A stretch of 64,000 nt of DNA from assembly GCA_015680685.1 (NCBI GenBank), contig MNCI01001077.1, forward strand, positions 501,627-565,626. Reading direction: 5' to 3'. The notes below the pieces were generated by a model. That model saw nothing but the letters and a program-made list of their open reading frames with translations. It was not told the origin of the DNA and searched no databases. The position numbers and the translations under genes are program-made. This stretch comes from Gnetum montanum. Taxonomy: Eukaryota; Plantae; Gnetophyta. Below, in pieces: positions 1 through 64,000 of this stretch. Positions within the stretch are counted from its first letter, which is position 1. Every line of letters begins with the position of its first letter.

Positions 1-1800
1 AAGTGATGTAGGCCAGGTCTTTGCTTGTCTTAGCCACATACTGTATACTCTTAGTTTGAGCAAAGGCTTAACTAAGAGTGCGGGGGGAGAGGTAGTACAG
101 TTTAGACTTAATAAATTTGTTCACTACACCCTTAAAGATGGCCAACAAGTGGGCTTCCACGATGGGCTCACAAATTTCATTAATGGTTACACTCTAGTGC
201 TGGATGAACTTCTGGATGAGTTCCAGAGGCTCCTACATCACGCTCATCAATAGGTCCAGTGTGGTTTTTGGCTTTAAGTTATACTTGAAGCGTGTCACGA
301 ACTGGGTCAGAAGCTCTTCTAGAGTTGAAATGGACAAGTGTGGCAGTGCATGATACCAATCTAAAACTTTTTTAGCTAGAGACATGGCGAAGACACAAAT
401 AATCATGTGTGGCCATTGTTGCAATAGGAGAGATTTAGACCTAAAGGTAACTAGGTGTGCATTGGGATCTCCCTCCCCATCGTACTTCATAAAGTGTGGG
501 AGAGACATACCTAGGAGTAATGTTAGAGTAGGGATTGTAGAGCTAATGGGGTCATCCTGGTAAAAGTCCATGACTTCTACCATGTCAGACCCAATAGCCT
601 TGAGGCATTTTATTTCCTCGACAAGGGTTTGGATGAGCTAGAACACTTGATCCAAACCTTGAAATGGTGTAGACATTTGAGAAGCTACTAAGGTAGCCCC
701 TACCTATGGAATGGAGAGGTAGCGACATGACCCATCGATGGTACCATTGGAATAGCCCCCGTGAGTGGTGTTGCTTGCACTATCCACCACCTAGCAGGTG
801 GTGCTATTGGAGAAGCAACCACAATTTGAGCCAGTAGATAGATCAATTGGGCTACCGACTGAATAGACCATAGCACCATGTTAGGTTGTATTATTTGTGG
901 GGTTTGGTAGGTCTGAGAGCTAACATGATGAGACATTTGTGATAGTTGTGGAGCAGGTGAAGAAGCAAATGGGGTCCACCACATGGACAGGCCCTAGCCT
1001 GCCACAGTGGGTGGAACAGATGTGAATGTATGAATTGACATGGAAGTTGCGTAAGATTGCAAAGCAGGTACAATATGAACATGCGGTAAGGTAGCCATGA
1101 TCGGTGTATGATGTGCTATAGGAATGGACTGATGAATAGTCTATAGATGCATAGTTGCTGCAAATGAGACAAGAGAATAAGGGCATTGACACATTGGGAA
1201 TGTGACATGGCTGCCCATTGCGATTGTAGTTGTAGGCTGCAGGAGTGTAGCCGCGATGACAAAGGGAGTGGTGACAGATAACAGGTTGGCCCAAAAGGAC
1301 TAGGTAGGAGGGACAAGAACAGGGTTGGTTTGACCTTCCTCATTATATTGGGAATTGAGTTCCTCATGTTCATCTTGAAAAGAATCATCTTTGTTGGATG
1401 CTTTGTCTTGTTGCATGCTAATCCTAGCCAGCTAGATTAGTTGGTCTAGCAGCCTTTGGTTTACTTGTGTCAAAGGTATGGAAATGCTGGGAGTGGGAAC
1501 AAACTCCTTCCCATCACAATAAGAGAACTCGAAGCTATGTTTTCTTTCAAGCTCGTGTATATCCAAAGGCAGGTTTCCCTGAACCTTTGCATAAAGGAAG
1601 TGGTAATGCTCATGTTGCTGGGCAAACCCTCAGGTTCTCAATTTTGGATCCTAAGGGATTAAAGTATTTCTAGTGTTGGATTCAATGGTTGTTCAGCACT
1701 AGTGATGCCTTGAACCATGATGAGAACCTCCAAGTTGAAGGTGTTAACAATAGGAGTTTTGGAAGTCATTTCTACTAAGCTAGATAGTTTTGCAAATGCA
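1..1800 (-). pseudogene. gag: Degenerate Tat-type gag (5' part of a minus-strand element, runs off the window start)
   Basis: ORF 233..583 (DFYQDDPI...KYDGEGDP...LDWYHALP...LEELLTQFVTRF) is a retrotransposon Gag capsid region homologous to 20663, 28728 and 48760. The N-terminal motif DGKEFVPTP lies at about 1500. Many stops. Confidence 0.85.
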
Positions 1801-1889
1801 AAAAGTGAGGAAATGAGAAAGTCGAGTAGTTTTGTGTAATGAGAGGTGCAAAAAAGTTGGCGAGCAACCAAAAAGAAAGATGATCAAAA

Positions 1890-3345
1890 AGGCTTTATAT
1901 CTTGCTGGGCACAACGTAGCAACAATACAAGAGCAGTAAGAAAAGTTTCAAATGCAAGTTCATCATGTTCAAAGGATCTCCTCACAAAAAGTAAAAGTTA
2001 CAGCTGTTAGCATTGTCAAAGCTTGAAACAAGTATTTGTAATTTCAGCATGGGTCACAGATAAAGCTAGTTGCTACACCATGCTACACTACATAGTGTAG
2101 CATAGCGTAGTAGAAATGCAAACTAAATAAAGTGCTTTAAAAGTTAACCCGATGTGTGCCGAAGCTTCCAATAGATGTAGTTGACTTCAATTCAAATTTC
2201 CTTTTCAAATTGGTGGCTATGCTCTGCTACACTACATAGCATAGCACAATGTAGCAAGCAGCTACGCTATGTCAAACTGCTACACTACATAGCGTAGCAC
2301 AACGTAGCAAGTAGCTACACTACGCTAAAGTGCTACACTACATAGCGTAGCAAAAAACTATGCTACGCCAGTGTGCTTCATCTCATGTTTGCATTGTTTG
2401 CACAATTGACGCTAGCAGTCCTAGTTTCAACAACATAATTATAGCGTATCAGGTTCACAATCGACTTTACATATCCATGCAATACAGGCACGTCAGCATC
2501 TCGTGGGTCTAGGACACATGGCATCTAAACTACATCTCTCACCTACTCCTGGTCCTATAAATACCTTGACGAGCAATGCTCAAAGGGTTGAAAAGTTTGA
2601 GCATTGTTGGCATTTTTTGGCAAGTTGGCAAATTTGGTTGGCAGGTTGGAAAAACTGAGAATTCTGTTGGCATGTTGGCAAATTTGGTTGGTAGGTTGGC
2701 AAAATTCTGGCTGGAAAAAATGATAATTCTATTGGGAAGTTGGAAAATTTGGTTGGTAGGTTGGCAAAATTTTGGTTGGAAAAATTGAGAATTCTATTGG
2801 CAAGTTGGAAAATTGGCAATTTGTTTGGCTGAAAAATTCTAGCAGTTGGCATCTTTTGCATTAGCACTTGGCATTAGCTTTTTTCTTGTTGGCATTTTGC
2901 ACTGTTAGCTTTGAAGCTTCTACTCAAAAAATGTAGTTGAAGTATTTCAAGTGTTCTAATCATTCCTAAACTCTCTATGCACCTCTGGCACTGTCTAAGT
3001 TGTTATACATTTTCAAGCAAAGAAAAGAATCAAACCCGTGACTTTGTAGTGGTGTATTTTCTTATCCCAGTTACTTTGTTATATCTTCATTATCATCATT
3101 ATTCAACATCATTTTCTTTATCATCGCATTTATTAATCATCAGTTAGATCTCACATATTTCTCACCTAAAACAACATTTATGAAAGGTTAAGTTACACTG
3201 GTTAAGTTCCTATCTGATTGACCATACTGTTTAGGGTGTCCCATTTACATTTTGTCCAGCACGACCCTTGCACAGATGCAAGGTTAAAACTGTTCATCCG
3301 ATGACCTCTCGGTGTTTCCAACCATTGATGTTTTCAGTCGCTACA
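1890..3345 (+). mobile_element. 5'-truncated LTR of Tat family A
   Basis: Colinear with LTR 17493-19276: shared (GCTAC)n/(GTAGC)n palindromes, cctataaatacc TATA, GTTGGC repeats, and the ...gctaca end at 3345. No PBS follows. Confidence 0.75.
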
Positions 3346-3399
3346 TCAATCATCCTATGATGGCATACTCCTAAAGTGCTTAGATAAAACCAAAGCTAG

Positions 3400-4453
3400 A
3401 ATAATCCTAGAGGAGGTTCATGAGGATGTTTGTGGAGGACATATAGGACCTGAACCCATGGATGCTAAGATTAGATTGTTAGGCTACTAATGATCCCATA
3501 TGAAGAATGACTACCTGCAAAAGGTTAAGTGATGTGACACATGCCAATGATATAGCAACCCGATACATGTATCACCAACTGAGTTACATACAACCCAGAT
3601 AACATGGTTGTTTCAATGATAGGGGTTGTATATCATTGGACCTATAATGCCTAAGTCTTCCACAAGATATAGCTTCATCATCATTACCACTAAATACTTC
3701 ACCAAGTGAGTTGAGGCTATTATCGTAAGGAATACCACATTTGAACAAGTTTGCAAATTTTTCCTAGATAATATTGTACCTTGTTTTGACATATCCATAA
3801 TGATAATTATAGATAATGAACCTTAATTTATTAGCTAAGAAACCGAGGATTTTTATCCCAACCTAGCCATTAAGAATTATTTCTCATCACCTTAATACCC
3901 CCAAGCCAATGGACAAGTAGAAGCAAACAATAAGGCCATCATCAAATTGCTTAAGAAGATGCTCAAAAACAACAAGTGCAAGTGACATGAGTGGCTTGTC
4001 CATGCACTATGGACATATAAATTAACCTATCATATGATAGCTAGCATGATTCTTTATAGCCTTATTTATGATTCTGAAGCTATTTTACATCTTGAAATTT
4101 AGGTGTCATCACTTCGAGTAGCCTTGACTAACTTCATCAATAATGAGCAAAATAAGGAATTATAGATGGCAATCTTGGATTCGATGGAGGAGCAACATAT
4201 GCAAGCACGTTTCCACATAAAGCACTATCAAGAGAATTCAAAGTAAAAACATCACTGTGACTTGACCATGCGCAAGATCAAGGAGGTGAACCTAGTCCTC
4301 AAGGCCATTTTTAAGCATGTGAACAAATTGTCAGCCAACTTAGGAGGGTCCTTCCTTATCACTAGAGCTTATAGAAATGGAGCATTTAGAATAGCCAACA
4401 TGGATGGAAATGAGCTAGTCAATCTAGTGAACCATTTATATCTAAATCCATAA
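3400..4453 (+). pseudogene. Degenerate Tat integrase
   Basis: HEDVCGGH..KIRLLGY zinc-binding region, IIGPIMPKSS..FIIITTKYFTK.VEA, YPQANGQVEANNK and GSFLITRAYRNGAF; colinear with integrase 39900-40963. Confidence 0.85.
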
Positions 4454-4573
4454 TACATGTAGCCAACAATCGTCAATAAGCAAGCCTACTTTCAACTATC
4501 CACTGCAATCTTAAATTACTAACACAACCTACTAGGGCCTTAAACTGGTACCATGACCTACCATGTCCTTANG

Positions 4574-6040
4574 TTTTGTGGCTTCCATTCTACGGGATTG
4601 GATTTTCCACGATGGGGATGAAGACTCCACACTAGGGGGAAACTTACATGCTATGGGGGGAAAGTTTCTAGGCTAGAGAACAGCTTTCCAGGCTAAGGAG
4701 GAGACTTGCTAGGTTGTAGGGAAAGTTTCCAAGTTATGAATTTGATCTTCATATTGAAGAGGAAAAGTTTTCAACATCCCCATCCTTCCACTAGGGGTAG
4801 GTAAGATCTACCCCCATACATGTGTTTCTAGTGTAGAAAAATATATGCCCCCCATAAAACCCACCAAATTACCTATTTTAGCATTGCAAAAGGCATTTTT
4901 GACTCCATTGCAAGTCAAAATATGGATACTAGATGACTTTTTTCACTTGGGGAATAAGGCCTTAACCAGTTATGAGGCATTTTTGAATCCCAAAAGTATC
5001 AGGTATGCGAAATTGCCCATTGTGGATTATAATTTTCAAATTTACAATGAAGTTTTGCCTTGGGTTCCATCAAGNAGTTACTATTTATAGTAAATATAAT
5101 GACCATGGGGGAATTACTTACTATGTATAGTAACATCCCAAATTTGAAAACCCATCTCATCTTAATTTATTAGCCCATTTGCAACAAATTTACATCAAAT
5201 TTGTAGCTATTTTTAGTTGTTTCATAGCCAATTTACCACCATTTTTACAGCCAAATCATAGGCAATTTGCAGCCCCATTCATGGCCCAAAGATCCTATAA
5301 AATCCAACCTCAAACATCATTTAATGGTTCCAACAATTTTCCACAAGGTGAAGCAATTTTTAGAAAAGTTTCATAAACTTTCTAAGCAAATCATTGTTCA
5401 TAAGTCCATACTTGGGGAATTTTCAAGCACTCAAGAGTTCTTGAAAGTTCACATACTTGTATTCTCTTGAACCCCAATGTGCAAGCATTGTAGCCTTCAT
5501 ATTTGTATATTTTTTGTATCAACATTATACTTCTAGGATTTTCAAACTAAGTGAGGACTAATTTGGTGTCTAGATTTTCCACTTTTCATGCCTCCTCTAG
5601 CAATGACACAACTTGCAAATCTGAGGCTATAGGATTGAAGGAAGGAAAATTTAATAGAATTAGGAGTGGCTTAGCACCTAAATCATGGAGTAGATTAGAT
5701 TGGCTTCAATGGACTTTAAACTCTTGCATAAGTGAAGCCCCCTTTCACTAATCGAGTCATCATTTGTATACATTTCTCTAACTTATTCTTTATTCTTTTC
5801 TCAATAAAGTTTTAAGTTTTAAGTTTTGTGTTCAAAGGTAAATTTATTTTGTATGAATTATTTAGATCTATTTGTATTTCCATGATGCACATCTCATAAG
5901 TCCCTGGTTGATCTACTAAACTAGCCAGGTCACCTTGAATCCCATTTCTTTCATGGAGGCCCTAGGGATTCGAGGTTGGGGAACTAATGCATTGAGAATC
6001 CTTATCTTTTTCCTAGAGATTGAGGTTTTTGGTTCCAACA
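4574..6040 (+). mobile_element. LTR of family E (probable 3' LTR of the integrase-bearing copy); first 500 bp inverted between single Ns
   Basis: 5076-6040 is colinear with about 61560-62523 (ctataaaa TATA, gagtggctt...atcatggagtag, end ...ttccaaca). 4574-5074 matches about 61000-61330 in reverse complement. Confidence 0.65.
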
Positions 6041-6458
6041 TGACTTCAATACACAATTTATTGTTTTATTTTAGCTAATTTATTTTGGAATTTATTCTTT
6101 AATATAGTGCATTATACCTTCTTATCTTGATCTTTCTAAACTATATTCTTACATCTGGATTTTACAAGCTTTCTAACCAATAATATATTATGTTCTTTCA
6201 TTATTTGAAACATGACTACACATCAATTCTAAAATTAATAATCTCATTTCTTTTATAAAATCTATTAGTTTCTGAGCTAACTACATCATCATTGTTTGTA
6301 AATTAATATAAGATGATTCATTTTTTACTTTATCTAATCTTATGAACATTTGATAAACGTATTCTCATATTCTTGCTATTATTTTCATATTATAGACCAT
6401 ACTATTGAGAAAAAGAGGACACAACACCATGAGCTAGCTTCTGTAGTATTTTTCCACC

Positions 6459-7043
6459 TGTCAGTTAAAAGTAGGATATAAACTAATAGAGTAGATGATG
6501 AAAGTGAAGTATCAAATAATAACATCAAATAATACAAGAACTCATGTGGTTCATCCTTCCTTGGGCAAACTCCAAAAAAAAAATTTCTTTCACTAATAAA
6601 TAGTATGAATACAAAAATGTCTCTCTAGTTAATTACTAGAGGTATACAAAACTTACACACATCCTTAAGAAAAAATATTCTTGGAATAACAAGAAGAAAT
6701 ATCAATATCTTTAGGAAAAATTTCTAGAAACCCAAGCTCATAAGGCTTATTTATGTGTCTTTCCATTTGGCCTCTTTTTCTCACTTTGGCCATTAGTTTC
6801 TCTTCTACCCCATCCTTCATTTGCCATTTCCCTTGAATTTATAGCCAAGAAAAATGTCATGTGCTACTTAACCTAGGAAACCTTTGTGGAGGGCTACTTG
6901 GTATCTAGTTTTCACTACCTAACTTAGGAGCCAACATGGGTAGCTAATTTTGGTTGTCTTAGTAAGTAGCCATCCCTCCCTATCTTTTAATTTATTTATA
7001 TTATTGTGATGTGGCCTTCATGATGAAGGGATCCACACACATC
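6459..7043 (-). mobile_element. 3' LTR of a Copia (Tnt1/Tork-like) element
   Basis: Minus-strand PPT ggaaggggaaat is followed by TGATGTG at 7043; the Tork-like motif atgtggttcatcc...tttcactaat is at about 6545-6600. The distal boundary is approximate. Confidence 0.55.
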
Positions 7044-7069
7044 AATTTCCCCTTCCTACTACATGAAGG

Positions 7070-7620
7070 GCTTAGCCATTTCAACAATTTCTCGACAAGT
7101 TTTAATCTTGTCCTTGGCTATGGTTTTGTCATCATATTCAAACCATTTCACATGTGTGAATCTTCTCCATTTCCAATTTCTTGGAATTTAATGCATATCA
7201 TATCCAATCATATCTCACATTAATATTCTTTGAGCTTGAATGAAAAGAAGAATTTTTACTAAGATGTATAGCACTTTAACTATCACAGTACAAGATATAC
7301 TTATCTTGCTTACACTCGATCTCCTATACGAATTTCTTCATCCACAATAATTCCTTCCTAGCTTCAATAGCTGTAATGAACTTTGCAATGACTACATTGC
7401 TAATTTCATGGCTTTGATCCACTCCTTGTATTTATCTATGAGAATCTCATCATAACTTTTAGGTTCTCCCCCTTTAATCAACAACACATACTCATTAGGA
7501 GGATACTATCTAGAAGGTTGATGACTTCTTGTTGATCCCCTTAATGGTACTTCAACTACATCTCAACATTGTTGTTGAGCATTATCTATGTGAGTTTGGG
7601 TAAATTCTTGTTCATTTCCA
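7070..7620 (-). pseudogene. Copia pol remnant: integrase-RT linker fused to RNase H, RT deleted
   Basis: Minus translation gives PLRGSTRSHQPSR..PPNEYVLLIKGGEPKSYDEIL..WIKAMK, then RNase H motifs (EFITAIEA..ELLWMKKF, LYCDS.SAIHLSKN, DVRYDWI, EKIHT..NGLNMMTK). Confidence 0.75.
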
Positions 7621-10109
7621 CCTTGATGAATCAAATGGCTCATCTTTATTTCCAACACAATGATGTTCTCAGGTACATCAATTCTTGAATAAAGATCCAG
7701 TCACACTTAGACCTCCTATTGAAGGCACTTGGAAAATATTCTAACTTTCAAATGGATAGACTACAAGAGTTTTGCTCCCATTTTACTATTAAAAATTACT
7801 CCCAATTGTGTGCATGGGCATAGTATTTATAGACCCAGGAGTAACCCTACAATATCGAATGTACGATATCACATCTTGGGCTATGATATCATGTAGCCAA
7901 TATCGCAGCCACTTCGATATTGGAGTCATGAAAAACATGATTTATTATACCCCCAAAACTGAATGAAAACTTGTTCTAAAGTATAGAAGAAGAGCAACAA
8001 GTCCTTTACAAAATATATTTAGGTTTGTGGACTTATTTTACTGACATGTAGAGTGACACAGAGAAAACAAACAAATACAAAAGTGCCCGAGCATACAATA
8101 TGACAATGATGTACAAAATTGGGTGTTCATGATAATAGGAAAGAAAACTAATGGATCCAAAGGAAATCTATCGCCTCTTGGTAATAGAATAATGATGGAG
8201 AGCTAGAAGAGATCCAATGATCATGAATAATATCTTGCGAGTGATATGGTTTCATCCTCCTTGGTGACGACAATCCTACTTCTAGTCTATGCTTTCCACT
8301 ACAATCACAATAAAACTAGGGATTAGTATATAAAGTGTAATACATAGTAGTTGAATACCTTGTCTTGTTACTGATTTTAGTTAGCTAATTTGTGATTATG
8401 GTAGATTGGTTGCTTAGTAATGTTAATGGGAAGACTGACAAATGGGTTAAGTAAGAGAAGTGATCTATAAAATTTAGAAAAATCTTAACACAAGGAACAC
8501 TAGAAAGACGGTATAAAAATTCACAACAATAAAAAGGAGGAATTCACTAAGAAAAATTGTGAATATGTACACAATTAGATGACATGGATGGGATAAATAA
8601 AAAAAATTTGATTGTGACAATGTCTAAGGATAAAGAACTTAACTTAACCAAACCAAAAGATATGCAAGTGGGTCCTTCCAAATGTAGGCATAGGCATTTT
8701 ATGCCCTTACATAAATTCAAAACTAGGAGCCCTTGGGCTCCATGGATGATTAATGTTTATAAAAATTTAAGTACAAAAATCCAAAACTAACATATTGAGA
8801 AACCCAACACATCAAACTAGAACATTAAATCAAAACAGGAAACTGACAGTGAGGTGAGGCATGAAAAGCATAGATGGATGACAGAGTGAATGGAATAGAG
8901 TTCCTAATTATGGTCACATATAGTCCCTGGTGGAGTTTGTGATTAATTGACCTGGTAGGATCCTTCTTTAGTCCAGACCAAAATCAACCACTTTTAGTGA
9001 CTTCACATCAACATTCTAAGGTAATTCCATCCCTTGAGACATAAGAATTCTCCCAAAAAATAACCACCATTCCAAATTGGAGTGAAGATAGGAAATGAGA
9101 AAGGGCTTTATTTTAAGGAGACAAGACAAGTCTCATAACTAGTACTTGTAGCCCTTTTATTTGGTCTAAGGGTTGTGCTTTGAATTCCCATGTGTGATCT
9201 TTTTACTTTTTTGGATGGGAACCACATCATGCAAAGACCCATGAATTTTTTGCATTTATTTTTTCCAAGGGGTGTGCTTTGAATGCTTATCTCTCTTTTT
9301 CTTTTCTTTTCTTTTCTTCTTTTGTTTTTTTTGTGTTGTAGGACCACACCATACAAGGACTTATTGGATTTCCTATTATGAAATGATGTGGAATAGTGAG
9401 AACCTTACAAAAACACTCCTACACATAGAAAAATAGAAAAGCACAAAGAATACCACATCCCTTTGAAGCCACACCCTATCCAAACTTTTGATTCCCTCCC
9501 AATTTTGGAAACTACATGAGTCACCAATTTATTAAAGTTGTATTCATGAAGAAGACACTGCACACTTTCAAAATAAGGAAAACCATAGAGTATGTGGATG
9601 GGAAGATGATGTGGACTCACTGCTTGTTACATAAAAAGAAACCATGTCCTAGTTATCAATAATGACATTCAAAGTTAGAAATAAGACATCAACAATCAAA
9701 TTACAAATAAAACATACCACCATTAAGTATCACATTACCATTGTACCTACCACCTTATTAGCAAAAAAAAATAGAGAAACACATCAAATATAAGCGACAT
9801 AACCATAAAAAAAAAGTAAAAATGTAGACAATACATATCAAATATATTAACATTGGTGTAAAAAAAACTATGAAAAGACAAATAACCTTAAAAATATAAA
9901 TATGTAAAATAAAGATGTAAAACAAAGTAGATGAAGAAAAAAAAGTTGTAAAACAAAAAATGTGTATAAAAAAAGGTCAAAGAACTAAGGAGCCATCTAA
10001 GGTGTTTGTATGGGTGCCCACCTCCCCCACGACTAAGTTGGAAGGGAGAGATTCGAAAGATTGAGCATGGTTGTTCATCTGACGAGGTGTTTGTTGTGTT
10101 GGTTGGTTT

Positions 10110-10930
10110 GGACTCATGGAAAGGTTTTATTTGTTGAATGTTGACTAGTTGTTTCTTATTTGGGATGTCAGGTTTGTAGATGACCATGGACCTAGATGGA
10201 AAATTCTCATCAATAATGTAAGGTCCTTCCCACAATGTTTGAAATTTGGTTTGTTGGGGTACATGTGTAGGATTCCAATAGAAAATCTTGTCTCTTAATT
10301 GAAACTTGACTTTTCTTATTTTGAGGTTATGGAATTTCTTGCTGAATGCTATATGGATCTCGTTGGATGACAAGGTGATTAACTAATTTTTTTGTAGCAT
10401 GTTAAGACTCATTAATTGTTCTTTCTATGCTAGACTTAGATCTAGGTCAAGATCACAGGTTGTAGAGAGTGTTCAGAGCTCAGATTGAATGGGCAATGTT
10501 GGTAGTTTTTCATACATAAGCTCATAGAAAAGATAACTTATGGGAAGCTTCCATGTGGAGTGATAGGCACAAAGGGAATCATTTCTTTTAGTGCTCTAGT
10601 CCCTTCGGTATTTGTTAATGGTATGTGTTAAAATTTTTGTAATCTCTCAATTAGTAACTTCAGCTTGACCATTGGCTTAGGGATGATATCGAGTTGTTAG
10701 TTTATGTTCAACCCCCATGTTCTACATTAGTTTCTAAAAAGGGGTACTTGTAAAATGAGTTCCATTATCAAAAATTAATACATAGGATACAGAAAACCTA
10801 TTTACAATATTTTGTTATACAAACCAAGTACTAGTGGTGGATGTATAGTCAGTGAAGACTGCTACTTCTACCCACTTGGTACAATAGTCAACTATGACTA
10901 TTATATATATATTTCCATTTGATAAATCTT
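10110..10930 (-). pseudogene. Athila-like integrase core
   Basis: IIVIVDYCTKWVEV..RFSVSYVLIFDNGTHF..TTRYHP.ANGQAEVTN, with a C-terminal WEGPYII (GPY/F) motif in ORF 9888..10373. Confidence 0.85.
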
Positions 10931-11329
10931 TTATCAACTTTTTCTTCTATTTAGTAGGAAGCTTGGGATTGATAATAACTAGCCTCCCATTTTTCAAAAA
11001 GACATACTTCATTCTAGCTGCTAGAACCTTCAATTCAAGGGACTCTTGCTTAAAATGGTCAAGAATTTCTAGCTCACCCCAATTGACATCATCATTTGCT
11101 CCTTCAGAGAGCTGGTGATGAACATGCTCAAGCTCATCCATACTTTCAACATATTCATACATTAGGCCCTCAGTTGGTTCCATGCATAATGTACTACTAC
11201 TAGAATTAGTTGTTATCCACTAGGTGCCTTCTTGTTTTGTCCCTACTAAATACAATCATCTCTAGATATCAGCTTCTGGCTCACACTACTTGCATGAAGA
11301 GAGAGATCTTTGCTTCATTGACCATAGCT

Positions 11330-13973
11330 TCTACACAAAATGACATCCTGAATTGCTATACACAATATATGGAACTCTCTTCTTCTTGATCTTTCCAAAT
11401 TCATTTTCTTTTAATATCTCCAAGGAAAGATCTCTAATGCCCATTTTGGCATCAATAATACTTAGCCACACCTTTCTCATAATGATTGGAAAATCCTCAT
11501 TGTAGTTCTCCACTTTGATTACTAGGAAATCAATAGGATATGTCCACCCACAAATGATGGTGACAATGTTTTCAACCAGTCCCAATGAAACAATGATGGA
11601 CTAGTCCCCCTATTCTAGCTAGATGTTACTCTTCTTTAAAGAAGGAAGGTTCCACATTGTGTATATCTCATGCGATATAAAATTAACATCGAAACCAGAG
11701 TCAAAAAGTGCTTTACAAGGTTCATTCCTAGCAATTTGTAAATAAACTAGGAGACTTTCAATATCCGCTAATTTTTTAGGAAGATTACCAGCTCGAATCC
11801 AATTAGATACAACATGTGTTATTATTATAGTATGGATTCAAGAGGGATTTTTATTTTAAGGGGACTCAGATAAAGAGGAAATAGAGGAAGTTGGAGGAGC
11901 AAGGTTACCAACCACTGATGTGTCTGAGGGCTTTAGTAGACTGCAAGATCAAAAGAAAGATCTCTTCTTTGTNTTGAGGGTAGTAGGTGGCATCCCTCCT
12001 TAGATAGGGTGATTGGTATGNGCCTCTTACCAATCTTACCAATACCCTCCTAAAACATACCAATCACCCTATCCAAGGAGGGATGCCANGTTGCTAAACA
12101 TAATAACCATAGGGATCTAGTTGTCGGTAAGGGTATTGTTATCTTCGAGGTTGCAATGCCCATGATTGTCGTTGGTACCACTGCTAGTACAATTCATAGG
12201 GCTGTGGAGGATTTCCACTTGGATAATATTGCTATGGTTGGTGGAATTGTTGAATATTTCCTTATGGATAAGATAACCTTTTGGTCATTTGCCTTTGTAC
12301 AAGTCGTGGATGCAAGGCATACATCCTAGATTCCTGCAAGCGTGATGCAACTAGACAACATCCCTTAGGATGTTCATACTGGAAAACATCACATCAACCA
12401 TGATTATCTAAATCACTATCTGCAACCATTACTACTATAGCCATTTTACCTTTACCCTTAGATATGGTGCATTCAACCTCCTTACATCTCTGACACTCTC
12501 GCTCACCACTTTGCTCGTTGGTCTCTTTAGCAATTTTTGAGATAGCTTGAGACTTATTATCCATAAAGTCCCATAGTTGATCAACCTTAGCTATGATTTT
12601 TTATTGCAATTTCTTTAATGGCAAGGTTTTTTAGATTCACCACATCTAGGTTTCATATCACAATCCATCTATGATATGGTGAAGCTAATCAAGTTAAAAG
12701 TATCCATGTCTGGGACACCTATGCAACAAGAGTAGTATAGGACACTAGCAACATCCAAGGGATTATGATTCCCTTGTTTCCACCCTTGAATTTTTTTCCT
12801 TAAATCGTATACTTAGGAGTACATTTGGTATTTTTCATTGAATAGTTCCAACATCGTACTCCACTGCCTAATTGATTTTGGTTCCAAGAATCAATACTAA
12901 GTTTTTCCTTCTTTTATAACTATCCTTGGAAATAATTTTAGGTTTTTTCAATCATTTTCAATATTTTGTAAGGCACATGCATCTTGGAAGGCCTGAAGAT
13001 GATTTTTTAGATTAGCATCATATCCTCCCTTGAATCGAGAGATGTTGTTCATATCCAACCTCTTTATTCTACTTTCCTTCACAAGCCTTGTTGGAATCCT
13101 CACAGCCTCTACAATATTTAGCATACCCCAAGTAGTAAGTAGAGGTTCATCAATGCCATGATGATGGTTCCTACAATGTTTTCTACTAGCCCTTCTTTCT
13201 TGATGATGTTCCTCCTTGGATTACCCATGTCTTCAGTCTCGACTTTTCCAATAGTCCCTTTTGTTGTTTTGGTCTCATCGGTCACCTCCATCATGGATAT
13301 TTCTTCTGCAGTCATGATTTGAACCATATGAAGAAGAAGATGTTGACAATGAAGGAGAAGAATAATGGAAACTTGCTCTACATTGATGCTTATCATCCTT
13401 CCTTTGATGCTTGTGATCACAATCAAGATCATGATCTCCTTTGTCTTCCTTTTCTTGATCCGCAAATCCATTTTTGTTATTAGATCCATTTTGACCAGAA
13501 CCTAGATTTTGTATTGTAGATTGTACATTCTAGTTAAGGGATCCTTGAACAAAGTCAAAGATATAAGTATAACTAAAGAAATGGTTTCCTTCATCAATTG
13601 GACCAAGTGGTGGTGGAAATATGTTTGACCTCTTGCCCTTCATAAGCTCGTGTTGGTGCTCCAGCTGATGATCCGTTAACCTTTGCACTTTAGTGGGATG
13701 ATAATCCCTTAAGTCGGGTTCTCACATCTCATATTCTCCATGAAGACGTTGAAGCCTGTGTTATGCTATCATTAGCTAGAGCATGGCTAGAATAGATTGG
13801 TTAGGTGGAAACACAATGTTTCCTTCCATATCACACCATGACATCAGTTCAACTTGATGCAAGATGAAGGTAAAGTCTGGTACATATTCATTAGGATGAG
13901 CATATACCACTTGATATTGTTGAGGTACTTGAACTACCTTTGGTGGAGATGGGCTCCTCTGAGAAGAAGACAT
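11330..13973 (-). pseudogene. gag: Athila-like gag and aspartic protease, degenerate
   Basis: Starts MSSSQRSPSPP; Gag core LKLFPRIVIKEGKT.Y.FLEPKSIRQWSTMLELFNEKY at about 12830-12950; protease ALFDSGFDVNFI at about 11700 and YPIDFLVIKV..FPIIMRKVWL. Confidence 0.75.
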
Positions 13974-14129
13974 TTTGTGTTAATAAATAGTGTGTAGTTG
14001 AGATTTAATTTAATGATAATAATTTTTGTTTCCATAGGATTTAACTCTTAGGCTTTGAACAATGAGGTTACTAAATTTCACTAGGTTAGATAGTGCATGA
14101 AGAACTATAGTTCTCAGCAATAGTGCCAA

Positions 14130-15007
14130 TGATAAGTGGTAAGGTACCCCTACACCCAACCATACAAATCACAAGCATTCATGTGCAATTCAGTCAAATT
14201 CCATAGATTGTAATTACTACGTACACTAGAGCTAAACAGTGTGTTTGCGTTGTTCATTCATTATCATTCTAATTTCACTTCTGAAATGAAATTGTATGAT
14301 TAAGTGTGAATGAGGCATATGATTTTTATTATTTTGTATTTTTATGGAATTACTCATCTAGAACAAGAATAAAAGTAGAATTGATTAAAAGTAAAAGCGA
14401 TTAATTGCTAAGGAAACTAAATTCTAATCTAGCCTAACACAAGTAACCATTTCCACTTCCTAGACACATCCTAAACTTCATGCAAACACTGCTGGGCTGT
14501 CAAACGCTAATCATTTCTACGCTACCAAGTGTCACACGTATGCTCGAAGGGGTCATGCTTGTGTAATTTAATGATTTTTTTAATTGATTAAAATGAATTA
14601 TTGTACTAATAAAATTAATGTAAAGTGGATAAAATAAAATAAAATAAAATAAAAATGAATAAGAAAAGAAATCTCAAGTGCCACAAGGATGAATCAAAGA
14701 GCTCGTCTTTATTGCCAACACAATGGTATGCTCAGGTATATCAATGCTTGAATAAGGATCTGTTGACACTTAAACCTTCTACTGTGGGCACTTGGAAAAT
14801 ATTCTAACTTTCAAATGGACAGAGTAGAAGAGTTTCACTACTTCACTGCTAAAACTTACTCCTAATTGTGTGCCTAGCCACGGTATTTATAGACCTGAGG
14901 GTAACCCTGCAATATCGAATGTACGATATCACATCTTAGGTTACGATATTGCATACTCGATATTGCAACCACTCCAATATCAAAGTGATGAAAAACATGA
15001 TTTATCA
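14130..15007 (-). repeat. 5' LTR of the Athila-like element
   Basis: Terminal inverted TGATAA/TTATCA, minus-strand TATA (tatttatag at about 14884), adjacent PBS at about 14111-14128. Confidence 0.8.
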
Positions 15008-15599
15008 ATATATACTTAATTAATTAATTTCTTAAATTTATAAATTATAATTAAATAAAATTTTGAAGATATATTTGAATTAACTTTCTTAGATGGATTA
15101 GCTTAGTTGTTTAAAGCATGAAATAATTTTATCTTACTTGAGGAGATCATACCTATTGAGAATAATGTTGGAGCATTGAGGATATTATTGAGGAAATTTT
15201 ATTATTTTTTTATGTTACTATCATACTTGTCCAACAAGAGATTGAAAAAAATTTTATGTATGTGTTTTAATTTCATGTTGCACTTGTTTCATAGGANAAA
15301 TACATAAAAATTATAAAAATATTATCTTTCTACTATGGTAACATAATTTTTTAAATTGTATTATATATAGTACATTATTTTTATTTTTTGAACACAATGA
15401 TACAAATAAGTAAACTCTACAATTGATGTTCTTGTTTATGATTAGTTTGCTACAAGTACCATTGATAGAACTCTTATGGTAATAGTCAAGTGGCCTCTAT
15501 GATTAGAATTTTTGATAGGAAAGATATCTATAAATTTCTTGTTTTACCTATATATTCACAATATTTTATTTCTAAGTTTTTAGTTTTGTAGGAAATAAA

Positions 15600-17300
15600 G
15601 GACTAAAGGATTCAGGACTAAATTAAAGAATGAGAATAGATTAAATAAGAAGCCTCTATTAGCCTAAATTTGTTTCAAAATTATGATGGATAAAATGTCA
15701 TCTCCCATTATGATGATATTTCATTAAGACAAATTTCAATGATTGTATCATATACATGAAAAATTTTAGAAAGAACCAAAAATAGTAAAGCTTGATACAT
15801 TTGAGGAGGCTGCATCCATTCAATACTTCATCAAGGATTTGGTAGATTTTGAGGTGATGTTACCCTAACAAGTAATGAATGTTACTCATGAAAAACAAGA
15901 TCTTCATGATATGTGTTCTTGCAACAATTTTCACATTCATGGATCAAAAATTATGGAAATCATTGAACTTATTTTAAATCATGATATTCTATGAATTTAG
16001 AGTAAAAGCTCGATATATCCATGTAGCATGGTTGCATTGGATGACTAATAGTACATTAAGTAAGAAATATTCTTATTATGTTTTGATAACAATTTTAAGG
16101 ATTTACATAAAATAATGATTTATAGCTATAATGCAAAAAATATGACCTAAATAGAAGAAAATTTTTTAAGAAAAATGCTTGTAGTAATGCTAAAAATATT
16201 AGATTCATTTTGCTAAAGTCTTATTTTAAGTATGGAGATTTTAATGCCTAGTAATCAACTAAATATATTTTGATTTTTTAATCATATAGGTTCATCAAGT
16301 TGAAAAAATTAGGATTTCGAGCTATGCACAAAACAATTTTATTAGCTTCTAAAGATAGAGCTCGAGTGAACATAATCTAGCTTGAAAGACTACTTTTTAA
16401 GTGTATTAGCTAATACTATAACTATTGGAAAATGGATTCTCAAGGTTGAAAGAACTAATCTCAACTTGAAGTGAAGCCAAAATTAATGTAAATAGTTAAG
16501 CACAAGTTACTAAGAAGAGGACATCTCATTTTAAGAGGAGGGCTTAATCTGAAGGAGATTAATGTTCACATATTAGCTTTGTAGCTAAAGTAAATACATA
16601 GAACAAAGAATTGGTTATATAAATATATTCTCAAAATAGTTCTATGAGCCACAATTAGCTCTATTGACCATAAATTACAAGGTAATTTTATAAATAAAAT
16701 ATTGAATTGCCACATTAGTCCATAGAATCAAAAGTGGTTTTCCAAAATGGCCTAAGATGATCCTATGATTTACACCAGCTGATTTTGGAACAAATATTAG
16801 CATTGCATATTTGTAATTTAAGGATTTATAGAACTTTGAGATTAGCTTTGCAAATAAATCCCATATGCCAAAAAAGCTGAGTAAGAAAAGTTTATTTTTA
16901 GAATTAATGGAATATACATTAGAAATCCTTAAGCACATGATCTTGCTTCTCCATGTTAATTCTTTTGGTGATACCATAGAACCAAAAATTGATTCCATAG
17001 AAAATCTTTACTTGAATTAGCTTCATAAGATTCTAATGTGGCATGCAAGCTACAAAGAAGAAGGAGTTTTTGAAGAATCAACATCAACTTCAAATGAAAG
17101 TAAGCTCAAAAATCTTTTGTTGAATCTTTAGCTACATCATACATTTAGAAGAAAAGATTCATAGAACCAAAAGAATTCTATGATACACACACCATCACTA
17201 AAAGAAGAGGCTTAAATTGAAATGCTACTCATAGAATGAAATCTAGTTATATTGACAAGGACATAAGTATTTTCTGCCAAGTTAACTTCACTTAGATGGA
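15600..17300 (+). pseudogene. Probable highly decayed L1-type LINE remnant
   Basis: Only isolated motifs: GDFN (about 16233, endonuclease-like), LKKLGF (about 16300) and GGLNLKEINVHILAL.LK.IHR (about 16537-16603, typical of the L1 post-RT region). No continuous ORF. Confidence 0.35.
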
Positions 17301-17492
17301 AACATTTGTAGAGTGAAAATATGAATTTAAAAGAAATTGAAATTTTTGTCTTTTCCACATTAGTTCATTATGTGCTACTAATTCGTAGAGTTAAAAAATA
17401 GCTTTAAAGGGAACCTCTACTGAAACACCATAACATTTCAAGGCCCTCTTGCTTCACCATGGTCTTGGAATTTAGGCAAGAACTTCCACAAG

Positions 17493-19276
17493 TGTAGGAT
17501 CATGATCATTGGAAAATAAAATGTAGGCACTAAGGTTAGACTATCTAGTCCAACAAGTTTTCTATATCCAGAGCTGATAGGCCCGATGGACTCTCCAACC
17601 TTCCACCTGGACAATTCGCATGACTAACAATCTACCTAGAGACCATGCCTGGAGTTGTCGACGGTGTTTAGGATGGACAAAATACTTTGAAAATTTTTTT
17701 AGCAGAGAAGTCTGCTATGCTATGCTACACTATGCAGTGTACCAAGCCTTCAAAAAATCAACCAAGCATCCAAATACAAGCTTTGGCAAGATGTCTGCAC
17801 AAGGCAATGTCAGAATTCTGCCGACACAAGGTGCTATGCTATGCTATGCTACATAGTGTAGCACAATGTAGCAAGGGTGAAATACTCAAAGACTCCTTTT
17901 CCAAGCCATTTTAAAAACATTACTACATATAAACGCATTTTGGCTTCCAAAAACAACCCTGTCTTAGTTAACCCTTGAACCACAAGCAAAGTTTTCTTGT
18001 GAAACCCCGCAATTTTGATAGAAATTCCTATTACATTGTCTGCTATGCTATGCTATGCTACATAGCATAGCATAGTGTAGCAAAGATGAAAATCAATAAA
18101 ATGCTCCAAAGATTAACCTGGTATGTACTAAAGGTTCCAGAAAATTTTGTTGACTCCAACGCAAGTTTCCTATTCAAACCAATGGCTACGTTGTGCTATG
18201 CTACATAGCATAGCATAGCGTAGCAAGCAGTTACGCTACATCTATGTAGTAGGTAGCGTAAATGATGCAAAGTTGACAGAGGCATCAAGAAATCTTCAGC
18301 TAGCTCCATAGCTTGTTAGCAATAACTAAGCTTGCCATGATTAGCAACTTTATTCCACTTTCGCATACCCCTTAGTCCATCCACCAAAATTTGTTCCTAT
18401 GCTTGATCTTGTTAATAAGGATAGGGAAGACGTAGTCCTGGGGTAGAGACTCTATTTCTTCTTTCATTTTTAGCACACTAGATTCCAGCATGTGTTGTTT
18501 TGAAAAAATGGTTACAGTGTAGTAGAGTTCATGATCGGCACAACATGCCTCCATGATACCATCATTTTTGCATATTGTGGGGTCTAGAACACATGGTACC
18601 TAAATTGTGTTTTTCTCTTGCTCCTGGCCCTATAAATACCTTGGTGAACAACACTCAAAGGGTTGTCTTTTTTGCATTGGAATTTTTGAGGTTGGCTTTT
18701 TTGGTTGGTATTTTTCATTCAAAGAGTTGGAATTTTACATTGAGAACAGCAGTTGGCTTGTTGGCATTTTTCATTCATTGGTTAGCTCCTTTATTGACTC
18801 CTTAGCAAATAGAGTTGGCTTCTTGCTACAGTTGGCCTCTAAGTTGGCTCCCAGAAGACATAGTTGGCATTTTCCCTTGAGTTTTCTAGTTACTCTTGAA
18901 TTCTCTATGTGCCTCTGGCATTGTATAACTTGTTATACATATTTCAAACAAGGCAAAGAATCGAACCCCCAACCTTGGGGTGGTACATTTTCTTACCCAA
19001 GTTTATTCTATTATCTCTTTATTGTTATTACTATTTGGCATTATTTCCTTCATTCCTACATTTATTGATTATTAGTTTTACCTCGTGTACTTTGCATTCA
19101 AAATAATGTTCATGTAAGATTAAGTTACACTGATTAAGTCCCTATCTAATTGAGTAGACCATTTAGGGTACCCCACTTCCGTTTTATCCTGCATGATGCT
19201 CGCATAATTCCGGTGTTAAACTATTTTTCTTGGTGACCTCTCAATCTTCTAGCTACCGATGTTTCTGGTTGCTACA
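17493..19276 (+). repeat. 5' LTR of Tat element A
   Basis: TGTAG...CTACA termini, TATA at about 18631, homology to 1890-3345, followed by a PBS. Confidence 0.8.
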
Positions 19277-19281
19277 ATTTT

Positions 19282-19297
19282 TGGTGCTAGAAGGAGG
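19282..19297 (+). other. Primer binding site, tRNA-Asn type (element A)
   Basis: tggtgctagaaggagg is a CpG-decayed TGGCGCTAGAAGGAGG, complementary to the 3' end of plant tRNA-Asn(GUU) as I recall it (..CCUCCUUCUAGCGCCA). Confidence 0.75.
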
Positions 19298-19519
19298 ACC
19301 TTTTGGTGCCTTTTCCATGTCCTATGGGTAGTCTTGCATGCTCTTTGTACCTTGTCACTCATTAGTGTAAATGTGACACCCTTGCAGTTGTTTATGCATC
19401 GTGTGGTATAGGCTGGTCACAATGATGGTTCCCTTGGAACCCTATAGGACAAAAAGCCCCTAATCACTTCTGGATCTCTTTTTTTTTCTTGTTCGCAAAC
19501 CATTTTCAACTTCGCAAAA

Positions 19520-22202
19520 ATGATTTCCTCAATAACTACTATTGCTACCTCAAAACTTGAGGTCCCTTTTTCAGTCTAGGGCACCATAGGTACTGAGCGA
19601 CCACCTAGCCTAATGCAAGGGCCATGCGAATCTCTTAGGATCCAAAATTGATCACCTGGGAGCTTGGCACAATATACTAAAATTTACAACTTCCTCTATG
19701 CTAAGATCTAGGTAGATCTACCCTTGGATGTCCAAGAACTCGAAGACAAATGTAACTTCAAGTTCCTTTATCATAATGGAAGGGAATTTATCCCTACTCC
19801 TAGCCCTTTCATTCCCCTGACGCAAACGTATCAGTGGATCTTAGATCAGCTGGTATGGACAAGTAGGTCTAGGGAGTAGTAAGACACAACATCCCACTAT
19901 GACGAGGCATTTTAGGATGGACAAGAGGACCTGGATTCCCAATCCAAGGGTGGGGGTCAAACTAACCCTACTACTATCCCTCCTATCATTACCTTCTGGC
20001 CGAACCTACTCTTCGTGACTGCTCCCTTTATGAGTACATTAGCCCCATTGCAAACCGTAGTTTTATAGGCCATGGGTAGCCATGCCATATCATGGGTAGT
20101 CCAATCTATCTGTTCATTGTACCAAAAACTAATCATGGCTACCCTTCCTTACATGCACATGGTACCTACGTCACAGTTGCATATATTCTCTGCTTCCATT
20201 CGAACATCTACACCTATTCCAATATTAGTAGTAGGCCCAGCCACATCCACATGGTTGACCCCAATCACTTCTTCCCCTTCTTCGCAACCTTCCCAAATGT
20301 TGCACTATGCTTACCATCAAATGTACCAGGTCTCACAAATAGTACAATCAAGTGTGGGACTATGGTTTATCCAACCGATCATGTAAACAACCTATCCTAT
20401 GGCACCACTAGTAATGATCACCCCAATAGCACCACTCATTGCGTGTTGGACAGCAAAAGTAGCACCCTTCATAGGGGCTATCCCAATGGCACCACCTATG
20501 AGCCAAGTCACTGCCACTAGCATGCCACCAATGGTGGCTGCCCCCACAACCCCACAACTGTCTGCATTTTCCTTGGGTCTCGATCAAGCATTTCAACTTA
20601 TCTAGACCCTTACTGAAGAGGTTAGGCACCTTAAAGCTATTAATTTTGATAAAGAAGAAGTCATGGATTTCTACCATGATGATCCTATTAACCCAGTAGT
20701 CCCCATGCTCACATTACCCCCTAGGATGCCACTCGTCCACTTTAGAAAATACAATGGGGAGGGTGACCCTAATGCACATCTCATGACATTTAGATTTGAG
20801 TCCCTGCTATTGCAACACTGGCCACACACCATCATCTACATATTTGCTATGTCTTTGATAGGAAAAGCTTTAGACTGGTATCGCATACTCCCATGCTCTT
20901 CTATCTCAAGCCTAGAGGAGCTATTGACTCAGTTCATAACTTGTTTCAAATATAACTTGAAACTAGAGGTTATGCTGGATTAGTTAATGAGCATTAAGAA
21001 AGATCTGCTGGAATCAATCCAAAAATTTATATAGCATTGGAGCACTACCATGAATGAGATCTATGAGCCTATCGCAGAGGCCCATCTGCTGGCCATCTTT
21101 AAGGGTGCAGTAAATAACTTTATTAAGTTCAAATTGTACTACCTAGCTCCACAAACTCTTAGTCAAGCTTTTGCCCAGACCAAGAGCATTCAAGATGCAT
21201 CTGAGGCAAGTAGAGATTCAGCCAATGTTGTATATAAAGACATGTATACTAAAAAGGATAAAGAGAAGGGAAAGAACACAATGGCCATGGTGGCTACCAT
21301 GGAAAACGAGGCCCAGCCCAAAAACAACAATAATGGGAAAGTGACCACAGTGTCAACTAACCCCATAGGTAACCCAGGCAACGTTGCTCAACCTTCAACA
21401 TCGACACCCAAAGCATGCACCTAGCCTAAGCCTAACTTTGAGCATAAAGATTGCTCTAAGTACACCCACTACCTATCAAGCCTTCAGAACTCCTAAAGAA
21501 ATTTCTAGGGATGGGTTATATTCAACACAAGAGAATGTTAGAGGAGGAAACCAAAAGGCATCAATGGTACTACGAACTCCTTAGGAACCCCTCCTTGGTT
21601 TTGCCCAATGAGCCCATAGTTCCTAAGAATTTCAAGTTGGAATGGTTCTATGACTACCACTAGCTTTGCTGTCATGACATAGATTACTGTTTAGTATTAA
21701 AGTATGACATACAATGAATGATTGATCAGGAAAAGTTGGTTCTAGATGAAAGCAACCCCATGTGCCCCAAGAATCAATTTATGCACATTTACACAGATCC
21801 ACTTAATGCCAACAACGTTGACTACATCATCAACACCATTGGCATAGACAATAATCCTGAATTGCCTCAACAATCGTTTATAGTTCAGGTGCCTTAGTGT
21901 AGTGCACCAACACTAGTAGCTACCAAAAAGACACTGTAGTGGCCTTTTCTCCTTAAAGTTCCCTCTCATACATCCACCCCCACATATTTCATGTTTAAAA
22001 CTATACCGCTACCCACACTAACACTGCAAACACCCTTCATCATTAGCTGTCCAAGCCACTCAACTGTCCCCATACCACATAAGATGGCATCATAGCCTTC
22101 TCGTTCAAAGAAATAGGACGAGCATTTGATAGGTGAAACACCTACAAAATGTAGCACTGTAGGTCCTTCCAAGCCTTCTCCTTCAGCCTTTGCATTTATG
22201 CC
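19520..22202 (+). pseudogene. gag: gag of element A, interrupted by element B
   Basis: ORFs 20663..20983 and 21050..21424 (Gag core), DYH..CHDIDYC motif at about 21650; ends abruptly at the LTR B start. Confidence 0.85.
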
Positions 22203-23610
22203 TGAAATACCATAAAAATTTCGAGGCCTTGATAGTTCAAAAAAATCTAGCAACTCAGGCAAGGAGTCACGACAAGGCCCAGCACAGTACAAATGAACTT
22301 CATAAGACAGAACAAAATGATGAGTGCACAGCAACAAGCCTTCCACTTTGCAGGTCTTCTATGTTTCAAGAATCTCAACATTTAGCATATTACGCTACAT
22401 TACGCAACATAGCGTAACACCGCGTTACGTAGCGTAATATAAAAGAAAGTCCACCACAGCATCAAAGATGGAAAACATTCAAGAATCCAACAACCCAGCA
22501 AAAATCTCAAGGCTTAAGCAATGATTTGTAGTATGCTGCGCATTATAGTAGGTTTTCATTCTTGGTTAAGGGGTCTATTACGCTGCGTTAAGCAGTGCAG
22601 TGTAATAAAACCCCAAAAAGGAATTGATCAAGAATAGAGGAAGCGTGGCAACAATACTTCAACTTTGGCAGTTTCATTATTTTACGCTGAATTATGCTAT
22701 GATGCGTAATTTAATGTGATGCAGCGTAATGCAAGTGATGACAACATAATTCTAACATTAGTAGTTCATACTCCACAATACGCTCTCTAGTGTATTGTAG
22801 TGTAACCAAAGGATAGTCTATTGCCAAAGCCCAAACAAGAGTGGTTTATGACGTGCTATGCAGTGTAGCACCGCAAACTTCAATGACAACACATTGGGTG
22901 AATGGCATCTTATAAGTTCAAGACACGCATCATCTAAACTATGTTTTCCTCCTAATCCTAACCTTATAAATGCTCCAGTTTATGAAGATCAAGTGGTTGA
23001 AAAAAATTTCTCCTTCAAGGTTGGCAAGAGAGTAAAAAGAGGATCAACGATTTTGAGAACATCGAAGGTGATTGGCAAGAACCCTTGATCAGAAACAGTC
23101 GACTGATAGATATTCTACCCTAGGTCAGACTTCCTTGCACCTAGATTGGCTAGAACAAGGTAGATTGACCCTAGCTTGTTCCATCTTTAGATGACTTTCT
23201 TGCTACTGGCATGCGCTTCGTCCAAACCAAAGCCCGCCTCTAATTATTGTATCCAACATATTGTGTTCATAAATCAAATCCCAGATCTTATTGTCGTACT
23301 CTCTACAAATCCAATTCCTTGCATCCTATTTATACAGATTTGGTAATCGCTCTAAATCATTTGCATTGTTTTCAATTATTTTTTTGGTATCAATAATATT
23401 ACATTTCCTCATAAAGAGTCATCATTTTGTCATCAAATTATTACAAAATTTTTACTGATTAAGTAAGTCCCTGTCTGATCGACAAGATCATTCAGGGCAC
23501 CTCGGATTCATTTCTTTCTCTAGCACAACCCTCGCACGGATCTAGGGTTAGAACTGTGTACATGGACTTTTGTTCGGTATTTTCAGTGATCGACATTTTT
23601 TGTCGTTGCA
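22203..23610 (+). repeat. 5' LTR of Tat element B
   Basis: Starts TGAAATACCA (like LTR C and D starts), TATA cttataaatg at about 22963, ends ...gtcgttgca, followed by PBS tggtgctagaaggaggg at 23617-23633. Confidence 0.8.
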
Positions 23611-23866
23611 TTTTTCTGGTGCTAGAAGGAGGGCATGAACCTTTGATCTGCATTTTATGGGTAGTCTTGTAAGCTATCTATACCCATCATTAATTGATGA
23701 AAACGCAATACTTCTAAGGCTTTTTATAGGATTTTGTGGTGCAGATCAGTCACTTCGACGATTCCTTTGGAATCCTACAAGATAGAAAGCCTCGATTATC
23801 ATCTTAGTTTTCCTTTGTCCTTCTGATCGTTACCCTTATTTTCATTATCTCTGAATCGCATAGAAA

Positions 23867-25462
23867 ATGGTTACATCAACCACAGCTATCGACACTACCA
23901 ACCTTCAGGATCCTTGGACCATACAAGCTACGCTTCCTAGGGTCAAGCTACCAACTAGCCCAGCACGACCACACTGCTGTCTCAAGTTGCAAAATAAGGA
24001 GCCTGAGGAACACGCTCAGCATAGAGAACACTACAATTTCCTCTGTGTTAAGATAGCAGTAAACCTGCCCATGTATCTACAAGAATTCAAGAAAAAATGA
24101 GAGTACAAGTTCATGTACTACAACAGGAAGGAATTTATTCCTTCACCTAACGTCACTGTCCCCCTAACGGACCAACAAAAGTGGATCCTAGATCAAATGT
24201 TGATGGCAAAGACATCGCCAAAACAACTAGAGGTGTTGTTCCATGATGAAACACTTCATGATGTGCAAGAAGATCTAGAATCTCACTCGGAAGGATGCAA
24301 TCATGCTGATTTCACTATGGCCCCTACCTCCATGACGTCCTGCGTAAATCTATTGTTCATGGTTACCACGCCCATGACATTATCCAATACCAACTGAGTC
24401 CCACATTCACCGCGCTTACATTTTCTTTCTCCGACTATCTTCCTAGGCGATGTTCTCTCACAAATCATTCCCCAGTAGGCACAATTACCTAATCCACCTC
24501 ACCGTACACCTACACCTGTGTCACTGCATGTACACATGATACCTATGTCATAATTCCCTACAATACCTACCTTCATCCCGAACCACATGACAGAGCCTGC
24601 CACTATAGGATGGTGGATTCCAAACATGCCACTCGTTGCGCATCCCATGCAAATGCCCCATCATCCCCATCATCAAAGCCAAGTCCCACAAGCGCTAAAC
24701 CCAGTTACAGGATCGTTGTCGATGCCCCCAGTTACACAAATAGCATATCAAATAGCGCAACCAATAGTGGTTGCCCCATCCGCACCAACTACTGGATGGT
24801 GTATGCCATAAGTAGCACCACTTGCATGGACCATCTCACTAGCACTGACTATCAACCAAGCTACCGCCTCCGTTGTGACACCCAGTTTGGCCCCTCCTGC
24901 TGTTCCACAAATGACCTCCTCATCTACAGGTCTGGACCAAGCCTTCCAGCTCATTTGGACCCTTACAGAATAGGTCAAGCATCTCAAGGTTGCTGTTCTG
25001 GCATGGTACAAGTCATGGATTTCTACCATGATGATCCTATTAGTCTAGCAGTCCCAGTCCTATCGTTCTCACCTGGGATGCCCCTTCTCCATTTCACAAA
25101 ATACAATGGGGAAGGTGATCCCAACATCCACCTTGTCACTTTTAGGTAAAAATCCTTATTGCTGCAACAATGGCTGCATAGTATAATCCATGTCTTTGCT
25201 ATGTCCTTAATGAAAAAAGCTCTAGACTGGTATCAAGCCCCTCCATGTTCTTTCATTTCAACTTTGGAAGAGCTGCTAACCTAGTTTGTGACTCGTTTCA
25301 AATACAACCTAAATCCAGAAGTCACGTTGGACCAGCTCATGGGAGTTAAGCAAGGCCCGCTTGAGTCGGTCCAAAAGTTCATACAGTGCTGGAGCACTAC
25401 CTTGAATGAAATCCGCGAACCCATTGCAGAAGCCCATCTACTGGAAATCGTCAAGGGAGCAG
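23867..25462 (+). pseudogene. gag: gag of element B, 5' part (split by element C)
   Basis: YNFLCVKI..EFIPSP N-terminus, DFYHDDPI..KYNGEGDP core, ends EAHLLEIVKGA at the LTR C junction. Confidence 0.85.
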
Positions 25463-26861
25463 TGAAACACCACAAAATTCTGAGCTTAGTACTTCTCCAA
25501 CAAGAATCGAGCTTGAGGGCCCCACAGATAGCTTCAAGCAGAGTCGGACTCAACAAGGAGCAGTTCCCTGGGACCCGCAGATGACCACGGCGACATCTGC
25601 TATCAGAAATGGCAACTTTGGAGCTCAAGATAGTTAGTCTTTATGAAGTGTGCATTCTCAGCATATGCACCTAGTGGATACGCCTAGCATACACACCCAG
25701 CATAAACGCCTCACATGAACACTCAACATGTATGACTGATGTATACGCCCAGTATTCCACCCTCGAAGATGGCAAGGAAACAACGCTGTAGAGCAAGACT
25801 TTGTATAGAGCATCAACTCACACAAATAGAGCAATCATCAGACACTGACATCATGCATTCTGAAGTTCATACGCTGAGCATGCACACCCTACACGCCCAG
25901 TGTATATGCCCAACGTATACGCCTGGCGTATACACCTAGCATGTACAAAGTGTACAACCAGTGTCGGATCAAGGTCAACCAAGCTGAACATCCATAGGTA
26001 GCATCTTCATGGCATCAGAATTCAAATTTGAAGGCCGAAAGATTTCTTTTGCTTTGATCAAGTTTGTACGCCCAGGTCATACGCCCAGCATGTATACACT
26101 GGCGTGCAATGGTATACGCTGGTGTACAGTGTGTATACCTTGGCGTGTAGCATGCTGTATACTTGTAAATTTCATTCTTTCGCACTCGGTCAACACACCA
26201 CTTGTCACCCGACCCAAGAATCTAGCACTCCACAACCAATCATCCCCTCTCAAAACCCGAGTCCCGCATTTACACTTGTATAAAAACCCCAATTTTTCAC
26301 TAGACCGGGGTTGGAAATTTTGATCAAAAATCCAGAGAAAAACAGAGAGACAGAGACGCTAAGAAACCAGAGCAAAAACCATGTACACTGGATCTCGACC
26401 CTACACATTGAGCATACAGCTTTTACACTATGCCTGTAGTTGAACCCAGCACATAATCATCCCTGCATTCACCGGGGCTATTCATCCGCCTTGTGTCAGA
26501 GTCACAACTATGTTAGATCGGTGCATTGTAACTTTCATTTTGCAATAATATTGCTACATTTCTTTGCTAAAATCTATTACATTTTTTCATTCATTATTAC
26601 ACGTTTACTGCTTACGCTCCTGTATGTTTACGTTATGCTCCATTTTACATTCGTTACGTAGTCTATGTATAACCCAGTGTACAGTATATCAGTGTACATT
26701 CGAGGAAATCCTTGCCTGATCCACGTGCAGACCACTCAAGGTACTCTACCTTCATTAATTCCATCTTTCCCTGAAGCGAAGGTAGCGTCCTCTATGCATG
26801 TCTATAGATCTCTAGGTTTCTGTTTCATTCCAGCCAGAAATCGACAATTTTGGACAGTACA
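25463..26861 (+). repeat. 5' LTR of element C
   Basis: tgaaacaccacaaaattc...ggacagtaca; direct repeat of 42603-43976; TATA tataaaaa at about 26279. Confidence 0.95.
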
Positions 26862-26866
26862 GAAAA

Positions 26867-26883
26867 TGACACTAGAAGGAGGG
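26867..26883 (+). other. PBS (tRNA-Asn type, decayed) of element C
   Basis: tgacactagaaggaggg, 5 nt downstream of the LTR end. Confidence 0.8.
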
Positions 26884-26984
26884 CCCGAAACTGCTTAAAA
26901 CTTACTATGCTATCATACCTCAATCTTCCCAGCCCACACTACATCGACACTAAACCTAGTTCTAAAATTCCCAGGTTGACATCC

Positions 26985-27480
26985 CTATCTACAGAATTCC
27001 CAGCATCTACGCTACTAAGTATACAACATCCTTGTCTACAGAATTCCCAGCATCTACGTTGCTGAGTATACGACATCCTTGTCTATAGAATTCCTAGCAT
27101 CTACGCTGCTGAGTATACGAAAACTCCGTCTACAGAACTCCCAATGTCTATGCTACTGAGTATACGCCGACTCTGTCTACACTGCTTAGTATACGTTGTA
27201 TGCTCTATGCTATAGACTCTATCTACGCTGCTCAGTATACACTATACGCTCTACACTATAGACTTTGTTTACGTTGCTGGGTATACACCATACGCTCTAT
27301 GCTATAAACTCTGTCTACACTGTACGCTGACTTTGTCAAAGCTATACATTGTAGACTCTATCTACGCTACTCAGTATACACTCTACGCTGCCCTGCCTAC
27401 ACGTTTTAACGTATACATGTGCGCTATCACTATACGCTGGTCATTGAAGCCTAGACACTGAGACCCGGTCTATACGCTGT
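26985..27480 (+). repeat. 5' UTR tandem array (47-bp unit x about 4, then degenerate TACGCT units)
   Basis: ctacagaattcccagcatctacgctgctgagtatacgacatccttgt recurs at a 47-bp period (26990, 27037...). Confidence 0.85.
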
Positions 27481-27562
27481 ATGCAACAAACGTAGGTTTA
27501 CACCGTACAAGGTATACTAGTCTCATATCCCTTCCACCGTATCGTATTCACAACCATTCATC

Positions 27563-30500
27563 ATGAACACTGCGAACCCCAATGCTACAACCAAGCTCGT
27601 CACAGACATTGTAGGCACCATGGCCATTCAACAACCCATCGTACAACCCACAGTGGGGTCTCATCAGTCTCTTAGATTACAAGGGAGGAACCCATCATTT
27701 AATATCTAACTCAGGAGTAATACAATTTCATATGCGTAAAAATACAAGCCAACCTTGCTGTAGACCAAACGGAAATGGAAGTTAAGAGGCAATACGAACT
27801 CTTCTATAGGGGAGGACAAGAGTTCATCCCTTCCCCGTATGATATCATTCCTCTCCCAAAGCACTACTCTAAGCAGATCTCACAACTCCTCCTACAAAGG
27901 AGTCTATCTTTAGACCTATCTCTGACAAATCCTCAATTGGAAGAGGAAGATGACTTCGTAGCTCAATCCGAGCATGAAGATTCGTACCATACTCTTAGTC
28001 CACAGACCTATGTAAACCTGTTGTTTCATCTAGCCACAGGGGAAGTTACATCCCTCCAACCATTTAAAATCACCCAAGCACAAATACCTCAACAAGAATC
28101 ATCCACACTTATCCATATTCCACCTGTAATCAAGGTGCAACTCAACACACTCCCCCTTGCTATTCCCCTTGTTGCAACAATACCTCCATTCTTGCAAATA
28201 CAACCTCCTCAAATGACGTAGGAGCAACCTTCCCACCCCAAGTGATCAGGATGCCGCACATAATACTAGCTTCTACATCTGCTCATTACATACTATGGAT
28301 ACCAACCCAAGGAGCATCCTTTACAACTGTAACCCAATAAGTTCAGGGGAGTCCTACACAAAACATGACTGGGCAATGGACAATGATTGGTGCTCAATCA
28401 CATCAACCCCCCCATTATAACATACACCCTCACACAATTCTACCAGCTAACATCCCTCAAGGACAACCACGATAATAGCAACCCCTTACCTACAACATGC
28501 CACTCTTAGCACCACCTGCTACAAATATCCCGTAAGTACAACCTCCGACCACACAACTTTTTGCCTTCTAGCCCACTATCCAACAATCAAATATGTATAC
28601 TATACAACATCCCCAACCTGCTATCTCCCCTAGTGCCCAAGACTGGGCTGATGCCAAAAAGCTAATGTAGAAGCTAACTGATGAGGTCAAATGCCTCAAA
28701 ACAGCCCCCAACGGAGAGCTGAAGGTAGTGGACTTCTATCACGATGATCCTATCAGCAGTTTGGTTCCACCCCTAATATTACCCAAGGGTGTATCCTTAC
28801 CCACGCTAACTAAATACAATGGGGAGATAGACCCCAAAGCTTACCTTATAATGTTTAGACTAGAGTGCGCGCTACTTCAGGCATGGCCACATGCCATTCT
28901 ACGAGTGTTCCCCATGTCCCTTGCCGGGAGAGCACTTGATTGGTATCGGGCCTTACCACAAAACTCAATATCTTCTCTGAAAGATTTGTTACACCAATTC
29001 GTCACTAGGTTCAAGTATAACTTGAAGCCTGAAGCAACACTTGATAGCCTCATACAGGTCAAGCAAGCACCCCTTGAACCTGTCCAAAAATTCATCCAAT
29101 GGTGGAGTGCTGCTCTCAATGAACTCCATGAACTGATCCCAGAGACATATATCCTCACCATCCTAAAAGGGGCTATCAACAATTTTGTCAAATCCAAACT
29201 ATATTATCTCAATGCACGTACTCTGAGTCAAGCGTTTGTACAAATCAAAAACATAGAGGAGGCAGCACAAAACAGCCATGATCTTGCATATTCAGCTTTT
29301 AAGAATCAACATAGTAAGAAAGATAAAGAGAAGGTTAAAACAACTATAGTGGCATTAGAAGAAACACAACAAGAGAATGTGGGACAATAGAGAAAATCGC
29401 TTGTTTCCCCTACTGATTATGCTAAACTCGCTCCTATGACAGTACCTGAAGCATCTGCATCACAAAACCCAACACTAGGTCATATGAGAAACTTCGAGAG
29501 GAAGGACCCCTCTCAATCTACGCCATTGCCCATGAAGCCATTGCAGCTATTTAACCAACTCTTGAAGGCTAGATTGATGAAACATAAACAATTTTCCCCT
29601 GTAGAGATCTAAAGGCATGATCGATTCTGCCAACTGGTTTAGAACCTAAGCCTGGCAATGCCAGACGAGCCCTCGATACCAAAATGCTTTACAATGCATC
29701 ATTTTTATGATTATCATCAATTTAATGAGCATGGCATGGATTATTTTTTTCACCCTAAAATAAGATATCCAATGAATGATCAACGGAGGTTAGATCACTT
29801 TTGATGAAGCCAACCCAGTCCACCCACAAAACCAGGCCATGGGTGTATATAAAGATCCTTTAAATAATAAAGAGGCACCATATGTAATTAACACCATCTA
29901 CCTTGATAATGAATCGAAAACACTCAAGATTAACACTTTCCATTCCGATCATGAGCAGCAAACACCTAATAAACCATTTGTAGTGCGTATTTCTCCCACT
30001 GTACAAACACCTATGCCTCAACCATCATACTCCCCATAGAAACCTTATGTCATCTGAGTACCCCCCACCATAGAAACTTCTAACACACCAACATGCAAAA
30101 AATCATACGCGGTGCACGTACCTCCTACTGCTACTACTGCAAACACTCAAACACCTCCTATTTAGCCTGCTACCTACGTAGTCCGAGTGCCACCTATGGT
30201 CGCAACAGCGGAGGTACAACCTCTAGCTAGGCCAACTCCGTACATCGTTAGGACACCCGAATGTCCTGGTGAACACAAGTCCTCCATTTCACAAACATAG
30301 AATAAACCAATCCCCTATGTCATCAAAATGCCTAGCCAGCCTGACACTCAACCGCATGCAACTATCCAACTGCAACCCCGCCCTTATCCATATGTTACAT
30401 AGGTTCCAAAGCAACCTGAGGTTTTGAAACCAACTATACCCCCACGCCACACACGAGAACGCCTAGCAGACAAGCTTACACGCGAACGCTTGGAGAAGGT

Positions 30501-31759
30501 GCCTCAATGGCTAGCCGTAGGACCTCCTAAGCCTACCCCACTAAATGCAATACCCATGACACCACCTAACAATAAATGAAACACAGGCTATAAGGGTGAA
30601 TCATCCGGAAAACATCATACGCCCAAGTCAATGATTCCTGGTAAAGATGACAAACCAACTATGCATGAAATAAAACTGTTGGGCCCGATGGACCAAATCA
30701 TTGCCGACAAACATACGCCCAAAAGTAGAGATCTAGCAATAGCTCTAATGCAAGTCACACAGGAGCCTAAACAAAAAAAAGCTTCACTGAGCTTATACGA
30801 CTTGGTGTTAACATATCAAACCCATCACGAAGCTCTAGTGCGCATGTTAACATCTATCCCCAGTGAGCGAAGACTTGCCTCCAAATGAACCTTCAATTCA
30901 TGCGGTAATGCACTCACCTCAAGGGTCAACCCCTAAGCCATTAGGTTTCCACAATGACAACATCAAAGTAGATGAGAAAATGGGAGAGGTAACAACCACG
31001 CCTATGTTCATAACAATACAAATAAATCAATTCAAGATACATAGGGTCCATGTAGATGATGGAGCCGCTACAAATGTAGTACCCTATCCCATCGTCAAAC
31101 AATTGGGGCTTACGGAGCTAATTAGACCAACCGTCACCACGTGTTTGAAATCGTTCAGCGGATCGCACATGATAGTCAAAGGCACCGTGACTTTAGACTT
31201 TATAGCAGGGGATTAGTTCCCCACATCCAACAACTTTGTGGTAATCGATGAAACGCTAGGGTTCAACCTAATATTGGGAAGGCCCTAGTTAGCCCAACTA
31301 AAAGTAGTCTCTTCCCTTATGCACCAAGAGATTCACTTGCGTTATGAAGGTGGTGAAATCGTTATACATAGGGAGACTGCTAAATCTACCATCTCATCGT
31401 ATACAGACACAGATCAAGGCTCAGACGTTAAGCTCGAAGAGCCTAAACAAGATGATACAAATGAACAACAACCAGTAGGCGATAATCTCTTAGACACAAA
31501 GGAAAATTTACCCAAAATAGAAATACCTAGGCCTGAAGTTGTACATACACAGCCTCACTTAGAAACTACATCCGACACAGAAACCACAATACATGTAGAA
31601 GCGCTAGAAAGCACCAACGCGGGAACTATTCCATCAGATGTCCCTTGGGCTGAATTACCATTCAATATGATCAGTGAAGGAGATGCTGAATATAGAATCA
31701 TACCCATTAACGCTACTCCTAATGTTAAAATGAGAAAAATCAAAAAACTATTAAACTAA
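27563..31759 (+). pseudogene. gag: gag-protease of element C (in-frame stops and frameshifts)
   Basis: ORFs 27775, 28728 (Gag core), 30863 (aspartic protease VHVDDGAATNV...) and LGFNLILGRP.LAQL at about 31260. Confidence 0.9.
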
Positions 31760-31779
31760 TAAATGACATTCAATTCCAG

Positions 31780-31973
31780 AACGATGTTAAACTATCATGT
31801 CCGTAACGACATAAAACTAGCCATGATTAGAAATGGTCGGTCTACCAAGAAATCAACCTTTGTCACATGAAACTTTCCTTGCTTACGCTTGGCCCGAAAT
31901 GGCCTTAAACTAGTGCACATGGCCCGAAATGGCCTTAAACTAGTACACATGGCCTGAAATGGCCTTAAACTAG
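31780..31973 (+). repeat. 30-bp tandem array tggcccgaaatggccttaaactagtgcaca x3 plus degenerate AAACTA units
   Basis: Directly visible just after the gag-PR stop. Confidence 0.9.
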
Positions 31974-32347
31974 ATCATCTACCTACATTTTGTTTTTCTC
32001 CCGAATTCCAATTTATTGTTCGAATTTACGCTTACATTGTCGTGTTGTTAGTAACAATCTTTGCAATTAGCTTTCGCTTATAATTACATTCCTACTTATA
32101 ATTACATTCATGCACTACACTTAAACTGCAAAAAGAAACCAAAACGTTTTATATTGCCATGTCGTTTTTACATTTAAACTCAAAATACACAACAAAAAAA
32201 TATATAGAAATATATATACATGTAGTGATATACAGTTAGATAAGTACAAGAGTTAACTGATTCTATTCATCTGCTCAATACAACTCAAAAACATTCAATT
32301 TATGACTCACGTAAAAAATGTGAGTCAGAATAATTTCAAAGCAAAAA

Positions 32348-35300
32348 CTAAACATCAGGGACAGGAGGGTCATCCCCTTTAGACTCGCCAGCATCATGGG
32401 TCCCTACTCCATTGGGGCCAGCTTCTTGAACATCATCATCACCTCGACCCTATAAAATGTAAAAGAAACAATCAACACAAGAACAAAAAAGAAAACTCCC
32501 AAACATGACTCAATAAATGAATTTCATGGAAACAAAATGCTTACCAAAGGGGACCCCCCTAAACTGAATTCCAGTCGACGGAGAATTTCCTCTTCTGAGA
32601 CACTAGCCCAATCAGTCCCATCAAGGCCTAGATCGACATTTTCCAAGGCCTTCCCCTTGTCAATAGCCAACCATGTAGGAAGTTTCAAGGGGAATTCACC
32701 CATAGAGACCTCCCAAGAAGCAGTCGTGATTACCCTAGTAGGCGATTCCATCTCAATAGTTGTATTCTGAGCAAAGGTATCAAATGCAGAGCATAGACTT
32801 AGACCCTCTACAAACATTTCAAGCTGACGCTTTTCTATGGATACTTCCTTCAATGATTTCTTGTAATGTTGCTTGTGGTTCTTCTCATCTTGACCCCACT
32901 TACGCACCTTGGAAGCAAAAGCCTTCCAATCTTGGCACTTGAGGTTCAGTAGATCTACTTGGGCCTTACACTCTACTAGTTTCTGGGTCAGTGACATGTG
33001 GTGATTAAGTAGGTTCCAATATCTAGTATAAGTGATCTCAGAGGTTTGTCAAGAATGATCACCTATCAGTCCAGCTGAGGCAAACTCATACCGAGCCTTG
33101 TGATCATCACATTCAACTGAAAACTCAGAAACTTCTTTTTCCTTTGCTTGGATTTGCAACCATAACTATTCGATGGAATGCCTACAGGTCCACAGTGATT
33201 TGGCGTTATGTACAAGACCTTCCACCACCTCATCATAGACCATCCTGGGTATCTATTTAACTTCTGGGGGTAGTTTAGGCAAACTTTCAATGCTAATGGT
33301 CTTAGATGGATCCCACTTCAGCTTGGCACCTACGCACACAAAAGGAATGGACATTAAACATTAGATGACAAAAAAGGGATGTGAAACTCGAACGCTGTAG
33401 AAGGATCGAAACATTTGTACCTATCTCAGTGTGGGATTCCTAAATATGTTCAACAACCTCGTCGACGATACCGATCACAAAATCCATTTTACTTGGCATC
33501 TTTGTCCAAGAAAATGGTCTACAAGTACAAGGTGGACCAGCCTCAGGGGGCATTTCAGGGGGAGCCACCTTCATAGGTACTTCCAACCACATCGTAGGAA
33601 TTATCCTACCTTCATCTAGAAGGGATAAAAACATAAAAGTAAAACACCATAGAAACAATGATTCACCAAGCAACACAATAAAAAAAAAGGGAACATACCA
33701 TCTTCTCTAATCCCTTCCGGGTTTGGAGGTTCACCGAGGTCCAATCCTCCCTTAAGGAAGCTACTGAACATTTCATCAACACCACCTTGGTCATTGACCA
33801 GTTTTGTCTCCGTGGTATCTTCTGCTAGCTCCTTTGTCCCTTTTGCCTGATCCTTTCCGACCTCTTCCTTCTCAATTATTAAGTCTATCGTAGCTTCCTC
33901 CTCCTTGATGATGGTCTTTAACTCCTGTCTCCTCACTTCTCAAGTCAAGTATGAAGGCATTAGTTGCATGTAAGTAGTCAAAATGAAAATTATGAATAAG
34001 ATGAAAAGGATAATGCAATAAGTGCACCAAGCTTACTTACCTTGAATAGGCATTTTGAACCATATTCACTTCACCCTTGGCTCTTCCACATTTGAGGCCA
34101 CCTCTGTTGAGCATTCATGCTTCGAGAGCTTCAACTTGGCTTTCCCGATGGTTTCCTTGATGACACGTTCAGTTCTCTTTGTAGTATAGGGCACATCATC
34201 TAGTTCCAACCCCATACTATCAAGTGTATGTATTGAAGTACCAGATGACCCTCCTTTCGTGATGGACACAGATTCATGAATCCCCTCAGGTGCATCTTGG
34301 GACTCAGTTGTCTCAAACAAATGATTAATTCACATGTGAGATAATTGAGTACAATCCCGTAGAACATATTTGTTGGCCGCGTGAAATACTAAAAACTCGG
34401 CCAAGCAATGAAGATAGCTAGCAAAGAATGAAAATGTAAAATGGGACTGCGCCTCAATGTTTGAACCTAATCGCACTATCTCCTTATGAAGGCCTAGCAA
34501 CAAAAATTGAACCCAATTATAATGCATCCCAGTTTCTAAAATGGTTTTCATGATGTGCACAGCTTCCACCCCAAGACTCCTCACCTAGGACAGGGATTTA
34601 GGAAACACCCATGCCAAAAACAGGGGATACAATTCATTAACTTCCTTAACCTTTGATGTCCCCTATATAGGGAATCCCTTGGAGCCCTTGACAATGCCCA
34701 ACCAGTCCTCTAGCTCATGCACCATATGAAGCTCTTTCTGTGCCCTGTCCAAAACCACATTTACACCATCTACCAGTACACTGAATAGGTTTGAAAAGAA
34801 CTCGGTTGATAGATGGAAAAATATTTTGACACCCTTAATACAGGTGCTGTAGTAGGAGACAGACTTGTCAAATGTGTCCACAATCCTGATCATTTTAGTT
34901 ATGGACACATTAGGGCTCGGGGTTGTAAATAACTCCATAAGGCTGGCATCACCTAAACAACAAACAATAGATGGCGGGGCATTGGTGCACAACCATTTCT
35001 ATGCCTTCTTGATCTCCCCAAACTTCATTGACAGGGTACTCTCAATTCATCCTGTCTTAATAGGGTCTCCATCGGGAGGGACATCAACTATAAACACAAT
35101 TTGAAACCATCACATCAGTATGACCACTAGCAACCGAACAAACATACTAAGGCATCTAGGAAATATCATCACTAACCTTCAGTTGTGGACTTCGATGTAC
35201 TAGAACCCAAGTTAGCATCATGAGGAACAACTGGTCCATTGCATGACCAATCTCCATGCAGCCACCCACGAGCTGTGCACTGTGCAAACGCCCTGGAAAA

Positions 35301-36632
35301 ACATTTATGGAAATGGACAATGTCATCCTTCATCTAGGCTAATATAGCTCCGCTGAGGGTGGGATCCACCATAAAGGTCTCTAGACCAGTATGAACCAGG
35401 GCAAGCCCATCATCATTGACGCATGTCCCATCTTGGTTAACTTGTGGCCTGGAAAAGAATGGTCGTCAAAATAGGGGCAAACACTAAACGACAAAAATAG
35501 AAACGACAAACTAAACGATCTTACCTCTCTACCCGGTACACCATGCTAGGAGGGTTCTGAAATAACGTGTGCACAGATGTAGCCAGAAATAAGGTGTTAT
35601 TAAGATAGTCAGGCCCTCATGGCAATAGGTCCCACATGCATGCTAACGGGCGAGTAGATATGGGCCTACTAGAGGGACCATCCTCGATCACAAGCAGTCC
35701 CTCGTCAATGTCCACCATGAAGACCATGACGCCATACAAAGATCCAGGAAACATGGCTTCAAGTACGCTCTGCGCCACTTGTTTTCTCAGGTGTGATAAG
35801 ACCACCACCTTAAATCTGTCTAGGATGAAGGCAACGAATTCATAGGCCCCTTCCCTGAACCATACCCCATTGTTGTCAATAGTCATATTAGGGGTAGTTT
35901 CATCAATCTTAAGCAGCCCAAACCATGCTAGTACTCTAACTAGCTCAACTACCAAGAGGAAAGGCTCAGTGTCCCTGCAAGTAACTAGAATGGCATGATA
36001 AATCAACTATATACGAAAATGAGATGGAAAAACAAACTTCATGTTGAAGGCTAATACTTCAAAAAATTAAAAAACCATTTACGCTCAGCGTATACACTGC
36101 TTGAAAAGTGAAAACCATTTATGCTCAGTGTATACTCTGTGGAAATAATCTGTGGTATACGCTGTGAAAACAATCTACACTATACACTATGAAAACTGTT
36201 TCCACTCAGTGTATATGCTATGAAAACTGTCAACATACACGCTGTGAAAACCATCTACACTGTATGCTGTGGAAATTATCTACACTGTAAGCTGCAAAAA
36301 CCTTATACGCTCAGTGTACAGACCTTGTACGCTATGGAAATTGTCTATGCTTTAAACTGTGGAAACCTTCTACGCTCAGTGTATAGGCCCTTTACGCTAC
36401 CAAAACTATCTACGCTGTCAAGACTGTCTACGCTAGATAACAAGTATAGATGAAAAATAGTTAATAGAGATAGGATTAGAGCCTACCTGTGTGATGATCC
36501 AGGAAACAATGAAACCCTTGGTCTACGCAAACACTACAACATGGCCTCACTTTCTTTCGCAAAATTCAGGTCAGGCCCCTTCCTCCCCTGGCCTTCTACC
36601 TCCTTGCCCTTGCCCATTTCGGTGTCCTGCAT
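32348..36632 (-). pseudogene. Antisense multi-exon gene of element C (about 1,100 aa): FCP1/NIF-like pseudo-phosphatase, PMD/Transposase_32-like domain, coiled coil; several deamination stops
   Basis: GT-AG introns at 35449-35524, 35088-35176, 33616-33698, 33330-33420 and 32450-32544 join the minus ORFs in frame. Further donors lie at 36486 and 34040 (phase unresolved). A homolog is at 52390-56000. Confidence 0.85.
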
Positions 36633-36699
36633 GCTGAAATTAATGGGTTTACAATAGGGTCCGAACCCGAACGTCGAACTGAATCCTGCACGCTGAGTT

Positions 36700-37010
36700 T
36701 GAGCCTCTACGCTCACGCTCACACTGAGTTTGAGCCTCTACGCTCACGCTCACGCTCACGCTGATTTTGAGCCTCTACGCTCATTCTTACATTGAATTTG
36801 AGCCTCTACGCTCACGCTTACGCTGAAGTTCGAGCCTCTACGCTCTACGTTTATGCTGGGGTTTGAGTTTCTACGCTTACGCTGGGGTTTGTTCCGGTTT
36901 GCTTCAAGTTTACTGTGCCTCTAACAACTGACAGCCTTACGCTATATATAGTACCGCACCGACCCTGCCGCCGCCGCCTTCATCGCCGCTGCCGCCGCCG
37001 CCGCCGCCTT
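36700..37010 (-). promoter_or_regulatory. Putative promoter/5' UTR of the antisense gene
   Basis: TATATATA at 36943-36950, upstream (GCC)n tract 36966-37008, downstream tandem gagcctctacgctcacgct units; CpG-rich. Confidence 0.6.
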
Positions 37011-37214
37011 TGATTTCAATTAATATTTTATTAATTTTATTTAAAAATTATTCAAAATACAAAATAGAAAAAAATAATATATATAAAACAAAATGAACAC
37101 TATGACATGTTAATTCCCTCGTAAATCAACTTCGGATGCCCACACTGAACATTTTGGCACAAACTCTTTGATGCAAATTATAAGGTGACTAGGCATCGTC
37201 AAATGACACATTCA

Positions 37215-37370
37215 GCTCGGTATGGCCTTTAACTACCATGATGGCCCGGTATGACCTTAAACTGCCACACATGGCCTAGTAAGGCCTTAAACTGTCATAT
37301 TCGGCTCACATTTGGCCCAGTAAGGCCTTAAACTGCCACACACGGCCCGGTAAGGCCTTAAACGGCCATG
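37215..37370 (+). repeat. About 30-bp GGCCTTAAAC tandem array upstream of RT
   Basis: Five units of the type tggcccggtaaggccttaaactgccacaca, same family as 31890-31973. Confidence 0.9.
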
Positions 37371-37426
37371 CATCCTAGTGCGACAATACACCACCATTGT
37401 GCATGTACACATGATTTACATTACCA

Positions 37427-40400
37427 ATGAACATGAAACAACAGCTATCAGCTCATTCTGCCCTTTGTTTATTGGCAGGAGCAAGCCTGATGGATTGTCA
37501 GCGTTTATCCACACCCTTGATCATCAATGGACCATATGGAAACATCACAATAGAAATCGACATAAATTCCATCAACTTAGGTACATCAATGGATGACATA
37601 ATCATAGCCTCAATGCAACAAATGCTAGATAGCTACAAAGGTATCACAAAATATTTCGACATAGAAGCCGATAGCATCACTGAAGACCCGTTGACTGAAA
37701 CCCCCATCACTATGCCTGATGATGAAATTAAAATATTAAGATTAAGTACACTATTGCAACCTCAACTGGAAAAATACATAGAAGATGTGCTTCGAGACAA
37801 CATAAAAGCATTCGCTTGATCTTACATTGACATGTCTGGGTTAGATCCTCAAATCGTCTAGCACAATATTATCCTTGATCCAAAATTGAGGCCATTAAAA
37901 CAAAAGGCATGAAAGGTTAAACCTGAGGTAGCATTGACAGTTCACAATGAGATCACCAAACCTTATCAAGTAGGTTTTATTTGGGATGTCGATTATGCCG
38001 ATTGGGTATCCAACATGGTCATTGTCCCAAAAAGAATGGAAGCATTCGCTTATGCATAGACTTCTAGGATCTCAATGTTGCAACCATAAAAGATGATTTT
38101 CCCCTACCCAACATCGATCAACTTGTTGACTCGACTACTGGGCATGCCCTATTATCTTTTATGGATGGCTTCTCAGGATACAACCAGATATGCATTAACC
38201 TAGAGCATCAGCTCTGTACTACTTTATGACACCATGGGAAACCTTTTGTTACACAATGATGCCCTTCGGTCTCAAGAACGTTGGGGCCACGTATCAAAGG
38301 GTAATGACATTCATTTTTAGCGATTACATTCTGCACTCGCTCAATGACTATGTGGATGATATCATGGTTAAATCAAAGACATCAAAACAACACGTACAAG
38401 ATCTTAACCTAGTACTAAAGTGTTATTTAAAATATGAGCTGATACTTAACCCAAAGAAATATGTCTTCAGAGTCAAAACAGGAAAAATGCTTGGATTCAT
38501 AGCCTCAGAAGTAGGGATATGAGCAGACCTTGATAAAGTTAAGGCCATAACAAACTTAAAAACACCTAGCAACCTTACCGAACTTCGAGGTCTACATGGT
38601 AGATTGCAGTTCATCAGGCGTTTCATAGAAAAACTAACGGACAAGTTGAAACCTATGAACCACTTGCTACATAAGAACGTCCATTTTGAATGGACTCCAC
38701 AGTGCCAGAAAGCATTTGACAATATTAAAACAACACTTGTTCAACTACCTACGGTTTATCCACCTCAAAATGATAAACCATTTTACATCTACCTTGCCAC
38801 TTCAAACTCGTCAATTGCATCCATGCTTTGCCAAAAACAAGATGATGGAACCAAAGTCCCTGTCTACTACTTAAGCCATGCATTAGTAGCCCATGAGAGG
38901 AAGTATCACGAGGTGGAGAGGTTATGTCTAGCCCTAGTATTTTCCTTAAAAAATGGTGACATTACCTCTTCCATAACCAAGTCAATATAATCTGCAAGGA
39001 TAATGTGCTAAGAGCCATCCCAGGAAACATTTATGAGTCAAGTAGAATAGCCCGTTGGAAAGCCATGATAGCTGAGTTTGACCTACACTACATAACGCAA
39101 TCATTAGTTAAGGGTCAAGCAATAGTGAATCAAATGACTGTGTCAACAACGCATGATCAAGAAACGATAGAGCTAGAGTTCCTTGATGAAAATGTAAGTG
39201 CAATAGACATAGTACCAGATGACTACGATGCCTTTTTGAACTTTGATGGAGCATCCACCTCTCGAGGGGGAAGTTCTTCCGCCATCATCACCTATCCCTC
39301 TGGGGAGATCCACCCCTTTTCTTATCATTTCGAATTTCATTGTACCAACAACATAGCAAAGTACGAAGGTCTCCTTAGAGGTCTCATGGCAGCACTAGCT
39401 TCAGACATCACACAACTTGTGGTCAGGGGAGACTCACAACTGGTTCTGAACCAAGTCATAAATATTTATACATGCAAAGTGCAACATTTACAACCATACT
39501 GTGACTTAGCCAAACACTTAATGAAGAAATTCGAAAACACGAATGTGCAACATGTCTTTAGAAATGATAATACCATCGTAGACGTACTAGCCACGCTAGC
39601 GCTAAACATATTGCATGACATGTTTCATATGTTGCCAAGCTCCATAATTAGTTGTGCTAAACTTGTAACCAATACTCTCGATATATTACCAATTGCATCC
39701 GTTAGTACAACAGATGCAGTAGAATGGTATGACGACATAAAAGAGTACCTTCTACATGGTGAAACATCACGACATCTAAGGAATGCACAAAAAGACGCAG
39801 TACGAAAACGTTCTCGACAATATACACTGGTAGGGGACACATTGTGCCATCGATCCTACGAAGGCATACTGCTAACATGCGTTAGTAACGCTAATGCCCA
39901 AACCATCGTTGAGCAAGTACACGATGGACTATGCGGAGGACATATAGCACCTAAAGAAATGGCAACAAAAATAAGACGCTTAGGCTATTATTGGCCACAT
40001 ATGGAGTATGATTGTCTCTACAAGGCTAAAATGTGTAGTGTCTGTCAAAAACATAGTAATCTGATCCATGTCCCACCAAATGAGTTGCATATAGCATAAA
40101 TCACATGGTCCTTTCAAAAGTGGGGGTTGGACCTTATCGGACCAATAACACCCTCATCTTCCGTAGGGCATAGCTTCATCATAACCGTGACAGAGTATTT
40201 CACGAAGTGGGTAGAAGTTGTTTCCATTTGAAAAACCACATCCAAACACGTATGTAACTTCATTCTTGAAAACATTGTGACCCGTTTTGGCATCCCCATG
40301 ACCATCATCACCGATAACGGGCCACAATTCAGCAGTGCCAAAACCAAAACATTCTGTGAAAGTCTAGGCATCAAGAACCCAATTTCATCCCCTTACTACC

Positions 40401-40963
40401 CTCAAAGTAATGTGCAAGCTGAGGCCACAAATAAAACCATCATTACAGTACTTAAAAAGATGCTTACCCAAAGCAAGAGAAGATGGCATGAGCAGCTGGT
40501 ATACGCACAGTGGGCTTATCGTACTATGCATCGGACTTCAACAGGTAAAATGCCATATAGTCTTGTTTATGGTTCAGAAGCTATTTTACCCTTGGAATTA
40601 TAGGTACATTCTTTAAGGATCACACTTTTCGGACTCCTCGATGAAAGGAAAAATAATGACCTATGCATCATTGACTTGGACTTGGTGGAGGAAGAACCCA
40701 TACATGCACTCGATCAGATTGAATGGTACCAAAAACAACAACGACAACACCATCGGCATGATGTTCATAAGTGCCCTATCAAGGAAGGTGACCTTGTACT
40801 TAAGGTCGTTTGGGAACACCTAGACAAATTCTCAGCCAACTAGGAAGGGCCCTACTTGGTCACCAAAGCATACGACAATGGAGCATTCAATTTGGCTGAT
40901 ATGGAAGAGAATGAGCTTGCAAATCTGAACAATCACTTGTTCTTGAAACCATTCCACATTTGA
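37427..40963 (+). pseudogene. pol: pol of element C: RT, RNase H, archaeal-type RNase H (aRH), integrase
   Basis: RT: RLCIDF.DLN, LSFMDGFSGYNQI, MPFGLKN, YVDD. RH: PVYYLSHAL..E. aRH: FDGAS..CTNNIAKYEGL..GDSQLV. INT: HDGLCGGH..CSVCQKH, GLDLIGP, TDNGPQF, QAEATNK, EGPY. Several stops and frameshifts. Confidence 0.95.
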
Positions 40964-40980
40964 GTACAGGCTTAGGTACG

Positions 40981-41350
40981 TGCTCGTCTTGGAATCATGA
41001 TGGTAAACTGATACCACAGCTCATCCTGGAATCATGATGGTAAACTGATACCATAGCTCGTCCTGGAATGATGACGGCAAACTGATACCACAGCTCGTCC
41101 TGGAATCATGATGGTAAACTGATACCACAGCTCGTCCTAGAATCACGATGGTAAACTGATACCACAACTCATCCTGGAATCACGATGGTAAACTAATACC
41201 ACAGCTTGTCCTGGAATCAGGTTTGTAAACTGATACCATAGCTTGTTATAGAATCACGACGGAAAACTGATACCACATCTTGTCCTGGAATCATGATGGT
41301 AAACTGATACCACATCTCATCCTATAATCATGATGGTAAACTGATACCAC
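40981..41350 (+). repeat. 37-bp tandem array x10 in the 3' UTR of element C
   Basis: Unit agctcgtcctggaatcatgatggtaaactgataccac, head-to-tail, starting 18 nt after the integrase stop. Confidence 0.95.
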
Positions 41351-42586
41351 AGAATGTCCGCAAAGACAATAAACTAGCACCCATCCAGTACGACAGTAAA
41401 CTGCCATAGTTGCATTCACGAGAGTCCGCTAAGACTATAAACTGGTTTGCCTCTGCACGGTCCGCCAAGACTAGAAACTAGTAATGTACCATCCATCACA
41501 ATGCTAAACGGGAAATTTCCAATGGATCATGACATAAAAATAACCCATGATAGTCAGCTATGACTATAAAATGGTAATTTTCTCTCTGATACCTTGATCT
41601 ATGGCTGCAGCCCAACTTCATCAGAGCCGCTGCATTGCTCACCATTAGCTGATCCTACCAACGTTGCTGCCATTCATATACAGTGCCTGAAATGTCATTC
41701 GGTACCTTCATTTCATCAATAGCTATTTAAGTCTAAGCTTACTTACATACTCATGGTTTTCTTGTCTTCATGGAGTTGTGTTTGCAAGATGACACTTAGA
41801 GGTGTTTGTACAAGAATGCACTTCGTCATAAGCAACAAGGTGAGACATTGTTCACAGCACATGTGACAAGACTAATCAAGCCATATACTAGTACATCCCC
41901 CATTTCATATCCCACCTATCCCTCAACATCTCCTACTTGGTTACATCCCAAACAGACCCAGTACAGCCTAAAACATCGAACATACTATTGCACACTATGC
42001 CACTCTTAGGTGATTGCAACCCACAACATGTCATTTGAGCATGTGAAAAAGATAAAAAAAAACAAAAAAAAACTTTGTTCCTTCCCACATAAAACACAAA
42101 ATGGGATGGTAGTTGCCTCGAAAGCAAATGCTCGTGTCTAAAACAATCAAGAAACATCCCATTGCATAGCTTTGGCTTTCGGCCAATAGGTTCCCCCTAA
42201 ATAATAAACAAGGGCCTTGTTCCTCCAAAGAATGCAACACATCATTACATGGCATTGGTTTTGCCAACAAGTCCTCTTGAACACTAAGCAAGAGTCTTGT
42301 ACCACCAAAGGACGTACATATCATGATTTGATCCCAAGAAGATAAGCATGGCCCGAACACATACCTGGACATCCTCTTCATCACGTCATGAGCCCTTCAT
42401 TGGTTACCAATCCCTATAGTTTCCATTTCCCTATCTAATACAAATTTCACTTTCCCAATCCTATATACTACTGAACATGGTACGATGACATCTAACTAGG
42501 TGGCAAAGGACAATGTCTCTATCAAGTTGCTTGTGATGTTTTGCACTTCTTTATTGATGCTTCTCAGGTCGATTCTTCCAAGCGTC

Positions 42587-42602
42587 AATAAAGAGGGACC
42601 AA
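42587..42602 (+). other. Polypurine tract of element C
   Basis: aataaagagggaccaa immediately precedes the 3' LTR; homologous to aaagaagggccaa at 58090. Confidence 0.85.
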
Positions 42603-43976
42603 TGAAACACCACAAAATTCTAAGCTTAGTACTTATCCAAAAAGAATCGAGCTTGAGGGCCCCACAGACAGCTTCAAGTAGAGTCGGACTCAACAAGGAG
42701 CAGTTCCCTGGGACCCGCAGATAACCATGACGACATCTGCTATCAAAAAATGGTAACTTCGGAGCTCAAGATACTTAGTCTTCACTATGTATGCATTATC
42801 AGCGTATGCGCCCAGCGTACACAACCTGCATACACGCCCAACATACATGCCTCACATGAACACTCAGCATGTATGACTGATGTATACGTTTGGTATACAA
42901 CCCCCAAAGATTGCAAGGAAACAGCGCTGCAAAGCAAGACTTTGTATAGAGCATCAACTCACATGAATAGAGCAATCATCAAACGCTGACATCATGCATT
43001 CTAAAGTTCATACGTTGAGCATGCACAACCTACATGCCCAACGTATATGCCTAGCATGTACAAAGTGTACAACTAGTGTCGGATCAAGGTCAACCGAGCT
43101 AAACATCCACAGGTAGCACCCTCATGGCATCCGAATTCAAATCTGAAGGCCAAAAGACTTCTTTTTCTTTGATCAAGTCTGTATGCCTAGGTAATATTCC
43201 TAGCATGTATACGCTAGCGTGCAACGGTATACGTTGGCGTACAGCGGTTTACGTTGGTGTGTAGCACGCTGTATACTTGTAAACTTTCATTCTTTTGCAC
43301 CCAGTCAACGCGCCACATGTCACCCGACCCGAGAATCCAGCACTCCACAGCCAATCATCCCCTCTAAAAACCTGAGTCCCATGTCTACACTTTTATAAAA
43401 ATCCCAATTTTTCACTAGACCGGGGTTGGCAATTTTGATAAAAAAACTAGAGAAAAACAGAGAAACAGAGATGCTGAGAAACCAGAGAAAAAACCTTGTA
43501 TTCTAGATCTCAACCCTACACACTGAGCATACAACTTTTACGCTATGCCTGTAGTTGAACCCAGCACACAATCATCCCTGCATCCACCGGGGCTATTCGT
43601 CCGCCTTGTGTCAGAGTCAAAACTACGTTAGACTGGTGCATTGTAACTTTCATTTTGTAATAATATTGTTACATTTCTTTGCTAAAATCTGTTATATTTT
43701 TTCATTCATTGTTACACGTTTACTGCTTACGCTTCTATAAATTTATGTTACGCTCTGTTTTACATTCGTTACGTCGTTTATATATAACCCAGCGTACAGT
43801 ATATCGGTGTACATTCGGGGAAATCCTTGCCTGATCCGCATGCCGACCACTCAAGGTACTCTACCTTTGTTAATTCCAACTTGCCCTCAAGTGAAGGTAG
43901 GATCTTCTATGCATGTCCAGAGATCTCCAGGTTTCTATTTCATTCCAGCTAGAAACCAACGATTTCGGACTGTACA
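42603..43976 (+). repeat. 3' LTR of element C
   Basis: Direct repeat of 25463-26861, ends ...ggactgtaca. Confidence 0.95.
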
Positions 43977-45941
43977 AGAGGTCAACGATTTTATCAAGTC
44001 TAAGCTGTATTACCTCGCTCGTCATTCCCTCAACAAAGCCTTTGCTCAGACTAAGAGCATCCATGATGCAGTGGAGGCTAGTAAAGATCCGGCATATATA
44101 GTCTACAAAATTCTCATAGCAAGGATAAGGATAAAGGCAAATCTGTGACAATGATAGTGGCGATGGTTGTTGAGGGGGCCAAGATGAAAAATAACAATAA
44201 TAAGAAAATGACTGCAGAGCCTGCCGAGCTGACAACTAGCTCAAATGGCATCCATCAAGAAGCACCTAACACCCCCAAAGTACCCCTGCAACTAAGGCCA
44301 AAATTTGAGCGTAAGGATAGCTCAAATTACGCAACTATACCTATGAAGCCTTCAGAAGATTTGAAGCAATTACTGGGAATCAGTCACATTCGACATAAGG
44401 TGATGTCCAAGGAGGCTCTGAAATTTCACAGGCACCATTGTGAGTTACTCAAGAACCCTTCCTTCACCCAGCCTAATGAACCACCTATTCACATGAACTT
44501 TAGGCTAGACTGATTCTATGACTCCCATCAATTATTTGGTCATGACATGGATTATTGTTGGGCGTTAAAAGATGACATTCAACATATGATTGATCAAGGT
44601 AACCTAATCTTAGACAGTAGTAGTCCATCTCACTTAGAAAAACAAGCCATGCATGTGTACCAAGGCCTGTTAAATGCAAATAACACAGGGTACACAATTA
44701 ACATGGTAGGAGTAGAGGGTGATAATCGGGCACAGTCGAAACAACCTTTCGTGTTGTGAATGCATCCTCGCTCTCCCCGAACAACAAATCCATCAACCTT
44801 GACAAGTGATGCTCCAAGGAAACCTTTTATCCTTGGAGCCCCTCTCTAGACAACTTCTTGACAACCTATTGTTGGTAAAGCCACGGCCCAGCCCACACCT
44901 ATGCCTAAGACTCCCTTTCTCATCAAGGTACCAAAACCATCAACCGCCCCTCCTGTGCAGGGGAAAACCTCCAAGTTAATCCCTCGATCCAAACTTAATA
45001 GAAAAGGAGGAGGAGGTATGACAATTGGTACAACCAAGGATCATATTACGCTGGGATTTTCCAAGCCTAAACCCCTCGCTTTTGTACCCTTGGCCCAATT
45101 TTCTAAAAATGGTGAAGTTATGCAAATGCAACCATCTCCTCCTAGCCAAAAGAAACATAGCCCTCAACCAAATGTCACTCCTCCCTAAGAAATTTATCTC
45201 CTAGGGTGAATGGAAAAGGAAAAGGATGACAAGCAGCCAGATCGTGGGTGGGATCTCTTCAACGCCTTTACGCAAGTCAAATAGGCTCTAAAACAAAACA
45301 ACACAACATTAAGCCTCTATGATTTACTCATGATGTCACAAAAACATCATGAGACTATGGTTCGTATGATCACATCCATACCCATGAACGAAAGCCTATC
45401 CATGGATGAAGAAGCGATTCATTCCATTATGCTTTCTCTCACGGTTGAGAAACTTGGGCCTTCCTTATTAGCCTTTCACAATGAATCCATTAAGGATGAC
45501 CCAAAAAAGGGTCAAGTAACAATGGCATCCATGTTCATCACCATTTGGGTTGGCCAACACTAAATTCAGAGTGTGCATGTGGATGATGGGACGACCACTA
45601 ATGTCATCCCATATCCCATAGTGAATAAGCTAGGTCTGATCGATCAGATCATTCCTACCACAACATCATGTTTAAAGTTGTTCAACAGGGCATGAGTGCA
45701 AGTCAAAGGCATAGTGCACATCAACTTTGTGGCATGGGAGCAGTTCCCCACGGACGCAACCTTTATTATCGTCGAAGAGATGCTTGGCTTCAACTTGATC
45801 TTGGGGAGGTCTTGGTTGGCTCAACTGAGGGCAGTTTCATCACCTATACATCACGAGATCCATTTGCCCTACATCGGAGGAGAAGTGGTTATCCACGGTG
45901 GTGAAATAACCCCTCAGGCTATTAATAACATAGAAACATAG
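43977..45941 (+). pseudogene. gag: gag-protease of element B, 3' part
   Basis: Resumes VNDFIKSKLYYLA; HQLFGHDMDYCWALK; protease VHVDDGTTTNV and GFNLILGRSWLAQL. Confidence 0.9.
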
Positions 45942-47733
45942 AAACATAAGTGTCAGTGCTATGCTCTCACTTCCCCTTGCTACACTCTAGAGTGTAGCTA
46001 GCATGGCTAGCATTGGACTTCAATCTTTGTAGAATTTGCCAAACTGTTAGGCTACAATCCAAAATGTAGATATCATAGTAATGCAAGATAGTCTCTAAAA
46101 GCTTTCAAAACCTAGCATCAGTCTTCATCTTAGCTTTGACATTCCTCTAGTAAGCATGAACAACAATTCATATTTCTTTTTCATCCCCCACCTATCCCCA
46201 AAATTGTACATATGCTTGATCCTACTCAAAAGTGGGGAGAACAAAGTCCTAGAGTTTCACCTCTAAATTGCACTATTTTACATTGTTTGTAGGTACATTG
46301 TAGTCTTTTCAACTTTGGCACATGCAGTCTTGGTAGTGTAGTCACAATCTGGTAATCTATTGGGGTCCATTGAAGTACAATGGAGCATAGCACTAGTTGC
46401 TCTAGTGGGAGCGTAGTTGGGTCTAGTGTAGCCACAACTACCCTCATGCCACATGGTGTCCAATCCATACTTTACATCAAAACTAATCCTATAAATAACC
46501 CAACATTTCATGTTTTAGGGGTTCGCAAAATTCAAACTTTGGTGGACATTTTTTGGTCAACAACTTTGCATTTGCATGGCATTTTCATCACTTGATAAGA
46601 CTAAAGAAAATTGAACACCCCTACACCCCAGAGTGCTCAACACCTTAGCAATAACTTTGCATCACTATAGCACACTGTAGCCTACAGGACACTATGTTAG
46701 CCAACCCAGTAGGTGCAAACATCATGGAAAATATCAATTTCCACAACTTGAACACCCTAGAGATTGTGACTACACTACCTACTATGCCTATCTATACATT
46801 GGATACCTCCTCACTTCTCCTTTGCAATTGCTATGCTTCTCCCGATTTAAGGTAGTACCATTCTTCCTCTTTATAACTCCTTTATATTTCCAAGCATTCT
46901 CTTTGTCATTTAGCATTGCATTGATATTTTTTTACTATTTTTCACATATTTGCACATTTGCACTATCATTCTCACACCAAGAGACCTTGTTACACTTGGG
47001 CTTAGTCAACCTTGGTACCACCAAAAGTACCATGCAAACCCATAGAACGCATTAATCAAAATACTCCGTAAGTACTATTTTGATAGAAAATACCATCTTA
47101 AGTGCTCTACCTCAAATTTTCCCCTCAAACAATGGCCCTTTAGATAGGATTAGGGTTATGATTGTATCACAGCTATAGATCCCTTGACATGATCATTCCA
47201 GCCACTAACATTTTTGATTACTATAGTTTTCTAATGCTAGAATGAGGGTCATGCAATTTTCTTCTACATTTAGTGGTAGTACCATGTGCTGTCTATACCT
47301 CTGTTACTAGTTTTCAGCTAGTGTAGACTTGACATCCTTGTGGACCTACGATAGTAGTAGCTGGATTCTAGGCTAGTGTACAAGTTCTCTACAAGTGAGT
47401 TGGTATAGATTGGACCTAGTTCTCAATTCCCCTAGAACCATGCTAGATGAAAGCCCAGGCATATCTTTGGCACTTAACCAAAACTTTCGATGCTTGGGAG
47501 AGCGTAACTAGCTCTCAGCAATAGAGCATAGTTCTCTCCAACATAGCGAGCATGCCACCAAGGTTAGTCGCTTTTCTGTAGCATTTTTAGAGTTATCCAT
47601 TTTTTGGTGAATTTCACACTTGGCCATTTTTTCAAAATTTTTCAACATTTTTGTACTTAGTCATTTTCTTAGCATTTTCTATACTTAGCAATTTTTTTCA
47701 ACATTGTAACTTTTGCACTTTTTGTATAGCATC

Positions 47734-50700
47734 ATGAACCCCAAGATACCTTTGACCTATTCCTTAAGAGCAGTTGTTGCCTAGCCTATCTAGTAGGTGA
47801 TACAAAGTAATCATCCCCCCACTCCTATACTAGAACAATGGTACTCACTCAAACTACGCAATCAACCTCTTGGGTACATGGTACTCAACAACAAAAAATA
47901 TAACTTTCTTTGCATGAAAATCCAAGTGGGTCTATCCCTAGATTTCAAAGAAATGGATGCAAAATAAATTTATGAAATTATACATTAGAATGGAAGGGAA
48001 TGCCTCCCTGCCCATAATGATTTCATCCTGCTCACTAAGACCTCTAAATGGATGCTCGACCAACTCATTTGACTGAGGTAGTTAAATGAGAACGACATGG
48101 AAACTGACTATGAGGAGCCCCTATAGGATGCATAGGATGAGTTCAAGGCTCATTCAAAAAATGATAATCCCTTTTATGCCTCTTTCTAGTAGGTTACCTC
48201 TAGTTTCATCCCTCTATAGTCTTAGTCATTTTCCTTCTTTAAGGTGGTGACATCCCCCACCGTCACCTCCCAGGTCACTGCCTATGATGAAAAACAACCA
48301 AATGTTGCATGCACACCAAGGTACAAGATGATTTGACACCCTTCCTTTTGTCATCTTGGCATAGTCTATGCAAGCCTCCATGTTAGCATCTATGATGTCA
48401 ATGTAGCCCTATGTGCACATGCTGCAGATGTCCTAGCCACACATGAGCTAGGTGTCCTACATCCTACCCATCTTGTTGCTGCCACCTACAATAGCCCAAG
48501 CCACAACCATGTGGTGGGTCCTCACCTCTATGTCCATGGCATAGCAATGACATAGGCAACAACACACACACTAGGCATCTCACATGGTCATGTAGCCCAT
48601 AGTAGGATCATGGGCTACTCAAAAAACATTGGGGGTAGCACAATCGATGTAGCCAACTACACCCATCCCAAGCTTGGACCAAGCATTCCAACTCATTTAG
48701 ACACTCACTAAGGAAGTCAAGTGACTGAAGGTTACCTCCTTCAAAATAGTTCTTATGATGGACTTTTACCAGGATAACCTAATTTTTCTTGTATTCCCAT
48801 CACTAACCCTACCTCTTGGAATCCAACTTCGCTAGTTTACCAAATATAATAGTGAGGGGAACCCTAACACCCATCTAGTGACATTCCATTATGAATGCCT
48901 TCAATTGCAAGCATGGGTACATGCAATCATCCATGCATTTTCCATGTCCCTGATTGGAAAGGCACTAGATTGGTACTACACACTTCCTAGGGCATCCATA
49001 TCTACCTTGGAAGAATTACTTAGTTAATTCATCACTTGCTTCAAGTACAACTTGAAGCCTAGGACAACCTTAAATCAAGTAATGCAAATCAAGCAAGACC
49101 AGTTAGAGCCTGTGCAAAAATTCATTCAATGCTAGAGTGCCACCCTCAATTAAATTCATGAGCCCATTACAAAAACCCATATACTAGCTATTTTCAAAGT
49201 TGTAGTGAATGACTTCATCAAGTTGAAACTATACTACCTTGGCTTTCACTCCTTAAGCCAAGAATTTGCTCAAAAAAAGAGCATTTAGGATGTGGCAAAG
49301 GCTACTAAGGACCTAGCCTATGTGGCCTACAAAAATGCACATGAAAATAAAGATAAGAAAAAGAGCAAGGAAACCACAACTATTGCAATGATGGCCAATG
49401 TGGCCAAGCCAAATAATGTCAAACCAACAACCAAGGAACCTAAGGCCCTAGCTAAAAATAAGGCATCTAGCTCTAGCACTATGGTGACCAACCAGTCTAC
49501 ACCATTGATGGTCATGGGGCAAGCTACCCTAGGGTCAAACTTTAAGTGTAAGGACTACTCAAAGTATAACAATTGTCCATCAAGCCATTAGAGCTCTTGG
49601 GTCATCTTTTAATGTTGGGCCTATCTAGTATAAGCATATGTCTAAAGATGCTCACAAGTTCCATGATCATGCTCCTATGAGCTCCTTAGAGATCCATTAG
49701 TTACTACACCAAAAGATCCTTCGGTCCCAAAATATTTCAAGTTGAACCAATTCTTCCATTACCATCAACTACATGGCAATGACACAAATTTCTACATGGC
49801 CTTATGAGATGACATATTATGCATGATTGACCAAGGTGAACTAATCCTTGATGTAACTAACCCAATTCAAAAAGAAAATTAATCAATGAAGGTCTACAAA
49901 GGCCCTCTTAATGCAAGAGGCACAAGCCATGTTATCAATGCCATCAGAATTAAGGATGACTTAGACCCAACACAAGAGCCATTCATGGTTGTTATTTCCT
50001 TTGGCAACAGTAGGGCCTCCTCAACATCAACTAGTTCATGGTTCCCTTTTATCATCAAAGCACCACCTTGGGCATCCATGAAAACCTTTGTGGTTAGGGC
50101 CCCATAACATGTTACAGCGATAGAAACCTAGACATCTTTTATCATTATTGTGCCTCAATGTGTGGATGCCTTGCCTACTTAAAGTCTAGTGGTGGGGACT
50201 ACGTCAAGCCCTACTTGCCCAAAGCCTCATCCTGCATACAACAATAGGTAGTTTAGGTGGTATCGTGGAACGACAAATGAGCACCTCACTGACAAAATGA
50301 TTAGGGAACACATGGAGCTAGGTCTACCTAGGTCCATCCCCTTGTCTTCCATTCGTATGACCACATTGACTGAAAAAACTATCACAAGCAATCAACAACT
50401 AAGAACTAAGGCTCAAAAGTGGACATAACAATCCACACCCATATATCCTCCCTAAGAGATATTTCTCTTAGGCCACATGGAGGAGATGAAGGCCAATAAG
50501 GCAATTGATAGTAGTAAGTATTTCCTAGATGCATTAGCACAAGTCAAATAGGCTCTAAAATAAGAGCACATAACCTTGAGCCTATACGACTTGGTTATAA
50601 CCTCCTCTACTCACCATGAAGTACTACTTCACATGTTGACCTCTATTCCTATTAAGGAGGGCATCCTAGTGGATGAACAAGCCATCCACATTGTGATGTT

Positions 50701-51450
50701 TTCTCCTACACCATAGGAATTGGGTTCAACATGCTCTTAGCATTATAGGACAAGGTGATCAAGGTTGACCCTGAAAAGGGTCAACTTGTCACTGTGCCAA
50801 TGTTCATAACAATGTATATAGGGCAATGCAAGATTCATAGTGTGCATGTTGACAACAAGGTATCAACTAATGTCATCCCATTCCCATTCATTGATAAGTT
50901 TGGTCTTGCTAGCCAAATCAAACCTACAAAGACAAAGTGCATGAAGTCCTTCAATGGGTCACATGTTGTCATAAGGGGAATGGTCATGATAGCTTTCATG
51001 GCAAGGGAGCAATTTCCCACAACAACTAAATTCATTATCATCGAGGAGATGCCCAGGTTCAACCTGATCTTAGGAAGGCCTTTCCTAGCCTAATTACAAA
51101 TTTTCTCTTCACCCATCCACCAAGAGATCCACCTTTAGGATGAAGGTGAAGAAGTGATCATACATGGTGACAATGTAGCCCCTTCAACCATCAACAATGT
51201 TGACAAAAAATAAGGGTTAGAGTTACAGTTCCTTGATGACATGCTTCTCATAAAGAATGAGGGTTAACCTTATCATGTAGACCTTCCTAAGTAACAAAAA
51301 TATGTTGACAACATTCCTAGGAAAGCTCTATCGGTAGAATTTCCCTTTAGCATCATGGATGAAGGTCTAGGTGAATATTTCCTTATACTACCCTAGCCCT
51401 ATGCATCCCCAACCAACATTAAGTTAAGAAGCAACTACATGACTAAGGTA
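47734..51450 (+). pseudogene. gag: gag-protease of element D
   Basis: YNFLCMKI..GRECLPA N-terminus; DFYQDNLI..KYNSEGNP; protease VHVDNKVSTNV..FNLILGRPFLA (ORF 50755..51093). Confidence 0.85.
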
Positions 51451-51687
51451 ACCCCTTAGTTCAACATGTGCTAGGTGCCTATTTGCCTCTAATCTCTACA
51501 TGCCTCATTTTCCTTTTATTTGTGTTGTTACACTTTGTATGGTTGCTGGTGTTTTACATCATTTATTTTATTATGAATTCATTCCTTTTGTTTATGCATC
51601 TTCATTTAGTTTTCTTATGCATTAAAAAACAATAAAATACATAAAGATCATAAAATATAAAATTTTTTAAAAAATACATACAACCCA

Positions 51688-52152
51688 CCATGGCCTAAAA
51701 TTGGCCACCTTCCTTGCAATGTCATGGCTTGAAAAGGCCTTAAACTAACATAGAGCCCATCATGGCCTAAAACTAGTCACCTTCCTTGCATTGTCATGGT
51801 CCAATAAGACCTTAAACTAGCATACAGTCCACCATGGCCTAAAACTAGCCACCTTCCTTGCATCATCATGGCTTGAAAATTCCTTAAACTAGCAGAAAGC
51901 CTACCATGGTCTAAAATTTGCCGCCTTCCTTGCATCATTATGGCCCAAAAAATCCTTAAACTAGCATATGGTCAACTACAACCTAAAATTGGCAACCCTT
52001 TTACTTTCATCGCAATGGATTACCATAGCCTAAAATTGGCATCACATTTTCTTCTTTTATTTATGGCCTTAAATAACCTTAAACTAGCAATCGTTATGGC
52101 CTGAAATGACCTAAAACTAGTACTGGCCCTTCTACCATGGCCTTAAACTGGC
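51688..52152 (+). repeat. GGCCTAAAACT/GGCCTTAAACT tandem array (about 61-bp dimeric unit) after the protease of D
   Basis: Repeated catggcctaaaactagccaccttccttgca + tcatggc..aaaa..ccttaaactagcata. Confidence 0.9.
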
Positions 52153-52389
52153 ATGGGGAGCACAAGTGGCCTAATCACATCAACCAACCACATTATTAGC
52201 ACTCAATACTTAGCAAATAAACGCAAGACTTTACATAATACACAATCCACATAGCAAAAAATACTTTATTACTACATCTCCATTAATCCATCAATAAAAT
52301 ATATGGCATGACTATAAAGAAAAAATGGCAAAAAATGAAAAATTTCCCAATATTAGGGCTACATTAGGACTGCTTAGCTAATGGTATTC

Positions 52390-55300
52390 AATTGGGGTTA
52401 AGGCTCCTCCTCCTCTTCCTTTGTTGCTCCATTGGGGCTTGCGGTATTGCTTGGTGCCTACTTAAAGCAATGCAAAATATTAAACTAGTCAGCAAAGGAA
52501 CAACATGAAAAACTAATATAAAAAAAATAACACCAAAAATAAAAAAGTCAACTAACCTAAGAGAGTTCCACATCGATTTCTGGAGGTAATTTATCAAAGC
52601 CCACCTCTAAGCATTGGAGGATTTTGGCCTCTGATAGCTACATCCATTCCTCTTGGCCAAAGTCAATACCTATGAGGGTCTTGTCTTTGTCCATGGAGGT
52701 CCATGCAGGTGGCTCTATTGAAAATTTCATAGAGGAAACCTCCCCTAAGGGAACAACAAAGTACCTCTCTAGAGACTTACTCATGACTATGTGATGAGCA
52801 AACAACTCATAAGTCCATGTCCCATTAATTTCCTCAAGAAACATATCATAGCAATGGTGTTTGAAGAACTTCTCTTGTATCATTAAAGGTATGAATTTTT
52901 CTTGTTCTTGTATTGGTGCTTTTGGTTTTTCTGATTTTTCTCCCATTGATACACCTTTATGCTATAATACTTCCAATCCTACTTTTTTTTGGCTAGCAAG
53001 TCCATTTATAGCCTCTACTCGATACTCTCTCTAGTGGCCTCATTCTTGCCCTAGATTTCCAACCATTACCTAGCATAGTCAATCTAAACTATTCACCAAG
53101 TACTATCCTCTAGTGCATGAGCTTCAAGGAAATCTTAACATGACTACAAATCCTTCATCTTAGCACCTTGGCTCATTGCCCTATCCTAGAACTTGTGCAC
53201 TTGTTTCCACAGATGCTCATTTGTGTGCTTGGAAACCCATAATGCCTTTACACATGAAAGTGTCCACTTACTCGTTTCCTCATACACATTGTGGAGCACA
53301 TGCTCCACCTTAGGGAAAAACTCAGGATATCATCCACTTTGGCCACACTGCTCAGTTTCCAACAAAGATTTGAACTTATTGACATATAACAAGTAAAAAA
53401 TGATTAGCCACAAACTAAGCATCAAATCAGTAAAGCAAAGAAACATCACATGCATACCAACCTTGGGATCCACCTACTATATGTAGTCCACCATGTCCTA
53501 AACCCAACCTTCCATGAAGGTGAACTTCTCAAGTGTTTCTACCCATGGCTCCATGTAGTAGGTAAAGGTGGATGCCAAATCGCTAGCAGGTACATCTATG
53601 GCTACAATGAAATAACACATTTAGATATAATCAAATACCCAAAGATGCAAGAGTAGAAAGAGAGTAGTGAAAATTGAAACTCAAAGCACATACCTAGTAA
53701 ACCCTTACATGTGAGAGTGGGGGGATCACCTAGTTACACATCATCAAAGAGGTTATCAAAGTCACCCTTATCAAGGTGAAGTAGTCCCTCCTCCTCCAAC
53801 TATTAGAGGAGCTCTATAGCCTCATGTAGCTCTTCCCCCTATGCCTCTCCCTCATCAATTTGAGGAGGGACCTCCTCTACTACTACTTTTCCCACTACTC
53901 AGGTAGCCCTCTCACCTAATCCAAACAATTCACACATGTCAAGATTAGCATTTTAACACTTAGCATAATATAGCATAGTGAAAAATTCCTAAAAATATAA
54001 ATACATAAAATTCAAAAATGCATCTAATAACTTGTACTAACCCACAACATCTGTACATAACCCATGAAACTTTAGGTGGATCTTCTTGTTGCCTACCTTT
54101 TTGACCTCCCATGTAAGCTCCTCTATGGGATGTGGCCTTTTAATCTTTGCCTTAGATGATCCCACTATCTTGAAAATATAACACTCTTCCTTGGCTACAT
54201 TCTATATACCAACTGGTGGTACCTCACCTACACTATTATGCAAGTAGTTAGATCAAACCAAATAACCTCTTGTCATTATGAAAAATCACTCATCAATTAC
54301 CTCTAGTTCATCTCGTGCTTCGATGATAGAAAATAGGTGCTTAATCCATGGCTTCAAGAGTTGTGTGTAGTCTTGCACCATTCATCATCCATCCTTGCAA
54401 ACCACTGAAGCTCTGCAAACCTTCGTAGGTATCTTGCAAAGAATGTGGAGTGCATGTGCAACCTTGCTTGGAGGTTGTAGTGCAACTTAACAATCTCAAC
54501 ATGTAAGCCACCAAGAATGTGAGAGGCCTAGTTGTACCTTGTGCCCTCCTCCAGCATGTCCTTCATCACTCAAGCTTTCTCCACCCCAAGGATTTTTAGT
54601 TAGGAAAGTAGCTTTAGAAATGCATAGGCATGAAAAAAGGATAAAACTCATGAACCATAGGCACCTACACATCCTTAATGAGTATGCCTTTGTGAGATCG
54701 AGAAGTTCCTAGCCACTCCTCAATATCGCCTCAATGGTCCACCTCTCTATTGGTTTTATCAATGACCAAGACGCCATCAAAGGAGAGGTTAAAGAGGTTA
54801 AAAAATAAGTCATTGATGAGGTCCAAGACCACCCTCACACCACGTACCTACATGACAAAGTGATGAGTATTTTTGCTAAAGGAATCAATAATAGCAACCA
54901 TTTTAGCCACTGGAATGCTTGGGATAAGGACCACGAAAAGGTCCATCAACCCATCCCACATAAACCTATTGGTCAAGTCCACTAGGAACTAGTTGCACAA
55001 CCAATGTTATGCACCCTTAAAATCTTCATACTTCATGATGAGGGTTTCCTCAGTGCAGTACATAATAACCATTGTAACCTCTCCCAGATCAACTACTGAT
55101 ACAATACAAGCAAAAAAAAACATTAGCGTCATGCAAAAAGGTAAAGTAGAAAATGCACAGGAGAAAAATGATAAATTTCTTACATGGGAAAAAAGGTGTG
55201 TGCAATGGTGATGGTGGAACCAATGCATCCTTAACACTAGGTACACTGTTCACCCACTTTGCATCCAAGCATCCATGGATCTAACACCTCTCATAGGCTT

Positions 55301-56000
55301 TTAGATACTGACAAGGATAGTCCACCAAGTTGGATCCCTTTTGCGTAATCACCCTAGTAGGAATTCTCTCAAGGGATGAAAATTCCTACAAGGTAGTGTG
55401 AGTTAAGTTTAGGTCCCCCTACTCATCATGCAAGCCATGCTCATGAATGCTAAACCTAGCAACAAACATGAGCAATTAGCACCTTAGTATGAGCCAATAG
55501 CTAGAAGAAAAGGGAAAAAATCATAAGGACACTTACCCTTTAGCACAGTACACTATCCCAAGTGGGTTCTGAAATAGGTTATGCATGCACCAAGTAATAA
55601 GAAGGGTGTTTCTCTTGCTATAACAACTAAATTCTAGAATTTTCCAAATCCTAGACAAAGGTCTAATGCCCCTAGGGCCTTAACCTAAACCTCCTACTTT
55701 GCCATCACTGATAGTGGGCTCATCAAACATGAACCTTAGAACACTCTGATTTGTCCTAGGCAACAATGTCTTTGTGATGACACTAGCAGGTTCTACTACT
55801 AAATGTGACCATATCATCACATTGAAGTGTTAGAGTAGGAATTCTAGTAACTCATGTGCTCCTAGCTAGAACCATACCGCCTAGTGACCCACACACATGT
55901 CTAGTATGGGCGTGTTTGGAATGGGCTCACTCATACAGTAGAGGATGCCAACAAGCTCCACAACGATGAGGACTAACTTCAACAATATGCTACTACCACA
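52390..56000 (-). pseudogene. Antisense multi-exon gene of element D, homolog of 32348-36632
   Basis: Minus translation gives LVLIVVELVGIL..VWF.LGAHELLEFLL.HFNVMIWSH..NTLLI..LFQNP and ETLIMKYEDFKGA.HWLC..LFNL..DG..EEWLG. Intron 55456-55536 has the same position and phase as in C. Poly(A) signal AATAAA on the minus strand at about 52265. Confidence 0.8.
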
Positions 56001-59000
56001 AAAGCAACAAAAAAAGTGTTAGTATACATTGGATGCATGAAAATACATTAAATTACACCTAGAAAAATTAGCAAAGTTAACATAGGGTAGCATACCTTAG
56101 TAGAAAATTTATCCTTAGGGTCTCTTGTGGGCCTTGCAAGCATAAGAAGCTAGTACACATGTTTGACATGCCTAGTTCTCATTGGAGTATAGCACTAACA
56201 TAGCATTATCTTTTTGCTTTACATTTGCATTGTTTACATTGACTCAGTTCACATGTTTTAGTAGTTTGACATGCATGATTTGTAGGTTTGGAATTTTAGA
56301 AAAGCTCTTGTACACTTTGCATTTTGTTTTACATGTGCATTTTAGCATTTTCCATTCCCACACTTAGCATTTTTCATGTTTGGCATTTTATTCTTACACT
56401 TAGCAAATTCTTTTAATTTTTTCTAACTTTGGGCAACATGGCCTAAGATACCTAAAAACATTCTAACTCTAGGTTATGCCTCCTCAAGAGCATAACCCAA
56501 GTAAATGTCAAAAAATATTCTAACTATCAGCTATTATCCCTAGGGAGTATGCCCCCAAAAAAATCAACAAAAAATTTTAACAGCTAAGAGTGTAACCCCA
56601 AAATGCCCAAAAATGTTGCAAAATAAAAAAATAACCAACTCCTTCCACAACCATCTACACCATGTAACACCTATCAAAATGCTCATCATAGTTGTGGCCC
56701 TAGTGGCCATCCCCTCTTGCCTTGCTATGCTCTAGCATTTTGCACCTTCCAACCCTATTGTGCTATGAGGCACCCTCTATCCCATGGAACTACATGGACC
56801 CTTTGGCCCATGGTGCTCCATACACCATCTACCCCTTGGTATTTCCATGAGTCCCTACTCCTTGCCTTATCCTTGCCTTGCTCAACCATGTTCCAAACAC
56901 AAAATGGACAAAATGTAAAAATATTGTAGGGAAAAAGCTAACAACCACTCCCACCACCACATTACATCCTCACCCTAAGTACCATGCCCCCTTTATGGTG
57001 CCACCAAATCCTTGTTTCTCTCTAACATCAAGTGTTAAAGTTCTCACCATGGTTGTCATCTGTCATTACTCTCCCTACCCCCTTGCTTCTCCAGCATGGC
57101 CACCACCCTCATGGTCATGTTGTTTACCCTACCTTGGCCTCAAGTCCATGGAGAATACAAAAAAAATCTCTCTTCCTTAGTTCCATGCATTTTGTAACCC
57201 TCTTTATTCTCTTCATTAGCCTTCAGCCATGCTATGAGGTATGCTCACCTCGTGGCTCCCCATACTTTCCCTACCCCTTTCCTTATAGGCAATGGCCCTA
57301 AGGCCATCACCAAACCCTTATCCCTTATCCTTGCTTACATCATGGCCACATGAAAAATTGTAGTATTGCACAAGCCCACATCCTACTGAGCCATCAAAAG
57401 AAACAAAAAAAAAGAGAGGGGGTGGAGGGAGGGAGACATAACCCCAATGTGCTCTTGCATTACCATCCCTCATCCTATGTGCCAAGAAAGATGAAAAAAT
57501 GGAAGGATGAGGAAGTCCCATAACCCCTCATTCCTAGGCCATGGCCATCCTAGCCATAGCTAGAAAACCCTCATTTTTGTCCTTCCCCTATGCCCCATGA
57601 ACCATGGCTTCCACATTGAAAGACAAAAGGCAAAGGGGGGTAAAACATGTCCCCATGTAGAATTTAGCAAAGCTATAATTTTGCAATTGGTCCAATTCTA
57701 AATTTACATCAACCTTCTTATAAGCACTCCAACAAGAGGTCAACATGTCAAGGGTAAGTCATTCTAGTATTATGGATGATGGTTCTCTCACAATCATTCC
57801 AACGAGAGGTTGCCATTTTGGCAACAAGCCACCTTGGTGCCATGATCATGGTCATCCATGCTAACTCCACATCTTGTAGTATGATACACCGTTTGTTTCT
57901 CATTCCTCCCTTGCTATCCCAAGCTAATTCCCTACATGCATTACCTTTAACATACCATTACTTTTAGCACTCTCAAGCTCAACAAAGTATCATCCAATTA
58001 GGCATAGTTGAGCAATGTTGGTATCACACTTGCTATGGTGTTTCTATCTCTTTATTGATGTCTCTTGAGCCACTTCTCCAAATGTTAACAAAGAAGGGCC
58101 AATGAAAGACCACCAAATTTTTGAAAAAATACCTCAATAGAAACTTTTTCTAAGTGTCAACATAGGTTAAATTTACCTAACTGTTGGGAATACACTCCCA
58201 CTATTGGTACTAGGCTCTAGGGTGTAGTCCACGTAGCATGCAACATAGAGCTAGATATGAATAATTTTCTAAGTATCAATAGAAATTGTAAAAAATTTTC
58301 TAAGTGTTGTGCTACACTGCCATTCTTTCTACTATGCTCTAGAGCATATTCAGCATAGCATGCACTTTAGTGGCTAGTTTACCTAAGTGTCAAGCTAGGA
58401 GCTATCAAGCTAGCTCAACATGAAAGAAATAGTTTAGCAAATTTTCTAACTCTTGGGGCTACCACTCCTACTTCACTCTAAAGCATAGAGAGTGTAGCCT
58501 AGATGAGGTTTGCATGGGTTGCCAACATTTTCTAAGTGTCAGTGCTACACTCTAACTTTTCCTTACTACAATTTAAGGCATAGCCAGCATAGCCAACATT
58601 GGACTTCAATTTTTGTATAATTTTCCTAACTATTGGGCTATGCTCTAGAGCATAGCTAGCGTAGAAATGTAGAAAAACCTCTAAAAGCTTCCAAATCTTA
58701 GCACTAATATTCAACTTAACTTCAACATTCCTTTGGCAAGCATGATCAATAATTTGGCTTTCTTTTTCATCCTCTAGTTGTCCCCAAAATTGTACATATG
58801 CATGACCACACTTGAAAAATGAGAGAGTGTAGTCCCAGAGTGTAGCTTCTAAATTGCACCATTTTGCATTATTTATATGTGCATTGTGAGCTTTTCAACT
58901 CTGGCACATGTAGTATTGCTAGGGTAGTCAAAGTTCAATAGTCTCTTGGAGTCCATTGGAGCATAGCAAAGTGTAGCACTAGTTGTTCCAATGGAAGTGT

Positions 59001-59339
59001 AGTCGGATCTAGTGTAAGCCCAACTACCCTCATGCCATGTAGTGTCTAATCCACATATTACATCAAATTTAACCCTATAAATACCCCAGCATTTCACATT
59101 TTAGGGATTGAAAAAATTCAAACTTTGGTGGGCATTTTTCAGTTGACAACTTTCCATTCATATGGCATATTTTTTCACATGACAAACCTGAAGGAAACTA
59201 AGCACCCCTACATCCTAGAGTGCTCAGCACCTTTGCATCACCGCAACACATTATAGCACACTACATCTTATAGGACACCATAGTAGCCAATCCAGTAGGT
59301 GTAGACTTCATGGTGAATGTTATGTTCAATAGCCTACAC

Positions 59340-60960
59340 ATCCCATTGATTGTGAATATGTTGCCTACTACACTTGTCTATACACTGTGTACCTCCTGAT
59401 GGTATCATGTGACCAAAGACATGACCATGCTCTTCCATCTCATAAAGGTGCAAGTAGAAAGAGATTCTTCTATGGAGATAAGACATGAAAATTGCAAAGG
59501 AAAGATGATTAATCCTAATGTTTCCCATGAGGAAATTGATGATTATGCATTCTTAATAGAGAATCTCCATCATAATCACGAAGCCGACTCACAGAAACCT
59601 ATTATTCATTTGGAAGAGCCTATCAAGGTACAATTGCATCTCATCCTTGCAAGGAAAACAAGATGAAAGGTAGAAAACTCCAAATATAGGCAAGGCGCAA
59701 GGCCTAGAGCTTCTACAAAATCACAAAGGCATGAGATTCAAAGTCACAATTAAAGAACTAGTGAGCATCATTCTCCAACTAATTCATCTTCCTCCTTATG
59801 ATCATTAGTGAACTTTGACAAAAGTAAATGAAGACCTAGATATTATGATAGGGAAAGACATTGAGCTCATGAAAGGCATGAATATCATTGAAGGAATCTT
59901 GATGAGGAAGAGGATGAGTATGGACCAAGAAGAGACTAGATTAGGCATGAAGAAAGAAAGCATTACGAGCACCAAAGGGGACACCATTACAATAGATATG
60001 ACAAACCCATTGACCATGAAGAACCCTCATTGGCCACTTGGAGCATGATTAATATTCAAGAAGAAATATATGCTCCAACTAAGCACATACGGAGTAGTTG
60101 CATTAAGTGACTAGACATGAATAAAATGCCTATATTTGAAGGTGGATATAACCCAAATCCACAACATTACCTTCAATAATTTCATTTTTTCTATGCCCTT
60201 CAAAACATCAAATGTAACTAGTAGAAACTAAAATTATTTCCTACAACACTCATCAAGGAGTTAGAAAGATGGTATAGATCCTTAGAACTAGAATCAATTT
60301 AAATATGGAATACTATACTAAAACTTTTTAATGATAAGTATCAAACCTACTCACAAGCGTCTAATTTAGGAGAGTAGATCCAAGAATGAAAACAAGGGAT
60401 ACATGAATCACTTGATGCAATAATGGGTAGATACTATTCCTTATTGCATTGATGTCTAGACCATGGATTCTCATAAAGAAAATAATTAAGTCACATAGTT
60501 GATGGGTTGATAAAAAAACTTTGGATTTATTTTTATGAAAGATTATTAGAGATGAATGTGCATCAAATTTAATGACTAATATACTAAGTGGCAAAAGAGG
60601 AACAAAAACTGAAGAAGAGTGAATTAGTTGAGGAGTATAATAGAGATCCATTAATAAAGAAGCAAGATGCTCAAATGTGTGATAAATAGGAAAATGAAAT
60701 CTTAGAAGATGTCATTCAATATACTACTCTATTAATCCAAAAATTGGTTAATGATATAGCAACTAAGGTAGAGAACATGTGGGACTCAATAAATGAAAAT
60801 TTTGCTACATCCCTAAAGATCGTAGAAGAAAGGAATAAGCAAGCCTTCAACAAGAGCAAGGATAAGAGGAGGCTAAAAGAATATGGATAGGAAAATTGTA
60901 AATAGAAAGGAACATTGAAATAGTTAATGAATGTACCTAAAATACCACAAAAATTTCCAT
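59340..60960 (+). pseudogene. gag: Athila-like gag fragment
   Basis: DMNKMPIFEGGYNPNPQHYLQ..ALQNI..KLKLFPTTLIKE..RWYRSLE is homologous to minus-strand 12830-13060. Confidence 0.7.
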
Positions 60961-60979
60961 GTTATATACAATTTTCACT

Positions 60980-62523
60980 ATGTAGGTTTCACCCCATGAA
61001 ATCCAAGACAAACATTTATTGCAAATGTGAAGATTATAATCCATGAGGGGAAACCTCACATATTTTATACTTCAAGAGTTGAAAACATTTCTCTTAGGTG
61101 GTCAAAGCCTCATTTCCTAGGTGAAAAAGGCCACCTAGTATGTATATTTAGGCTTGGGGGGGCTTCAAAAATGCCTTTTCAAAAAATCAAAAATGACAAT
61201 TTGATGTGTTTTGTTAGGGCTATACACTTTTCTATGTTGGAAACATTTGTAGGAAGTAAATCTCACCTACCCACATTGTCAAGGGACGAGGGTTTCTGCC
61301 CCACTCCCCTTCCCTTCTCTCTGTGCGCCCCCCNNNNNNNNNNNNNNNNNNNNNNNNNNNNNNNNNTTCCCCCTTCAACATGGAAGTTTTACCCTTGCAT
61401 AAAGGCTCCATCCCTAGTGTGGAAATTGCATGTCTTGAGCATGGAAGCCATAAAAGCCAAATTTTATCACTCCATGCATTCTAACATTTACTAGCCAATT
61501 AAAAAAGGATGGTAGAAGGTCAATGTGGAAGACCTATCTTCAACATTAAAGGTATGCCTCTATTACTATTTATAGTAAAAAATGATGATGGGGAAAGGCA
61601 CTTATTATATATAGTAACCCTCAAAATTTGAGCATCTATCTCACCTATACAAGGAAATAATTTGTAGAAACTTGACAGCCAACTTTTAGCCATTGTGTAG
61701 CCAAATTACAACCCTATCACAACCATTTTGTAGACCCATTCATGGTCGAAAATCTATAAAAGACAACCCCAAACACGATTTTTCGTTCCATGATTTTTGA
61801 CAATTTTTACAAGGAAATAATCTTGGTAGTTCAATAATTTTTCATGGTTTAGCAATTTTTGGTTCCATAATTTTTTCATAATTCCACACTTTGAGATTTT
61901 CAAGCACTTAAGAGTGCTTTCAATCTTCCATGCTTGCATTCTCTTAAATCCCAACATAGAACCATTGTAGCCTTTGCAACCCTCCTTTGAGACTTGTAAA
62001 CATTTTGATGTCAATGATGTATTTCTTAGACTTCCAATCCCTAGTGCAAAGCAATATGGATACCAAATTTCTCACTTTTCTCATCCTCCAACAGTAATCC
62101 AAAATGCAAATCTACAATTTACAATAAAGAATATTTGAAGGCACTAAGAGTGGCTTGGTACTTGGATCATGGAGTAGGCATTGCCTTCAATGGGCTTTGA
62201 ACTCATGCCTTAATGAATTCTCCTTTGCTCTCTCATGGGCATTTCTTGTATATATTTCTAAAACTCATTCTTTATTGTTTTAATAAATTTTTAAAGTTTC
62301 ATTTTATGTGCAATCTGCATTCACTTTCTTTTGTATGTATTTGTAATTTTTTTGCATTATATTTTCTCAACTTCCCATTTATCATTTCATAAGTCCCTAG
62401 ATGATTTGTAGAACCATCAAGGTATCTCAAATTACATTTTTGCGAAGGCCCTAGGAACTCAAGGTTAAGGCTACTACACTAGATCTATTAGTTTTCTAGT
62501 GATTGATTTTTCTAATTGCAAGA
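60980..62523 (+). repeat. 5' LTR of Tat family E (contains an N gap; start approximate)
   Basis: Homologous to 4574-6040; followed by a PBS-like tgacacttggaggacc at 62531. Confidence 0.6.
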
Positions 62524-63261
62524 ATTTTCTTGACACTTGGAGGACCTTCACCAAATTTCTACCACTAGATCTAGTTTTCCCCATTGCCAAAATTTAATTT
62601 GCTAACTTTCTACACATTTATTGCAAACAAAACTTTGAGAAACCAATGATGCCCTTCCCCCGCTATGATAGATACTAGAATGTAGAAGTTGTAAGTGGTT
62701 GGGTGGTGACTTTTCACTATAGTTGATATGAATTTTTTATTTCAAAGCCAGTGTTAAAACCATTCACTCTTTTTCTTTTTTGCTTTCAATTTTATCTACT
62801 TTCCAAAGTGGGTGGTGCAACCCTTCTAGAAACCATCAAATTTCTAGCAGTCAACTCCCCCAAATTTTTCTAGCTAAGAAAATTGGCAACCTACTAAAAT
62901 CAAGTTCTAGTGAAAAACCACCAAATTTTCACTTTATTTTTTAGCCTTTTCTTCCCCCATCAATGTTGGATTAGAAAGATGTGTGATTCCCCTCATCTCA
63001 TCCCATTTCTATCCCTCCCTTCCATACCTAGTGTAGAAATACTTAAAGGGCTAGCATAGGTGAGTCTTGTTACCAACTTTTCCAACTTTCTATTTTTTGG
63101 TAAAGGGGGTAAACCCACCTAATCCCAAACTTAATAATTATAGAAAGTGCTTTGTTTTTAGCCATTTTTTTTTCTTTAACCATATTTGAATTTTAGTTAT
63201 TTGGATTAACTTCTATTTTTTCCTTTTATGCCTATTTTAAGTCAATTTTAACAAAATAATC

Positions 63262-64000
63262 ATGTCTTTCTCACATTCAACCAAGTTGTCTTTCATCCTC
63301 ACTAATGAAGGTCCTAGCCAACAAGCCATGAGGATCTATGATCCCAAAGACCTTGTTATCATTGAATGTAGGTAGTCATTGAGGGTTAGAGAAAAAGCAC
63401 TAATTTTATAGTCCTAAATAAAGACTAATATAACTACATTTGTGCCAAAATACATGCCAGCCTACTAATTCCATGTTTGAAAGTAGAAGAAAAAAGGGAG
63501 TTTGAACTCATCCATTGCAATGGTAGGGAGTACATTCCTTCCCCTTAAGACAAAATATCCCTCATCAATATCTATGTGGGTATCCTAGTCAAATTCATTA
63601 ACATGGATGAAGAAGATGACAAGCATATCTTATAGGAACAACAATAAGAGGAGGATAAGTTTAGGATGGAATATAAGCCTAAAAAAACCCTAGGAGGGTT
63701 GTTTCAACAAGAAACCACCAAGGCCATCGAGCCTTTCCTACATACCTCTATTTTTTCCATAAGTATGGTACCATCATCTTCCACTTCCTCCTATCCTACC
63801 ATGGCTCACCCCACACTAGTCATAGCTAGTCATCAAACTCAATTGATGCCACAATCCATGACCTATAATCTATTAATGCCTTTTCTCACACAAGCCTAAT
63901 TTATACAACCATCAATGGTGGTTTGAAGCCCCACAAACCCACTAACTACCCATGCAAGATCCACCATGGAACCCTAAGTAGCTTAGGCATCACACATCCC
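63262..64000 (+). pseudogene. gag: gag N-terminus of element E (runs off the window end)
   Basis: R.SLRVREK..YNYICAKIHASL..EFELIHCNGREYIPSP matches the other Tat gag N-termini. Confidence 0.75.

Follow-up and report, generated by a model that had tools for sequence, protein, structure and literature searches.

LTR retrotransposons copy themselves through an RNA stage, and hardly any introns are expected in them. The question raised by this locus is what occupies the long interval between the protease (PR) and RT regions of one such element, where the minus strand appears to carry a gene divided by many introns, and how such a gene could be kept there.

The window (the whole 64,000-nucleotide stretch of Gnetum montanum DNA that was analysed) contains this element, here called element C, with the order gag, protease, a 5.7 kb interval, and RT-RH-aRH-INT. 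Its features are as follows.

25463-26861, plus strand: 5' LTR (TG...CA; 86% identical to 42603-43976 over 1.4 kb)
28728-29390, plus strand: gag ORF (Pfam Retrotrans_gag, E 6e-8)
30851-31759, plus strand: protease region with a C-terminal tail (VDDGAA motif near 31090; stop at 31757-31759)
31890-31976, no strand: tandem array with a ~30-nt GGCCTTAAACT unit, flanking the cassette towards the protease (element D has a related array at 51676-51999)
37218-37370, no strand: second GGCCTTAAACT array, flanking the cassette towards RT
37427-40603, plus strand: RT, RH, aRH and integrase (INT), split over several ORFs (Pfam RVT_1, RT_RNaseH_2, RVT_3, Integrase_H2C2, rve)
42603-43976, plus strand: 3' LTR, pairing with 25463-26861

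The interval measures 5,668 nt from the end of the PR ORF (31759) to the start of the RT ORF (37427), in agreement with the ~5.7 kb given in a preliminary description of this DNA. The protease shows 47-57% identity to the protease of other elements within the window. In respect to the clade, the pol region contains the extra archaeal-type RNase H (aRH; Pfam RVT_3, E 1.3e-18, ORF 39005-40099), with RT_RNaseH_2 upstream and Integrase_H2C2 downstream, and this domain order therefore places element C in the Tat clade of Ty3/gypsy, as had been proposed. The closest annotated aRH-INT proteins (Punica) are only 32% identical. No TGG-type primer binding site is visible beside the 5' LTR. The copy of element C in the window is dead, with 12 in-frame stops in the antisense gene and LTRs that are 86% identical.

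The minus strand of the PR-RT interval holds eight exons, with ~1,079 codons, and seven GT-AG introns. In the direction of transcription, the gene model consists of:

36943-36950, minus strand: TATA box ((GCC)14 just upstream, at 36967-37008)
36487-36632, minus strand: exon 1 from the ATG at 36632, model only (one in-frame TAG; phase 2 fits the acceptor at 35975)
35975-36486, minus strand: intron 1, 512 nt, GT-AG (full of TACGCT-type repeats)
35525-35974, minus strand: exon 2, NIF/FCP1-like HAD-fold candidate domain without the catalytic aspartates (Pfam, PDB, Atlas)
35449-35524, minus strand: intron 2, 76 nt, GT-AG, phase 2 (copy 2 has this donor at the same codon and in the same phase)
35177-35448, minus strand: exon 3 (matches copy 2 weakly, ungapped, in the frame expected)
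35088-35176, minus strand: intron 3, 89 nt, GT-AG, phase 1 (splice sites)
34041-35087, minus strand: exon 4, 349 codons (best-conserved part between the copies)
33939-34040, minus strand: intron 4, 102 nt, GTAAGT...AG, phase 1 (acceptor chosen preserves the frame)
33699-33938, minus strand: exon 5, acidic and lysine-rich (frame analysis)
33616-33698, minus strand: intron 5, 83 nt, GT-AG, 58% T, phase 1 (splice sites, T-rich island)
33421-33615, minus strand: exon 6 (frame analysis)
33330-33420, minus strand: intron 6, 91 nt, GT-AG, phase 1 (splice sites, T-rich island)
32545-33329, minus strand: exon 7 (a long predicted helix opens its last 168 codons)
32450-32544, minus strand: intron 7, 95 nt, GT-AG, 55% T, phase 0 (splice sites, T-rich island)
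32348-32449, minus strand: exon 8 (contains the TAG stop at 32350-32348)

All five introns that the preliminary description had listed lie where it placed them on the minus strand, with GT and AG at their ends and a T-rich tract upstream of the AG (43-58% T, against 30% for the whole region); the low-stop frames join across them exactly in the phases claimed (2, 1, 1, 1 and 0). The two further donors (36486 and 34040), the TATA box (TATATATA at 36950-36943) and the terminal TAG were likewise found on the minus strand. The six short introns contain 42-58% T, in comparison to 27% for the exons, and six of the eight islands of high T content on that strand fall on them. The 3' end of the gene is A/T-rich. 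Of the model of ~1,100 codons in eight exons, the anatomy stands, whereas the start of exon 2 and intron 4 had to be refined: for exon 2 a start at 35974 is more likely (acceptor ttacttgcag, followed by g), in phase with the ATG at 36632 of exon 1. The position of exon 1 and of the start codon, which come from the model only, is uncertain.

The reading frame is in phase over all the junctions, and its stop rate is ~1%, as opposed to ~8% for the other frames. Counted for each inter-intron stretch, the best frame has 1, 1, 6, 2, 1, 3 and 1 stops, and the other two frames have 3-30. All 12 internal stops are TAG (7) or TGA (5), with no TAA, where the earlier account had said "mostly". A fully open spliced frame is seen in neither copy within the window, because both are broken.

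The second copy is found in another element of the window, element D:

52584-55992, minus strand: second, more decayed copy of the antisense gene (collinear protein-level matches; introns at matching positions)

The gene is thus not confined to element C, the case which the preliminary description had held to speak for a secondary insertion: element D contains matching exons in matching order, antisense and after the protease, just as in element C. The LTR of element D differs from that of element C, and its RT, RH and INT are missing, with no pol similarity detected. Between the two gene copies blastn gives no match, while tblastx finds nine collinear minus-strand blocks (up to 75 bits, vs ~30 bits for the frames of the other strand) with 28-45% protein identity. 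The mismatch rates at codon positions 1, 2 and 3 are 0.46, 0.33 and 0.67 (426 codons, p = 4e-12), a third-position pattern that is somewhat inflated by the choice of the blocks by amino-acid similarity; the corresponding values for gag and PR of elements C and D are 0.36, 0.24 and 0.63. The donor positions are equal to the codon at five junctions, and the phase is equal at both junctions where it can be compared (the intron 2 donor and the intron 1 acceptor). The TTGAT at the start of exon 4 is common to both copies.

As judged from the sequence, the frame and its introns are far beyond chance, given the collinear exons in a second element. The comparison also supports a real gene that belongs to the element, because it holds its position in two elements that cannot be aligned at the DNA level, shows a coding pattern of mismatches and matching donors, and has no terminal inverted repeats. 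An intron-rich gene has thus been carried along in a retroelement. That element D, a non-autonomous element, has retained the gene suggests that the gene matters.

In the case of the encoded protein, the predicted domain plan comprises an N-terminal NIF-like HAD-fold candidate, a middle part of ~440 residues, an acidic linker and a long predicted helix. The domain encoded in exon 2 is probably FCP1/SCP (NIF)-like and devoid of the catalytic aspartates. Its match to Pfam NIF (E 0.0065, 16.6 bits) is under the gathering cut-off of 21.8, the PDB sequence search gives a HAD match (1rku, E 0.2), and 29 of the 30 named neighbours in the Atlas, a search by protein language model, are NIF. At the position of the catalytic DxDxT, after a hydrophobic strand, ELVRV is found in copy 1 and ELVGI in copy 2. 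The AF2 model of this piece is unusable (pLDDT 44). For the exon 7 piece (32545-33048), AF2 predicts one helix over residues 2-84, with pLDDT of 78-95 over the first 60.

With single exon pieces as queries, no relatives were detectable for the rest of the protein beyond exon 2 and the helix. HMMER with the NIF-like piece against 1.8 billion representative proteins returned no homologue and only two spurious repeat matches; exon 4 matches nothing in Pfam or PDB, the word-based searches with the C-terminal and the best-conserved pieces and the Atlas search with the middle piece were blank, and the PDB sequence searches with three pieces were blank or insignificant. Scans of metagenome and viral contigs revealed no further copies. 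An identity as a plant mobile domain (PMD) or Transposase protein was considered and rejected, with no Pfam support for either in the exon pieces; hmmscan, run on every exon piece from the two copies with E values up to 10 admitted, found no PMD (PF10536), although short pieces could miss a very distant one. The resemblance to PMD motifs that is noticed by eye is a lead only.

The FCP1/SCP/CPL phosphatases (Pfam NIF, PF03031) share with this protein a motif II-like stretch (REGA-EF, then hydrophobic residues and Ser), but they carry the catalytic DxDxT that is replaced in both copies here, and the Pfam score and the HMMER result set the two apart as well.

Several known elements can be compared with element C. 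The extra ORFs known in Tat elements are either sense ORFs on the 5' side or antisense ORFs 3' of pol, and they were detected as uninterrupted frames (PMC4408406, PMC6317226, PMC7264820, PMC11963269). In the literature searched, no description of an eight-exon antisense gene in a PR-RT spacer was found, and none had been known to the preliminary description. Ogre of pea and Medicago also has aRH between RH and INT, a gag-PR ORF that is set apart from the RT-RH-INT ORF by a non-coding interval, large size and tandem repeats 3' of pol, all of which we count as likenesses to element C. The Ogre interval is a partly spliced sense intron (PMC6317226, PMC4408406); it averages 274 bp (PMC6317226) and holds no gene, whereas that of element C is ~20 times as long and holds the antisense eight-exon gene. 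The 5' sense extra ORF with a PMD that is present in 57% of Ogre elements has no counterpart here, with no PMD between the 5' LTR and gag.

Retand, Grande (gene23) and RIRE2 have, as element C does, an accessory gene antisense to gag-pol. In Grande this antisense gene is driven by a promoter of its own, and the version in Tat lineages V and VI has a coiled coil at its end (PMC7264820, PMC11963269, PMC4408406). These ORFs, however, are uninterrupted and lie between pol and the 3' LTR, whereas the gene of element C lies between PR and RT and has seven introns; they mostly encode Transposase_28 or a PMD, neither of which was detected beside the NIF-like domain here. No Pfam match at all was found in the ORFs of 40114-42384, where Retand, between pol and the 3' LTR, would have its antisense ORF with Transposase_28. 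As an analogy only, HBZ of HTLV-1 is also an antisense accessory gene of a reverse-transcribing element. HBZ yields a spliced transcript isoform. Unlike the gene of element C, it has one intron, a promoter in the 3' LTR and a bZIP product, and belongs to an animal virus; it is named as a comparison for antisense retroelement genes in PMC11963269. The orchid Ogre-like elements with an AlkB ORF are giant elements of the Tat clade which fixed an extra protein domain (PMC9289625), but that ORF is in sense, uninterrupted and with an active enzyme domain, while the gene of element C is antisense and split.

The reading that we prefer, with a probability of about 0.75, is that the PR-RT interval holds an eight-exon accessory gene of the element lineage on the minus strand, spliced by the host, with its introns shielded by the antisense placement. 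The minus strand would be transcribed and the transcript spliced by the host machinery, and in the plus-strand genomic RNA the introns would read CT...AC and would never be removed from the replicating template; unspliceable there, they would be kept through each round of reverse transcription. This shielding was argued in the preliminary description, and, as it predicts, the intron positions are kept despite strong divergence by retrotransposition; the splicing itself we infer. Since the catalytic DxDxT is replaced and the domain plan is NIF-like, the protein may serve the element without catalysis, as a binding or regulatory factor; it could, and this is a guess, bind a phosphoprotein such as the polymerase CTD.

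The alternatives differ in what they make of the introns and of the frame. A host gene might have been transduced, as an intron-containing genomic fragment with a NIF-like domain that was captured once in antisense and has been a passive passenger since. The introns do point to capture from DNA or unspliced RNA, the NIF-like domain otherwise belongs to host proteins, and LTR retrotransposons are known to transduce genes, but transduced genes typically occur in one or few copies (PMC7264820). This gene, in contrast, has been kept by two families past the reach of DNA alignment, with a coding-type substitution pattern that equals that of gag and PR in strength, it is retained even in the non-autonomous element D, and HMMER detects no host-like homologue, all of which makes passive carriage distinctly unlikely. 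An ancient capture that was later put to use is compatible with the preferred reading as well.

A non-coding antisense unit, for instance a regulatory RNA that is a source of dsRNA against the element, with the frame as a relic or a product of chance, appears very improbable. Regulatory antisense RNAs are known for retroelements (PMC7264820) and the protein here is a predicted one, but the third-position excess of mismatches marks protein coding, the frame stays in phase over seven junctions, and the protein similarity outlasts that of the DNA. A later insertion of some other mobile element or piece of DNA into the PR-RT interval is scarcely credible, even with the ~30-nt GGCCTTAAACT arrays bounding the cassette on both sides. 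The preliminary description had named terminal inverted repeats and a target-site duplication as the marks of such an event; no such repeats flank the gene, and for that reason the cassette is not taken for a secondary insertion, nor is a clear duplication present. No transposase, RT or other mobile-element domain was found in the cassette either, and the gene occupies the equivalent position in element D, whose LTR is a different one.

The accessory gene of the preferred reading, if confirmed, would mean that a retroelement can harbour a complete, spliceable eukaryotic gene over long times, as a passenger or a tool, that antisense placement is the way to do so, and that a third site for accessory genes exists in Tat elements. 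Surveys of extra genes have considered ORFs without interruption, of 250 codons or more, on either side of gag-pol (PMC6317226); they would miss an antisense gene that is split and sits amid the polyprotein region, because only uninterrupted ORFs outside gag-pol were sought. A dead CTD-phosphatase-like protein would be a concrete candidate for how giant plant retroelements handle host transcription and silencing.

A more specific version, which we regard as unlikely but worth stating, is that this Tat/Ogre-like lineage uses the PR-RT interval, probably its own sense intron, as a nest for a multi-intron antisense gene, and that the dead CTD-phosphatase-fold protein, with its helical tail, binds phospho-CTD or a silencing factor, steering transcription, RNA processing or escape from silencing. 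If true, no earlier case would be known of an intron-rich gene that is a stable, selected component of an LTR retrotransposon, nor of a CTD-phosphatase-like factor borne by a transposon. In the decayed copy of element C no convincing sense-strand donor for a giant PR-RT intron was seen; a candidate sense-strand acceptor, rated good, is located at 37477-37478.

Related plant LTR retrotransposons crowd the whole window, and the antisense gene lies in one of them, the Tat-clade element C, which is laid out as follows (the pre-gag block is given for all its occurrences):

25463-26861 and 42603-43976, LTRs of element C, 86% identical over 1.4 kb
1471-1611 (minus strand), 19685-19831, 24023-24166, 27706-27867, 47884-48039 and 63414-63575, pre-gag block of ~50 codons
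28728-29390, gag ORF of element C (Pfam Retrotrans_gag)
near 31090, VDDGAA motif of the element C protease, whose ORF ends at 31759
37427-40603, RT (RVT_1), RH (RT_RNaseH_2), extra RNase H (RVT_3, E 1.3e-18) and integrase of element C, all from Pfam

The element is old, and all its sense ORFs are fragmented. Among the Tat lineages of angiosperms, Ogre and Retand are marked by such an additional RNase H located between RH and INT (PMC6317226, PMC4408406). As is usual in Ogre and Retand elements, element C carries a tandem repeat between integrase and the 3' LTR (37 bp, 10 copies, 40982-41352). An older, related element carries element C inside its gag (24997-25470), resumes at 44559-45896 past the 3' LTR of C and reaches its protease, where it is interrupted by the 5' LTR (45947) of element D, a second, diverged element. 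At least five elements in the window share the block upstream of gag, conserved as protein; it has no Pfam match and may be a remnant of a 5' extra ORF.

The gap between the protease ORF and the RT start of element C holds the gene, described preliminarily as eight exons on the minus strand of 32348-36950. The five introns proposed there (35449-35524, 35088-35176, 33616-33698, 33330-33420 and 32450-32544) are all GT...AG and 76-95 nt long. T makes up 43-58% of their sequence, compared with 30% across the region, and their phases (2, 1, 1, 1, 0) do connect the low-stop frames without a shift. The minus strand likewise has the two further donors (36486 and 34040), the TATA box TATATATA at 36950-36943 and the TAG stop at 32350-32348. 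In each stretch between introns one frame contains 1-6 stops and the other two 3-30. Two boundaries were refined: exon 2 more likely starts after an acceptor at 35975 (a branch-like tract, then cag/g), in phase with exon 1 and its putative start ATG at 36632, and intron 4 spans 34040-33939 (102 nt), with the frame kept. The model comprises 8 exons and 7 introns, with 3,237 nt of coding sequence, about 1,079 codons. The T content is 27% in the exons and 48% overall in the six short introns. Eight T-rich islands occur on this strand: six coincide with those introns, one is a coding stretch rich in Phe and Leu, and one is the 3' end of the gene. The 12 internal stops (7 TAG, 5 TGA, no TAA) are consistent with C-to-T change of CAG, CGA and TGG in a methylated repeat, in line with the decay by methyl-C deamination suggested earlier.

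A second copy of the gene (copy 2, 52584-55992, minus strand) is found in element D (45947-59335), whose LTRs (45947 and 58533) differ from that of element C. Besides its LTRs and leader, element D contains gag, protease and the antisense gene; RT, RH and INT are missing, which makes it a non-autonomous derivative retaining the accessory gene. By blastn, the interval of element C has no DNA similarity to the rest of the window; the translated search of the minus strand gives nine collinear blocks (32626-35889 against 52656-55901), the best at 75 bits, with opposite-strand frames at about 30. Exon by exon, tblastn (X in place of stops) gives 28-45% identity across most of the model; exon 3 is weakly conserved and aligns ungapped to copy 2 in the expected frame. 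Mismatch rates at codon positions 1/2/3 are 0.46/0.33/0.67 (426 aligned codons, p = 4e-12), a test somewhat biased because the blocks were chosen by protein similarity; for gag and protease of the two elements they are 0.36/0.24/0.63. Judged from these alignments, the mismatch pattern and the collinear chain are the trace expected of a gene under purifying selection.

The introns are shared as well. The intron 1 acceptor of copy 2 has the same phase as that of copy 1, the intron 2 donor follows the second base of a homologous codon in both, TTGAT opens exon 4 in both, and introns 3, 5, 6 and 7 have GTATGT-, GTTAGT- and GTAAG-type donors at corresponding places. The intron lengths are similar, as the copy-to-copy offset varies only from 20,008 to 20,047. 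A single secondary insertion into element C is excluded, because a collinear copy with its introns kept resides in element D and no terminal inverted repeats were found around the cassette. Both copies are broken, and at one homologous position each has a stop codon (TAG at 35001-34999, TAA at 55009-55007, between ...KKA/KGA and K/HWLC). The two stops probably arose in parallel, by C-to-T change of a Gln codon; a feature shared by the copies is the less likely reading.

The predicted protein was searched as single exon pieces. The 129-residue piece taken from exon 2 (35525-35974) matches Pfam NIF (FCP1/SCP-type phosphatase) with E 0.0065, below the cut-off, and a HAD-family chain in the PDB (E 0.2) over the motif II-like stretch of that match. 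In the Atlas feature search, NIF appears in 29 of 30 named neighbour clusters (best score 0.91, 178 shared features). The DxDxT position of NIF enzymes reads ELVRV in copy 1 and ELVGI in copy 2, so the exon 2 domain probably has a phosphatase fold that is catalytically dead; its AF2 model (pLDDT 44) is too poor for use. For the final 168 codons of exon 7, AF2 predicts a single long helix at residues 2-84 (pLDDT 78-95 in the first 60), reminiscent of the coiled coil that ends Tat extra-ORF proteins (PMC4408406). Exons 3-4 (~440 residues, exon 4 with the stretch best conserved between copies) have no match in Pfam, PDB or Atlas, including plant mobile domain (PMD) and Transposase_28, and searches of large protein collections, metagenome contigs and viral contigs turned up no homologue for any exon piece.

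The Ogre extra ORF is 5', sense, and has a PMD, whereas those of gymnosperm TatIII, Retand, Grande and RIRE2 are antisense, 3' of pol, with PMD or Transposase_28; reviews and surveys describe Tat extra ORFs as always uninterrupted (PMC4408406, PMC6317226, PMC7264820, PMC11963269). The gene of element C, in contrast, lies between protease and RT, with seven introns and a NIF-like domain. The literature searched describes neither a multi-exon antisense gene at this place nor a gypsy element with a NIF-like domain; measured against it, this is a Tat accessory gene new in its place, introns and domain. The published surveys looked outside the polyprotein region for ORFs of 250 codons or more and would have missed it.

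Transcription of the gene would start at its own TATA promoter on the minus strand, and the host would splice the transcript. The plus-strand genomic RNA would contain the introns in reverse complement, a form that the spliceosome would not recognise, so that reverse transcription would copy them faithfully. In Ogre, a short interval at the protease-RT position is a partly spliced intron (PMC6317226); by analogy, the whole 5.7 kb interval may be spliced from some sense transcripts to make Pol. A good sense-strand acceptor is present at 37477-37478, and no convincing sense donor for such an intron was found in element C. As a guess, the protein might be a non-catalytic binder of a phosphoprotein, e.g. 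a polymerase CTD, benefiting the element.

Tandem arrays of a ~30-nt unit with GGCCTTAAACT stand on both sides of the element C cassette (31890-31976 and 37218-37370), and a related array lies 3' of the element D protease (51676-51999). The core of the unit, TAAGGCCTTA, is palindromic, so the two interval ends could pair in sense RNA. The window contains 24 occurrences of the heptamer CTACGCT, where 1.45 would be expected. In element C its clusters, always on the plus strand, are confined to the leader that follows the 5' LTR (27007-27389) and to the antisense 5' UTR/intron 1 (36370-36877), and it may serve both places as a regulatory or RNA signal. A (GCC)14 microsatellite (36967-37008) is located immediately upstream of the antisense TATA box.
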